Assembly: GCF_001194135.2 (NCBI RefSeq)
Contig: NC_068981.1
Location: 132,273,445 to 132,337,444 of the forward strand
Source of the DNA: Octopus bimaculoides
Lineage: Eukaryota
Length of the DNA stretch: 64,000 nucleotides
Direction of reading: 5' to 3'
Under the pieces are notes generated by a model. It saw nothing but the letters and a program-made list of their open reading frames with translations. It was not told where the DNA came from and did not search any database. The translations under genes and the position numbers were made by a program. Each line of letters opens with the position of its first letter. Within the stretch, counting starts at the first letter, position 1. This document shows, in pieces, positions 1 to 64,000 of the stretch.

Positions 1-987
1 ATAATTTATGAATTTGTTTCTCTTCGAAAGTCCTCTCCCCACACCCTCGGGAAAAAAATTTCCCCGCAAATTTCTTTATAATCGTAATCTATGCCGTTTG
101 AAAATTATTTATATATAATTTCATTAAAAGATATCCATTTTCCTAAAAGTTATAAGGGAAAAAATCGGATCGTGTGAACTTTCCGAAAGTCCTCTTCCTA
201 TCCACCCCTGTTCGGTAGCGCAAATTTTTGTTTTCATATTGGTCTAATGCACATTTTTTATACCTATTACACCTGTTTTTTTTTTTTTCTGGCCGGTTGT
301 TAAAGTAGTAATTAACCGTGATTGTTCAATCTAAATCGTATAGTGTTATGAATATAATGTTTTTTTCCTTTTTGATTGTAATGTTGCTAGCCCCTTTCCA
401 ACTTTGTAGGTAATTGCAATGAATAGCTACAGGCACTAATGAAAGAAGATTAATTTATATTCAACGCAGTCTTTTTTTTTATTTCTTACATCAAGCTTTC
501 TTATTTTGCATTTTGGATATGCCCTCTTATATGGTTCAACACGATGTTCATGGGGTATATTTATGATAATAGGCGTCACATACAAAACACAAAAACAATT
601 ATTCGTATATAACAGGGGTCCTCAATTGGTCTGCCGTGGTGCATTGCTACATTATATGGTATTATTGCATTATTGCTGCACCACAAAGGATATGTATGTA
701 GGTGTGTCGCAGATTTTTAAAAATATTTTTTTTGCCTCTTTAGAAAATTCATACTAATGCTTCAGCATTTTATAAAACGTGTTGTTCATGATTTTGTTAT
801 ATGCAAGTATGATTAAAAAGCAAGGTAAGCAATAATTTTTCTTATATTCTAACTATATTTTCAGTTCTAAAATCGTTCTTTTTAATAGAATATTCCATGA
901 AATGTGAGTCGTAATGGAAAGCCTTCCTCCCGTAATTTTTGTTTTGCTATGAGGTATTTCATAAGGCAAAAATAAAAAAAAATTGAG

Positions 988-1168
988 AAGTACTTTACAT
1001 ACGCACATACATACATACATACACATACGTACATGCATACATATATATACATACATACATACACGTATGTACATGCATACATATATACATGCTTACATGC
1101 ATCTACATACAAAACACATAAGTACATACGAACTTATATTCATACACATTATACATACATACATATTC
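988..1168 (+). repeat. Compound (ACAT)n/(AT)n microsatellite, representative of dozens of AT, AC, AG, GATA and GAT tracts
   Basis: Direct inspection; most N gaps are flanked by such tracts. Confidence 0.95.
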
Positions 1169-1554
1169 AGGTGTGGTGGGGACAAGGTTAGAAAGAATTT
1201 ATGTCCGGCCACTTAAAATGAAATATTCAAAGGTTCCACATATTTTCATCGCCCTTTGAAAGATTTAGCAATAAGTTAATTGTAAAGATAGAACTAAGTC
1301 ATTAGGTTATCCTCGAATGAGTTTTTATTTTGTCAGAAACAGTTAATGCTTTCTTAATTGGACACAAGGTCTCAAACTTGTGGGTTTGGTATAGTTCACA
1401 CTGGACAATCTTTTTCGAGATGCAGGCCGCATGGGACATGGCTCACGATCAAGCAGACTGCACTACTAAAATAAATAAATAAATGAAAATATTTCGTTAG
1501 GTGTGCCATTCAGAAAATCCCGTGGGCCGTAGGTTGCCCATGACTGGTTTAGAG

Positions 1555-1701
1555 CAGTTATAGGCAAACTGCAGCCCACGGGACTTTTTGATTGACACGC
1601 CTAACGAAAACTTTCCTTGAATGTTTTTAATAGTGTGGCTCATCTATTGAATGAACCATTCCTCATGCCACCCGATTCCCGAGAAAGGTTGTTCATATCT
1701 G
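1555..1701. mobile_element. hAT-type MITE with 8-bp TSD (GTTTAGAG); a second, related hAT MITE ends at 1546
   Basis: Imperfect TIR CAGTTATAGGCAAACT / AGGTTGTTCATATCTG; identical 8-mers at 1547-1554 and 1702-1709. Confidence 0.75.
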
Positions 1702-2069
1702 GTTTAGAGCTTATGGTTGGGTGTAGAATTTAAAGGACGGGGTTGTTACGGTTGGAAAACTGTAGTTGTGTCGAAATTCCATTGTATATGTATATGATTT
1801 ACTTGTTTAGAGCATGCGAGAAACCAAAATGAATCGGACTGTTTATTTTTTTATTATGAAAAATTTCTATTTCAGACCATAAAATATGGAATACTCTAAA
1901 TTTCATACTCTCTTACATGTAGAAAGACTCAGAACTTCCTTGGTAAAATAACATAGATTCTGAAGCAGTATTTGAAGCTATACTTCATACTAAGTCACTG
2001 GAAACCTAGATATCTAGCTCAACAAGCAATACCAATTTAATTCTTGTTTAATATTGCTTTCAAATTTAA

Positions 2070-3015
2070 GATGGACAGAAACGTTAGCACGCCGGGCGAA
2101 ATGCTTAGCGGAATTTCGTCTGTCTTTATGTTCTGAGTTCAAATTCCGTTGAGATCGACTTTGCCTTTCGGGGTCGATAAATTAAGAACCGGTTGCGTAC
2201 TGGATTGATCTAATTGATTGCCCCCCCCCCTCCACCAAAATATTTCGGGCCTTGCACCTAAAGTAGAAAAGAATGTTGGTCTCAAATTTTGGCGGTGGAA
2301 TAGTCGATTATATCGACTCCAGTACTCATGTGGTACTTTACTTTATTGATGCCAAAATAAATGAAAGGCAATGTCAACCTCGGCAGCATTTGAACTCAGA
2401 ACGTAAAGACCGACGAAATTCCACTAAGCATGTTGTCTGGCGTGCTAACGATTCTACCATCTTGCCACCTTATTCTTGTTTAATATTGATTTCAAATTTT
2501 GGTACAAAGCCAACAATTTCGGGGGAGGGGCCGAGTCGATTACATCAACCCCAGTGCTCAACTGATAGTTATTTTATCCTTGAAGTTTTGGGAGGAGGGG
2601 GACTAGTCGATTACAATGACCCCAGAATTTCACTAGAGCTTAATTTATCGACCCCGAAAGGATGAAAGGCAAAGTCAACCTCAGCAGAATTTGAACTCAG
2701 AACGTGAGGACGGACGAAATGCTGCTAACGACTCTGCTCGCTGCCTTTATTATTTTAGTTTAATTTTTTTTAATGAATAAATAAATAAATAAATAAATAA
2801 AAGATCTTTAAGTTTGAGTAATGTCATGATGACCATAATCTTTAACTTAAACCAGAATAACAATACAATACTAACACGAGCGATATCACATTTTCCGAAG
2901 AAACAAACGAAAATCTTCAAATATGTATATTTAATAACGTCGTTGAATAATCCTTTCTACTATTGGTACAAGGCCTGAAATTTGCGGAGAGAGGGTTCGT
3001 CAATTACATCGATCC
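2070..3015. mobile_element. Cluster of tRNA-derived SINEs (family 'E': …gttctgagttcaaattccgccgaggtcgactttgcc…), one + copy and several - copies
   Basis: A/B-box-like head; the same sequence recurs at about 19520-19700, 28800-28980, 33810-34010, 34200-34340, 36190-36375 and 62620-62760. Confidence 0.8.
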
Positions 3016-3678
3016 CTCTGCCACCTCGACGTCTGAACATCTTTGAACTATAAAACATGTTATTGTTGAAATATAACATTTAACTATGATAGTATTATTT
3101 GATTCAATAAGTAGTGACTGTAGGCAACGCAAACACGAAATCTTACATAAAACTCTCAGAAAGAAACTGATGGATCTACTGTGTTGGATCATAATTGTTA
3201 CTGTTACTTGTTTGGTATATTTTATATACAATTACATGTCAGCACTGGTTAGGTGTCAGCCATGGTATATACTAGGGAACCCATCACTAGTAAAAAAAAA
3301 AAAAAATTACGGAAAACATTGTGTGTATGTGTGTGTGTGTGTGTATGCATATATATATAATCAAAATAAGCAACAAGGATATCCAGAGGTAATGCAGTAC
3401 GATCGTTTCATGCAACTCCATTTAATTGAACAATGTAATCATTACATCAATTTAAAATTCCGCAAGAATTTTCTTGACGACTTAATAATAAGGTAATGAT
3501 AAGGTGGCTAGCAAGTTCACACCATTACAGGTACAATATTAGTTAAATTTAGATTCAGTAGGGTATATAATACNNNNNNNNNNNNNNNNNNNNNNNNNNN
3601 NNNNNNNNNNNNNNNNNNNNNNNNNNNNNNNNNNNNNNNNNNNNNNNNNNNNNNNNNNNNNNNNNNNNNNNNNNNNNN

Positions 3679-3825
3679 TTTGGCACCCATTATAATTCTC
3701 CTTTCTTCACTGAGTTTAACAAGTTTAAACCATCTTAATTTCATTTAACATGACAATTGTCCAACCCAAAACCTTTATAATCTTCAGAGTATACCCATAC
3801 AAAAATCACTGTTAAACAACTCAGT

Positions 3826-3856
<31 letters not shown>

Positions 3857-4065
3857 GTTTGTGTGTCTGTGTTTGTCCACTAACATCGCTTGACAACTGA
3901 TGCTGGTGTGTTTACATCCCCGTAACTTAGCAGTTCGGCAAAAAGAGACCGATAGAATAAGTACTAGGCTTACAAAGAATAAGTCCTGGGGTCGATTTGC
4001 TAAATGCGGTGCTCCAGCATGGCCACAGTCAAATGACTGAAACACGTAAAGAGTATACACATGCC

Positions 4066-4096
<31 letters not shown>

Positions 4097-4149
4097 GCAT
4101 ATGCATATATATATACATATATATATATATACACACATATATATTTGTG

Positions 4150-4203
<54 letters not shown>

Positions 4204-4240
4204 NNNNNNNNNNNNNNNNNNNNNNNNATATATATGTGTA

Positions 4241-4292
<52 letters not shown>

Positions 4293-4485
4293 AATACATA
4301 TATATATGTTTATATAAATATATATGTATATGTACATAACTGAGTTGTTTAACAGTGATTCTCATATGGGTATACTCTGAGGATTATAAAGGTTTTGGGT
4401 TGGACAATTGTCATGTTAAATGAAATTAAGATGGTTTAAACTTGTTAAACTCAGTGAAGAAAGGAGAATTATAATGGGTGCCAAA
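3679..4485. repeat. 150-bp inverted repeat (3679-3828 / 4336-4485) around a SINE fragment and microsatellites
   Basis: Arms match at 146/150 by eye. Confidence 0.85.
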
Positions 4486-5600
4486 TATTCTTTTAAGAAA
4501 GAGGAGTGCCAAAAATTTCTCTAATATATATTTTTGAGATTGTTGGGTTGGCTTTTATTTATTAGTTTGAGCAATCAACGAAACAGCTTTCTGCATTCAG
4601 TAATGATTGAAGGATTGTTGTTTGTTTCATTAGAAAATTCAATGAGATCCCTGTTTATAATGTTCTCTGTTATTTGTAATTTGGTTTTACTGATGTAATA
4701 TGAGGGATCGCTAAAATATTATCTATCCCCAGAAAACATACCTTACCATTTTCTATCACTCTCTATCAAATAATTACAATCTTTATGCATGCTTAGTCTA
4801 TCTCCTGTTAACTCTTCTTAAAACTCCTTATCTTCAACATTGCTAAAACTTAAAACTTACATCATAGAGATTATATCATCTTTAGAGAATAGAAGAATTT
4901 AGTGTTGTGAAGTCAACAAAATTTTAAATGCTGTACAGGGTAACAATTTTGCAACCTCTTATGTCCTGTGACACTGCTCTTTCTTTCCTGTACTGGCACT
5001 GCAGTTTATATAGTTGACACAACAGGACACAGAATGTGACGAGGCTGGCCCTTTGAAATACAGTACTATTTATTTTTTCCAGCTGAGTGGAGTGGAGCAG
5101 CAAGAAATAAAGTGTCTTACTCAAGGATGCAATGTGCCACCAGAAATTGACCTTACAATTGTGAGCCAAATGCCCTGGCCAGTAAGCCATGCATCTTCTC
5201 AAACACAAAGACAGATGTAAACACAAACACATACACATACACATAGATATATACATATACATTTGATCAGCTTCTTTCAATTTCTGTCTACCAAATCCAT
5301 TCACAAAGCTTTGATAGGCCCAAGACTATAGTAGAAGACACTTGCCCAAGCTGCCACAAAGTGGGATTGAACTCAGAACCATGTGGTTGAGAAGCAAACT
5401 TCTTACCACACAGCCATGCCTGCACCTATATGTGTATATTTGTGTGTAATTATCAACATGTGTATGCATTTGTTTGCCAGAGAGCAATACATGAACATGT
5501 AAAATGTGATGCAATGACTTTGTTTTCTTTCTCACTCTATAATTTGTCTTTGTTTCTCCCGCATATATTCACATAGACAAATTACCTCCATCACTATCTG

Positions 5601-5636
<36 letters not shown>

Positions 5637-6199
5637 ACTTCTCTCTCTTAGTAACACACACATACACTTAAGATTCTCCTCTCCTGCTGCAAGAGAGCAT
5701 GTGTTATAATGTTTACAAAAGTTTGGAATACCTTCCTACTTTGCTTTATTTACAGTCGTGTTAGCAATTACCAGAAGTAAACATTCAGGTTCAAATAACG
5801 CAATTATCATCATCATAGTTAGCATCTAAATTTGAGACACTATTTATTTTTACTTAATTTCTTCACTCCCCCCACCCCCAGATGCTAGGGCAGTCAGTTC
5901 ATTTGAGCAGGCACCTTCATTAAACTGTACACCTAGATGCCTGTTGAAAATTGCATTTGGTTATTAAGGCACTGGAAATAGATAATAGAATATGAATTTT
6001 GTCACACACACACATGCATTTAGTTAATATTTAGTAGAAGCAACAGAGTGACTCAAGGGCCAAGAGTTTCATGCATTAGCACTTATCAAAGAAGTTTTAT
6101 ATGGTCCTTGGTCCTTGAGCCACTCTGTTGCTTTTGCTAAATATTAAGAAAAGAATGTACATATACTCGTGTTTTGAGTTCTATTTTTCCTGTTTGTGT

Positions 6200-6590
6200 C
6201 ACCAAACCTACATATATATATATATGTATTATTAAAAAATATGGCAAAAAATCATATATTAATTAATATCGATTAATTACCAGGAAGCTAGCACATTTAA
6301 AGAATCAAAGAGGTTCAGAAACAGTATCTGCAATCTCAGGGGATTAAAGTACATTTTTATATATGATGTTGACCACTAACGTGGACATTCAATGTGCTAG
6401 AAATAGATCACATCTTGTGTCTAATAAGACCTAAATTGTTCTCAACATGAAATATAGCGTGATACCAAAACGTAAGCGGGCAAGACATTTAAAATCACCA
6501 CGCTATGTTTCATGTTGAGAACAATTTAGGTCTTATTAGACACAAGATGTGATCTATTTCTAGCACATTGAATGTCCACGTTAGTGGTCA
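6200..6590. mobile_element. Palindromic (foldback/MITE-like) element; right arm runs into a gap
   Basis: About 92-bp arms at 6370-6461 and 6499-6590 with one mismatch; a diverged single arm of the family lies at about 27700-27880. Confidence 0.7.
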
Positions 6591-7187
6591 NNNNNNNNNN
6601 NNNNNNNNNNNNNNNNNNNNNNNNNNNNNNNNNNNNNNNNNNNNNNNNNNNNNNNNNNNNNNNNNNNNNATATATACATATATATACACTTATATATATG
6701 TATATATATATATATACATATATATATACTTATATATATGTATATATATTATATATATACTTATATATATGTATATATTATATATATATATTTATATATG
6801 TGTAGTACAGATTTTTTGTTGATGATAAGGAGATAGATAAATTGGAAATGAATTACAACCCTATGAATCCCACTGTGTTCCATGCCACTCTCAAAGTTGT
6901 ACTTTGTTCTTCTCTTAGCTATTCTTGCTGCAGTAGTGACAACATGAAATTCTTACATCCTCTTGCTCCGTTAAGATATTTAAGAAAAATTATATTAATA
7001 TATCTTGTCTGTTGAAAATTCATATTTCTTGCAGCTGAAGATAGCGCTGTATTTAAATTGATGTGATGATTACGTCACATCAAAATGGAGTTGCTTGAAA
7101 TAGTCACACTGCATTATTACTTGACATCCTGTTACTTATTTTGATTACACGCACACACACACACACACACACACATATATTATGTAT

Positions 7188-7341
7188 AAGCAAGTGTGGC
7201 TGTGTAGTAAAAAGCTTGCTTCCCAACCACATAGTTCTGGGTTCAGTCCCACTGCGTGGCACCTTGGGAAAATGTTTCTACTATAGCTGCAGGTTGACCT
7301 TGTGAGTGAATTTGGTAGATGGAAACTGAAAGTAGCCCATC

Positions 7342-7382
<41 letters not shown>

Positions 7383-7597
7383 TTTGTGTCTGTGTTTGTC
7401 CCCCTACCATCGCTTGAGAACCAATGTCGGTGTGTACGTCCCCATACCCGAGCAGTTTGGTATGAGAGACCACTAGAATAAGTAGTAAGCTTACAAAAAA
7501 TAAGTCCTGGGGTCGATTTAGTCAACTATAAAATTCTTTAAGGCTGTGCTCCAACAAGGCCACAGTCAAATGAGTGAAACAAGTAAAAGAATAAAAG
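7188..7597 (+). mobile_element. Near full-length tRNA-derived SINE (family 'A', octopod-type) with internal (GT)n
   Basis: Head gtggctgtgtagtaa…ggttcagtcccactgcgtggcaccttggg; multi-copy in the window. Confidence 0.85.
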
Positions 7598-7754
7598 ACT
7601 ATATACATGTGTGTTTTTGTGTTTGGACATGCATGTACATGTGTGTGTGTGTGTATGTGTGTGTGTGTGTATGTGTGTGTTTGTGTGTTTGATTGACCGT
7701 TGACTGGACACTATTCAATTTTTTTTCTCCGTGTTTTTCTCCTTGTCTCCGTAT

Positions 7755-7791
7755 TCTTTCTGTTGAAGAGCGTAGCTCGAAACGTCAAAGA
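7755..7791 (+). ncRNA. Minimal type I hammerhead-like motif (Penelope-terminus type), degenerate
   Basis: TCTTT-CTGTTGA-A-GAG cgtag CTC-GAA-ACGT-C-AAAGA: helix I 5 bp, helix II 3 bp, palindromic helix III; A6 replaced by U. Confidence 0.5.
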
Positions 7792-7880
7792 CTTTCCGTA
7801 TTCCCGAGCGTCATACTAATACATCCTTTTGTTATTTACACCACCTGTCCTCGTCTGTTGTTGTTTTTTTGTATATTCTC

Positions 7881-7925
<45 letters not shown>

Positions 7926-8165
7926 ATGATGTGTATGTGTGTTTATGTATGCCACTGTCTCCTTGCCTTAACATCACATGACTGTTATAGATGAATGTCA
8001 GTGTCATGAATGCATGTTTGGCTATGGTGAAATATTATCATACTTAAAAACAGGTGAGGGTTGGAACAGGAAGAGCATCCAGCTGTAGAATATCCCCGTG
8101 GACAGAATTTTGTTGACATGGACTTTTTACAGTTGGTTGCTCTTTCTATTGCTAAACCTCACCTG

Positions 8166-8197
<32 letters not shown>

Positions 8198-8456
8198 NNN
8201 NNNNNNNNNNNNNNNNNNNNNNNNNNNNNNNNNNNNNNNNNNNNNNNNNNNNNNNNNNNNNNNNNNNNNNNNNNNNNNNNNNNNNNNNNNNNNNNNNNNN
8301 NNNNNNNNNNNNNNNNNNNNNNNNNNNNNNNNNNNNNNNNNNNNNNNNNNNNNNNNNNNNNNNNNNNNNNNNNNNNNNNNNNNNNNNNNNNNNNNNNNNN
8401 NNNNNNNNNNNNNNNNNNNNNNNNNNNNNNNNATATATATATATATATATATATCT

Positions 8457-8618
8457 GAGTGGTTGGCGTTAGGAAGGGCATCCAGCTGTAGAAACTCTGC
8501 CAAATCAGATTGGAGGCTGGTGTTGCCATCCAGTTTCACCAGTCCTCAGTCAAATCGTCCAACCCATGCTAGCATGGAAAGTGGACGTTAAACGATGATG
8601 ATGATGATGATGGTGATG
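8457..8618 (+). mobile_element. Retroposon 3' end with (GAT)n tail (family 'B', RTE-tail-like)
   Basis: gagtggttggcgttaggaagggcatccagctgtagaaac…ggacgttaaacgatgatgat; also at 16003-16128, 42670-42820, 51830-51982 and 55960-56070, and reversed at 12935-13100, 30175-30340 and 37160-37320. Confidence 0.8.
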
Positions 8619-9075
8619 ATATATATAATGTAGGTAGGGTAAAATCTAAGTTGTGTCCTTTTGAAGCACATCTGCTTATTCCAGTATTATAATCCAGTAT
8701 GTATTTGGTGTCGTTGTTCTATTGATATGATTGGTACATATTGGAGTTGAAATTTCTGGATATATTATTTGCTGAGGTATCTATTATATAACAAAACAGG
8801 TTGCTGGAAGATTTTTGGTAGCGTATTATTTATTCACTACTACATATGTTTCGTTTGTTAATAGGAATCATAATACTATAATATTATTTGATTCTTTGTT
8901 TGAAGAATTTCTAATAGGAAATTTCTGACATGTTTTTCCAACATGTACAACTTTGTGATTTCTATTAGCAAAGGAAACATGTGTAATGGTGAATAAATAA
9001 CACCACAAAAATTTTCCAACTTTTTGTTTTGTGATATGTGTGTATGTATGTATGTATGTATGTATGTATGTATTT

Positions 9076-9511
9076 CTCTTTTATCTTTTAGTTGTTTCAG
9101 TCATTTGACTGCGGCCATGCTGGAGCACCACCTTTAGTCGAGCAAATCGACCCCAGGAGTTATTCTTTGTAAGCCTACAACTTATTCTATTGGTCTCTTT
9201 TGCCAAACCACTAAGTTACGGGGACGTAAACATACCAGCAACGGTTATCAAGCGATGTTGGGAAGACAAACACAGACACACAAACATATACACACAGATA
9301 CATATAATATATATATATAGATAGATAGATAGATAGATATACATATATACAACGGGATTCTTTCAGTTTCCGTCTACCAAATCCACTCACAAGGCTTTGG
9401 TCGGCCCGAGGCTATAGTAGAAGACATTTGCCCAAGGTGCCACGCAGTGGGAATGAACCCGGAACCATGTGGTTGGTAAGCAAGCTACTTACCACACAGC
9501 CACTCCTGCGT
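9076..9511 (-). mobile_element. Full-length SINE family A
   Basis: Reverse complement of the 7188-7597 copy; further copies at about 3861-4055, 5215-5427, 10567-10872 and 15445-15585. Confidence 0.85.
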
Positions 9512-10062
9512 ATGTATAAATTTATATGCTTATGTATTATGTGAACTTGAATATTCTAAGCATCAATATATACAAAATCTTTTCCCTCTCCTCTGTCATT
9601 AATTGAAACTGAAATCATGCAAGCAACACTTGGGTTAATCTGTCTGTCATTTACTGTACAATTCCATCAAAAACAAACCTTTATTTAAAGATTTGCTCAC
9701 CTTGAGGATGAATAGAATATTTAATCTACACACTTTCCTTGCAGCAATTATAGTAATCTTTTTCATGACTAATTTGCCTCCTTCTTTGGCCCTTAGTCCC
9801 TCACCTTTTCCTCTCTCTTTTATTCTCCTTTGTGTCTACCATTTGTTCTAGATTAATGAGTTCCGTAGTCTTCTGTCTCTTTATTTTCACTTATTGTTGA
9901 GTAATGTCATTACGAACATCATTTTGTTTGTCAGCTTCCCTACCAACTCCTGTCACCAATCTCTCTTACTCTCTCATTGTTCAGGCTTCAACCTTCAATT
10001 TAATCCACAGCTCCAATAGTTTTACACATGCACGCACACACACACGCACATGCGCGCGCATG

Positions 10063-10108
<46 letters not shown>

Positions 10109-10526
10109 TGATAATCTTCATCAACTCATCAGCTGTCATATATGCAGCACTAATTTTAGATGCTATGACTGTACATTAGTGGATTAACATTTTCTTAGGT
10201 GAATACTCTAAATTACATGTTGGCAACTAGAAAACAACCTTTTCATTTTATTATTTATTTTAATTATTCGGTAAGCTTTTGAGTTGCTCACCAGGAGATT
10301 TTTGTTTTCACTGTTGTAAAGCATAGAAGTTATGACTGGTTGAGAAGCTCACTTTACAATCATTTGGTTTCAGGTTCAGTCCCACTCTGTAGCATCTTGG
10401 ATAAATGTCTTCTAATACACCTCTGGGCTGACCAATGATTTGTGAGTGAATTTGGTAGATGGAAACTATATGGAAGTCTGATGTGTATACATCATACATA
10501 TGCATATATACATACATCCATATGTA

Positions 10527-10568
<42 letters not shown>

Positions 10569-12319
10569 CTAGTACTTATTCTATCGGTCTCTTTTGCCGA
10601 ACCGCTAAGTGACGGGGACATAAGCACACCAGCATCAGTTGTCAAGCAATGCTAGGGGGACAAATACAGACACACAAACACATACACACATATATATATA
10701 TACATATATACAACAGGCTTCTTTCAGTTTCCATCTACCAAATCCACTCACAAGGCTTTGGTCAGCCCGAGGCTATAGTAGAAGACACTTATCCAAGATG
10801 CCACACAGTGGGACTGAACCCGGAACCATGTGGTTGGTAAGCAAGCTACTTACCACACAGCCACACCTGCGACTATCCTGACAACNNNNNNNNNNNNNNN
10901 NNNNNNNNNNNNNNNNNNNNNNNNNNNNNNNNNNNNNNNNNNNNNNNNNNNNNNNNNNNNNNNNNNNNNNNNNNNNNNNNNNNNNNNNNNNNNNNNNNNN
11001 NNNNNNNNNNNNNNNNNNNNNNNNNNNNNNNNNNNNNNNNNNNNNNNNNNNNNNNNNNNNNATATATATATAATCAAAGTATACAATATTATAGATCCAT
11101 TTTAGACAATCTTACCAATTGGTTTCACACTGGGTATTAGATAACCAGATATTAGACAACAGAGCAGTTAACTAACACCACATGCTCTTCAGAGATGACA
11201 TGAAATGGAGAGATCATCTGAACTGGATCTATAATATTGTATATTTTGATTAATATACTATATTGTACAAATTTATATTTTTTCTGACTTATGGATTCTT
11301 AGATGACTATACAAACACACACACACACAATGTACATACATGCATACATGCGCACACATGCACACACACACATGTGGGCGCATGTCTGTGTTCATATTTG
11401 TATCCCCATCTGGTGTTGGTTTCTTTACATTCTGTAACTTAGTAGTTTGGCAAAAGAGACTAATGGAGTAAGTGCCAAAATTCTAAAAATAAGTACTGGG
11501 GTTCATTTGTTCTACTAAACCCTTCAAGGCAGTGCCCAATACCTGAAACAAAGAACAGATAAAAAAAATCTGTTTTCATTTACTTTCAGGAATCAGTAAA
11601 TCATTTACTGTTTTAACCTACTTTCATGGACTCAGTTCACTGGGACAGAGACTTTACCACACTCTTTAGAGGACATTGCATAACCCTTTAGTGACAGATT
11701 TCAAATACAAGACATTTCAGATTTCAGGAGTAAGGTCAACTGATAAATATCCAATCAGTGATTCTACATAGCAAAGGTCATTCACCATTGTTTCCCTTAT
11801 GTATCTTATGCAGACTCCCTCTGCATTATGGAAATATTTCATTACCAGAATATCTTGCTGTAACTGGGTATTCCATAATGCAAAACCTCTGATGAATTTT
11901 CTTGCAATATCTTTCCACCATTTTGTTTTATTTTACATAAAAAAGATATTTTTTAATGTTTTCAGGATTAAAATCTGCCAGTTCGAGTAATTCATGAAGA
12001 TAAGTTTTACTAGAGAGAATTATAAGGATTAAGATAAAATGTATGAGTGCATGAAAGAAAGAGGGGAGGAGAAAGAGAGAGAATTAGTTTTTTTATATAT
12101 ACAAAGAAAATTAGAAATGAGTAATTGGTTTGAAAATGCTCCTAGAATATTTATGTTAATCTCATTAAGTGTAAAAATTTCCAAAAACTAATATAATATT
12201 TTCATCTCTATTCCTCCTCTCCTATTTTACAATTTGAACAGTTTTTTTCTAAGTTTTCTTTTATTTCTAAGCCTAATTTCAAGTAACTCTTCCAGATGAA
12301 ATATCAATAAAATAAAAGT

Positions 12320-12547
12320 TTAACCCTTAAGCATTTAAACCATCATATCCGGCCCAAATATTCTATCTGTTTTATGTCTGAACTGTCCAGATTTGACCTC
12401 TCACACCTCCCTTACAATGTCATTCAGAAAAATATACAATCACATCATTGAAATCTGGAAATTATAAGATAGTTCATGATTAGTTCAAAACAGTTTGAAT
12501 AAATAAGCTTTACATTTGACAGAATAATCTGAATGTTAAAAGTTTAA
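12320..12547 (+). mobile_element. TTAA-flanked MITE (piggyBac-like), about 230 bp
   Basis: ttaaCCCTT(T/A)AGCATT…AATG(C/T)TAAAGGGttaa-type ends; at least 8 copies (15158-15385, 21345-21572, 32788-32905, 43350-43573, 44240-44328, 50928-51147 rev, 60603-60829 rev). Confidence 0.75.
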
Positions 12548-15500
12548 TGCTAATATAAATAATATTGTTGTTTAAGTTGAAAGTCAACCTTTGATTAAAA
12601 GTGTTCCAGCTACAACTATTCCATCTTATTTTAAGGTCAAGTGTATCTAGGATTCCATTATCCAGTGTATCCTTTTATTTTTTTTCTTGATGGTTGAGTG
12701 TGATTTGAAGGAGATATGACTTCTATTGCTAGATCAAAAAACAACATTATAAAGAATGGAATATCCTATTGCTACTTGTAACGAGAATGAAGAAACGAAT
12801 AATAAAGATAAACTCTAGCATAAAAACATGTCGATAATAAAATACAGTTACAACATTGACTTTCTGGGTAATGATGGTCTGGTGCCTCTTATAATCCACA
12901 CTAATTTACACTAATGTACATCATTATCATCATCATCATTTAACATCTGTTGTCCATGCTGACATAGAGTGGACAGTTTGATCAGGGCTGGTAGGCTGAT
13001 GGGCTGCACCAGATTTCAGTCTGATTCGGCATGGTTTCTACGGCTGGATGCCTTACCTAATGCCAACCACTCCAAGAGTGTAATGGATGCTTTTACATGC
13101 CACCAACATGGATGTCAGTTGTATGACACCAGTATCTGCCATGACTACGATTTCACTTGGCTTGAGGGGTCTTCTACTCAAGCACTACATATTGTCAAAG
13201 GTCTTGGTCATTTGTCATTGCTTCCATGAGGCCCAACGCTTAAAAGATGTTTTTTACATGCCACCGGCATGGGTGCCAGTTACGCGACACCAGCATTGGC
13301 CATGACTATGATTTCACTTGACTTGACGGGTTTTCTCAAGCACAGCATATTGCCAAAGGTCTCTTCATTTAATTATTGAAGTAAATGTAATATTTGCTTG
13401 ATTTAGAGTGTGATGACCAAGATGATCACCCCAAGATCAGAAATATCTGTAATCCAAAAAAGTTTTAAATCCAAAGGTTCATGAAAATTGATGTTGTACC
13501 TGTACTATGAAACCAAGATCTGTATTGAAGCTGTTGGCTTCAACAGTCAAATATATGCTTGATAGTATAAGGAAATAGGAAGTAATAGTTAAAAAACAAA
13601 GCAAAAATCTTAACCTAAATGGACAGTATATGTTATTTATTTATTATTCATTACATGCTAACTGAAAATCACATGTTCAGAGCAATACACGTGCCATGAA
13701 ATAATTAGGGTAGCATTTCATGATCAAGATCTGCTGCCCTATGTAATCTTTTATTTTTATGGAAATAAACTGTGGCATGAGAAATTAATGATTTATGAAA
13801 CAAATTCTTTGTTAATTACTGGTTTGACTGCTATCTTTCTAATGACGTATAAATTATTTAATTAGATGCCAGAATTAAAATTTTAAAGTTTTTATTGCTT
13901 CTGATATTTTCACATGAAGTAAATAAATTTTCCACAAAGCTGTCAGTCTAGATTTTCTCTTGTTTTTAAACATGCAACCTTGTGTAATCATATAAGTTTA
14001 TGAAAAATATGTTTGTTCACATGGGATAGCAAATAAATATTTGTAATCTTATTATAAATAAATGATTCATTTTATTTAATAAAAGCAAAATGTCCTCTTG
14101 GGATTAAAAAATCACAGTAAAGTCCATTCATACGAAACAACAATGTTGAAGTGGTGACAAGCATTACTTGCCAGTACAGTTACTGCTTTATCTCTTATAG
14201 AAATTTTATAACTAGCTGTTTTGCTTACTGCAAGATCAGCAACAGAATGTCACTTGATTTTCTATGTATTGCGAGCTGGAGTGAACAACTGCCATCTCTA
14301 GCAGACAAGGTGTCCTGCACTGAGGATGGGTAGAAATAGTCTGAAACCAAGCTGGTGTGTTGGTTCTGTCACTAGAAGGTGGTAGGGCTTCACTCCTCTA
14401 CTTGCAATATATCAGATGCAGGTTGCATTGTTAACCAGCTAGAGGAAATGTCCACTTGGGATTAAAAATCACAGTAATGTCTGTTTGTACAGGACAGCCA
14501 TGTTGAAGTGGCAGCAAAATATTTAAGTGTTCAGTGGTAATGAATGGTATCATGGTTAGTTGATAGAAACCTGAAAAATAATTTTTTGTATTTGTATTCT
14601 AAGTATTGCACTCATCAGATAAAATGGACTAAACATTTTTTAAATTACTAAATAAGAGTTTGGATGTGTGCAAGAATGAATGTGAGAATTACTTTCCTTA
14701 AAGTAGTCCAACAAAAGAATTAGTATTTAAAAATTATATTTTGTAAAGTTGTAATTGTAAAATTTTTATTAGATCATCCAAGAGAACATCAAAGTTCCAT
14801 AAGACTAGGTTATTATATTAATTATAAATTAAAACGTATATCTGTATAAGAAATTTAATTGGAAAGAGTATTTGAAAATAAAAAAACCGTAGAATACATG
14901 ACAAAGTAAATTTTTATTGTAGAGTAATAGATTATAAATGAAGTTAGGTTTTTTTTTAACATCTGGAATAATAATTAATCGAGTGTGATAAGTTTTTCAA
15001 CTTGATTTGTAGTGATGTTTTGACTCATTAATTAATCAAATTTAACATGTTTTTCATACAGTGAACTTTAACAAATTCAAGCATTTATAGTATAGCTGCA
15101 AACTGTTGTTAAAATATTGACAATGTTAATAGGAAATCTCATTAGATAACAATTTCAATTACCCTTTAACATTTAAACTTGCCATATCTGACCTAAATAT
15201 TCAATCTGTTTTATATTCAAACTGACCTGATCTGGCTTCTCGCACCTACCCTACAATTTCAGTCTAAAAATAACAATTACATCATCAAAATCTTGAGGCT
15301 ATGACATAATGCATGATCAATTCAAAACCATGTGAATTTAATAAGCTTTACATTTGACAGAGTTATCTGAATGCTGAATAGTTCAGTCTAATTTTTTCTG
15401 CTGTCTTTATCAAACTAATTTTATGTTGCCTTCCATGTTCAGCAAAAGAGACCAATAGAATCAATAGAATCAGTACCAGGCATAAAAAAAAAAAGCACTG

Positions 15501-15953
15501 AGGTCAATTCATTCAATGAAAAATTCTTCAAGGTGGTGCCCCAACATGGCCACAGTCTAATGACAGAAACAAGTAAAAGATAAAAAATATAATTATATGT
15601 ACATACATACATACATATATGTTTGTATATAGATGTGTGTGTGTATATGTATGTGTGTGTGTGTGTATGTATATATATANNNNNNNNNNNNNNNNNNNNN
15701 NNNNNNNNNNNNNNNNNNNNNNNNNNNNNNNNNNNNNNNNNNNNNNNNNNNNNNNNNNNNNNNNNNNNNNNNNNNNNNNNNNNNNNNNNNNNNNNNNNNN
15801 NNNNNNNNNNNNNNNNNNNNNNNNNNNNNNNNNNNNNNNNNNNNNNNNNNNNNNNNNNNNNNNNNNNNNNNNNNNNNNNNNNNNNNNNNNNNNNNNNNNN
15901 NNNNNNNNNNNNNNNNNNNNNNNNNNNNNNNNNNNNNNNNNNNNNNNNNNNNT

Positions 15954-16000
<47 letters not shown>

Positions 16001-16164
16001 TATTCCAGCTGTAGAAACTCTGCCAGATCAGATTGGAGCCTGGTGCAGCCATCTGGTTCGCCAGTCCTCAGTCTAATCGTCCAACCCATGCTAGCATGGA
16101 AGGCGGACGTTAAACGATGATGATGATGATATGTATATATATGTATATATATATATATATATAT

Positions 16165-16201
<37 letters not shown>

Positions 16202-16384
16202 GTATTTATATAGGTATGTGTTTATATGTACATGTATATGAAATTATATATATATATATCAACATGCATATATATATGTTGAAATTTCAACATCCATCTG
16301 ATGATATGCTCTATGATTGATCTGATTTGAAATTAGAATTAAGGTTTCTTTAGGTATCTAGAGTGTTTTCTTGAAATGCCCCGC

Positions 16385-16852
16385 TCCTTAGTGCTAGTAG
16401 GAGATTGGAATGATATCTTGGATGCATGCTTGGACTGTGTGGAGCTAGCCAATAGAAGAGGGGGTGCAATTTTTGAAGCTAGTAGGGTTGTCCAAAGATG
16501 ATGGCAAGAGGCCTGATGGGGATTACCCTTTAGTCTGGAGCTAAAGGTCGATGCCTTATATGGGATGTCACTGTCAGTCTCCTTTTATGTGTTACACATC
16601 CTCCATATTGTGGTGGAGGTGAGCATTGCTGCATCCATTGTTGTATAGACTGGGATATTGAAATACAATTATTTATCATTGATGGCATTCAAGACTTTGG
16701 AGGGAGCTAGACTGATGACAAGGAAATTTTTGTCATCTTTGGTTTTCTATTTCACTGGAATATCAAGTGACACTTGCTAAGATGCTTGGCTATTTCAACA
16801 CTTCAGTATCACAATCATCTGCAACAATGCTATGAACATTTTGGGCTCCTTC
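16385..16852 (+). mobile_element. Decayed non-LTR retrotransposon fragment: APE-like peptide followed by a CRE/R2-type restriction-like endonuclease C-terminus
   Basis: LVLVGDWNDILD; then LSKDDGKRPDG, GRCLIWDVTV, MAFKTLEG and WLFQHFSITIICNNAMNILGSF with frameshifts and stops. Confidence 0.65.
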
Positions 16853-19800
16853 AAGAAATTTTTAGAGTTGAACCCCTATATCCTACTTGTGTGATATATA
16901 ACTGAGGAGGTGTGAATTTTTCATTCCTTATTTTCTTGCATTGTTTACTCATCTCTACAATAAACCTAGTGCCATAATTAATTCTTAAGTAAGCTATTAA
17001 AGAAAGTCTTTAAATGTGTATAAAGAAGCTCACTTTATTGGTGACTTTGTTACATTTGTTGATTGCAAAAGTAATCAGCATGGGAAAATGTGATAGTTAT
17101 TTTAGTTTCATTAATATTATTGTCTGAAGGTAAAATTGTGCAACGTGACAAGGATATCACTTCCTTCTGATGAAAGCGGAAAAAAAAAAGAAACAAATAA
17201 AAAATTCATAAAATCTCATTGTTCTCATATATTCCAATTTCAAAGTTCATGATTTCTTCTTGAAAGCTTACCGAACTTCTCACGTGTGATGTATAAACGT
17301 TTCATGGCCAAGGTTGACTCTCCTACGTAATCTTTATTATTATTATGGAGATAATTTATGACATGAGAACTTGAGGACCCTTAAATAAACACTTGATTAA
17401 ATTCTGATTTCATTGCAATACTAGTGATGGTCTTCAGTTAATCTGATAAAGTAACTATTATTTTTAGCCTTTGCAAAAATTAACTTTACAGTTCAGTAAG
17501 TTCTGAATTCACTTTTCAATTTGACAAATTGAATTTCCTTGCAGATTCATTTTGTTAATATGAACATAATGTGTTGAAGACGGATTTTTGGAATAGTTAT
17601 CACAGATAAAATGGAATTTCTTGTTTTTTTTTTTTCAATATTTTTGGTTTTATAATATCCTACATTCTAACACACAGGCAATTTGCATTAAAAACATTTT
17701 TCTAATAAAAAAATCCGTTTTTCAAACTTAGTGCTCCCCTCCCTCACTTGATTGTGCCTTCAGAATATCTGTTACAATTGAGATGACTTTTTTTTTTCAT
17801 GCTATCTTTAATCATTTTATAATATCACCCACTCTGAAATGTTTAATTCAGACTAAAAGTAATTTCTTTTAAATTCACTTTTTAAAAAATATCTTGCCCT
17901 ATATGACACAAAAATTAAATGTAGTAAGCTGCTCAGTTGCTGGAGCTGCTAAAAATATCAAAGACTTACAGAAGTGGATATGTGAAAAAAAAAAATTGGA
18001 ATTTTGAAAGAAATATTTATAAAAGGTTAATTTCAGTTGTTTGAAATGTAAAAAAGATTATTTTTGATTTTTTTTTTTTTTTTTCTTAAAGAATGATAAT
18101 TTTGAGTGTGTGACAAACATTAATACTGAAAATACCTGAAAGGCATGATGAAGGGGTAAGTAAGGTGGGTTAACATTTAAAAAATATAGAGTTTTGGAAA
18201 AAATGATGAAAAATACCGATAAAAAATAATTCATTATTAATCACAACAGTTATTCTGAGGTGGAGGGTTAAGAAGTTTGAAAAACATGGATTTGTTAAAG
18301 ATATTTTTTGAAATGTGAGTTACATGTATCTTAGAAGGTGGGATATTATAAAATGATGAAAAATATCAATAAGAAAAAAAAAACTCAAATTATATTTTAT
18401 TCATGACGAAACACAAAAATTGACAGCAGGGTGTGATTTGAGGAAGATATAGCTGCTGTGTCTTCCATTTCAGGTACCTACCTAGAAATTCCCTCATTTG
18501 CAACTTGGTATATAACCTCTAACTCATTGATTATAAAAGTAATATGAATATTAAAAACGTGACAGTTTTAGCCTAGTTAACATTATTTTCTCTGTGTAAC
18601 GTGACAAAGAAACCAATTCCCTGAGAATGTTTATAATTTGTTATTTTTGTTTCTCATTGAAAGCCGAAGCCTCCAGTAACATATCACGTGTGGCATATAA
18701 ACGTTTCATTGCCAAGGTCTGCTCTACTGCCTACGTAATCTTTATTATTATGGAAATAACCTGTGACAGTGAGAAGATAAGAAGAATGAATTAATTAAAT
18801 ACTGGCTTGGCTGCCATACTATTTTGCTCCTTAACTTTTGCGTTGTCCTATGTGTGTTGGGGGTTGGGGGCGCATTCAGAGGCAGATGGGGTGAGAGACT
18901 GTGTGTATGTATGTGTGAATGATTGATAGTCATGTGTGTGCGAATGTGTGAGTGTGTGATAGGATGTGTGTACTGTGTTGGCAGTAATATAGGGCAGTGG
19001 GTTCTCAAATTGACAAATACTAGCCACTTCTGAATATTAGTGAATTTCTTTTGCTTCCCACCTCTTCATTTATGAGAAGACAAAATAGAATTTGCATCTA
19101 TGTAATTCTTCTTTCAATGCTATGGTATTAGGACTCTTGTTATCATATTTCTACTGAAATACATACACTGCCTTTGCTTCAATTAATTTTGAAATAATGA
19201 AGAATTTAGTAAAATAGCTTTTATCATTATTAAGCTGGTGTTTAGTTCATGGATCTGTTCCATCTCATGCACAGATTTTTTAATTAATTTTTTTTGGAAC
19301 AGATCCTTCATAAATGAACAGGAAATTTTAATGAAAGGTTTTAATTTAGTTCACTTTCAAACAAAGTTTTTATTATAGAACCAGGTGCAGTCTGATGTGG
19401 ATTGGTAACAAATGTATTAAAACTATCTTAAATTTATTAATATGGCAATTTGTCTGCCCCTCCCCTTTCAATCCTTTCAACTTCTCTGATATACATTACT
19501 ACAGATAGTTAATATTAGTTTCAGATTTTGGCACAAAGCCTCCAATTTCCAGAGAGTGGGTAAATTGATTATATCGATCTCACTGCTCAGTTGGTACTTA
19601 TTTTATCAACCCTGAAAGGATGAAAGGCAAAGTTGACCTTTGAAAGAAGGTTGAAATACCACAAAGCATTTTGCTTGGCATGCTAATGCTTCTGCTGGCT
19701 TGCCAACTTTTGATGGGATGAACTATTTGTTGGGGTAGCTGTCAGTTCACCTGTTGTCAGAATCCCACACTTAAATCAGGTAATCTGGGCTCTCCTATAT

Positions 19801-22414
19801 CATTGCTTCTCTATTGCATGTTGGTACAAGGAGGCAGTTGATTAAATTGACTTCTGGAAGGATGAGTATGAAAAACAGAGTTGATCTTAGCATGATTTGA
19901 ACACAGCTCATCAAGTGCTACAACAAAAAGTACTTTTGCTAATCCACCCACCTTTGACGTGATAGAAAAATATATATATTCTTAAAGTTATAAAATGTAC
20001 CCTTAATGAAAATTTGTTTTAGTGCTTAGTAATTTCTGACACTTTTTTCATATTACCTCAATGAATACTTCCTATCAGGGTACATTTGGTAGATGTAAAA
20101 CAAAAGAAGTGTCAAATGACCAAAGTAGAAAATGAATCCCTGTTTTCACTGAAGGGGATGATGTCTTATGATTTAAAAGCATATGTATTTATCTCATGGT
20201 TGGAACTGAGTAATATTGCTGTCAAACCAGTATTTTTTTCATTGTTTTTAACTTCTCATGCCACAGGTTATTTCCATATCAATAACGATTATGCAAGAGC
20301 TGAACCTGACAATGAAACGTGTATAAATCACATGTGATTCCATTGTTGTCTGCTTCACTATTTCTCGTGAGCACTTCTTTTGGGTTGCGAGGCATTTTGG
20401 CTCTGCTTTTTTTTTTTTCACAAGGAAAGGCTGTTAAAACCAGCTCTCAGCACAAATAAGTTCAGGGGTGAAAATTTACATATTTAGGGATCTTTGTAGG
20501 CAAAGAATATGTTCCATAGCAGGTTTGCATAAAATAAATATAAAATAGTAAAAGAAATTAAAATATATTTGGTAAATTATTTGTGTGTGTTCTAATGTAT
20601 TAAAATATAGTTAACTAATGGGAGGAATTATTGTCAGATTACTTGTTAAGCAGTATTGAGTGTAGCATGATTGATATTTGGAAACCCTTTTTGACTTGGT
20701 TATTAAGATACTACTCAAACTATGGCTTGTGCACAAAAGGGCTTATACCCCAAATCTTGTTTTTGAAAATGTAGGATCCAAAAAAGCCATAGGCAAAATC
20801 TGCTTAATACCTATAATTAAGACTTCAAAAGTCTCATTTAGTGAAATATGATTATGATGATCTGAAAAGTATTAGCTCATGCGTTTTCCAAGCACACTGT
20901 AATGTTTTTATATGCTATCATTTACTGGAATGTTCTAAAACAAATTACATATTCTAGACAGTTTATGTTCCACCAAATCACAAGTAAAAAAAAAACAAAC
21001 TTAAGGAAATTAATGAATACATTAAAATATAATTATATTATGTTACTGTCTAATACTGTTATTAAATTGCTGTTCAACCCATAAATTTAAAACATAAATC
21101 CTATATTAATTATTTCTCAGGGTTTGTTTCTTCTTCTTACATCCTTTCATTACCATTTTTGTTTCTTTTTAATGAAAAATTAGAAAGAAGAGAAGGGTAT
21201 ATCACAAAGACTGTGTAGCTCTCTAGGGCTAGAGTGTAATTTGGTCTTGGTATGGGTTTTTTTAGCAAGAGAGAGAGAGAGAAATTAATATAATACAAGA
21301 ACATATGGAAGACGAAAGAGATCCACAGAAATAGTTTGTGGATATTAACACTTTAGCATTTAAACTGGCCATATTTGACCAAAATATTATTCCTGTTTTA
21401 TTTTCAAACTGATCAGATTCAGCCTCTTACACTTACCCTACAATGTCATACTAAAAGTAAACAATCGCATCATTGAAATCTCAAAGCTACACGATAATGC
21501 ACGATGAATTAAAATCAAAGTGAATATAGAAGTATTGCATGTGATAGTGTAATCTAGATGCAAAAGGGTTAAACACTTTTTGAATTTTTTTAGAGAGAGT
21601 TTGTGAATATTAAACACTTTGGTTTGGGTTTTTTAGTTAGTGAGTGAGAGAGAGAGAGAAAGAGAGAGAGAGAGGGGGGAAGTATGGTGACAACTTGACA
21701 TATGGATATGTTTTCAGTTTGAGGTATTACAGTTTGCATTCATCAAATTTTAAAGAACAGAATTGATTATGTTAATAGGTAGTAAAAGAAGTAAAGGAGA
21801 TCTAATTAATATGAATGAGGTTGATGTGGAGAGATTGAAAAATACTTAAATAAGACATATTAATGAAATGAATAGCCTTCTTTTGAAGGCAGTCTAGGAT
21901 TCTAATGATTAAAAAAGCTGTGTTATTTCTAATATAGGAACATTCATTTATAATCACATAGAGACAACATATTTCTTAGTTTTGAAGAGAAAACTAAAAT
22001 AGACATTTCTGGAAATTTAAGTCTTAGAATGAGTAATGGAGGATAACCTTTGACTGAGAGTTTTTTTTTTTTTACAAGAACTGGGTGTATGGTGTGGATC
22101 TTTCAATATAATATTTGAGTTTTAAACTTTAGAGGATTGTCTGCTCCTAAGTTGTCTTAAATGGCTTTTCAACCAGAAGTACTGATGTAATAGTTTGATA
22201 TATAGTGAAGAGGGATGGAGTAATATATCATCATCTGGCATAAAATTGGGTAGCATTAACAGATTAATTGATAAATAGAAAATAAATTAATGGGCTGATG
22301 ATAGATTTTAGAGTGTTGGCATAAGATTTAAAATGGTAAGAAATTAAAATTAGGATTTCAATTCAGATAAGTACAAATTAGATAGGATGGAAATAGATAA
22401 ATTTTACAAGACTT

Positions 22415-22563
22415 CTGTGTGGCAAGAAGTTTGCTTCTTGACCATATGGTTCCAGGTTCAGTTCCTCTGTGTGGTACCTTGGGCAAGTGTCTTCTATTAT
22501 AGCCCTAGGCGAACCAAAGCTTTGTGAGTGGATTTGGTTGGCAGAAACTGAAAGAAACCCATC

Positions 22564-22596
<33 letters not shown>

Positions 22597-22775
22597 ACAA
22601 CTGGTGTTGGTTTGTTTATATCCTTGCAACTTAGTGATTTGGTAAAAGAAATGAATAGATTAAGTACCAGGATTCAAAAATAAGTACTGGGGTTGATTCA
22701 TTTGGCTAAAACCCTTCAAGATGGTGCTCTAGCATGGCTACAGTCCAGTGACTGAAACAAGTAAAATTTAAATGA
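22415..22775 (+). mobile_element. SINE family A
   Basis: Same head and body as 7188-7597. Confidence 0.8.
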
Positions 22776-23841
22776 TAAAAGAAAGATATATGACAGGATT
22801 TTACAATGCTACATTGATCCCTATATTAATTCACCTTTGTATCAGTATTATTGATTAATTTTCGATAAATACCTAGTAATCCTTTAGTTTTTAGAGCATC
22901 AATAAATTTTTCACAGCAAAAAAAGTAGATGCATTAATATAGGAATTGAAGAAAGTAACAAGTTCCCCTTAAATATTTTAACGAGCTGAGAAACTTTCCA
23001 TTTTAAACTTTGGTGCAAGAATTTGGTTGTTTTTATTATGTCCTAGTTGTTTTGCATTCATATTATGTTAAATAATAAAATTTTGTCTTTTTTAATGATT
23101 AATTAGTCTTAAGTACACATTTTATTAATTAACTGTATTAAAAATGATCACCTTGGTTTTAATAGCTTATTTTGTTTGATGAACCAAAAAAACAAAAAAA
23201 AAACAAACATAGATTCTAATTAAATAATCAAGTTCAAGACTATGTTATAATTCCAGTAAAAAATTATTCTGTGAAAGAATAATGAAAGTAGACCAAAGAA
23301 AACAAAATTCACTAAACTGAGAACGTGACTCTCTTGACATGTGACTTTCAGCTACATTTTAGACACGAGTCACATATCACACTTGCTTCATATATGCAAC
23401 ACTTAAAAGTTTATGATATATAAATTGCACTATGTAACCCTGCTATTGTTTTAATCTCTTAATTAGTATCAACAATTTATATATTCTTTGTTACGTATCT
23501 GCTTGGGAAAATTAAGTTTCAAGTTCACTGCTCCAATTACTAAAACAGTATGAGAATTTCTCACTCATTACTATAAGACAATAAGATTGTTCATGTTTTT
23601 TGAGAACGATACTATATTTTTAGGGTTTTTTAATTATTCATCTCTTTGTTTGTTCATTAGAAAATTATTTACTCTAGCTTCTTTTGTTCTCACTTTCAAT
23701 TACCATAATTATTTCCTCTACTTATATATGACTTTCAAATTAGATTCTGTTCACATTCAGAACTTTGCAGTCTGATGTTTAACACCACCACATTCTTATT
23801 CCATACTTGAAGGATATTTTTTCCAACGTTCACCATAAATC

Positions 23842-23875
23842 ATGGAAGCAGTATCTGATTTCTTATCCCGACATG
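23842..23875 (+). CDS. FMNL: Exon 1 (putative start exon; exon likely begins at 23771), MEAVSDFLSRH
   Basis: Acceptor ctttgcag at 23770, ATG in aatcATGG context with an in-frame TAA at 23836-38, donor G|gtaaaa in phase 1 matching exon 2. Confidence 0.65.
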
Positions 23876-26631
23876 GTAAAATACAAATCTTGTGTCATTT
23901 TTACTAATTTGTTTTATTAGTTATAACATATTGATGGACATTTATCTTTCATTATTGAATTGTAATTTTCATTTTCTTTTACTGTTTTTTAACCTTTGAC
24001 TGTGGAAATCAGATATATTCACTCAGAATTTCATTTTCCTTAACTGCAGAAAGCAGTTCAGAGATATGAACATAAAATTTCATTATCATTAACTGCAGAA
24101 TGCAATTTTAGAAACCAGTCTATCTTTTGTTGCGGAATGTCATCTTTGAAACTATTTTCCATTGAGATATGTCAAGTTTATTGAGGCAAAGTGACTTGCA
24201 AAAAATACCAATTTTATTTTTTGGTAGATATTTAACATCATTACAGGAAAAACCACGAAATTTAATCTTGCAGTTAATGGATTAAAGTTTAATACTGTAT
24301 TAAGCAGAACTATTGATTAGATATACATTCATTTTATCAGGAACCGAAAATCTTCAGAAATTCTTCTCAAAGTTCTTGATACTAGATAGAATTATTCCAG
24401 TACAGTTGTTTTAGTTCCTCACACAATCTCAGATCAATTCACTTGCTAAACAAATACAACTCGATTTACAATATCACTTCTGCCTATGTTACATTGATGC
24501 ACCACACTGTTGAACACTTGATTAAATTCAAATATTTGATATCTGAAACTGATTATACACTTTCTGTACAAATATAAATCTCTTCTCCATATTATTACAT
24601 AAATATTTAAATGAATGTTAAACTAAATTTATGCATACTCAACTTCTAACGGGCAACATTGAAACAATCTGATAGGGACCGCAGAAAATAGACTTTTATA
24701 TTATGAATAAGAAATTGTTATCTAGTAATATTTCATAGCAGCATGCTCAACTATTTTAATTACAGTTAGTTGTGAGATCCAAGAAAAGTCAAAAGCAATA
24801 CCTTTGGTAGCGAATCATGAAATCGAAGAAATTAAACTGATAAGCTATGGTTGGTAAACTCAAAAAGTTATGACCTGCAACCAAATAGGATATGATAAAT
24901 TTTAACTTGTGGATAAGTTGGCAGCATTCTATAGCTCTATTTGTCTTTCTGTGAATGTGGACTCTCAGAGCCAGCAGCACTTGGAATAGGTAGCATAGCA
25001 TGCCAAAATGCAAGAGAATGATTGTAAAATTTAAATGTTTATATTGCTGTTCTTTAAATTATTTTGCAGTCATTATATATGATCATATATATATACTAAG
25101 TGTATTACTATAAATGTTGAAATTTGAAACGTAATTGTGTCAGTTAAATATAGTTTGAAAAGTGATTAAAGTGATATCAACAAATGTATTATCAATAAAT
25201 GCTGTAATTTCGTGGAAATTATTTTGAAATTTTGAACGTATATGAGATTATATTCAATGCAACTTAGAAGATTTAGATTTATTATTAAAGAGCCAATTGA
25301 AAGTTGAAAGAAATAGGATATAGAATAGTTAAGTACCAAAGGTATTTTATTAAAAACTTTCATGAATATGAAATAGAGGGAAAGTATAGTAATTATTAAA
25401 ATATTTGGTGTTTGTTCACTCTTTTTTAAAATTGTTTTTTAAATTTCAACTTTTAATGTAAAAATAATGATTGTTAGATAATATAATTTAAAGAATTTAT
25501 ATATCTATGAAGAATATAGCTGTCTACTTGGCTCTGTCTTGTAGTATGTTAAATGTCTCACTGAAAAACATTTAAGTTAAGACTGGATAGGAGTGTAGAT
25601 TAGAATATGTCAAAACCATTAAATATGAAATTAAAGAAATCTGAGAAATGCCTGATTCTGATTCTGCAATGCAGCATGGAGCAGAGACTCTTGTATCACA
25701 AGAGAAGATTACAATTACTTAGTGATGATAAATGTTTGGTATAATGTCTTATGCAGAATAAATGTCAGCATAACAATGCATAATACCTCATCACAGTTTC
25801 ATTAATGAATATTGCTCTTGATTTATTATTGTGGAAATTGATATGAAAATGTAGTATTGACAAAAGAATTAACTACATAATTTGATGAGGATCCTGTTAT
25901 TACAAGTAAAACAATACACTGAATAAGAAGGTAGTTCCAATATGATTAAATAGATTATCACCACCACCACCACCACCACCATCATCATTTAATGTCCATG
26001 ATTTCTGAAAGGGTTAAATATTATTTGCCATCAACTTGTTTGCTTTCCTCATTTCTATTTCCAGTGTTATACCTCCTAGTTCACATTTTGCTGACCATGA
26101 GTTCTAAAACTGATATAGGGTGGTCTGAATATGTATCACAACCCAGTGGGCCAAAGTAGCATAAAAACATATGCATGCTAATGTTGTCTCTTTCGACAGC
26201 AAGAAAACACAAACACTTATCATTAAAAAAAATGTTATTGTACCATAAACCCCTTAATCAGGAGTAGTACTGAACTAGAGCCTTCAGAATAGCTTTAATT
26301 GTTGGGTTTAGTTGAACAAATCAACTCCAGTACTTATTTTAAGTCTGGTACTTATTCTGTTCTAGGATCTTTCTGAATTGACGGGCACCGTTTTCACCTC
26401 AATAGATGTCAGTGATTGGTTGAAATTACCGAAATACGACAATTTTTACATGAAATAACTTTGAATACAAAAATTTTTATCTGTTCTATAACACAAAATA
26501 TACAAGTATATGAAGTTTGAAAGTGTTTCTGTACCAAAAACACTACATAAAACATAAATGAAAAGTGGTGCCCATCAATTCAGAAAGATCCCTGTTCTAT
26601 CATCCTCTTTTTTAAGTTACAGTATGCATGC

Positions 26632-26666
<35 letters not shown>

Positions 26667-27874
26667 CACTGAATAAATGTTTATGCTATATACATTTGTT
26701 TAATTAAAACATCACAACAATCTTGTAAACTTGCAATTTTCATTTCAAAATTATTATATAGGTTCTATATCTACATTAATTGATATAGTCATTGAAGACA
26801 TTTGTCTACGTTGCATATGAAGATGTTCTAGTAGTTGATTTTATTTTTAATAGTTAAAAAAAAAATGGGGTCAAGAAATAACCTTGAAGCTACTCCGCCT
26901 TTCTTTCTAAAGTTTGTTATTTAAAGCATTGGCTTGATCTGTGTGTATGTCTGTTAACGCTGTGTTTAATCTTGGAGATGATGAAAGTTGAATGGAAATA
27001 TCATAAATAAAGCAGAAGGCCAAATCTCTTTCAGCTATGCTGTGCCTTTGTTATTGGGAAGGCCTTCCTTTTAAAACACACAAACACACACACATACCCT
27101 ATCACAAATCCAGCCTAAACTAAACCCTGTTACTACAGAAGTAATCTTCTTGTAACCCTCTATCTGGCACTCTAACAAAAGGTTCCTTTCCCAAAGAGCT
27201 ATGTTTGCTGCTTGCTTTAATAATATCTCTGTGTCAACAGTGGTGGCCTATGATGACAAGGTTCCGAAAATCGAAATAGCCGAGACTCCATTGTGTTTAT
27301 TTACATTTTACAAGTAATAATTTTTTTTGTTTTATTTTTTGAAATATTCCCTCTAACTTCAGTTGCATTTTCTGGCCAAAACTGTTTATAACCTTGAACA
27401 GAAATAAGTTAAATAAACACGACATTTTTTTTCATCCCTTTTTCCTCTCTCTTTTACTATTTTTTATCACAATACTTGTAAAGGTAATGTAAGTCATTGC
27501 TTCAATCAGTTCCTGATTTGGAATAGCAGACATGAAACCAATTGTCTTTTGTCTCAGTAAGTTGATGACAGTTATAGTTAAAACCCATTTCTTACCTATT
27601 TTTCTCTTGCAATAATGACTTACTGCACTAATTATTTTCTTCTTTATCAATTCTTCCTTAATTCTCATCTCTTTCAAGCATTTATATATATATATATATA
27701 TGTAGTCTATTTCTAGCATATTAAATGTTCACTTTACTGGTCAACATTATATATATAAAAATATACCTTAATCCCCTAAGATCTCAGATATTTTTTCTGA
27801 ATCTCTCAGATTCTTTCAATGTGCTAGCTTCCTGGTAATAAATCGATATTAATTAATATCTGATTTTTACCCTA

Positions 27875-27919
<45 letters not shown>

Positions 27920-29242
27920 TATATGTATACATTTAGTGTTATAGCTTGCGAAAAAGAGTATTCAGTATCATTGTAGAGATTAATAATATATTTTATTTTG
28001 GTTGATTTAGTCTCTTGCTACTATGACATTAGTTTCATCTGTGGGTGCACAAGATTTTCAGTTATGTCATAAGTTGCCTGAAGATCCAATGCACCCACAG
28101 GTGAGACTGACTTGACCAAAATGAAATATATATTTACCTTTCATTTATCGAAAATTTTGCAAAATTGCATAATTTCTCTGGAGTTGTGGTTTTCTTTTTT
28201 TCTTCTTATCATTTTGCACATATATTTTGCCATGTGTTTTAATAATGTTTGCTAATCACAATAATGAATGCTGCTGTCTTAGACATTTATCTGTAACATT
28301 CTGTATTAGCTGCTGTGACAATTTCATATTACATGTGAAAAATTACATAAACATTATAGTTATTTTTCCAGGAGCCTTTAAAATACTATTGTGGGTCCCC
28401 AATTTACTATTTTGTTGCATGCCCCCACCCCACCAAATCTTATATGGTCCATCATGGGCCATATGGACCTTGGTTGAGGACTACTGCACTAGAGTAATAT
28501 TCTTTGAAAGAAGCATGTCATGATTGAGCTTGATTTGAAACCATTTGATTGAGTACCCCCCATTAGTCACTGCATCATATTTTTACTAGAAAAAAAATCC
28601 TTTATGCAGTGGAAAGTGAATATGAAAATATCAGGCCACAAAATAATATTTTAAAATGTGTGAAAAATTTGATTTGCCTTGTGAACTAAAATGGCTTTTC
28701 TTTACTTTAATATTTGAAAAAACAAAAAGCAAAAAAAAAAAAAAATACCATTATGCTTGAGTGAATGTATATGCATGCACATTGTTGTGTGTATATTTCA
28801 TGTAAGGGATAAGTTGATTACATCGACCCCAGAACTCAACTGGTACTTATTTCATCAACCCCAAAATGATAAATGATAAAGTTGACCTCAGTGGTATTTG
28901 AACACAGAACATAAAGACAGATGAAATGCCACTAAGCATTTTGCCTGGTGTGCTCACGGTTCTGCCAGCTTGCTGCCTTCACAATTTAAATAATATTAAA
29001 AATGAACTTGAATTGATAATTTCTTTTATCTTTTACTTGTTTTAGTCATTGAACTGTGGCCATGCTGGGGTACCACCTTGAAGGGTTTAGTTGAACAAAT
29101 CAACTTCAGTACTTTTTTTTTTTAAAGGCTGGTACTACTTATTATATCAATCCCTTTTTACAAACTTCTAAATTATGGAGTTGTAAACAAACCAGCACCA
29201 GTTGTCAAGCAGTAGTGAGGAACAAACACGATGACAAATATG

Positions 29243-29290
<48 letters not shown>

Positions 29291-32200
29291 CAGCTAATAT
29301 AATATAATAATACCATAAAGGAAAAATGTTATCATCACTAATTGTGACTGAGGGTGCCGAAACACCTACATTGCAAGAAATATGAGTTAAAAACTCTTAA
29401 TGCTGTAAAAAGTACGCAATATATATATACTGACAAGGGAGATAGCCACCCCATGAGCGTCTCTAGGATTACTAGACTTGACTAGTTTCAGCTATCAGTT
29501 GTAGGCTCATCAGTAGTGGACAGGTTCCTTTCAGTTTCCATCTACCAAATCCACTCACAAGGCTTTGGTTGGCTTGGAGCTATTGCCCAAGATGCTGCAC
29601 AATGGGACTGAACCTAAACCCATGTGGTTGGGCAGTAAACTTCTTACCAGACAGCTACAAATATAATGGCCATCATTCTGTTTGTTATTTGTTTATTGCT
29701 AGGTATTGTTATTTTTATGTTCATCTTTCTTGAGAGGATTATACTGTGGCTGCAGGTAAGCTGGAAGAAACAAATGAAAGCAAACACAAAATCTGGCAAT
29801 ATGCCTTGAACTTTTGTTGAATTTATTTATTTTGAGACTGGCTCAGTGTTGAAAGGATAAGATAAATCCAATAGAGAGAGACATTAGGGAGTAACAATGT
29901 GTTAAATATACACAACACAAATCACAGTTTTGAGAAATGTTAATGCAATATTCAAGTTAGCTCTTTGTGAGGGAGGAAACTATTTTGGCATAGGGTTTAG
30001 TATAATTCTATGTCAAATAATCTGCTTTTGAGATAAATTGCATTTTTAAATAGTTTAACAAATAGCTTAACATCATTGTATTACTTTTACACATACCTTA
30101 TCTATTATTGTTTTATTTTTTTTTTTTTTGAATTTAACTTAGGAAATAAAAAATTTATTTATGTCTAAATTGTCGACTTCATCTTCATCATCACCATTTA
30201 ACATCCATGTTCCATACTGGCATAGGTTGGATGGTTTGTCAGCAACTGATGTATCCAAAGACCACATTGTGTTCCAGTGTCTGTGTTGGCATAGGTGCTA
30301 CAGCTGGATGCCCTCCCTAATACTAACTTTACACTTTACAGCATGTACTAGATGCTTTTATCATGTCACTGGTAATAGTAAGGTTGCCATGCAGCTTGCT
30401 AGAGTACAAAATTCCTGGTAAGATGAGTGGGGGTTGGCAGAATTTATACAAGAAGATGAGGTTAAGACATCTATATACTTTTAAAGATGCTATGGTAGAC
30501 TTCAACTGCAACTTTAAATTGTAGATCTAAAATTTAAGAGGCTGATTTATCACATTGTTTTATAATTTGGGAGGATTTTATATAATTTCTTACATAAACG
30601 GTAGGTAATCAAGATAAAAATATCCATCATTAATTTTAAATAAATGAATATGTGTATTTTTTCATATTTGGACTTTAAATTATGTTTCATTGAATTTGTT
30701 TAAGTTTTTGTCTTTAACACATTTTCTTATAAGTTATTGTTTTTTTCTTATATATTTTAGACTTCCAAGAATCTGAGACTGATGTTGACTTCATTGAAAC
30801 AAGCCCATCATCTTCAACTAAATCGTCTGATATGTTTTTCAATTCAATATCATCTTCATCAAACGATGGTGGTCAGTTGTCTGATTTGGACTCTTCTGGA
30901 GTTCACAGTGGTAGTTTTTCAGTAAGTAGCTCACCAAAAGTGAATAATAGCAAAGATTCTGATAGAGATTCAGGGCGCCTCTCCATACCTGATTCTGCCA
31001 GTGAATATTCTTTGACTGAAACAATATCAGCATGGGATATTTCAATGCCATCAGTCTCACCAGTTACTTCACATTTAAATCTACATTACTCGGAAGATGA
31101 TTTGAGCAAATATGAAGACAAATCAGGTAAAAAAGACAAGATTCGTTCAAGGAAAGACAAAATCATGATGTCTATTAAAACTTTTAAGAAGAAGATTATG
31201 AAATTGTCAAAAACTAACCGAGAACCTGGAGATGAAACAGATACTTCGAAGCCTTCTGAGGAATCATTATATCAGTGGGTAGTGGTAAGTAAGCTATTTG
31301 TAATTATTCTTTTATTAGTTTTAATCATTTGACTGCAGCCATGCTGGAGCACTGCCTTGAAGGGTTTAGTTGAACAAATCAATCCCACGACTTATTTTTA
31401 AAGCTTTGTAGTTATTTTATCGATCTCATTTGCCAAACTGCTAAGTTACAGGGATATAAACACTTCAACATTGGTTGTGAAGCAGTGATGGGGCACAAAA
31501 TAAAGACACAAACACACATACACACATGATGGGCTTCTTTCAGTTTCCACCTGCCAATTCCACTCACAAGGCTGCAGTAAACCCAGGTGTTACACAGTTA
31601 CATTGTAGAACTGAACCTAGAGCCATGTGATTGGGAAGCAAACTTTTTACTACACAACCACACCTGTGGCTATGCAGCCACACTTAGAATAGTTATGTAT
31701 ATAACTGTTTGCTTTTTTTATATTTCAGGATACTCTGTCACAACTAGATAATGGAGGTAGTAATTCTGATAATGAGCAAAAGGTAATTAACATTGCATAA
31801 ATATTTTTCTTTAATTTCATGAAATGCTTTCCTAAACCAGTTTTACTTGAATTAACTCTAGAAAATATATGTTATTAAACTTAGTCTTCTCTTCATTATC
31901 CAATGAAACCAGTGTTATTCCTCTATGCAATTGTTACTCTATAATGAGAAGGCATACATTTTTTTCTTTTTTTTTTTACTGGTTTCAGTGGGTAATCTCC
32001 AGCTGAGCTGAAGATCCATATCCAAGGGTTTTACACTTTGCCTGTCCAAAGCATTTTCATAAGCTTGTGTCTAAATGCCCATGCTAGGTTTTCAGACAGT
32101 TAGCTAGACCTTGATTCCTACGTTTTGAGTAACTTAAAGATTTCCTTTCATAAGTTCCAAGTTATTCTGGTGGTTGAAAAAAGATTGAGAATGTTTATCA

Positions 32201-33470
32201 TATTATGATGTATGGTTGCATCATATGTCCTGTGTATCACATGTGACACACTGGACAAGCAAAGTTGTGTCACCTGGTTGAGGGTGATACAATGCACCCA
32301 GGAAACATCAAGGCACCCCAGAAAACATTGCTGATGATGTGTCCAGATGCATCACAGTGATGTACAGAAAAACAGATATACAAAATTAAATTTTTATTAA
32401 ACCATTTTACTTTTACATTGTGTTGCTCTACTAGAATAATTGATGGTTTTGCTTTGGTTTATTTGTTTTTTTCTTAGATGCTCTCTCGCTCTACTAATGT
32501 TGTACCAATATACATTGAATGTCTGAAAAAATGCATTGAGAAGAATCTACTTTCTTGTTCCACATCTGATGTATACTCAGCTACTCAGTTTGAGAAATTC
32601 AAAGGCTCTCTTAATGAAATCAATCCAATTTCCTATGTTCTTCAAAAGCTTAAAGGCGACTTGCGTATAGCAGAAGAAAAGTAAGTAGAAATTTATATAA
32701 CAAAATTTATTCACTCATTACATGTTCCTGTTAATCATTGACAAAGACTATTTTCTGTTTCTTCGCTAACAGAGTTCTTAAGCATGTTTAACCCTTTAGC
32801 ATTTAAACCAGCCATATCCAGCCAAAATATTCTTCCTGTTTTATGTTCAAACTGGCCACATCCAGTCTCTCACACCTATCCTTCAATGTTGGTCTAAAAA
32901 ATATACACATAATCGAATCAAACACAACATGAACATTTGCTTTGCAGTGTTGACTTTAAATTTCTATCAGCTTAACAACTTAATATCATAGTTGGTGTTT
33001 TTTTTTGTTTTTTTTTAAATTTAGACTGAGTTTTTGTTACTCATTCTAGAAGCTTCTAACTCATTTTCACTTTTTGAATCATTCAATGGCTTTGAAATCT
33101 AATCTAAACTCTGACCCTAAAAGTTCTGTTTTAAGGATACTTCTGAAAGGTATGTCAGTGACTAAAAATTATTTCCTGATAGAATGCTCTAAGAACTGTC
33201 ATGTGTGTCTGCCTAACTGTCTATCTGGTTGGCTGTTTAGTCTCATTATCTCATTCTTTCTCTCTTCTCTCAACATTTATNNNNNNNNNNNNNNNNNNNN
33301 NNNNNNNNNNNNNNNNNNNNNNNNNNNNNNNNNNNNNNNNNNNNNNNNNNNNNNNNNNNNNNNNNNNNNNNNNNNNNNNNNNNNNNNNNNNNNNNNNNNN
33401 NNNNNNNNNNNNNNNNNNNNNNNNNNNNNNNNNNNNNNNNNNNNNNNNNNNNNNNNNNNNNNNNNNNNNN

Positions 33471-33507
<37 letters not shown>

Positions 33508-36500
33508 ATATCTATATCCTCACTCATACACATATAATTATTTGTGTTGTGTTTCTTTTGCAGTTTTGTTCTTGAATACATTAATAAGCCCAACAGAGGA
33601 ATGATTTTGATGGTTCATTTGCTACAAGACATCCAAGTGGCTGGAATGTCTCTATCAGAAACAGCCTCTTTAATGGCAAACCAAGGACTCATGTATGATG
33701 AATATCAACAACAACTGGTATGTGAGAACTTCTTGAACTTTCAGACCATATCGCTGAAGTTAAACTGAAATTACTTCTAAACCTGTCTCTTATTATTTCT
33801 GTTCTTTGCAAGGTGGCAAACTGGCAGAATCATTAGTGACATTTCATCTGTCCTTACATTCTGAGTTCAATTTCTGCTGAGGTCAACTTTGCCTTTCATC
33901 CTTTTGGGGTTGATGAATTAAGTACCAGTTACGCACTGGTGTCAATGTAGTCAACTTGCCCCCTCCCACTAATTTTCAGGTCCATAGTAGAAAGGATTAT
34001 TTCTGTTGTTTGCTTTACGGCACATCAGCCCATTCTGGACACTTCCTGTAGCCTATCAGTTTTTCTATGAGAGATGGTTGCTAGCTCCTCACTTAACTTT
34101 TCTCAATTTCTTGAGAAAGAGATGCTTTGAGTAATCCCCCCATGGCTTTTCCCACTCTGCAATGGAGTTGATACTGAGAGAGAGAGAGCAAGAAGATAGA
34201 AGAATCAACCTTAGTACTTCACTGGTACTATATTTTATCAACCCCAGAAGAATGAAAGACAAAGTTGACCTCAGTGGCATTTGATCTCACAGTGCAGAGC
34301 TATATCAATACTGCAAGGCAATCTAACACTCTAAATGGCTTTGTCAATTCACTGTCTTCCAAACCTTTTACCAAGTTGGAATAACAAAATGAGTAGCTTT
34401 CTTGTTGCCTCTGCTTTTAATCATAGCTGAATATAACAGTGGTTATGCTGTTTATATTTATGATTTTAATACAAATGTACAAATATAGGTAATAAGCTGT
34501 CAAATTAACCATACAATGTTGAAAAAGATATTTTCAATATCGTTTTAAAATCTGAAGGATGAAATGTTAATTCTGTTCAACATTTCACTGTTGTGTTGAA
34601 ATTTTGCTGGGGTTTTTTTTTTAAGTATTGGTGAACAATTTATCTGTTGTTCCTACCCCTACCTGTTGCAGTAAATATAGCTGACTAGTTCATGTCAACA
34701 TGTTCGTTATTGTTTCTGCCTCTTGTTAAATGTTTTGGTGTTAGTCTTACTTCAAGAAGCAGTGAGGACATAGATAAATAAATAGACATAGAATCAAAAA
34801 AAAAAAAAAAAAGGAAAGGAACATAGAGTTGGGAGTTAGATGCAAAAAGAAAAAAAAGAAAAGATGAGTGTAGTTTTCTTACCATCTTTGTTTTACGTTT
34901 TTTTTCCATTGTTAGCCTTTTGTTTACTTTTTCTGTTTTTCATTCCAACTTTTGTTTTCTTCCTATTTTCCTTTCTTTTTTTCACACGTACTTACGATCT
35001 CTCTCTCTCTCTCTTTCTATTTCTCTCTCCCCTTCTATCTCTCTCACTACCTTCTTTTTAATCTCTAAAATATAATTACTTGATGATCTTGTATGCTAAC
35101 CTATCACTCTCCCTCCCAAACGCCTTGGAGGTGGGTACTGCTAGATATTCTGCTTGTGTTTGCTTGGTTTTTCTGTTGCAATGACGTCAATCTTTCATAG
35201 TTTGACTTGTTTGTGTGTACACGGTGTGAGCTTTTCAACACGAGTGTTTTGTTTCGGTTTTGTTTTCGTGTCTGTTACCCGCATTACTCCTTAAACTTTC
35301 TACTAATACTGCTATTACTCTTACTGTTTAATTATTCATTGATCCGTTCCCATGCTCATACTTGGTAAAATAATTGAGTAAGTAAATTTGTAAGTAGTAA
35401 AAGGCAAAACTACTGCTGTGGTATCATTAAACCTCCTAGTTTACAGATACATTGAATTTATTGATTTCTAGCTTTACATTAAGATCTACAGACTGTAATG
35501 TTTATATGTCTTGTAAATAATCAATAAATAAGTCCTTTCATTTAGGGGTCTAATCAAGTGTTATTTGTCTTGATTGTTGTTGTTATGGTTTAGTTCCAAG
35601 TTAATCCTGATAAAGCAAACCTCTGATCAAAAGCATTATTCCAATAATGACAACCCCCATCGTTTTTGATGGTAGTACCGAACAATGTATTCCTTCCATT
35701 TTTAAGAAAGGAAAGTGTGATTTGAGAGGTTTGGCTGCTACATCTAGCAGGTCATATAACCACTTAGAGGTTCTCTTATTGGCTTTTTTATATGCTTATT
35801 TTTAATTGTGTTGATGGTAGCTGTAGTAGCAGAGTTTAGCATTAAATGTAGAATTTTCTGTGGTGGAAGTTTAAAAGACATTTTTCCTTGTGACTGAGGT
35901 ACCTATTTTATTAATTTAATTCAGTTAAAATGATAACAATATAAGAAATGGTTGGCAGTCATGACCTCATCTCCCTCCTCTAATGTTGAAAATGTTAATT
36001 TATATAATTGACTACAGATAGTAATTAATATAGTTTGTTTGACTATTTCTTTCACCATTATTAACAACATAGATTTCTATGCTGTTAATAAAAAGGTTAA
36101 TTTTTCTTGAGTAAAAAATGTTAGGAGTTCAACACTTCCTATCATTAATATAGAAAGATAATAAGACGAGCAATAATTAATCTCTGAAAATCATTAGCAT
36201 GCTGGGCTAGATGCTGAGTTCAGATACCACCCAGGTTGACTTTGCCTTTCATCTCTTCAAGGTTTGATAAAATAAGTACCAGTTGAACACTTACGGGGGG
36301 GGGGGGGTCAATGTAATTGACTAGCCCCTCCCTCAAACTTGCTGGCCTTGTGCCAAAATTTGAAACTAATATAGAAAGGTAATCTGTAGGACTTAGATCA
36401 GGGAACAAGATACTTTTTAAGTACTAGGCTGAATTGTTAGTTTATAAGAACCTGTATAAGAATTGGTGGGGTGCATCTGTGCTGAGAAAAAAAAAATGTT

Positions 36501-39500
36501 TTATTTTTTTACAAATTCATTGGTAAGCAACTTGCATTAAATTATGGTTTTAATCTTAAGGCTTGAATTGTAACAAAGATAGTGTATTTCTGTTGAAATG
36601 CACTACTTTTGTACTGTTGTTTCAATTCATTTTGAAAATAATAAAGAATTTAGTAAAACAACTTTGTCCTTAGTAGGCTGATATTTGGGGCATAACATGA
36701 AATTCTAACAGAAGGTCTTAATGTTGATCATTATGAAGCAAAAAGTTTAGATCATAGAGCCAAAGGTGGTTTCACACTTGATACAAAGTTTGGTATTAAA
36801 AGGGTTATACCATTTTTTTTTCATATGGGTTTTTGAGACTTTGTCACTTGGCAATTTTAAATTTGAATGCATGCAAAATTTTACCTAGAGGTGGGAAGTT
36901 TATGTTTTTATTTTTCAAAAGAGTGAGTGGATTTGAAACATTGACTGGACTTCGTCTGAAAAATGATAGAGATTGAATTGACAACATCAGCTAGGGCTTC
37001 TATGTTGATGGCAATAAGTTAAATGAGATAAAACAGTTTCTAAAGTTGAAACTAAATAAACTAAATTGGATTCAGATTAACAGAATGGGTGAACAATTTA
37101 ATCAACTGTCTTACTTCATGTAAAATGTTGGACAGTTAAACATTAAAAAAAAAATTACATTTAATCATCATTATTTAATGTCTGTTTTCTATGCTGGCAT
37201 AGGTTGAATGGTTTGACAGGATCCAATGAGCCACAGGGCTGTACCGAGTTCCATTGTTGGCTTTGGCATGGTTTCTGTAGCTGGATGCCCTTCCTAATGC
37301 CAACCACTTTACAATATATACTGGGTGCTTTTCATCATACTACCAATACTGGTGACATTGCCAAGTAATTGCAAGACAAAAAAAAAGAATGGGAAAAATT
37401 TCAGAAAAAAGTTTACTGGCTTCAAGGGTTTAATCAAGCAAATCGATCCCAATACTTATTTTATCAGTCTCTTTTGCCAAACTGCTACATTATGGCGATA
37501 TAAACAAAAACCAATACTGGTTATTGAGTGGTGGTGATGGTGGGGGGCATAAATACAAACACAAAGACACACATATATATGTGAAGGGCTTCCACACAGT
37601 TTCCATGCATCAAATTCACTCAGAAGACATTGGTAGGTCTGGGGTTACAGTACAAGACACTTGCCCAAGGTGCTGAGCTGTAGGACTGAACCTGAAACCA
37701 TGTAGTTGTAAATTTCTGTGAAAAATGCTTTACTATGCAAAGCAATAGGGTAATCTTAACCTTTTCTGTTACAAAACAAGACTCAAAACAACAAAAGTAG
37801 AATTAATGATAACCATAAAATATTAGAAATTTATAAAGTTTAGAAAATGATTAAAATAATCCAAAATGAAAACTTTTTGAATGTCTCAAAATAGTTTCAA
37901 TTAATTTTGAGAAATATTGATTAGCAATCCAAGCAACAATTTTTTCCCACAGTCAATGTTGCTTCATTTTTTTCTGAATTTCAAACACACGGAAATTTTT
38001 TGAGGGTAAAAAGGCAACCACATTCCTTTTCTGTCGAACTGACAACATATCTGCAACATTCTTGTCATACATTAAGTGTGCATGTCTCTTCAATCTTGTA
38101 TTGATACAAACTCAATTGTACCCTTATAGACAAAGTCAAATGGTGGAACTTATTTTAAATGTGATTACAGCTATGCTCAGTAAACAGATCCTAACTCTTT
38201 GACTGTGTAATTAAATTTCATGGTCATTCCCATAATGATCAATGTTAATTATCCACCCAAAAAAATTTAGAATTGATATTTTCTGTTTCTGCAATACTTT
38301 TTCAGTATCTCTTGGAGGTCTGCTGGTACGGTTTTCATATCTACCCCTAAAAGTATTTGATTCTTACTCCATAAAGAGATATTTGAAATATATGAGAAAG
38401 AAATAAAGAAAGTAGATCTGAAAAATTAGTTTTTGTAGAAAGTGTCACTGGGGGTGCCTCCTCTTTTTGTAGCATAATATTTTATCTTTTACTTGTTTCA
38501 GTTATTTGACTATGGTTATGTTGGGACACCACCTTGAAAAAATTTTAGTCGAATGAATTGACCCTAGTAATTAATTTTTTTTTGTTAAGCCTGGTACTTA
38601 TTCTATTATCTGTTTTGCCAAACCACTCAGTTACAGGATGTAAAAACACCAACACCAGTTGTCAAGATGTGGTGGGGAACAAATGCTGACACAAGGGGAC
38701 ACGGAGACACACACATATGATGGGCTTCTTCCTGAGGCTATAGTAGAAGAACTTGCTCAAGATGCCACACAGTGGGACTGAATCCAGAACCATGTGGCTA
38801 GGAAGCAAGCTTCTTACCACACAGCCATGTCTGTGCCTATAAATAATTGCTTTTCAAACCTTATTAGAGTCTCGTTAGAGGCATCTACATGGGGGTAAAA
38901 TTACTTTCTGCAGTTAACAGTAATAAAATGTCTGCTTTCTGCATTCAAAAGGTCTTTTTACTCTCCACAGCATATTCTTACCCACCACCTCTGTCACCTC
39001 CAATCCCCAATTAGATAGAAGACTGACTAAAATGATTTCTCATCACTATTTAAATATTTGTGTCAATTGATTTTATTAATGTTATTAACTATTGTTATAT
39101 TTTCAGGATGATGAACATGACTGTTTGCTGTGTCTCAAGTACATGTTGAGGTTCAAAGTAAGTTGTTGAGCTTTTGTACAGTGTTACATTCAAATTGTAG
39201 AACCATATAACCTTCTTGAAAATTCTTACATCATACACCATACAGTCCAGTTTTTACCATTTTAAAGACACCACTTTTCTCTCTAACTCTTGATTCTATT
39301 ATCTCTTTCAAACTATGTTACTCATCTGAACCCATCTCTTTATTTTGATACTCATATAATTAAACCAGTGGAGTGTGTGTGTATGTGTGTGTGTGTGTGT
39401 GTGCATGTGTGTGCATGTGCACGTGTAGTGGTGTGTGTGAGTAGTAGTAGTAGTAGTAGTAGCAGCAGCAGTAGCTCAACTTGTTAATGCAGTAAACTAA

Positions 39501-42500
39501 GTCTTCTTCAGCAAGTACCTTTACAGTCTTTACATTAGGGAACATGTTTCAAACCATAAATTTTATGATATATATATACAGTGTAGACACACTAATCAAA
39601 TCCTTCAATCAAGCAGCTATCTTCTGCCATAAATCTGCTGGATCAGTCTCAACAAGGAATATCCTTCTCCAATGGCAGGAACAACACTTCTAACAATTTC
39701 ATTACCTCACACAGTCCTACTCTGCTCTAACTTTATTCACCTCAACTCTCATATTCACAACTTCACTCTAATCTTCATTCTTGCACTGTCATGAAGCCAC
39801 TCAGTCATTCAAAGCTCTGATGAAATTCTTTATGCTATCTGGTTTCATGTTTTTATTTTTTGTTGATTAAATCCTAATGAAGTTGTTCTTATTCTTTCAT
39901 ACAGTTAGGTATCAATAAAATAAGGTAATATACTGAGCTCAAATAGAATCTGTGCAATTAGATATGCATACTCCCTCTCTCTTAATACCTTTGTTTCAGA
40001 AACTCACATTTGTTTAGTTTGTAGTGGCGTGAAATTATAGCCGCCATTGAGGAAGTACTATTCTGCGCATGCACAGGGGACTTCACCACTGGAAGCCCCT
40101 CGAGTGCACATGCATAGTAAAACTGGTTCTTAAAGAGTGAGTTTCACTTGTTAGGCAGTTGAGCTCAGACCTTCTACGTGACAACTCCTCGCTCCTCAAC
40201 GAATTACCACTTCACCTCGATGCCTTCGATGGTGATAGCTACTTGTTTCTCTGGCAGGCATCAAGGAAGCCCTTAACCTTCCATTACCAAACTACAATCT
40301 AATCAGCGGCTGCTAAGCTGAATGACAGGAATTGTGAAACCAAGCATCATCATAAATAAAACCTTTTTAGTATATTGTTAATTGTTCTATTGTCTCTTCA
40401 TATATAATTATGTTGAAAGGTGATAGAGAGACTAAAGTCTCTATGACGACTATCAAACTTTTACAAGTTTATGTTTTTAACGTCTGATTTCACTGTATTC
40501 AAATTTTTACTTACCTTTTCATATCCACTTTTAGGATTGATAAAACAAGTAATAGTTTTAATTTCTGGCCACTTAGATTATTTCTTCCTTACAAAATTTA
40601 CTCTAATCTCAAATAAAAGTAAGTAATTCTTTATCATATATATTTTTATTGTAATTTTCATGCAATAATACAATCATATGTTTCTCTGTTTCCCTACTTT
40701 ATAGACAGCTATTCATAAATTTTTGGATATCCGTCACAGTCTTGAAACAGTTTCACACAGTTTAATTAATGGTATAAGTAAAACCAAGCTGGCAGCTCTC
40801 CAGGTAAAATTTTTGTCACAAATTTATAATTTTTATTTTAAACTCTTTTGATATCACACCATCTGAGATCACTCACTCTATGACACCAGCTATTGTTTAA
40901 AGTGATCTAAATTTAAAATAATAATGATATCATTGTGTATAGAGCTCAGGTGCACTACACCTCATCAAAAATGCTTGCATAGTACATAGAATTATGTACA
41001 AAAGTCAGGAAAGTGAACAGTGTATGAGTCATGATATACATGTGTTTATGTATATGGAGGTGGGGATATCAGGTATATTGTTGGCGAATTTCAGGAAGCA
41101 TGGAGGTTTTAAAAGATGTAATATCAAAGCAACCTTGTATCAAAATTTCACGTTAATTTATTTTCCAAACACCATCTCCCTTTAGCATTCACAGTACTCT
41201 TGTACTGAGCAGTATTACTAGTTATGAAATCCAGATCTATATATATATATATATATATATATAATGGACTCTTCTGTTGGAGATGATGTATGAGTGTTCA
41301 GCTTTTGCCAAATGATCTGCACAAATGATTTGTTTATAGTGATCAAATGTTCATGCCATACATTAGCTCACTCTCTCCATCAAAACAATGTTTTCTGAAC
41401 TGGTGCATGGTGTGTCACATGTCACGTGTTGAAGTAATCACAGAGCAATGCGAGATGAGGTTTTTTACTTGAGGAAACAACACACCACTTGGTCTGAGAA
41501 TTCAAATCACGATTGTTAGATCATGAGTGCAACACCCTAAGCTCTAAACCATATATTATATAATGCGTGTATATAAGGCACAACCATGGTTTTTTTTGTT
41601 TGAGGGGTTTGTGGTTTTAGATCCAGTCTCACAAATACTAGGCAAGTGTTTTTCTACTGTAGTCCAGGGCCAACCAAAGCTTTGTGAATGGATTTGTGGA
41701 TTTTGGTGTGTGGAACTAGATTTCTGTTACTTAAGAAATCACTAAAGGTTAGTTGTAGAAAAGGTATCCAGCTGTAAAACGACATATTCATATAATCAAT
41801 AAATAAAAATAAATGCACCCTTTTAAAGCCTAGCCAGGCTCATGGGCCCGGTTTCCCAGTTTCAATGGCGTATGTATTCCCCAGCTGGACAGGATGCCAG
41901 TCCTTCACAGCATTACTCATTTTTGCCAGCTGAGTGGACTGGAGCAACGTGAAATGAAATGTTTTGCTCAAGAACACAACACGTTGCCCATGCCCAGGAA
42001 TCAAAACTACAATCTTACGATCATGATGCTGACGCCCCTAACCACTAAGCCACGCGCCTCCACTATATAATCAATGCTAGCATGGAAAAACAGTCGTAAA
42101 ATTGAGCAGATAATAAAATATTGTGTATGTATGTGCATTTCTGTCTATATCTATGAGTATGAACTTAAATGTCATTGTAAACACTGTGCTATGAAGAAAG
42201 CTTCCTACATATCTTATCACTGTTTGTCTTTGTCACTAACATTATCCTGTTGTATATTATTTATATCAATTTTGATTACTGTAATATATATATTTCATTT
42301 ACAGATCTTTACTATCTGCTTAACTGAAGTGAATGGCCTCAATTGTGTCTTGGATACATTTTCCTACATTTGTTTCAAGTTTGGGGAACCCATGCGCTTT
42401 AAACTACTGATGAACATGTTAAAGAATACAACTTCTCAACAACTTAGCTTCCAGGTGCGTTGCCAAACATATTTCTTCGATTCATTCAAGCATCCATCCA

Positions 42501-45500
42501 TCCATCCATCCATCTTCTCCACCCACTATTCCTAGGATGCTTGTTGGAGTAGAGTCCTCAGACTCCTGCTCCATAGGGTCCTATTGGAAGCAACCATTAT
42601 TACAGTTTCTGGTTGGATTCCCAAGCATGACCAATTGAGACTGACACATAAAAGGCACCCACTACACTCTGTGGAGTGGTTGGCATTAAGAAGTGCATCC
42701 AGCTGAAAAAACCAAGTCAAATCAGAATGGAACCTGGTTTAGCTTTATGGCATGTCAGTCCCAGTTAAACCATCTAACCCATGCCAGCATGGAAAATGGA
42801 CGCTAAATGATGATGATGATATTAATTTTGGTCTACCCCTAAGTCTTCAACCAGTTGACTCAGCTTGAAGAATCCCTCTTGTGACATACTAATTACAATG
42901 TCTGTAGAATGAGAGCACTGATCTCTCAATGCAGAGAAGTAGCAGCTTGACCTGGGGAGACTTTCTAATTTCTGAGCTACACAACCAGTCAAGTAATGTT
43001 ACTTCAAAGATCCTTCAAAGGAACCCCATTTCAGCTGCTTATATTTAAAATTGTGCTCATACAGTCATTACCCTTCAATCATGACCATAGGTGACGATAG
43101 GCACAAAAATTGATTTGAAGATAACATGTTTCTTCCACCAATCTAAACAGCTATGATGTTTTGATTGCTAATTTTATGGAGAAAAAGATGAAGTAGAAAA
43201 AAATTGAAAGAATAAATGTAACTTACATATTTTTAAAAATTATTTCTCTACAAGTTTTTTTTTTCCTTCTAAACAGTATGAGAGAAACATCTCTATTGTC
43301 CCACTGCCTCTGCCACTAAAATTTATTTTCTAAACACTTTGTTTTACAAGCTTTTAGCATTGAAACTATTCATATTCTCCCAAAATATTCTACCTGTTTT
43401 ATGTTTAAATTGGTTAGATCCTACCTTTTGCACCTATCCTACAAAGTCATTCTAAAAATAAACAGTCACATCATTGAAATCTTACTGCTATGAAATAAGT
43501 GATGATTAATTCCAAGCAATGTAAATAAATAAGCAGTACATTTGATAGAATAATCTGAATGCTAAAGGCTTAAAGTTATTTTGAATTAAGATATTTAGAA
43601 ATCATATCTTTGCATATTATTATTTATGATAATTTTGTTTCTTTTTCTCCCTCATAGGTGGCATGTTTGAAATTTGTTAATAGCATGTTAAATGCAACAT
43701 CAACCCTTAATCATCGAGTTTTTCTGCAACATCAGTTGCTGGCAGCTGGCTTAGATATTGATTTCCTAGAAAAGGTATGTAAATTTCATACTAGTATTTA
43801 ATTAAGATCTTGTACAATTTATACTAGATTTTTTTTTTTTACTCAATGTAATTTAGGCCTGTTGTTCCCATCAAATTGTTATACATACATACTTATATAC
43901 ATAGATACATACATATGAACGTGTGTGTGTGTGTATATGCATGTGTGTGTGTGTATGTATGTGTGTGTATGTATATGCATGTGTGTGTATGTATGTATGT
44001 GTGTGTGTGTATATATTGTCCCACCCATGCCAGCATGAAAAGCGGACATTAAATGATGATGATGATGATGATGATAATATATACATATGTTTCATCAGAC
44101 TTTCCTCAACAATTTTAATATTTGTGTCTAATCTCTATAATGTGCATAATATCAAGTTCTTTATCTTCAGACAGTAAAACAAATTATTCAATTAATTCAG
44201 AATTTTCTATCTTGTTTTTCTGAAAGTTTTTTTTTTTTTTTAGCTTTTAAACTAATCACATCAGGCCAAAAGATTCTACCTGTTTTGAAATCTCAAAGCT
44301 ATGAGATGATACATGATTAATTCAAAGCNNNNNNNNNNGGGGGGGGGAGCATAGAAATTATTACCTGACAAAATTTATATGATGGAGAAGGGTGACTATC
44401 GGTGTTTTCTGCCTACCACTACTATCAATTCTGTCATGGGAAATGAACCTTGAAATAATGTCTGGTTTTTTTTTTGTTTTAATTTTTATATATATATAAT
44501 AGTCCCAGTATTTAAGTGCTTAGGGTATTGAGAAACTGTGGTGCATCCCAGTTACAACTTAATTTTGATTAATAAACAATGCATGCATTCATATATACAT
44601 CTAGACAGCAACATTTAAGGTTTCAGATCTTTTTTTATATTTATTAGAGGCTGTGTTTCAATTGTTGGAAACAACACAACTGTTATACAAAATTAAACTG
44701 CATTGCTTCTAGATTTTTAGTGCTGTGTTTCTCAACCACTTTTAATCTATGGAACCTTTTGATTCCTATTTTACTCTGAAGGACCTTCCTAGCAATTCGG
44801 TGTTTAAAAATATCCTGTTATATTTTTGCAATTAAATACTATTAGGAATTGTATTAAAAAAATTGTTAAAATATTTTGTTAACAAAGTCTTATATGGACT
44901 TCCACAAGGGCCATATGGACCCCAGTTGAAAACCATAATATTATAAGAATTTTGGAATTTCAAGAAAATATGGAATAATTCTATTTTGCAACATTGGAGC
45001 TTGAAGCAGATAAGCTATAAATAATAGCATGTAAATATTGGGTTAAAACCCTTTGAATAGAAAAGTCAAAAGCTGTCCATGGAACACATAGGGCATCTCT
45101 TGACTTATCTCATCCAAAGCATTTTTAACTCTACATTTATACATCATTATTTATCTGCTTCAAGATCCAGTGTTCTAAAAAAACAATATACTGTTAAGTT
45201 TTCAATAGTACATTCATTTAAATTTACTTTCTTTTCCATTTATTAGCAAGAAACTGAGGGAAATGGTTGCGAGTTGGCAGAGCTTCATCATGAAATTACT
45301 AATTGGAAGACCAATTTCATCAATGTTGAAAACATTCAAGAGGAACAAATAATGGCTGAAAGCAGAAATTCAATTCTTCGTCGAGAGGTAAGAAAAATGT
45401 TTATGGTATTACATTTGACCTGTTTTGACTGTCAGACCTATTTTGATTATTATATAAAGCACAAATCAGTTTATCATGTTGGGAATGGTTTAGGGATTCT

Positions 45501-46836
45501 GTTACTACTTCACATATGTTTCAGTTTTCCGTTTTGGCTCTTTCATTGATTAATACCTTCTTATATGAATACAGCTCATAAAGTCACATGGCCTGGTAGT
45601 TAGGATGTTGCACTTGCAATTGGAAGATTGTGGTTTCAATTCGCAGACCAATAGTGTGTTGTGTTCTTGAGTAAAACACTTCATTTCACATTGCTCCTGT
45701 CCACTCAGCTGTAAATAGGTAACCCTGTGGTGGGACTAGCATTTCATCCAGGGGGATGTCGACCTGGTCACCTAACCAGTGGTGTGGCATCATTCAAAGG
45801 ATACAACAATGCAAAGAAGTGCATTGTGACCAGTGGTGTATAACAACATCTGATAGTCTGACGAATGCAGTGATAATAGTACAGCATCTCAGGTGTATCA
45901 AGGAAGAAAAAAGACAATTGATAATGTATTGGAATCAGATAAATTCATTCATTTTCATACCCATTTATTTTAATCCTTTCCATTTGAATTAACATGAAAA
46001 AATACTTTTACTGTAGTGTTGTATGCTGTTTTTTTATATTCTCCTCTACAACTTTTGTTATCACTTTTGAAATTTGAATAAACTTTACTACTTTTCAGGC
46101 ATATAACTATAGAATGCCCAGGAGGAAAAAAAAAATTAATGAATTTATCTGACCGCCCAATCCATGCCTTTCACAAGAACCTTAACATTGTCACTGAAAT
46201 TGCTTCTATTGTTGCAGATGTGGTTTATTAACTGTTTACTACTTCCCCTCTTTATGTGAAGGCTCAGCTCAGTGGTTAGAGTGCCAGGCTTACAATCATG
46301 GCATAGTGAGTTCGATTCCCAGACTGGGCTGTGTTATATTCTTCAGCAAGACACTTTATTCATGTTGCTCCAGTTTGCTCAGCTGTAGGAATGAGTTGTA
46401 ATGTCACTGGTACCAAGCTGTATTGGTCTTTACCTTTCCCATGGATAACATCAGTGGAGTGGGGAGGCTGGTATGCATGGGCGACTGCTAGTCTTGCATA
46501 AACTACCTTGCCCAGACTTGTGCCTCGGTGGGAAACTTGCTAGGCGCAATCCCATGGTCATTACTCTTTACCGTTTACTTCCCCCTCTTCACACATTTTT
46601 TATTGGGCCCTTTAAAGGAACAATAAATGAATGCAGTCATCTTTTATCTTTTACTTGTTTCAGTCATTGGACTGTGACCATGCTGTGGCACCACCTTCAA
46701 GATTTTTGGGGGTTGAACAAATTAACTCCAGTGCTTATATTTTTTACATCTAGTACTTATCCTACTGGTCTCTTTTGCAGAACTATTAATTATGGGGACA
46801 TAAACAAACCAACACCAGTTGAGGGGACAAACAAAG

Positions 46837-46873
<37 letters not shown>

Positions 46874-49615
46874 CACGCACGAACGCACGCACACACACAC
46901 ACATACACAAGCACACATGCATGTCCACAATATATGGTAGAGCTCCATACAGTTTCCTTCTGCCAAATTTATTCATAAGGCATTGGTCAGCCCAGGGCTA
47001 TAATAGAAGATACTTGCCCTAGGTGCTACACAGTGAGACTGAACCTTGAAACTGCATGATTGTAAAACAAGCTTCTTAAGCACACAATCACACCTGTACC
47101 TATGTTAGGGTATCAACATCTATAGTCTAAAGGAAAGATATCTATAGTTGCAACAATCATTGACTAAATTATACTAATATGTTTATGACCAAGCAAATTT
47201 GAGATTTTGAAATAGTTATGAGATTAATTTTTTTTTGAAGTAATATCAGAAAAAAAAAATTAAACAGCTAATTGAATTCGTATATATATCATGTTTCTGT
47301 TTTGATCACTTGTCAATGCACATGGGTAGTTAAGAGGATATACTAAGAGGATATACAGAGAAAAACTATTTATATAAATTGTACTTCATACTTAAGGCTC
47401 TGATGAAGCTATAAGGTGTTACTCAGGCACTCAACTACGAGCCTACTGCATCTTACAGCAGAAACGGCTGTAAGCTAATGAAGTTCATAAGATAATCATT
47501 TATTCCTTTGTCATCTCATTTTCTTATCACTGCTCTGTACTCGTTCTGAAGCATGTGTATATTGAGTTCTACACCAAGTTATTAGCCTTACAATGCCTAA
47601 GTGAAATATCAAAATATCTATTTACTTCTTAATTATATCTTTGTAGAAATTAAAAGCATAAATTTCCTCAATATCTTTATGTGTATTTTATTATTATTTT
47701 TTTTTTCTTACAGGTGGATATTCTTCAAGCAAAAATGAAAGTAAGTACTCAATAATGTTTATTATACTAGCACTGCTTCTATTTCGTATTTGAATTTGTT
47801 TTTACATATGCATTGTTCAGGTATTCTCACACATACTTTGCCCGCTATATTCATATAAATCGTGGACTGGCGAAATGATTCATCTCTGATCCTGTTTGGG
47901 TAAAAGATGTTGATAAGCCACAAAAATGGCAAAACATCAATGTCCATCACTGCTAGATGGGATTAGAGGGGAGTTACCTCGCCTGTCCATTACTTTCAGG
48001 TGTATTAACACCTGGCACTTTGAGAGAGTATTCTCTACCATACTAAATTGCAGCCTACCAGCAAATACACGAGCCATGTATGTTCAGTATATGTGGTTGA
48101 TAATGTTTGTTACATGAGCGCTACTTCTATATCATATTTGAATTTATTCTGAAGTACTTAAAATTTGTTTTTGTATTCGCCTTGCAAGACACTCTAGAAA
48201 AGTTGTAACTGGTAATGCTTTGAAAATCCTTCTAAAAATAATATCCTTTAGTCATTTGATTTTGTATTATACATTCTTTGAGCCATTGCTGCGCATAATG
48301 ACATTTTAATTTATATTTATATCTTGGTACTTTCAGAATATTCAAAATGATTTTGAATCTTCAAAAAGTCATCTTACTGAGGTAAGCATTCATATTTTAT
48401 ATAAAAAAATGTTTTATTCAATAAAGTGTGACTTGCTGCTCAATGATTTCATGTAAAAAGAATTCCAAAAGTGAATACCTGGTGACATTCGGAGAGCTTT
48501 TCCAGTAATACTTTGTTTAAAACATTTATTCTCTGAAGCCTTTTGTGCATACATATATATGAGGGGTTAAAGTATGAGAGAAGGGGCAAGAGCATAGCAG
48601 ATTTCTTGCTGTAGAGAAGCTACATGACTACACACACACACACACACACACACAGATGCATATTCACATGCTCTTTCACTTTCCCTCTGTCTATATATAT
48701 ATGTATATATACATACACTCACTTTATGTGTATTTATAGATCTATCTATCTACCAGTCTATCTGTCTGTCTGTCTCTCTCTCTATGTATGTATATATATA
48801 TATATACACATAATTAAGGGATCAGCAAACATTTGCTTCACCACATACGGAAGTTCAGAAATAGCAGCTAAAAAAGCTGAGACTCCAACAGATAGCATTA
48901 CTTGTAACTCACAAAGGCAAACACCAGAAGAAAAGACAATGAAAACTAACCATTCGAAGTTAATCATAGACGCGTTTCTGGATTATGAGCGATAATACTC
49001 AATTTCCTTCATCGGTATGATATTCCAGTAGTAAATTCAACTATGCTAGCAAACCGTGCATGCATGAACGAGTGAACATTCATGCATCGGCACAACCTGA
49101 AAGCATAACCGAACCNNNNNNNNNNNNNNNNNNNNNNNNNNNNNNNNNNNNNNNNNNNNNNNNNNNNNNNNNNNNNNNNNNNNNNNNNNNNNNNNNNNNN
49201 NNNNNNNNNNNNNNNNNNNNNNNNNNNNNNNNNNNNNNNNNNNNNNNNNNNNNNNNNNNNNNNNNNNNNNNNNNNNNNNNNNNNNNNNNNNNNNNNNNNN
49301 NNNNNNNNNNNNNNNNNNNNNNNNNNNNNNNNNNNNNNNNNNNNNNNNNNNNNNNNNNNNNNNNNNNNNNNNNNNNNNNNNNNNNNNNNNNNNNNNNNNN
49401 NNNNNNNNNNNNNNNNNNNNNNNNNNNNNNNNNNNNNNNNNNNNNNNNNNNNNNNNNNNNNNNNNNNNNNNNNNNNNNNNNNNNNNNNNNNNNNNNNNNN
49501 NNNNNNNNNNNNNNNNNNNNNNNNNNNNNNNNNNNNNNNNNNNNNNNNNNNNNNNNNNNNNNNNNNNNNNNNNNNNNNNNNNNNNNNNNNNNNNNNAAGC
49601 CCGTCGTACATATAT

Positions 49616-49669
<54 letters not shown>

Positions 49670-50401
49670 TTATATAAGGGCATTACTACGCAAGAATGCC
49701 TCATGCTATGAGGGACTACTAAGGTCAAACTACCATAATAAACACATTTTTACCGAAGGCGAGGAAATGCTGTACACTTTGATTAATATGCCCACTCTAC
49801 TGACAAATATGAGTGCATGTTTTCCTGATTTATAGATTCTTTGATAGCTATAAGTGTGGAGGTGTGGATTGGAGTGAAAGCATTTGAAGAGGCCAGGATA
49901 ATGCATGTAAGACACAAAAGCGATCTAAAGAAGAATGTTACAACCGAGAAGGGGAATGACAATGACCTTTTTGTGTGCACAGTCTGTGACAGACCATGCC
50001 TTTCTTTTGCTGGGTTCGAATCTCATCTGCGAACCCATGGAAAACAAACCTCCACCAACTATTTTGCTTATATGTCTGTGCACACCTTTGAATGTAGTGT
50101 ATGCCAGAAGGTTTGCAAATCTAACGGAGGCGTCAAAAGACATTTTAAAATCCTCTAAGATCAGAACTTATCTGCAGCTCTTGGTGGTCCAAATCGGATG
50201 TGCAATCTGTGTGGCTGTCTTTTCAGAACATTGTCTGGTTTAAAAAGCCACATCAGATACCATGGTGGTTCTAAGGTGTAGGTACAGGAGGTGGTCAAAC
50301 AAACTCTGCATAAGGAATAGACAACCACCATATATATGTATATATATATATATCAACCCATGCTAGCATGGAAAGCGGACGTTAAATGATGATGATGATG
50401 A

Positions 50402-50460
<59 letters not shown>

Positions 50461-52494
50461 AATAATAGTGCAAACTCAATGCAAATTTGTAATATTTCAC
50501 AGAGAAAATATTAAATATATAAACAACAATTTTTCACCTATGTTCATGTATATATATATCTATGATGTGTGTATGTATATGTATATATAATTTTTTGACC
50601 CTCTCTCTGCTTTTTTTAGGCCAGTAAAAAATCAAAAGATTATCAAGAAAGAGTCTTTGAATTACAAGAAAAAATGGAAACATTAATGGTGAGCACAAAA
50701 TGTATATTTGGTATATTCAATAACTGCCGTTGTTAGAAAGGAAAGAATTATATCCTTCTTTAAAGAATATATGTTTCAGTACCTTGAAAACTGGAATAAT
50801 CTCTTGTACTCTGCCTTAACATTCCAAAAGTGAATAACTGGTGGGTTATCACTTTTGGGGAGCTTTTCCAGTAATGCTTTGTTTAAAACATTTATTCTCT
50901 GAAGCCTGTTGTGCATACAGATATATGTGCATTCAGATTACTCAGTGAAATGTAATATTTATTGATTCACTTTGTTTTGAATTAATTAAGCATTATCTTC
51001 TAGGTTCAAAATTTCAATAATGTGATTTTGTTTAGTTTTAGAATGACATTGTAAGATAGGTGTGAGTGGCTGGATTTGGTCACTTTGAACATAAAACAGG
51101 TAGATTTTTTGGGACTGATACAGTCAGTTTAAATGTTTAACGGTAAACTCAGATCAATGAAATAAGACTTCTTGTACAAAATGTCATCTCCTGGTGGTTG
51201 AAATAAAAGGAAAATATGCATAGAATTTGTTTCAATAAATATATGCTATCAAATTCATTTTAGATTGATTTAGTAAATATATAAATTAGAGCTTATTTTT
51301 TTGTGATGCCCTAGCATGGAGACAGTCCAATGACTGAAACAAGTAAAAGAAGGAACTTTCAAATTAAAGAATAAAGATATGAACCATTAATTCAAGAAGG
51401 TGTTTTATTGCATTCCAAGTTCCATTAACACAATGCTAAAGAGCAACACAGATTAAGTCTATTTATCTTTCTCTGGTAGTGTAGATTTTAGAAGAGAGAT
51501 CACAGGTGTGAAATACATACTTAGTTCTTTGATATCTGTCTTGTGATAAGTTTTCTTATTTTTTTACCTGTTCTTAATTTATCTTATAAATTTTCATTGA
51601 AATCTTAGCAATTATACGAAGAAAAAACTGGACAACTTGCAGGCAAAAATATAATTGCAGATGTATTGCGTTCTGTGGAATCCCCAGAGTTTACACCAGT
51701 GCGTCGAGATAGCTCTGCTTCAGTTACTTCAGCAGTAACAAATGTTATTCCTGGTAATTATATGTTTTTTTTTCAAATATATGGTTATCAGCTGCTCTCC
51801 TAGGTCTTTTTCTCTCCCACTCTCTCTCTGAGTGGTTGGCGTTAGGAAGGGCATCCAGCTGTAGAAACTCTGCCAAATTAGATTGGAGCCTGGTGTTGCC
51901 ATCCGGTTTCACCAGTCCTCAGTCAAATCGTCCAACCCATGCTAGCATGGAAGGCAGACGTTAAACGATGATGATGATGATGATATATATATATATATAT
52001 ATATATANNNNNNNNNNNNNNNNNNNNNNNNNNNNNNNNNNNNNNNNNNNNNNNNNNNNNNNNNNNNNNNNNNNNNNNNNNNNNNNNNNNNNNNNNNNNN
52101 NNNNNNNNNNNNNNNNNNNNNNNNNNNNNNNNNNNNNNNNNNNNNNNNNNNNNNNNNNNNNNNNNNNNNNNNNNNNNNNNNNNNNNNNNNNNNNNNNNNN
52201 NNNNNNNNNNNNNNNNNNNNNNNNNNNNNNNNNNNNNNNNNNNNNNNNNNNNNNNNNNNNNNNNNNNNNNNNNNNNNNNNNNNNNNNNNNNNNNNNNNNN
52301 NNNNNNNNNNNNNNNNNNNNNNNNNNNNNNNNNNNNNNNNNNNNNNNNNNNNNNNNNNNNNNNNNNNNNNNNNNNNNNNNNNNNNNNNNNNNNNNNNATG
52401 CATGTGTGTATATATAAATATTATTTACAAAATAACAAGATGGAATGAACAGGCTTTGAAATGCATATTATGAGATTATTACCCAGATAATATT

Positions 52495-52540
<46 letters not shown>

Positions 52541-54102
52541 GCATTGTTTTGTTAAATAAGGTAAGCCCTCTAACACTCTAATCCTGCAGTCAGTCTCATT
52601 GCAATTGATATTGCTGGCCAGCAGGAGAAGGCAGTACCATCATAGCTGCATTATAGGCTGCTGGGCAAATCAGTGCACTGGGCCCTATAGTATTTATTGA
52701 CAACAAACCACTGTATACATAGATTTGAATTCGTCTCCTAGACTCATGGAGCCACACTTGCAGTTGTTCAGTGTGTCTATGCCTCAAAATGGCATTGTGA
52801 GCAGGAGATACATTTTGCTGAGCAACCCTATCTCCACTACATATACATATTAAGGCTCACTTTAACCCGACACATGTAAGATTCTGAATCTGTTTGCAAT
52901 ATTTTAATTTCTTTTCTTCCCTTCATACAAAAATCTGTCATTCTTTTACGCTTCCATTTACTATTTAATCTGATACATTCCATTTCAGCTCCTCCACCAG
53001 TACCACCAATCAGGGAGAATAACTCTAATTACTCATCCAAAAGAAAATTTGAACCGAAAGTTAATTTACCAGTCTTGAACTGGCTCCCATTGAACAATGT
53101 TCGAAAAACAATTTTTGAAGTAAGTCCTTTGAAGAACATAAACCTCTTTCATCTTCTCATGTTCAATTATTATATTAGTTAGTTGATACACAGAACAGAT
53201 TGAATGATCTGAAAATTATAACATTGTTGTTATATGGAAATGAAAAATGGCTTTTAGCTACTTAAATTATTAAAAAATTACTATTTGTAAATCTCACAAT
53301 GAGAGATATTCAGTACTTTGGAGTAAAGATTGTTTGCCAACATAACATAGCAGTCCTGGTTTAGGATGAATGTTGCTGTAATTTAACCCCAGGAGACATC
53401 ATCTCCAGCCGGCTATATGACATGATTTATATAAATCCAGACCCTGTTCCACACACTTCTATACATAGATATTGTTTTGAGCTGAGTTGGGGTGCTAGAT
53501 TCCCTTGTTCGAAAATATAAGGACACAGGTCGTGTCATATAGCTAGCTGGAGACGATGTCTCCCAGAGCTAAATTACAGCAACATTCATCCTAAACCAGG
53601 ACTGCCATGTTATGTTGGCAAACAATCTTTACTTAGATTATATTTTAGTGTTTTAAATTATAAAAGGTAACTTGCAGGTGTGGCAGCATGGTGAGAAATT
53701 TGCTTCCTAATCACATGGTTCAGGTTTCAGTTCCACTATGTAGCAACTAGGGCAAGTGTCTTCTATTTTAGCCTCAGGCTGACCAATGCCTTGTGAGTAG
53801 ATTTAGAAGATGGAAACTGAAAGAAGCCTGTTGTGCATGTGTGTATGTGTAGACACAAGTGTGACTGTGTGGTAAGAAACTTCTTTCCCAACTNNNNNNN
53901 NNNNNNNNNNNNNNNNNNNNNNNNNNNNNNNNNNNNNNNNNNNNNNNNNNNNNNNNNNNNNNNNNNNNNNNNNNNNNNNNNNNNNNNNNNNNNNNNNNNN
54001 NNNNNNNNNNNNNNNNNNNNNNNNNNNNNNNNNNNNNNNNNNNNNNNNNNNNNNNNNNNNNNNNNNNNNNNNNNNNNNNNNNNNNNNNNNNNNNNNNNNN
54101 NN

Positions 54103-54133
<31 letters not shown>

Positions 54134-54799
54134 TTGTGTGCCTGTGTTTGTCCCCCTAGCATTGCTTGACAACCGATGCTGGTGTGTTTATGTCCCCATC
54201 ACATAGCAGTTTGGCAAAAGAGACCGATAGAATAAGTACTAGGCTTACAAAGAATAAGTCCCGGGGTTGATTTTCTCGACTAAAGGCAGTGCTCCAGCAT
54301 GGCCGCAGTCAAATGGCTGAAACAAGTAAAAGAGTAATAACCTGGCACCTGTATAGAAATATACTTCCTTCGTAAGTCTTTGGACTCTGAAGTTGGGTCA
54401 AGTGTCTCTATCTTCTCCATTTATATACTTTGCCATATGGTTTATTTTGGATGCAAAAAGATTTATCTTTAGCTATTTAGCTAGTTTATGCAAAAATGTG
54501 CCCAATCTGAGAAAAATAACACCTATCAATAAAGTTATCAAATATATTTAGCTCAGGAAATGGATAATGGATGGTAGGACAGAAGAAAGAGAAGACAGGT
54601 TTTCTGTGGAAGCTGAGTAATATTTTATGTATTGTTTCAGGAACTCAGTGACGATGTCATATACAAAGAAATTGATTTCTCTGATTTTGAAAGCAAATTC
54701 CAGATTTCTAATAATAATAACAATGCCTTCAACCGATCTTTTAAATGTGAGTATTACAAATTATTCTAGTTAACTTTTTCAATTTCAGTATAAGTTACT

Positions 54800-54840
<41 letters not shown>

Positions 54841-57800
54841 GGTATTATTATGGGTACACTGATGAGGTAAAGTGTATGATTTCATTTGTTCTACAACTAT
54901 TATGTAATTATTTCAGCATTTTGTTGAAACATGTGTATGTTTTCTGCTTATTATTATTATTTCTATTATATGCCTTAAGAAAGTTTGTATAACTGTTAAT
55001 GATAAATTTTCGGCTTTCAAATGGAAGGAAAGTTAAACCTTGGTTTGTCAACTTTGCCTTTCGTTCTTATGTAGTTCTTTAAATAAATCGATCCCAGTCA
55101 AGTATTGGGGTCGATTTAATATACCTATTAATCATCCTAGATACGAATGGTATTATTAATAGGAAATGAAGAATACTTTATTTGTGACTGATATATATAT
55201 AAACGTGACTACCATAACATTGCACAGGATCGTAAGTTATGTTAAGAAGGGGAAATAATTACAATTTAGTTGCGCATATAAAATTGTAATTGTGCCAAGG
55301 GAAATAACTCACATAACTATTTCAGAAGAATATCAAACATATTCAGATGTATATTTTAATAGCTTCTTTGTATTATACTATTTTACCCTTTTCTTCATTA
55401 GGACTTAATTTTTAAAATCAACTAATTAGTTTGAATTTCAAACAATATTCTTATTTACTTTTTCTTTTGGTAGTTTCAGTCAAATAGACTGAGGACATAC
55501 TGTACTAATTTTATTACTTCATGAAAACTGTTTTTATTTGTTTTAATAGCTGTTCGCAAATTGAAAAACAGACTGAAGGTGTTGGATAATCATCGTGCGA
55601 GAAATTTAGGTATGTTATTTTTGTATATTTTACATTAGTTTTACAATTTCAGTCTTTTGAAGACACAACTTATTAGATGCATATTTTGTTTGATAGCAGC
55701 TAAATACCCTCAAATAACATCATGCTATCTATTTTTTTAAAAGATAAAGAATTTAGTCCTACTGTGTGGCATCTTGGGTCAATATCCTCAACTATAGCCC
55801 TGCATGGAAGTCTGTCGTGTGTGTGTGTTACTGTCTCCTTGCTTTGACTTCGTATGGTAGTTGTAAATGAATGTCACCATCATGCAAGCATTTCTTTCAT
55901 TTCCAATCTTCTGTGTAAACATGCCAAATCAAATACTACCTTACTTGGAAACAGATGAGGGTTTGTGACAGGAAAGGTATCCGGCTGTTAAAAATCTACC
56001 TCGACAAATTCTGTCCAACCTATACAAGCATGGAAAAGTGGACATTAAAATGATGATGATGATGATGAATTCAATAGTAAGCAATTAAAAAAATACTAAT
56101 GTTTCTTTCATGTTGGTGATGTCAGATTGTATTGTGTGGATGTAGTTTGGCAGGCTGTTTTGAAATGTTCTTTAAATAAGATTTTTGATGTGAAATTGTG
56201 TGTTGAAACAGATTGTGAAGTCCATACATCAGTGGAATGTCATTAGCTACAGCTTGGAAATTGTTGGCCATGTGTTTCTTTAGTCCTCGAATGTTTGACC
56301 ACATCATCATGTGAGCATTGAGGATCTTTTCTCTCTCCTCATGCACTTGTGATGTTGTTTCTCTTATGCTGGAGATGTACGATTGCATTGCCTGGATGTA
56401 GTTTGGCAGGTTGTCTATCGATGTTCTGCTGGACTTGTCTGTGGGGAGTACACAACCTCTCTATTCTTCGTGCATTGTATGAGTTTATGCAGGCCACATG
56501 CGGATTCTTAAACAACAAAATATAGTGTTTTTCAACATGTTGCTATCCTGGTTGAGGCTCATGATTTGCAAGATTCTTGATGTGACATTTTCCTTTTGTG
56601 TATGTTTAACCTTTGCCTTTCTTCAACTCCTCTTTTACAGTTATAACTCAAAGAAAGATTGGTCATTCTGCCCATCAAATACGTGAATATATTGACAAAT
56701 ATGACACCAAAAGTCTCCATGGAGACTATGCGGAACTTCTATTAAAATATGTGCCTACCAAAGATGAAGTAAGCTTTATTGTATTTTTTTCCATATTTAT
56801 GCATTCTTAGCTTCAGTTATATAGTAATTTCTACTGAACACACCTATTGAGCTGACAAATGAACCTCCATGCTGGTCGGTCAACCAGCTAGAAATAGCAG
56901 TCAGATTTCCATCACATCACACTCTATTATTAAGAAAGAATGGATACATTGAGTACCGTAGTTCGAAATATATAAAAGATTTGATTGTTACAACTATAGC
57001 AAAAACAGCATACACTCACACATACACACCATGTATGTGTGAGGTAGAACACAATATTACAAGCACAGTAGGAGCTTTTGCTTTATTCTTTCATTGCAAT
57101 ATGGTCAGAAGTTTCAACTTGCATCACTACAAAAGAAATATGATCAGTTCTATCTATATATATATTTGTTTGAGAATAGTACAGTTGAAAGGTATTAAAA
57201 CAATGTCACTTTGTATTTTACTGAAACTAAGACAGTAAAATGTACAAAAAATAGTGGCTGTTATTGTTATGTAAACTGATTATAAGGAGAAATACATTGT
57301 TATTTTTGCAATACACTACTAAATACATGAAATAAATCATTGCTCGTGTTTATGGAGGAACTGTGACAATATTTTTGACGACCAAGTGAGGGCTTTTATC
57401 ATTGTTATACATTTTATATGGTCTTCGTGCTTATTGTACTTATCAGTTATTATTTTACTTCTTCCTTTTCAGGCAAAGATTCTTTCCAGATATTCCAAAG
57501 ACTATTTCACTTTGGACATGTCAGAACAGCTTATGTATCAGGTAGGTTTCAATTTTATCAATATAATAAAAAAAATGTACATGATAAGTAACTTGTTTGT
57601 TGATGAATAATTAATTAAAAACTGATCTCAGTAATATTGTGTCAAAGAAATATGACTTTCTGTATGTAACAAAATGATTATCACCATCTAAGGACCATTT
57701 TAATGCTTGTAAAATTATCATTACGAAGGCAAAGGATGCCATTGTGTATAACAGGCTCTCTTGTTTCACTTAAAACTGTCTCTTACTTCCCATATTGTAG

Positions 57801-60800
57801 TCAGGCTTCTTGATTCCTCAGCCACAGGATCAATATTAACCATGTAGAATCCTTCTTCCGGCCATTCTTCAACCAACATAACTCTGAAAACAACAAACCT
57901 GCTCTTAAAGCTACCATATTTGTTGCTCATATGCAACAAGCCATTCTCAAAGTTCTCTTTTTTATCTTCACTCTTGCTTTTAATTAACAAGTGTGAAAGT
58001 TCCTTGGATCACTTCAGCCCAACATAGTACTCAGGCCTGATGGTATTCCTATTAAATTTCTGTAGAAGTATATCTCAGAGCTATCTCCAATCTTATGATC
58101 GAAGAACTTGCAGAAAGTGGTGAGCTGGTTATGGGCATCTACTCTAAATGTATTGAAACATAAGACTGTGTTTTTTTTTATTTTTACCAATAACACCAAG
58201 ACTCAATAATTCCATATATCAAAGAAATATTGTCTGCAGCATAACACCTTCATTACTCATGATAAAGATTAAACTAAAACCCTCATACTTTACGTAAGAC
58301 CTTACAATCTTTAGCAATTTTTTTTCATTATAACTGCACGTCAATGATATCAGTCAAAACTATACTTCAAAAGCTAAGTTTCATATTCATGGCAAGAAAA
58401 TGCTTCAGCTTTGAACAGTTCCTGATATTTGACAAAGAGTACTATTTACATATCATACATTCAAGATGGGTTATCTGTTACATTACACTCAAACAATTTA
58501 GATGACATCAAGAAAAAAAAAAGATTATCCAATAAATTAGCAAACCACTTGATGACTGACTGACCATCTCTTGTACTATTACTATAATGGTTCCTACTTC
58601 CTCAAATGAAGAAACTATGTACTATCAAAACCCAGTCAGTACAGTCATCTCTTACCTTCTTTTAAAAACAAAAATGAGTCTAATACTGCACACCCCTTAC
58701 TAGACAATTTGCCCAGTGCTGTAACTGCTAACCTCTAGAACTATCTTCCTACCAATTCTAGAAGGATTGGTATTCAGGTCAAGTTAAACATGGTGCTAAC
58801 CTCAAAGTACCATTGTCACCAGTCTGTAGAGGCCTGTAAAGAATACAAACACTACTCTTTTCCTTGAGCTAAATAATTTGTAAAACATGGTTTATCTATA
58901 CTTTGCTAAAGTAAAGTTTCTAAACTCATAATAACCTTAAATGACATTTTTTACTCAAAATGCTTATCACAGTAATACTGTAAATATTACAAAATGTATT
59001 TATATTTTGCAAACACACACGGAATATGTATATTTACATGTTTAATTTACCTAATATCCTTGTATTGGAAATATTTTGCATATTGAAACAAAATTTTACA
59101 TCAAATAATGTAAAGATAAGCCTTTAACTTGTTTCAGTCATTGAACTGTGGCCATGCTGAAGCACCACCATAAAGGCTGTAGTCAAACAAATTGCACCCA
59201 GTACTTATTCTTTTAAGTCTGGAACTTATTCTATCTGTCTCTCTTGCTGAATTACTAAGTTATGGGAATGTAAACATCCCTACACCTGTTGTCAAGTGGT
59301 GGTGGTAGTGGGGACACATACACACACACACATATGTACGATGGGCTTCTTTAAGTTTTTAAAGTCTGGCACTTAATCTATCAGTCTCTTTTGCCAAACC
59401 TCTAAGTTACAGGTATGTAATGAAACCAACACCAGTTGCCAAATAGCAATGAGCAATAACCACTAACATAGAGACACCCCCCACCCCACCCCACCCCACC
59501 CCCACACAAGATGGGCTTCTTTCAGTTTCTGTTGACGAACTCCAGCCTGACACTATAGTAGAAGACATTTGCCCAAGGTGCCATGAACCCATAATCATAT
59601 GGTTGGGAAGCAAATTTCTTACCACACAGCCATGCCTGTGCCTATGTTTCGTGTAAAATGTAAATTTTTTATAAAATTTCCTATAAATTCAACAGTTACC
59701 CTAATTATAATTGATTTTGTTTTAAATATCTTAACTAATTGTTTTCTTGCAGTTGTCTCACATTGATAGAGTAGAGAACAAATTGAAAGTGATGACTTTC
59801 ATGGGACAGTACCCAGATATTGTCAACAACCTGAAACCAGTAAGTAACTGCCTTAATATTAAATGTAAAATCTTAATTGTTGAAAATGTGTAAAATAATC
59901 TATACATTTGACACATTCTGACTTCATTTGCATCTTCTTTGTTATTTCTATATTTCAAATTTGAACTTCTAATTCCACTAAAAATTATGATAATATTATT
60001 TTATCCCTTGTACAAACTATCTGCTAGGGCAGATGGCTGTCAACTACTAGGCTGTAGATCAGACAAGGATCATTTGGTACCAGACCGCATAGAAAGAATA
60101 AACTTTAAAATTTTATTTCTATTTTAGTGACTATTGCATTCTGCAGTGTGATTTTGCAATTTATATGTATTATATATGTAATATATATGCATTATATATG
60201 TAATAATTAAATTATATATTATGCACTTTATTGTGTTTAATTATGTTCATGATCCCTGATCTGTGGAGAAATTGTCTTGCATAAACCGAGTCTGTGGAGT
60301 ACAAAAAGGATTGGGAACCACTGTACTTGGGGACTCCTCAGTAGTCATTAAGTTTTCTGTTAATCATATACAGACCAATAACATTACAAGAAATATTAAG
60401 TAATAATCATGTAATGTACTAAATGAATTTTTCAGCTTATTTTCTTATTCAAACTGAGCAAATTCAATCTCATTAAACTGTCAAGTATTAAGATGATACC
60501 CTATTCAAATATTTCATTATATGTGTACCATCTTTAGAATATGATAAATTTATGATATAGTGCATATAACAGTCACTTCTAAGAGCCTTAGGTACTAAAG
60601 AATTAACTCTTTAGCATTCAGATTACTCTGTCAAATGTAATACCTATTTATTCACATTGTTTTGAATTAATCATGCATTATCTTGTAACTTCGAGATTTC
60701 AATAATGTGACTGATTATTTTTACAATGACATTACAGAGTAGGTTTGAGAGGCTGGGTCTTGTTGGTCTTGAATATAAAACAGGTAGAATATTTGGGCCT

Positions 60801-63428
60801 GATATGCATGGTTAAGATGCTAGAGTTAAATATGGATTAATGAGCCAAAAAGTAATGTAAGCTTAGAATTAACAAAAACTAATGTAAACTTAGAATGTCC
60901 TTGCAGTAACAAATTGAAAAAAATATTCTGTTTGATTTGAATCCACTCTAAAGTCCAGTTTCTTTTGTATATTGAAACCCAGATGCAATATAGTGAAACA
61001 TGGCACAATATTATGAAAACTGCATGCTTTTTTGTTTTTTTTTTCAGCAAATTACTAAAATCACTGAATGTTCAAAATCTCTAGCAGATAATGCAAAACT
61101 GAAGAAAATTTTTGAGGTATTTAAGTTTTTTTTTTTTTTGCTTTTTTTATGGGCATCCCATTCCCTCTCTGACACACCAACATGCCAGTCTTGTCTCTCT
61201 GTAGCTTGAGTCCCAGTGCAGCTCCTCCTTCCATTGCCTCCGGTGGTTTGGCAGTTAGCCTGAAATTCTTCAGGTGGCTTATGACCACCTTTGCCGACAG
61301 CCAAAATAGCTTGTCATGTGAAGGACAAAAAGACAGAAGCAGAGAAAGAATTACAGTAGTCTATCTGGAAGGGTCACTTACAATGTCCACGTGCTCTGTC
61401 TGCCACCGTACTGTCTATCTACGTGGAAGGAGTCGCTTACAACGTTCATGTGCTCTGTCTGCTCTCATACCCTGTCCACTGCCAACTGACTGCTCATGCC
61501 TCGCCGACCCCGCATGCTCACCGTGGCCCTTCCAATGGGACCCACAGGCCCCACTTCCAACAGGACATGCGTACTCCCTCATTTCTGGTCCTTCCCTACA
61601 ACACACCCTGGCTCATAACACCACAGTTATTACAAAAATTCTGGTTTCACACACAAAATTTTTGTAATAACTTAGTGTGAATGATACACCATTTGTCCAA
61701 TTTTGGTAAGGTTTTTTGTTCTTTCATGTATGCATAAATATGTATGTTAGTTTATGCATTTATTCATAATGTACTTAGTATTTTAGGAGTTTAAATCTTT
61801 GTTTTTGAGTATTCAATTTACCTAATGTTGTCCAAACAGGACCACTGTCTTTTGAATTAACCAATCAGTTGATTTTTATAATTATCATTATGCATTAGTT
61901 TCTTAAAAAAGAGCTTATTTTATCACCAAAGTAGATACCTTTCTGCTTGTTTTGATTTAAAAAAAAAATAATCATTTTACTTATATTCTCATAACTTATT
62001 ATTTGTTGAAAAGTTTATAATATTGTTCTTTTCCATAAATAGATTATTTTGGCATTCGGTAACTACATGAACAGTTCCAAGAGAGGTTGTATTAATGGTT
62101 TTAAACTGGAATCATTAACAAAAGTAAGTTGAAAGATGTTTTTCCAGTCCTTTTTCTTTCCTCGGGAATTCAGGTGTAAGAGAAATTTGTACCAGTCAAA
62201 GATTGTGTTATGATAGGTGTCATATAGCTTGTTTGAAAGAAAGTTAAGTTTATTTCATTTCTGGCTAACAGTTTACGTAGTGTGTGTGTGTGTGTGTGTG
62301 TTTTATCTGCAGTGCCTTTGATATTTTTAATAAAGTTATTCCTTTGTTTTGCAGTTGTGTCAGATAAAATCCAAGGACAACAATCAAACTCTCCTGGAAT
62401 ATCTTGTTGATATCATTTGTTGCTATTATCCAACATTAATATTCTGGTATGATGATATTGACTTGCACATAAAGAGATCAGGTGAGCTTTATATGTTCTG
62501 ATTAAAAAGATGATAAATATTTTAGGGAATAAATATTAAGACCTGAGAGCTTTGATGAATTTTTGTATATGATTATTTTTATAAGAGTTTAATAAAATAG
62601 AAGTAGCACAGATAGTGATTTCAAATTTTGGCACAAGGCCGGTAATTTTTAGTTGAGGGGTAAGTCGATTACATCAACCACGGTGTTCAACTCGTGCTTA
62701 TTTTATCGACCCTGAAAGGGTGAAAGGCAAAGTGGGCCTCTGCGGAATTTGAACACAGATATTATGAGACGAATCAGCTACTGTAAAATGATACCAGACA
62801 TTATAAAAGTTGTAAGAAATTAAATGAAGTTCAGTGTCCCAAACACACATACAAAATTGCACATTAATAACCTTTGTGCTGCATCTATCTTTATTTTATG
62901 TTGTAAACGTTACGGTTTTGAAGGGATATAACTTCGTCTTTATCTCGATTGTTACTATTATTTGTTGAAATCAAGACAGGCAGATGATAGTACAAGAGTA
63001 ATGAACAGGGAAGATGTAATATGTGTTAACTGGGTGGGAGCCAACTGTTATAGAAAAGAGAAAGTAAAACAATGAAGAAATACTGGAAATTCTAGATTTC
63101 TGGAAGCTGGATAAGAGGTCCAGTACTATATATTATGTTTACAAAATGATTATAAAATAAAAGTAAATACTATGGTCTAGATTTATGATAGTAAGACACA
63201 TTCTACCACGAGGCAATTGTTTTAGATCCAACACACATTTTCAGGTCAGATCACTTGGCAAATAAATGCACCTAAAAAAAAACATTTAATGTTTTTATAT
63301 ATTTTTTTCTTTTATATATTTCAGCTTCATATCAATCCATTGCTGTAGATATATTTACCTTGAGAAAAGGAATCGATCTGATGAAGTTTGAGAGGGAGAA
63401 AAATACATCTATCAATGAAACGCTTGAA
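23842..63428 (+). CDS. FMNL: Spliced gene model: divergent formin-like (FMNL/FRL subfamily) protein, 24 coding exons, 925 aa in window, 3'-incomplete
   Basis: All junctions are AG/GT with matching phases and no in-frame stop. The translation has FMNL-like motifs: DDEHDCLLCLKYML, VACLKFVNSML..NHRVFLQHQL, LPVLNWLPL..TIFE, RARNLVITQRK, IILAFGNYMNSSKRG..GFKLESL, IKSKD..QTLLEYLV. The subfamily was assigned from recalled motifs, not a search. Confidence 0.9.
29476..29517 (-). ncRNA. Minimal hammerhead-like motif, degenerate
   Basis: The minus strand reads acta-CTGATGA-GCCTAcaactgaTAGCT-GAA-ACTAGT-C-aagt; core intact, helices I and II imperfect. Confidence 0.45.
30761..31284 (+). CDS. FMNL: Exon 2, Ser/Asp-rich low-complexity N-terminus with a polybasic segment
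   Basis: ttttag acceptor, 524 nt open frame (ORF 30832-31332), GTG|gtaagt donor. Confidence 0.85.
31305..31670 (-). mobile_element. SINE family A inserted about 20 bp downstream of the exon 2 donor
   Basis: Matches the family; related copies at about 29025-29660, 37420-37710, 38480-38840, 46645-47100, 53675-54335 and 59120-59645. Confidence 0.8.
31729..31782 (+). CDS. FMNL: Exon 3, DTLSQLDNGGSNSDNEQK
   Basis: tttcag acceptor, AAG|gtaatt donor, 54 nt, phase 0-0. Confidence 0.8.
32478..32680 (+). CDS. FMNL: Exon 4, GBD/DID region (…LQKLKGDLRIAEE)
   Basis: cttag acceptor, AA|gtaagt donor, ORF 32478-32684. Confidence 0.88.
33564..33717 (+). CDS. FMNL: Exon 5, FVLEYINKPNRGMILMVHLLQ…
   Basis: ttttgcag acceptor, CTG|gtatgt donor; resembles the FMNL WVREFL..ENKGLDVLVEYL segment. 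Confidence 0.88.
39107..39157 (+). CDS. FMNL: Exon 6, DDEHDCLLCLKYMLRFK
   Basis: tttcag acceptor, AAA|gtaagt donor; resembles the FMNL DDVHVCIMCLRAIMN segment. Confidence 0.9.
40020..40465 (+). mobile_element. Solo LTR (Gypsy-like), 446 bp
   Basis: TGTA…TACA termini, 4-bp TSD AGTT (40016-19 and 40466-69), AATAAA near 40355, locally GC/CpG-rich. Confidence 0.75.
40705..40803 (+). CDS. FMNL: Exon 7, TAIHKFLDIRHSLETVSHSLINGISKTKLAALQ
   Basis: ttatag acceptor, CAG|gtaaaa donor, 99 nt. Confidence 0.88.
41812..42063 (-). mobile_element. tRNA-derived SINE family 'F' with a CORE-like central domain
   Basis: Minus-strand tRNA head plus gttgtgttcttgagcaaaacatttcatttcacgttgctccagtccactcagctgg; copies at about 5060-5170, 41380-41545, 45585-45900 and 46255-46570. 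Confidence 0.75.
42305..42454 (+). CDS. FMNL: Exon 8, FH3 (IFTICLTEVNG…EPMRFKLLM…)
   Basis: ttacag acceptor, CAG|gtgcgt donor, 150 nt. Confidence 0.9.
43658..43774 (+). CDS. FMNL: Exon 9, FH3 (VACLKFVNSMLNATSTLNHRVFLQHQLLAAGLDIDFLEK)
   Basis: catag acceptor, AAG|gtatgt donor, 117 nt. Confidence 0.92.
44724..44937. mobile_element. hAT-like MITE, decayed
   Basis: ctgtgtttctcaacc … ggaccccagttgaaaaccat ends; related end at 28470-28495. Confidence 0.5.
45247..45387 (+). CDS. FMNL: Exon 10, dimerisation/coiled-coil start
   Basis: attag acceptor, GAG|gtaaga donor, 141 nt. Confidence 0.85.
47396..47476 (+). ncRNA. Type I hammerhead-like motif with extended helix II
   Basis: GGCT-CTGATGA-A-GCTaTAAGGTG…CATCTTAcAGC-A-GAA-AC ggct GT-A-AGCT; intact CUGAUGA and GAAAC core, GUA site. 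Confidence 0.6.
47714..47740 (+). CDS. FMNL: Exon 11, 27-nt microexon VDILQAKMK
   Basis: Long T tract plus ttacag acceptor, AAA|gtaagt donor. Confidence 0.8.
48337..48381 (+). CDS. FMNL: Exon 12, NIQNDFESSKSHLTE
   Basis: tttcag acceptor, GAG|gtaagc donor, 45 nt. Confidence 0.8.
48963..49021 (-). ncRNA. Type I hammerhead-like motif
   Basis: The minus strand reads ATCATA-CCGATGA-A-GGA..TGAG/CTCA..TCC-A-GAA-ACGCGT-C-TATGAT; 6-bp helix I, palindromic helix III, U4 replaced by C. Confidence 0.6.
49680..50330 (+). mobile_element. 3' end of an RTE-like LINE with three C2H2 zinc fingers, inactivated
   Basis: GVKAFEEAR…CTVC..HLRTH, CSVC..HFKIL*, CNLC..HIRYH in one frame with one stop (50156-58); short 3' UTR followed by (AT)n. 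Confidence 0.7.
50620..50688 (+). CDS. FMNL: Exon 13, coiled coil ASKKSKDYQERVFELQEKMETLM
   Basis: tttttag acceptor, ATG|gtgagc donor, 69 nt. Confidence 0.83.
51609..51753 (+). CDS. FMNL: Exon 14, linker
   Basis: cttag acceptor, G|gtaatt donor, 145 nt, ends in phase 1. Confidence 0.83.
52989..53119 (+). CDS. FMNL: Exon 15, vestigial FH1 (APPPVPP) plus FH2 lasso (LPVLNWLPL…TIFE)
   Basis: tttcag acceptor, GAA|gtaagt donor. Confidence 0.92.
53322..53633. mobile_element. MITE with about 105-bp terminal inverted repeats
   Basis: agtaaagattgtttgccaacataacat…gctatatgaca is mirrored at the right end with few mismatches. Confidence 0.85.
54641..54746 (+). CDS. FMNL: Exon 16, FH2 (ELSDDVIYKEIDFSDFESKF…)
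   Basis: tttcag acceptor, T|gtgagt donor. Confidence 0.9.
55550..55609 (+). CDS. FMNL: Exon 17, FH2 (…LKVLDNHRARNL)
   Basis: taatag acceptor, G|gtatgt donor. Confidence 0.9.
56110..56520 (-). mobile_element. Penelope-like element RT N-terminal fragment, decayed, with an internal ~55-bp direct repeat
   Basis: Minus frame CVLPTDKSSRTSIDNLPNYIQAMQSYI…EKILNAH…IPLMYGL resembles the PLE xDKG and P.YGL motifs. Confidence 0.5.
56641..56768 (+). CDS. FMNL: Exon 18, FH2 (VITQRKIG…LLLKYVPTKDE)
   Basis: ttacag acceptor, GAA|gtaagc donor. Confidence 0.92.
57473..57541 (+). CDS. FMNL: Exon 19, FH2
   Basis: tttcag acceptor, CAG|gtaggt donor, 69 nt. Confidence 0.9.
57720..58900 (+). mobile_element. Decayed CR1/L2-like LINE RT region
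   Basis: GPDGIPIKFL*KYISELSPIL and LQKLSF-IHGKKML remnants with many disruptions. Confidence 0.5.
59753..59839 (+). CDS. FMNL: Exon 20, FH2 (LSHIDRVENKLKVMTFMG…)
   Basis: ttgcag acceptor, CCA|gtaagt donor, 87 nt. Confidence 0.9.
61048..61116 (+). CDS. FMNL: Exon 21, FH2 (…SKSLADNAKLKKIFE)
   Basis: ttttcag acceptor, GAG|gtattt donor, 69 nt. Confidence 0.9.
62043..62123 (+). CDS. FMNL: Exon 22, FH2 post (IILAFGNYMNSSKRGCINGFKLESLTK)
   Basis: aatag acceptor, AAA|gtaagt donor; GNYMN signature. Confidence 0.95.
62355..62481 (+). CDS. FMNL: Exon 23, FH2 (LCQIKSKDNNQTLLEYLV…)
   Basis: ttgcag acceptor, G|gtgagc donor. Confidence 0.92.
63325..63428 (+). CDS. FMNL: Exon 24, FH2 (ASYQSIAVDIFTLRKGIDLMKFEREKNTSINETLE)
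   Basis: tttcag acceptor; 3' end set at the U12-type donor GAA|ATATCCTTTT. Confidence 0.8.
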
Positions 63429-63438
63429 ATATCCTTTT
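63429..63438 (+). other. U12-type (minor spliceosome) AT-AC intron 5' splice site
   Basis: ATATCCTTTT matches the U12 donor consensus RTATCCTTT in phase 0. No good GT donor is seen before the in-frame stop, and formin similarity ends here. Confidence 0.75.
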
Positions 63439-64000
63439 TGGCAAAACGTGTGTGTGTGGTGTATGTTTCAAATTTTAGTTCAATGTTTTCTTTGCATCAA
63501 ATGCATAATGAGACCTCAGTGTAGCCATTCTGTTGTATTATCTATGTTTAAGAAACAAGTTCTCCTCATTACAGCCACTTTATATCATTTAATTCAGTTT
63601 CATTCAGAGTTGTATGAAAAATATTTTACTTCTTCCCAACATATTCCTACAGACAACATTCTCCAAGTTATTTCAGACAAACCAACTAGATATCTATGCA
63701 CATCAATCAAAATAATAATCATTTTCTAGCAAAAGATCCTTACATAAATTTATGATAGAAGGTTTCAATTTAAATTTGAACTCTTCAAAATGACATAATT
63801 TTGTATCTTGAAACTAGTTATTGTTTTAAGTGGCCTGGTTTAAAAGAAATTAAAATTCACAAGACGAAAATACATAAGTAGCCACTCTAAGTTATAAAAC
63901 CATGTAGCTGGTTAGGTACTTGTTACTTCAAAGAGACCATTAAATAATGCACTTGAAAATGTTAGCAAATGTACATAAGTTTTTCTACTGTTGATTTTGC

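Follow-up and report, generated by a model that had tools for sequence, protein, structure and literature searches.

A formin of the MWHF subtype with a minimal FH1 domain in Octopus bimaculoides

Gene model and domain organization

The stretch of DNA analysed here (the window) comprises 64,000 nucleotides of contig NC_068981.1 from Octopus bimaculoides (assembly GCF_001194135.2, positions 132,273,445 to 132,337,444 of the forward strand). It carries a formin gene which has been named "formin-like protein 3" in RefSeq. Our model for the window consists of 23 exons, which code for 914 amino acids with no stop codon and yield an exact substring of the RefSeq protein XP_052826704.1 (residues 74-987). 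A Ser-rich N-terminus is followed, in this order, by a DID-DD region, a coiled coil, a 38-residue linker, the proline motif IPAPPPVPP, a 22-residue spacer, the FH2 domain, and a basic tail. That the gene codes for a formin of the MWHF subtype (see below) with this anatomy is a conclusion in which we have high confidence. The features are listed below, with coordinates referring to the window.

788..824, + strand: alternative first coding exon (MILLYASMIKKQ...), from comparison with RefSeq isoforms
23842-23875: second alternative first coding exon (MEAVSDFLSRH...), also from comparison with RefSeq isoforms
30761-31284 and 31729-31782, + strand (span 30761..31782): Ser-rich N-terminal exons
32478-32680, 33564-33717, 39107-39157, 40705-40803, 42305-42454, 43658-43774, and 45247-45387, + strand (span 32478..45387): the seven exons of the DID-DD (Drf_GBD-like/FH3) region, from Pfam Drf_FH3 and the alignment with FMNL1
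47714..47740, + strand: coiled-coil micro-exon (VDILQAKMK)
48337..48381, + strand: coiled-coil exon (NIQNDFESSKSHLTE)
50620..50688, + strand: coiled-coil exon (ASKKSKDYQERVFELQEKMETLM)
51609..51753, + strand: exon A, end of the coiled coil and Ser-rich linker (QLYEEKTG...VTNVIP), from splice sites and an exact match to the RefSeq models
51747..51753, + strand: first part of the proline motif (Ile, Pro, and base 1 of the Ala codon), from translation over the junction
51754..52988, + strand: intron between exons A and B, 1235 nt including the estimated gap length
51826..51990, no strand assigned: SINE copy with a (GAT)n(TA)n tail, in O. bimaculoides only
52008..52397, no strand assigned: assembly gap of 390 N (estimated) in an intronic (TA)n(TG)n microsatellite, wholly intronic, with microsatellite on both flanks
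52989..53119, + strand: exon B, remainder of the proline motif and 22-residue spacer up to LNW (IRENNSNYSSKRKFEPKVNLPV), then the FH2 lasso (LNWLPLNNVRKTIFE)
52989..53008, + strand: remainder of the proline motif, (A)PPPVPP, which completes the entire FH1
53081..53083, + strand: codon of the lasso Trp, in an alignment column occupied by Trp in 100% of the 53 other formins in the comparison
54641..54746, + strand: FH2 exon (ELSDDVIYKEIDFSDFESKFQ...)
55550..55609, + strand: FH2 exon (VRKLKNRLKVLDNHRARNL)
56641..56768, + strand: FH2 exon with the knob Ile (VITQRK; Ile codon 56643-56645)
57473..57541, + strand: FH2 exon
59753..59839, + strand: FH2 exon
61048..61116, + strand: FH2 exon
62043..62123, + strand: FH2 exon with GNYMNSSKRG (GNYMN at 62058-62072)
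62355..62481, + strand: FH2 exon with the post Lys (QIKSKD; Lys codon 62367-62369)
63325..63428, + strand: last FH2 exon within the window, followed by a U12-type AT-AC intron

Exon A (145 nt) is flanked by a TTAG acceptor and by the donor GTAATT and ends in phase 1; for exon B (131 nt), the acceptor is TTTCAG and the donor GTAAGT. The U12-type intron, with the 5′ splice site ATATCCTTT beginning at 63429, is conserved. A proline-rich open reading frame at 38973-39011 (YSYPPPLSPPIPN), which is conserved in Octopus, was considered as a cassette exon and rejected. It represents the pyrimidine tract just 5′ of the acceptor at 39107, lies inside the DID-coding part, and is found in no protein model.

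The FH2 domain is matched by Pfam over profile positions 2-372 of 372 (E 4.6e-69). Its best match among solved structures is the FH2 domain of FMNL3 (mouse/human, PDB 4EAH), which aligns over its full length (E 2.9e-59) and has the same residues at the positions of the knob Ile, GNYMN, and the post Lys. An FH2 that looks intact had been noted in the preliminary description, and the closer analysis agrees: all landmarks by which the protein is recognized as a formin are present (lasso Trp, the Ile of NLVITQ, GNYMN, and the Lys of QIKSKD), as are 38 of 40 near-invariant FH2 positions, and the alignment column of the knob Ile is 100% Ile.

For the N-terminal part, Drf_FH3 scores 41-45 bits (cut-off 27), and the DID-DD region aligns with FMNL1 (PDB 4YDH, E 5.5e-20). 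Of the three Pfam domains named in the preliminary description, FH2 and Drf_FH3 are thus found above the cut-off while Drf_GBD stays below it (22 bits vs. 30.1), and residues 1-110 of FMNL1 give no match. Proteins of the MWHF subtype are characterized by the lack of a DAD or WH2-like motif C-terminal to FH2. In the full RefSeq protein, the C-terminus of which is outside the window, no DAD is detected by Pfam, but the FMNL controls likewise give no DAD hit.

The low GBD score is one of three observations that might indicate a decaying gene or pseudogene in which the FH1 has eroded. The others are the long octopod branch in the tree described below and the Pfam score of the octopod FH2, which is the lowest among the MWHFs tested (234 bits vs. 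243-300). We assign such decay only a negligible probability, given that the reading frame is intact over all 23 exons in the window and in four species, that dN/dS is 0.21 in the comparison with O. vulgaris, that the near-invariant FH2 residues are retained to the extent just stated, and that the U12-type intron is conserved.

The proline motif and the intron that splits it

Exons A and B join in frame and without a stop codon (...VTNVIP/APPPVPPIRENN...LNWLPL). At the nucleotide level, the junction between 51753 and 52989 is ...ATTCCTG/CTCCTCCACCA, so that an Ala codon is split G/CT by the intron, and the spliced product reads ...SAVTNVIP-A-PPPVPPIRENNSNYSSKRKFEPKVNLPVLNWLPLNNVRKTIFE. The resulting proline-motif peptide is VIPAPPPVPPIRE. 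The motif IPAPPPVPP is split by the intron that carries the assembly gap, and no other run of prolines occurs in the region from the coiled coil to the FH2 lasso. According to the operational definition of Pruyne (a proline-rich segment N-terminal to FH2 with two or more adjacent prolines), the FH1 is PPPVPP, which is 6 residues long and counts as one dense track.

All eight octopod protein models seen (from O. bimaculoides, O. sinensis, O. vulgaris, and Argonauta hians) read IPAPPP[VA]PPIR directly after the linker. The junction is supported by annotation pipelines and by genome comparison. In the comparison with Argonauta, 8 of the 9 motif residues are conserved, and the 25 residues that follow the motif, up to and including the lasso Trp, show 92% identity, with 60% in the upstream linker; between O. 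bimaculoides and O. sinensis, these 25 residues are 100% identical. The better conservation of the motif than of the adjoining linker suggests that the motif has a function. The minimal FH1 is real and conserved across Octopus and Argonauta, and it represents the extreme of a trait that is seen in all bilaterian MWHFs sampled.

A gap of 390 N in exactly this intron raises the question of a poly-Pro FH1 exon that is hidden in the gap or exists as an unannotated cassette exon, the more so as GC-rich proline-coding repeats assemble poorly in a genome of about 32% GC. The same gap, with the same sequence, is present in assembly GCA_001194135.2. Gap-free versions of the orthologous intron are available from O. 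vulgaris (727 bp), O. sinensis (717 bp), and Argonauta (5.9 kb). The bases to the left and right of the gap align with the introns of O. vulgaris and O. sinensis at 89%-90% sequence identity, and the equivalent of the gap in these two species is a (TA)n(TG)n microsatellite of about 90 bp. The SINE beside the gap, one of eight copies within the window, is missing from the orthologous introns of O. vulgaris and O. sinensis.

No proline-rich open reading frame was encountered when the introns of O. vulgaris and O. sinensis were translated completely in three frames, nor in any plus-strand frame of the gap-free Argonauta intron (at least 5 Pro in 12 residues), nor in the readable part of the O. 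bimaculoides intron (at least 4 Pro in 12 residues). At a threshold of at least 6 Pro in 12 residues, the four loci yielded only unrelated pyrimidine tracts or pieces of SINEs. No isoform from the four species has an extra exon at this position, the gap is flanked by TA/TG microsatellite next to a SINE, and more distant MWHFs are likewise short in FH1. We consider a hidden or cassette exon highly improbable: the gap hides no exon and leaves the gene model unharmed. The reduction of the FH1 to one short motif, as initially proposed, is therefore borne out by the in-frame junction, which supplies PAPPPVPP alone, and the phase 1-1 poly-Pro exon that would have contradicted it is found neither in the three gap-free introns nor in the eight models from four octopod species.

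Assignment to the MWHF subtype

MWHF is one of nine subtypes of animal formins and, to our knowledge, is absent from vertebrates, insects, and nematodes. The subtype (multiple-wing-hairs-related formin) has been defined by Pruyne in 2016 (PMC5047451) and dates back to choanoflagellates, as indicated by our tree and by Pruyne 2017 (PMC5628938). The reference members are S. purpuratus LOC591753, C. teleta CAPTEDRAFT_227846, C. gigas LOC105322386, and N. vectensis v1g208334 (PMC5047451), and cephalopods are not represented in that sample.

A neighbour-joining tree was computed from 56 FH2 domains (372 columns, 100 bootstraps), with the subtype labels anchored by the lasso block alone of Pruyne's reference alignment. 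The octopus gene is placed in the MWHF clade with a bootstrap value of 93, apart from FMNL, while support inside the clade is weak (13-66). The clade also contains the sea-urchin MWHF reference and sequences from coral, sponge, nemertean, annelid, echinoderm, hemichordate, and amphioxus. One of its members, Lytechinus P0206, has a lasso segment identical to that of Sp LOC591753, the MWHF reference in Pruyne's alignment, and amphioxus has one protein in each of the MWHF and FMNL clades (P0207 and P0217). In the homologue search, the best relatives (613-357 bits) all have an MWHF-type lasso, while FMNL-type sequences reach at most 273 bits.

The protein resembles other MWHFs in its FH2 clustering, in a Drf-like DID-DD followed by a coiled coil, in the short FH1 typical of bilaterian members, and in the lasso context [PS]x[VA]xLPxLNWxP, where octopus PKVNLPVLNW is close to Capitella PRVNLPMLNW. 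It differs from them by the shortest FH1 seen, by a G-domain/GBD region that is more divergent, with a score below the Pfam cut-off, and by a long Ser-rich N-terminal extension.

The gene had initially been described as FMNL-type and as a possible lineage-specific paralogue, and a competing assignment is that of an FMNL which has lost its FH1, either the octopus orthologue or a duplicate specific to cephalopods. It would agree with the RefSeq label, with the FMNL3 FH2 as the best structural match, and with the lasso signature shared by FMNL and MWHF, which is present here (Pro at position -4 of the Trp in LPVLNW and Phe as the second aromatic residue in ...RKTIFEEL). Among the FMNL1/2/3 (FRL) formins, FMNL3 indeed aligns in the FH2 and FMNL1 in the DID-DD. 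The FMNLs, however, form a separate clade (from bee, amphioxus, leech, nematode, and vertebrates), from which the octopus FH2 is excluded, and they have a long multi-track FH1, which the octopus protein lacks. Also lacking is the lasso context TK[YF][RK]LPxLNW..LKPNQ that is seen in nearly all FMNLs examined. Within the MWHF clade, the gene groups with other lophotrochozoans, as expected for an orthologue. We thus regard an FMNL origin as very unlikely. "FMNL-type" proved imprecise and the notion of a lineage-specific paralogue wrong, as the gene belongs to an ancient subtype and a short FH1 is shared by all 10 other bilaterian MWHFs sampled. Judged by its sequence, the gene is the octopod orthologue of the MWHF subtype, which is the sister of FMNL, and the RefSeq name FMNL3 is corrected accordingly. 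With the subtype already described, the gene is its octopod member and as such a modest curiosity.

FH1 size across animal formins

For a comparison across subtypes, the prolines in the 142 residues before the lasso and the number of dense tracks were counted, with the following results.

Octopods: 9 prolines, 1 track
Other bilaterian MWHFs: median 15 prolines, 1 track
Non-bilaterian MWHFs: 23 prolines, 2 tracks
FMNL: median 30 prolines, 3 tracks, runs of up to 11 prolines
DAAM: 38 prolines, 4 tracks
DIAPH: 46 prolines, 7 tracks

In all bilaterian MWHFs sampled, the FH1 is short and comprises one or two dense tracks, with the octopods at the extreme. With Pruyne's definition, the FH1 has 6 residues in octopods compared to 6-98 residues (median 17) in other bilaterian MWHFs. 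A proline run about 20-25 residues before the lasso Trp is present in every bilaterian MWHF sampled.

Functional interpretation

In the literature searched, we found no biochemical study of any MWHF, and the mechanism proposed here is drawn from sequence features and from the behaviour of other formins. An intact FH2 dimer would nucleate filaments and remain on barbed ends. The proline track offered by each chain would be single, short, and imperfect, at a distance of about 25 residues from the lasso Trp. Such a track may recruit at most one profilin-actin per FH1, and elongation from profilin-actin is therefore expected to be slow relative to FMNL, DAAM, and DIAPH formins. The protein would then act mainly as a nucleator and barbed-end binder, which we propose tentatively and with somewhat less than even confidence. 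For the conserved motif, a role in weak binding of profilin, in the docking of SH3 domains, or in both is conceivable. Considered together, the MWHF identity, the minimal FH1, and this mechanism constitute the best overall explanation, to which we attach a probability of roughly 0.6.

The initial suggestion that the protein nucleates, caps, or bundles actin rather than elongating it with profilin is a plausible one. Its best functional precedent is Delphilin (GRID2IP), a natural formin with minimal proline-rich sequence in FH1, for which actin nucleation and binding to barbed ends have been found but no acceleration of elongation (PMC6004577). Delphilin differs from the octopus protein in belonging to another subtype, in having a PDZ-domain N-terminus and no DID-DD, and in not descending from within FMNL/MWHF/DAAM.

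Engineered formins point in the other direction. When mDia1 is cut from 14 polyproline tracks to 2, it still accelerates elongation from profilin-actin, and the Bni1 tracks nearest to FH2 can alone sustain robust elongation (PMC5969902, citing Courtemanche and Pollard 2012). From these results, a single proximal track may be enough for profilin-driven elongation. By analogy, Delphilin argues against this and truncated mDia1 and Bni1 argue for it. The single FH2-proximal track could then be a working minimal FH1, and the protein a profilin-dependent processive elongator which is slower than multi-track formins. The retention of a proline run at a similar distance from the lasso Trp throughout the bilaterian MWHFs sampled is in line with this, as is the conservation of the motif and the following spacer beyond that of the neighbouring linker. 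The track is, however, short and interrupted (the longest run in PAPPPVPP being 3 prolines), and the proline-minimal Delphilin gives no acceleration. We consider a working minimal FH1 possible, although on balance unlikely.

A different use of the motif is also conceivable. The class II SH3 consensus is PxxPxR, which is fitted by PVPPIR in Octopus and PAPPIR in Argonauta, with the Arg present in all four octopods. The motif might thus mainly dock a partner with an SH3 or WW domain instead of profilin. Nemertean, annelid, and echinoderm MWHFs lack the Arg after the motif, and the roles in binding a partner and in binding profilin are not mutually exclusive. Docking as the main role appears improbable to us.

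Evolutionary implications

On account of its DID-DD, Drosophila Mwh has been placed in the same subtype and interpreted as the ecdysozoan remnant of an MWHF (Pruyne 2016, PMC5047451). It has wholly lost FH1 and FH2, in contrast to the octopus protein, which retains a conserved FH2. The FH1 sizes reported above hint that the module for profilin-coupled elongation was already weak in the lineage before its loss in ecdysozoans.

A more far-reaching and speculative scenario, which we consider rather unlikely in its entirety, is that bilaterian MWHFs gave up multivalent profilin recruitment. With one FH2-adjacent track and no DAD (FMNLs carry C-terminal DAD/WH2 motifs; PMC5047451), they would be profilin-independent nucleators, barbed-end binders, or scaffolds, and would represent an evolutionary intermediate toward the FH1/FH2-less ecdysozoan Mwh. 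The octopods, with a single motif of 6-8 residues, would then show the furthest reduction among the living formins of this line in which the FH2 is still under constraint.

In bilaterian MWHFs, and particularly in those of octopods, a one-track FH1 is combined with an FH2 that is well conserved. These proteins may thus serve formin biochemists as a natural experiment on the minimum number of proline tracks that suffices.

Gene model and exon junction

The window (about 32% GC, AT-rich animal DNA with 11 N gaps) is identical in sequence to O. bimaculoides GCA_001194135.2, chromosome CM046601.1. A gene model was assembled manually, using open frames, splice sites and tblastn guided by homologues, and was then reconciled with RefSeq. 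The final model has 23 exons and no stops, and over its whole length matches residues 74-987 of XP_052826704.1 exactly; RefSeq labels this protein "formin-like protein 3 isoform X1". The window does not include the last three exons or the exon with which the longest isoform begins. The proline motif (FH1) is split between two exons:

51609-51753, exon A, canonical splice sites
51826-51990, 165-bp SINE in the intron
52008-52397, N gap in the intron
52989-53119, exon B, canonical splice sites

Exons A and B are joined in frame via a split Ala codon, resulting in ...SAVTNVIPAPPPVPPIRENNSNYSSKRKFEPKVNLPVLNWLPLNNVRKTIFE. There are two alternative first coding exons, 788-824 (MILLYASMIKKQ..) and 23842-23875 (MEAVSDFLSRH..), which precede a shared Ser-rich exon by about 30 kb and 7 kb; the longest isoform has a third promoter, upstream of the window.

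Exon 63325-63428 is followed by a textbook U12-type AT-AC intron, with the 5' splice site /ATATCCTTT at 63429-63437 and a CCTTAAC branch site about 12 nt before the AC 3' end. All four octopods conserve this intron: O. bimaculoides (GCA_001194135.2 locus, ~69928-70789), O. vulgaris (~34565-35402), O. sinensis (~63040-63877), and Argonauta (~70817-74759). In O. vulgaris, the model CAI9716045.1 continues through the intron (...ISFLAKTS...), probably as an artefact of annotation.

The assembly gap between exons A and B

Because the gap is wholly intronic, the reading frame of the coding sequence across it is not at issue. The comparison used orthologous loci from O. vulgaris, O. sinensis, and Argonauta hians, all three free of N. 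The orthologous intron has 727 bp in O. vulgaris and 717 bp in O. sinensis, with 89-90% identity over the first 73 bases and over 590 bases to the right of the gap. The gap-equivalent stretch in both species is a microsatellite, ...CTCTCTC(AT)n(GT)n...GTGCATGTGTGTATATATAAAT, which is also found in O. bimaculoides, with the SINE inserted immediately before it. The 5.9 kb intron of Argonauta has no window with at least five prolines in 12 aa in any forward frame. When the four whole loci were scanned for at least six prolines in 12 aa, proline-rich ORFs were found only as unrelated pyrimidine tracts or SINE pieces. A proline-rich open frame at 38973-39011 (YSYPPPLSPPIPN), which O. vulgaris and O. 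sinensis have also conserved, was rejected as an exon: it is a pyrimidine tract preceding the 39107 acceptor.

IPAPPP[VA]PPIR directly follows the linker in all eight clustered protein models (four from O. bimaculoides, from two annotation rounds, and two each from O. sinensis and O. vulgaris) and also in the Argonauta orthologue. Isoform differences are limited to the first exons and one C-terminal artefact. Since the gap-free introns lack a proline exon and the models share the junction, the hidden poly-Pro exon that would have refuted the preliminary description is excluded, and the gap is harmless to the gene model. The single short proline motif beside FH2 in the preliminary description is confirmed; the interpretation built on it is supported in part.

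Elements of this SINE family are about 160 bp long and carry a (GAT)n tail; the window has eight copies (51826-51990, 8454-8611, 16004-16138, and five weaker ones). Three of the best copies, including 51826-51990, have an N gap no more than about 50 bp away, suggesting that gaps in this assembly mostly mark SINE-associated microsatellites. Immediately to the right of another gap (49116-49596), a formin intron carries a pair of adjoining ORFs bearing C2H2 zinc-finger motifs (49829-50278, forward strand). Only zf-met passes in Pfam, most scores being below the cut-offs, and the pair is probably a piece of a ZNF gene or of a mobile element.

Assignment to the MWHF subtype

The closest non-octopod relatives are 31-41% identical and include no canonical FMNL. 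They are from nemerteans (Lineus, Tubulanus), the annelid Owenia, echinoderms (Asterias, Holothuria, Apostichopus, Lytechinus), the hemichordate Saccoglossus, amphioxus, the sponge Oscarella, and corals. MWHF (multiple-wing-hairs-related formin) is the ninth animal formin subtype, sister to FMNL and frequently mislabelled as such; it lacks a DAD and has been found in molluscs, annelids, echinoderms, sponges, and cnidarians (Pruyne 2016, PMC5047451). The lasso reads ...RVNLPMLNWTP (Capitella) or NRNRLMSKHALPMLNWNT (sea urchin LOC591753) in MWHF, compared to TKYRLPxLNWxxLKPN in FMNL (Pruyne 2016, PMC5047451). Against this alignment block, the octopus lasso PKVNLPVLNWLP is of the MWHF kind, and the Lytechinus protein P0206 has the exact sea-urchin MWHF string.

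In a neighbour-joining tree (56 FH2 domains, 372 columns, Kimura distances, 100 bootstraps), the octopods fall into an MWHF clade (support 93) together with P0206, corals, sponges, a choanoflagellate, nemerteans, Owenia, echinoderms, Saccoglossus, and the amphioxus protein P0207. Bee Frl, amphioxus FMNL2 (P0217), and leech, nematode, and vertebrate FMNLs form a separate clade. The earlier designation as FMNL-type is thus replaced. Inside the MWHF clade, the octopods are placed among lophotrochozoans, as expected of an orthologue, with weak inner nodes (13-66). Judged by this placement, the gene is the octopod MWHF orthologue, neither an FMNL nor the lineage-specific paralogue that had been considered.

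Domains, FH1 length, and constraint

Pfam detects FH2 (E 4.6e-69) and Drf_FH3 (41 bits). Among solved structures, the FH2 domain aligns end-to-end with FMNL3 4EAH (E 2.9e-59), and 38 of the 40 near-invariant positions (at least 80% conserved among 53 other formins) are kept, including GNYMN and the 100% invariant Trp and Ile columns; FH2 is intact, as initially described. The DID-DD region aligns with FMNL1 4YDH (E 5.5e-20); no match to the N-terminal 110 residues of the latter was found in the octopus protein. Drf_GBD scores 22 bits in this protein and 22-24 bits in octopods, below the Pfam cut-off of 30.1, and passes in nemertean, sea-urchin, and amphioxus MWHFs (44-58 bits). Octopods may have lost or greatly altered their Rho-GTPase binding (GBD-like exons 32478-33717).

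Proline content of the 142 residues preceding the lasso (median prolines; longest run; dense tracks, i.e., at least five P in seven)
Octopods: 9; 3; 1
Other bilaterian MWHFs (10): 15; median 4, range 3-5; 1
Non-bilaterian and choanoflagellate MWHFs: 23; median 7; 2
FMNL: 30; median 9; 3
DAAM: 38; median 8; 4
DIAPH-like: 46; median 8; 7

The last proline run is about 20-25 residues before the lasso Trp in bilaterian MWHFs. From this position and the survey, a short FH1 is a property of the clade, common to the bilaterian MWHFs sampled, with octopods at the minimum. No mention of this trait was found in the formin papers examined that name MWHF.

The dN/dS ratio versus O. vulgaris is 0.21 (1176 coding bases, coiled coil to FH2). 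Compared to Argonauta, identity is 8/9 residues in the proline motif, 92% over the 25-residue stretch that runs from the motif to the lasso Trp inclusive, and 84% in FH2, versus 60% for the linker directly upstream of the motif. Being better kept than this linker, the motif is, by this comparison, under constraint of its own. The class II SH3 consensus is PxxPxR. PVPPIR (Argonauta: PAPPIR) fits it and is a candidate SH3 match; its Arg is not conserved outside octopods.

Possible function

The FH2 dimer would nucleate filaments and ride barbed ends, and one imperfect proline track per chain would make profilin-actin delivery weak at most. We give this reading a probability of about 40%. Delphilin, which has a minimal proline sequence, nucleates without accelerating elongation (PMC6004577), which favours the reading initially proposed and argues against a minimal but working FH1. 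The latter seems rather unlikely to us. However, mDia1 remains able to accelerate elongation when reduced to two tracks, and the FH2-nearest tracks of Bni1 are enough alone (PMC5969902), results which count against the reading initially proposed.

Implications for the formin family

In amphioxus, one formin (P0207, labelled FMNL2 or FMNL3) belongs to the MWHF clade and another (P0217) is a true FMNL. Chordates are stated to have lost MWHF (Pruyne 2016, PMC5047451); if the placement of P0207 is right, this loss postdates the cephalochordate split. The octopus gene adds a mislabelled member to a subtype already described but unstudied in the literature searched.
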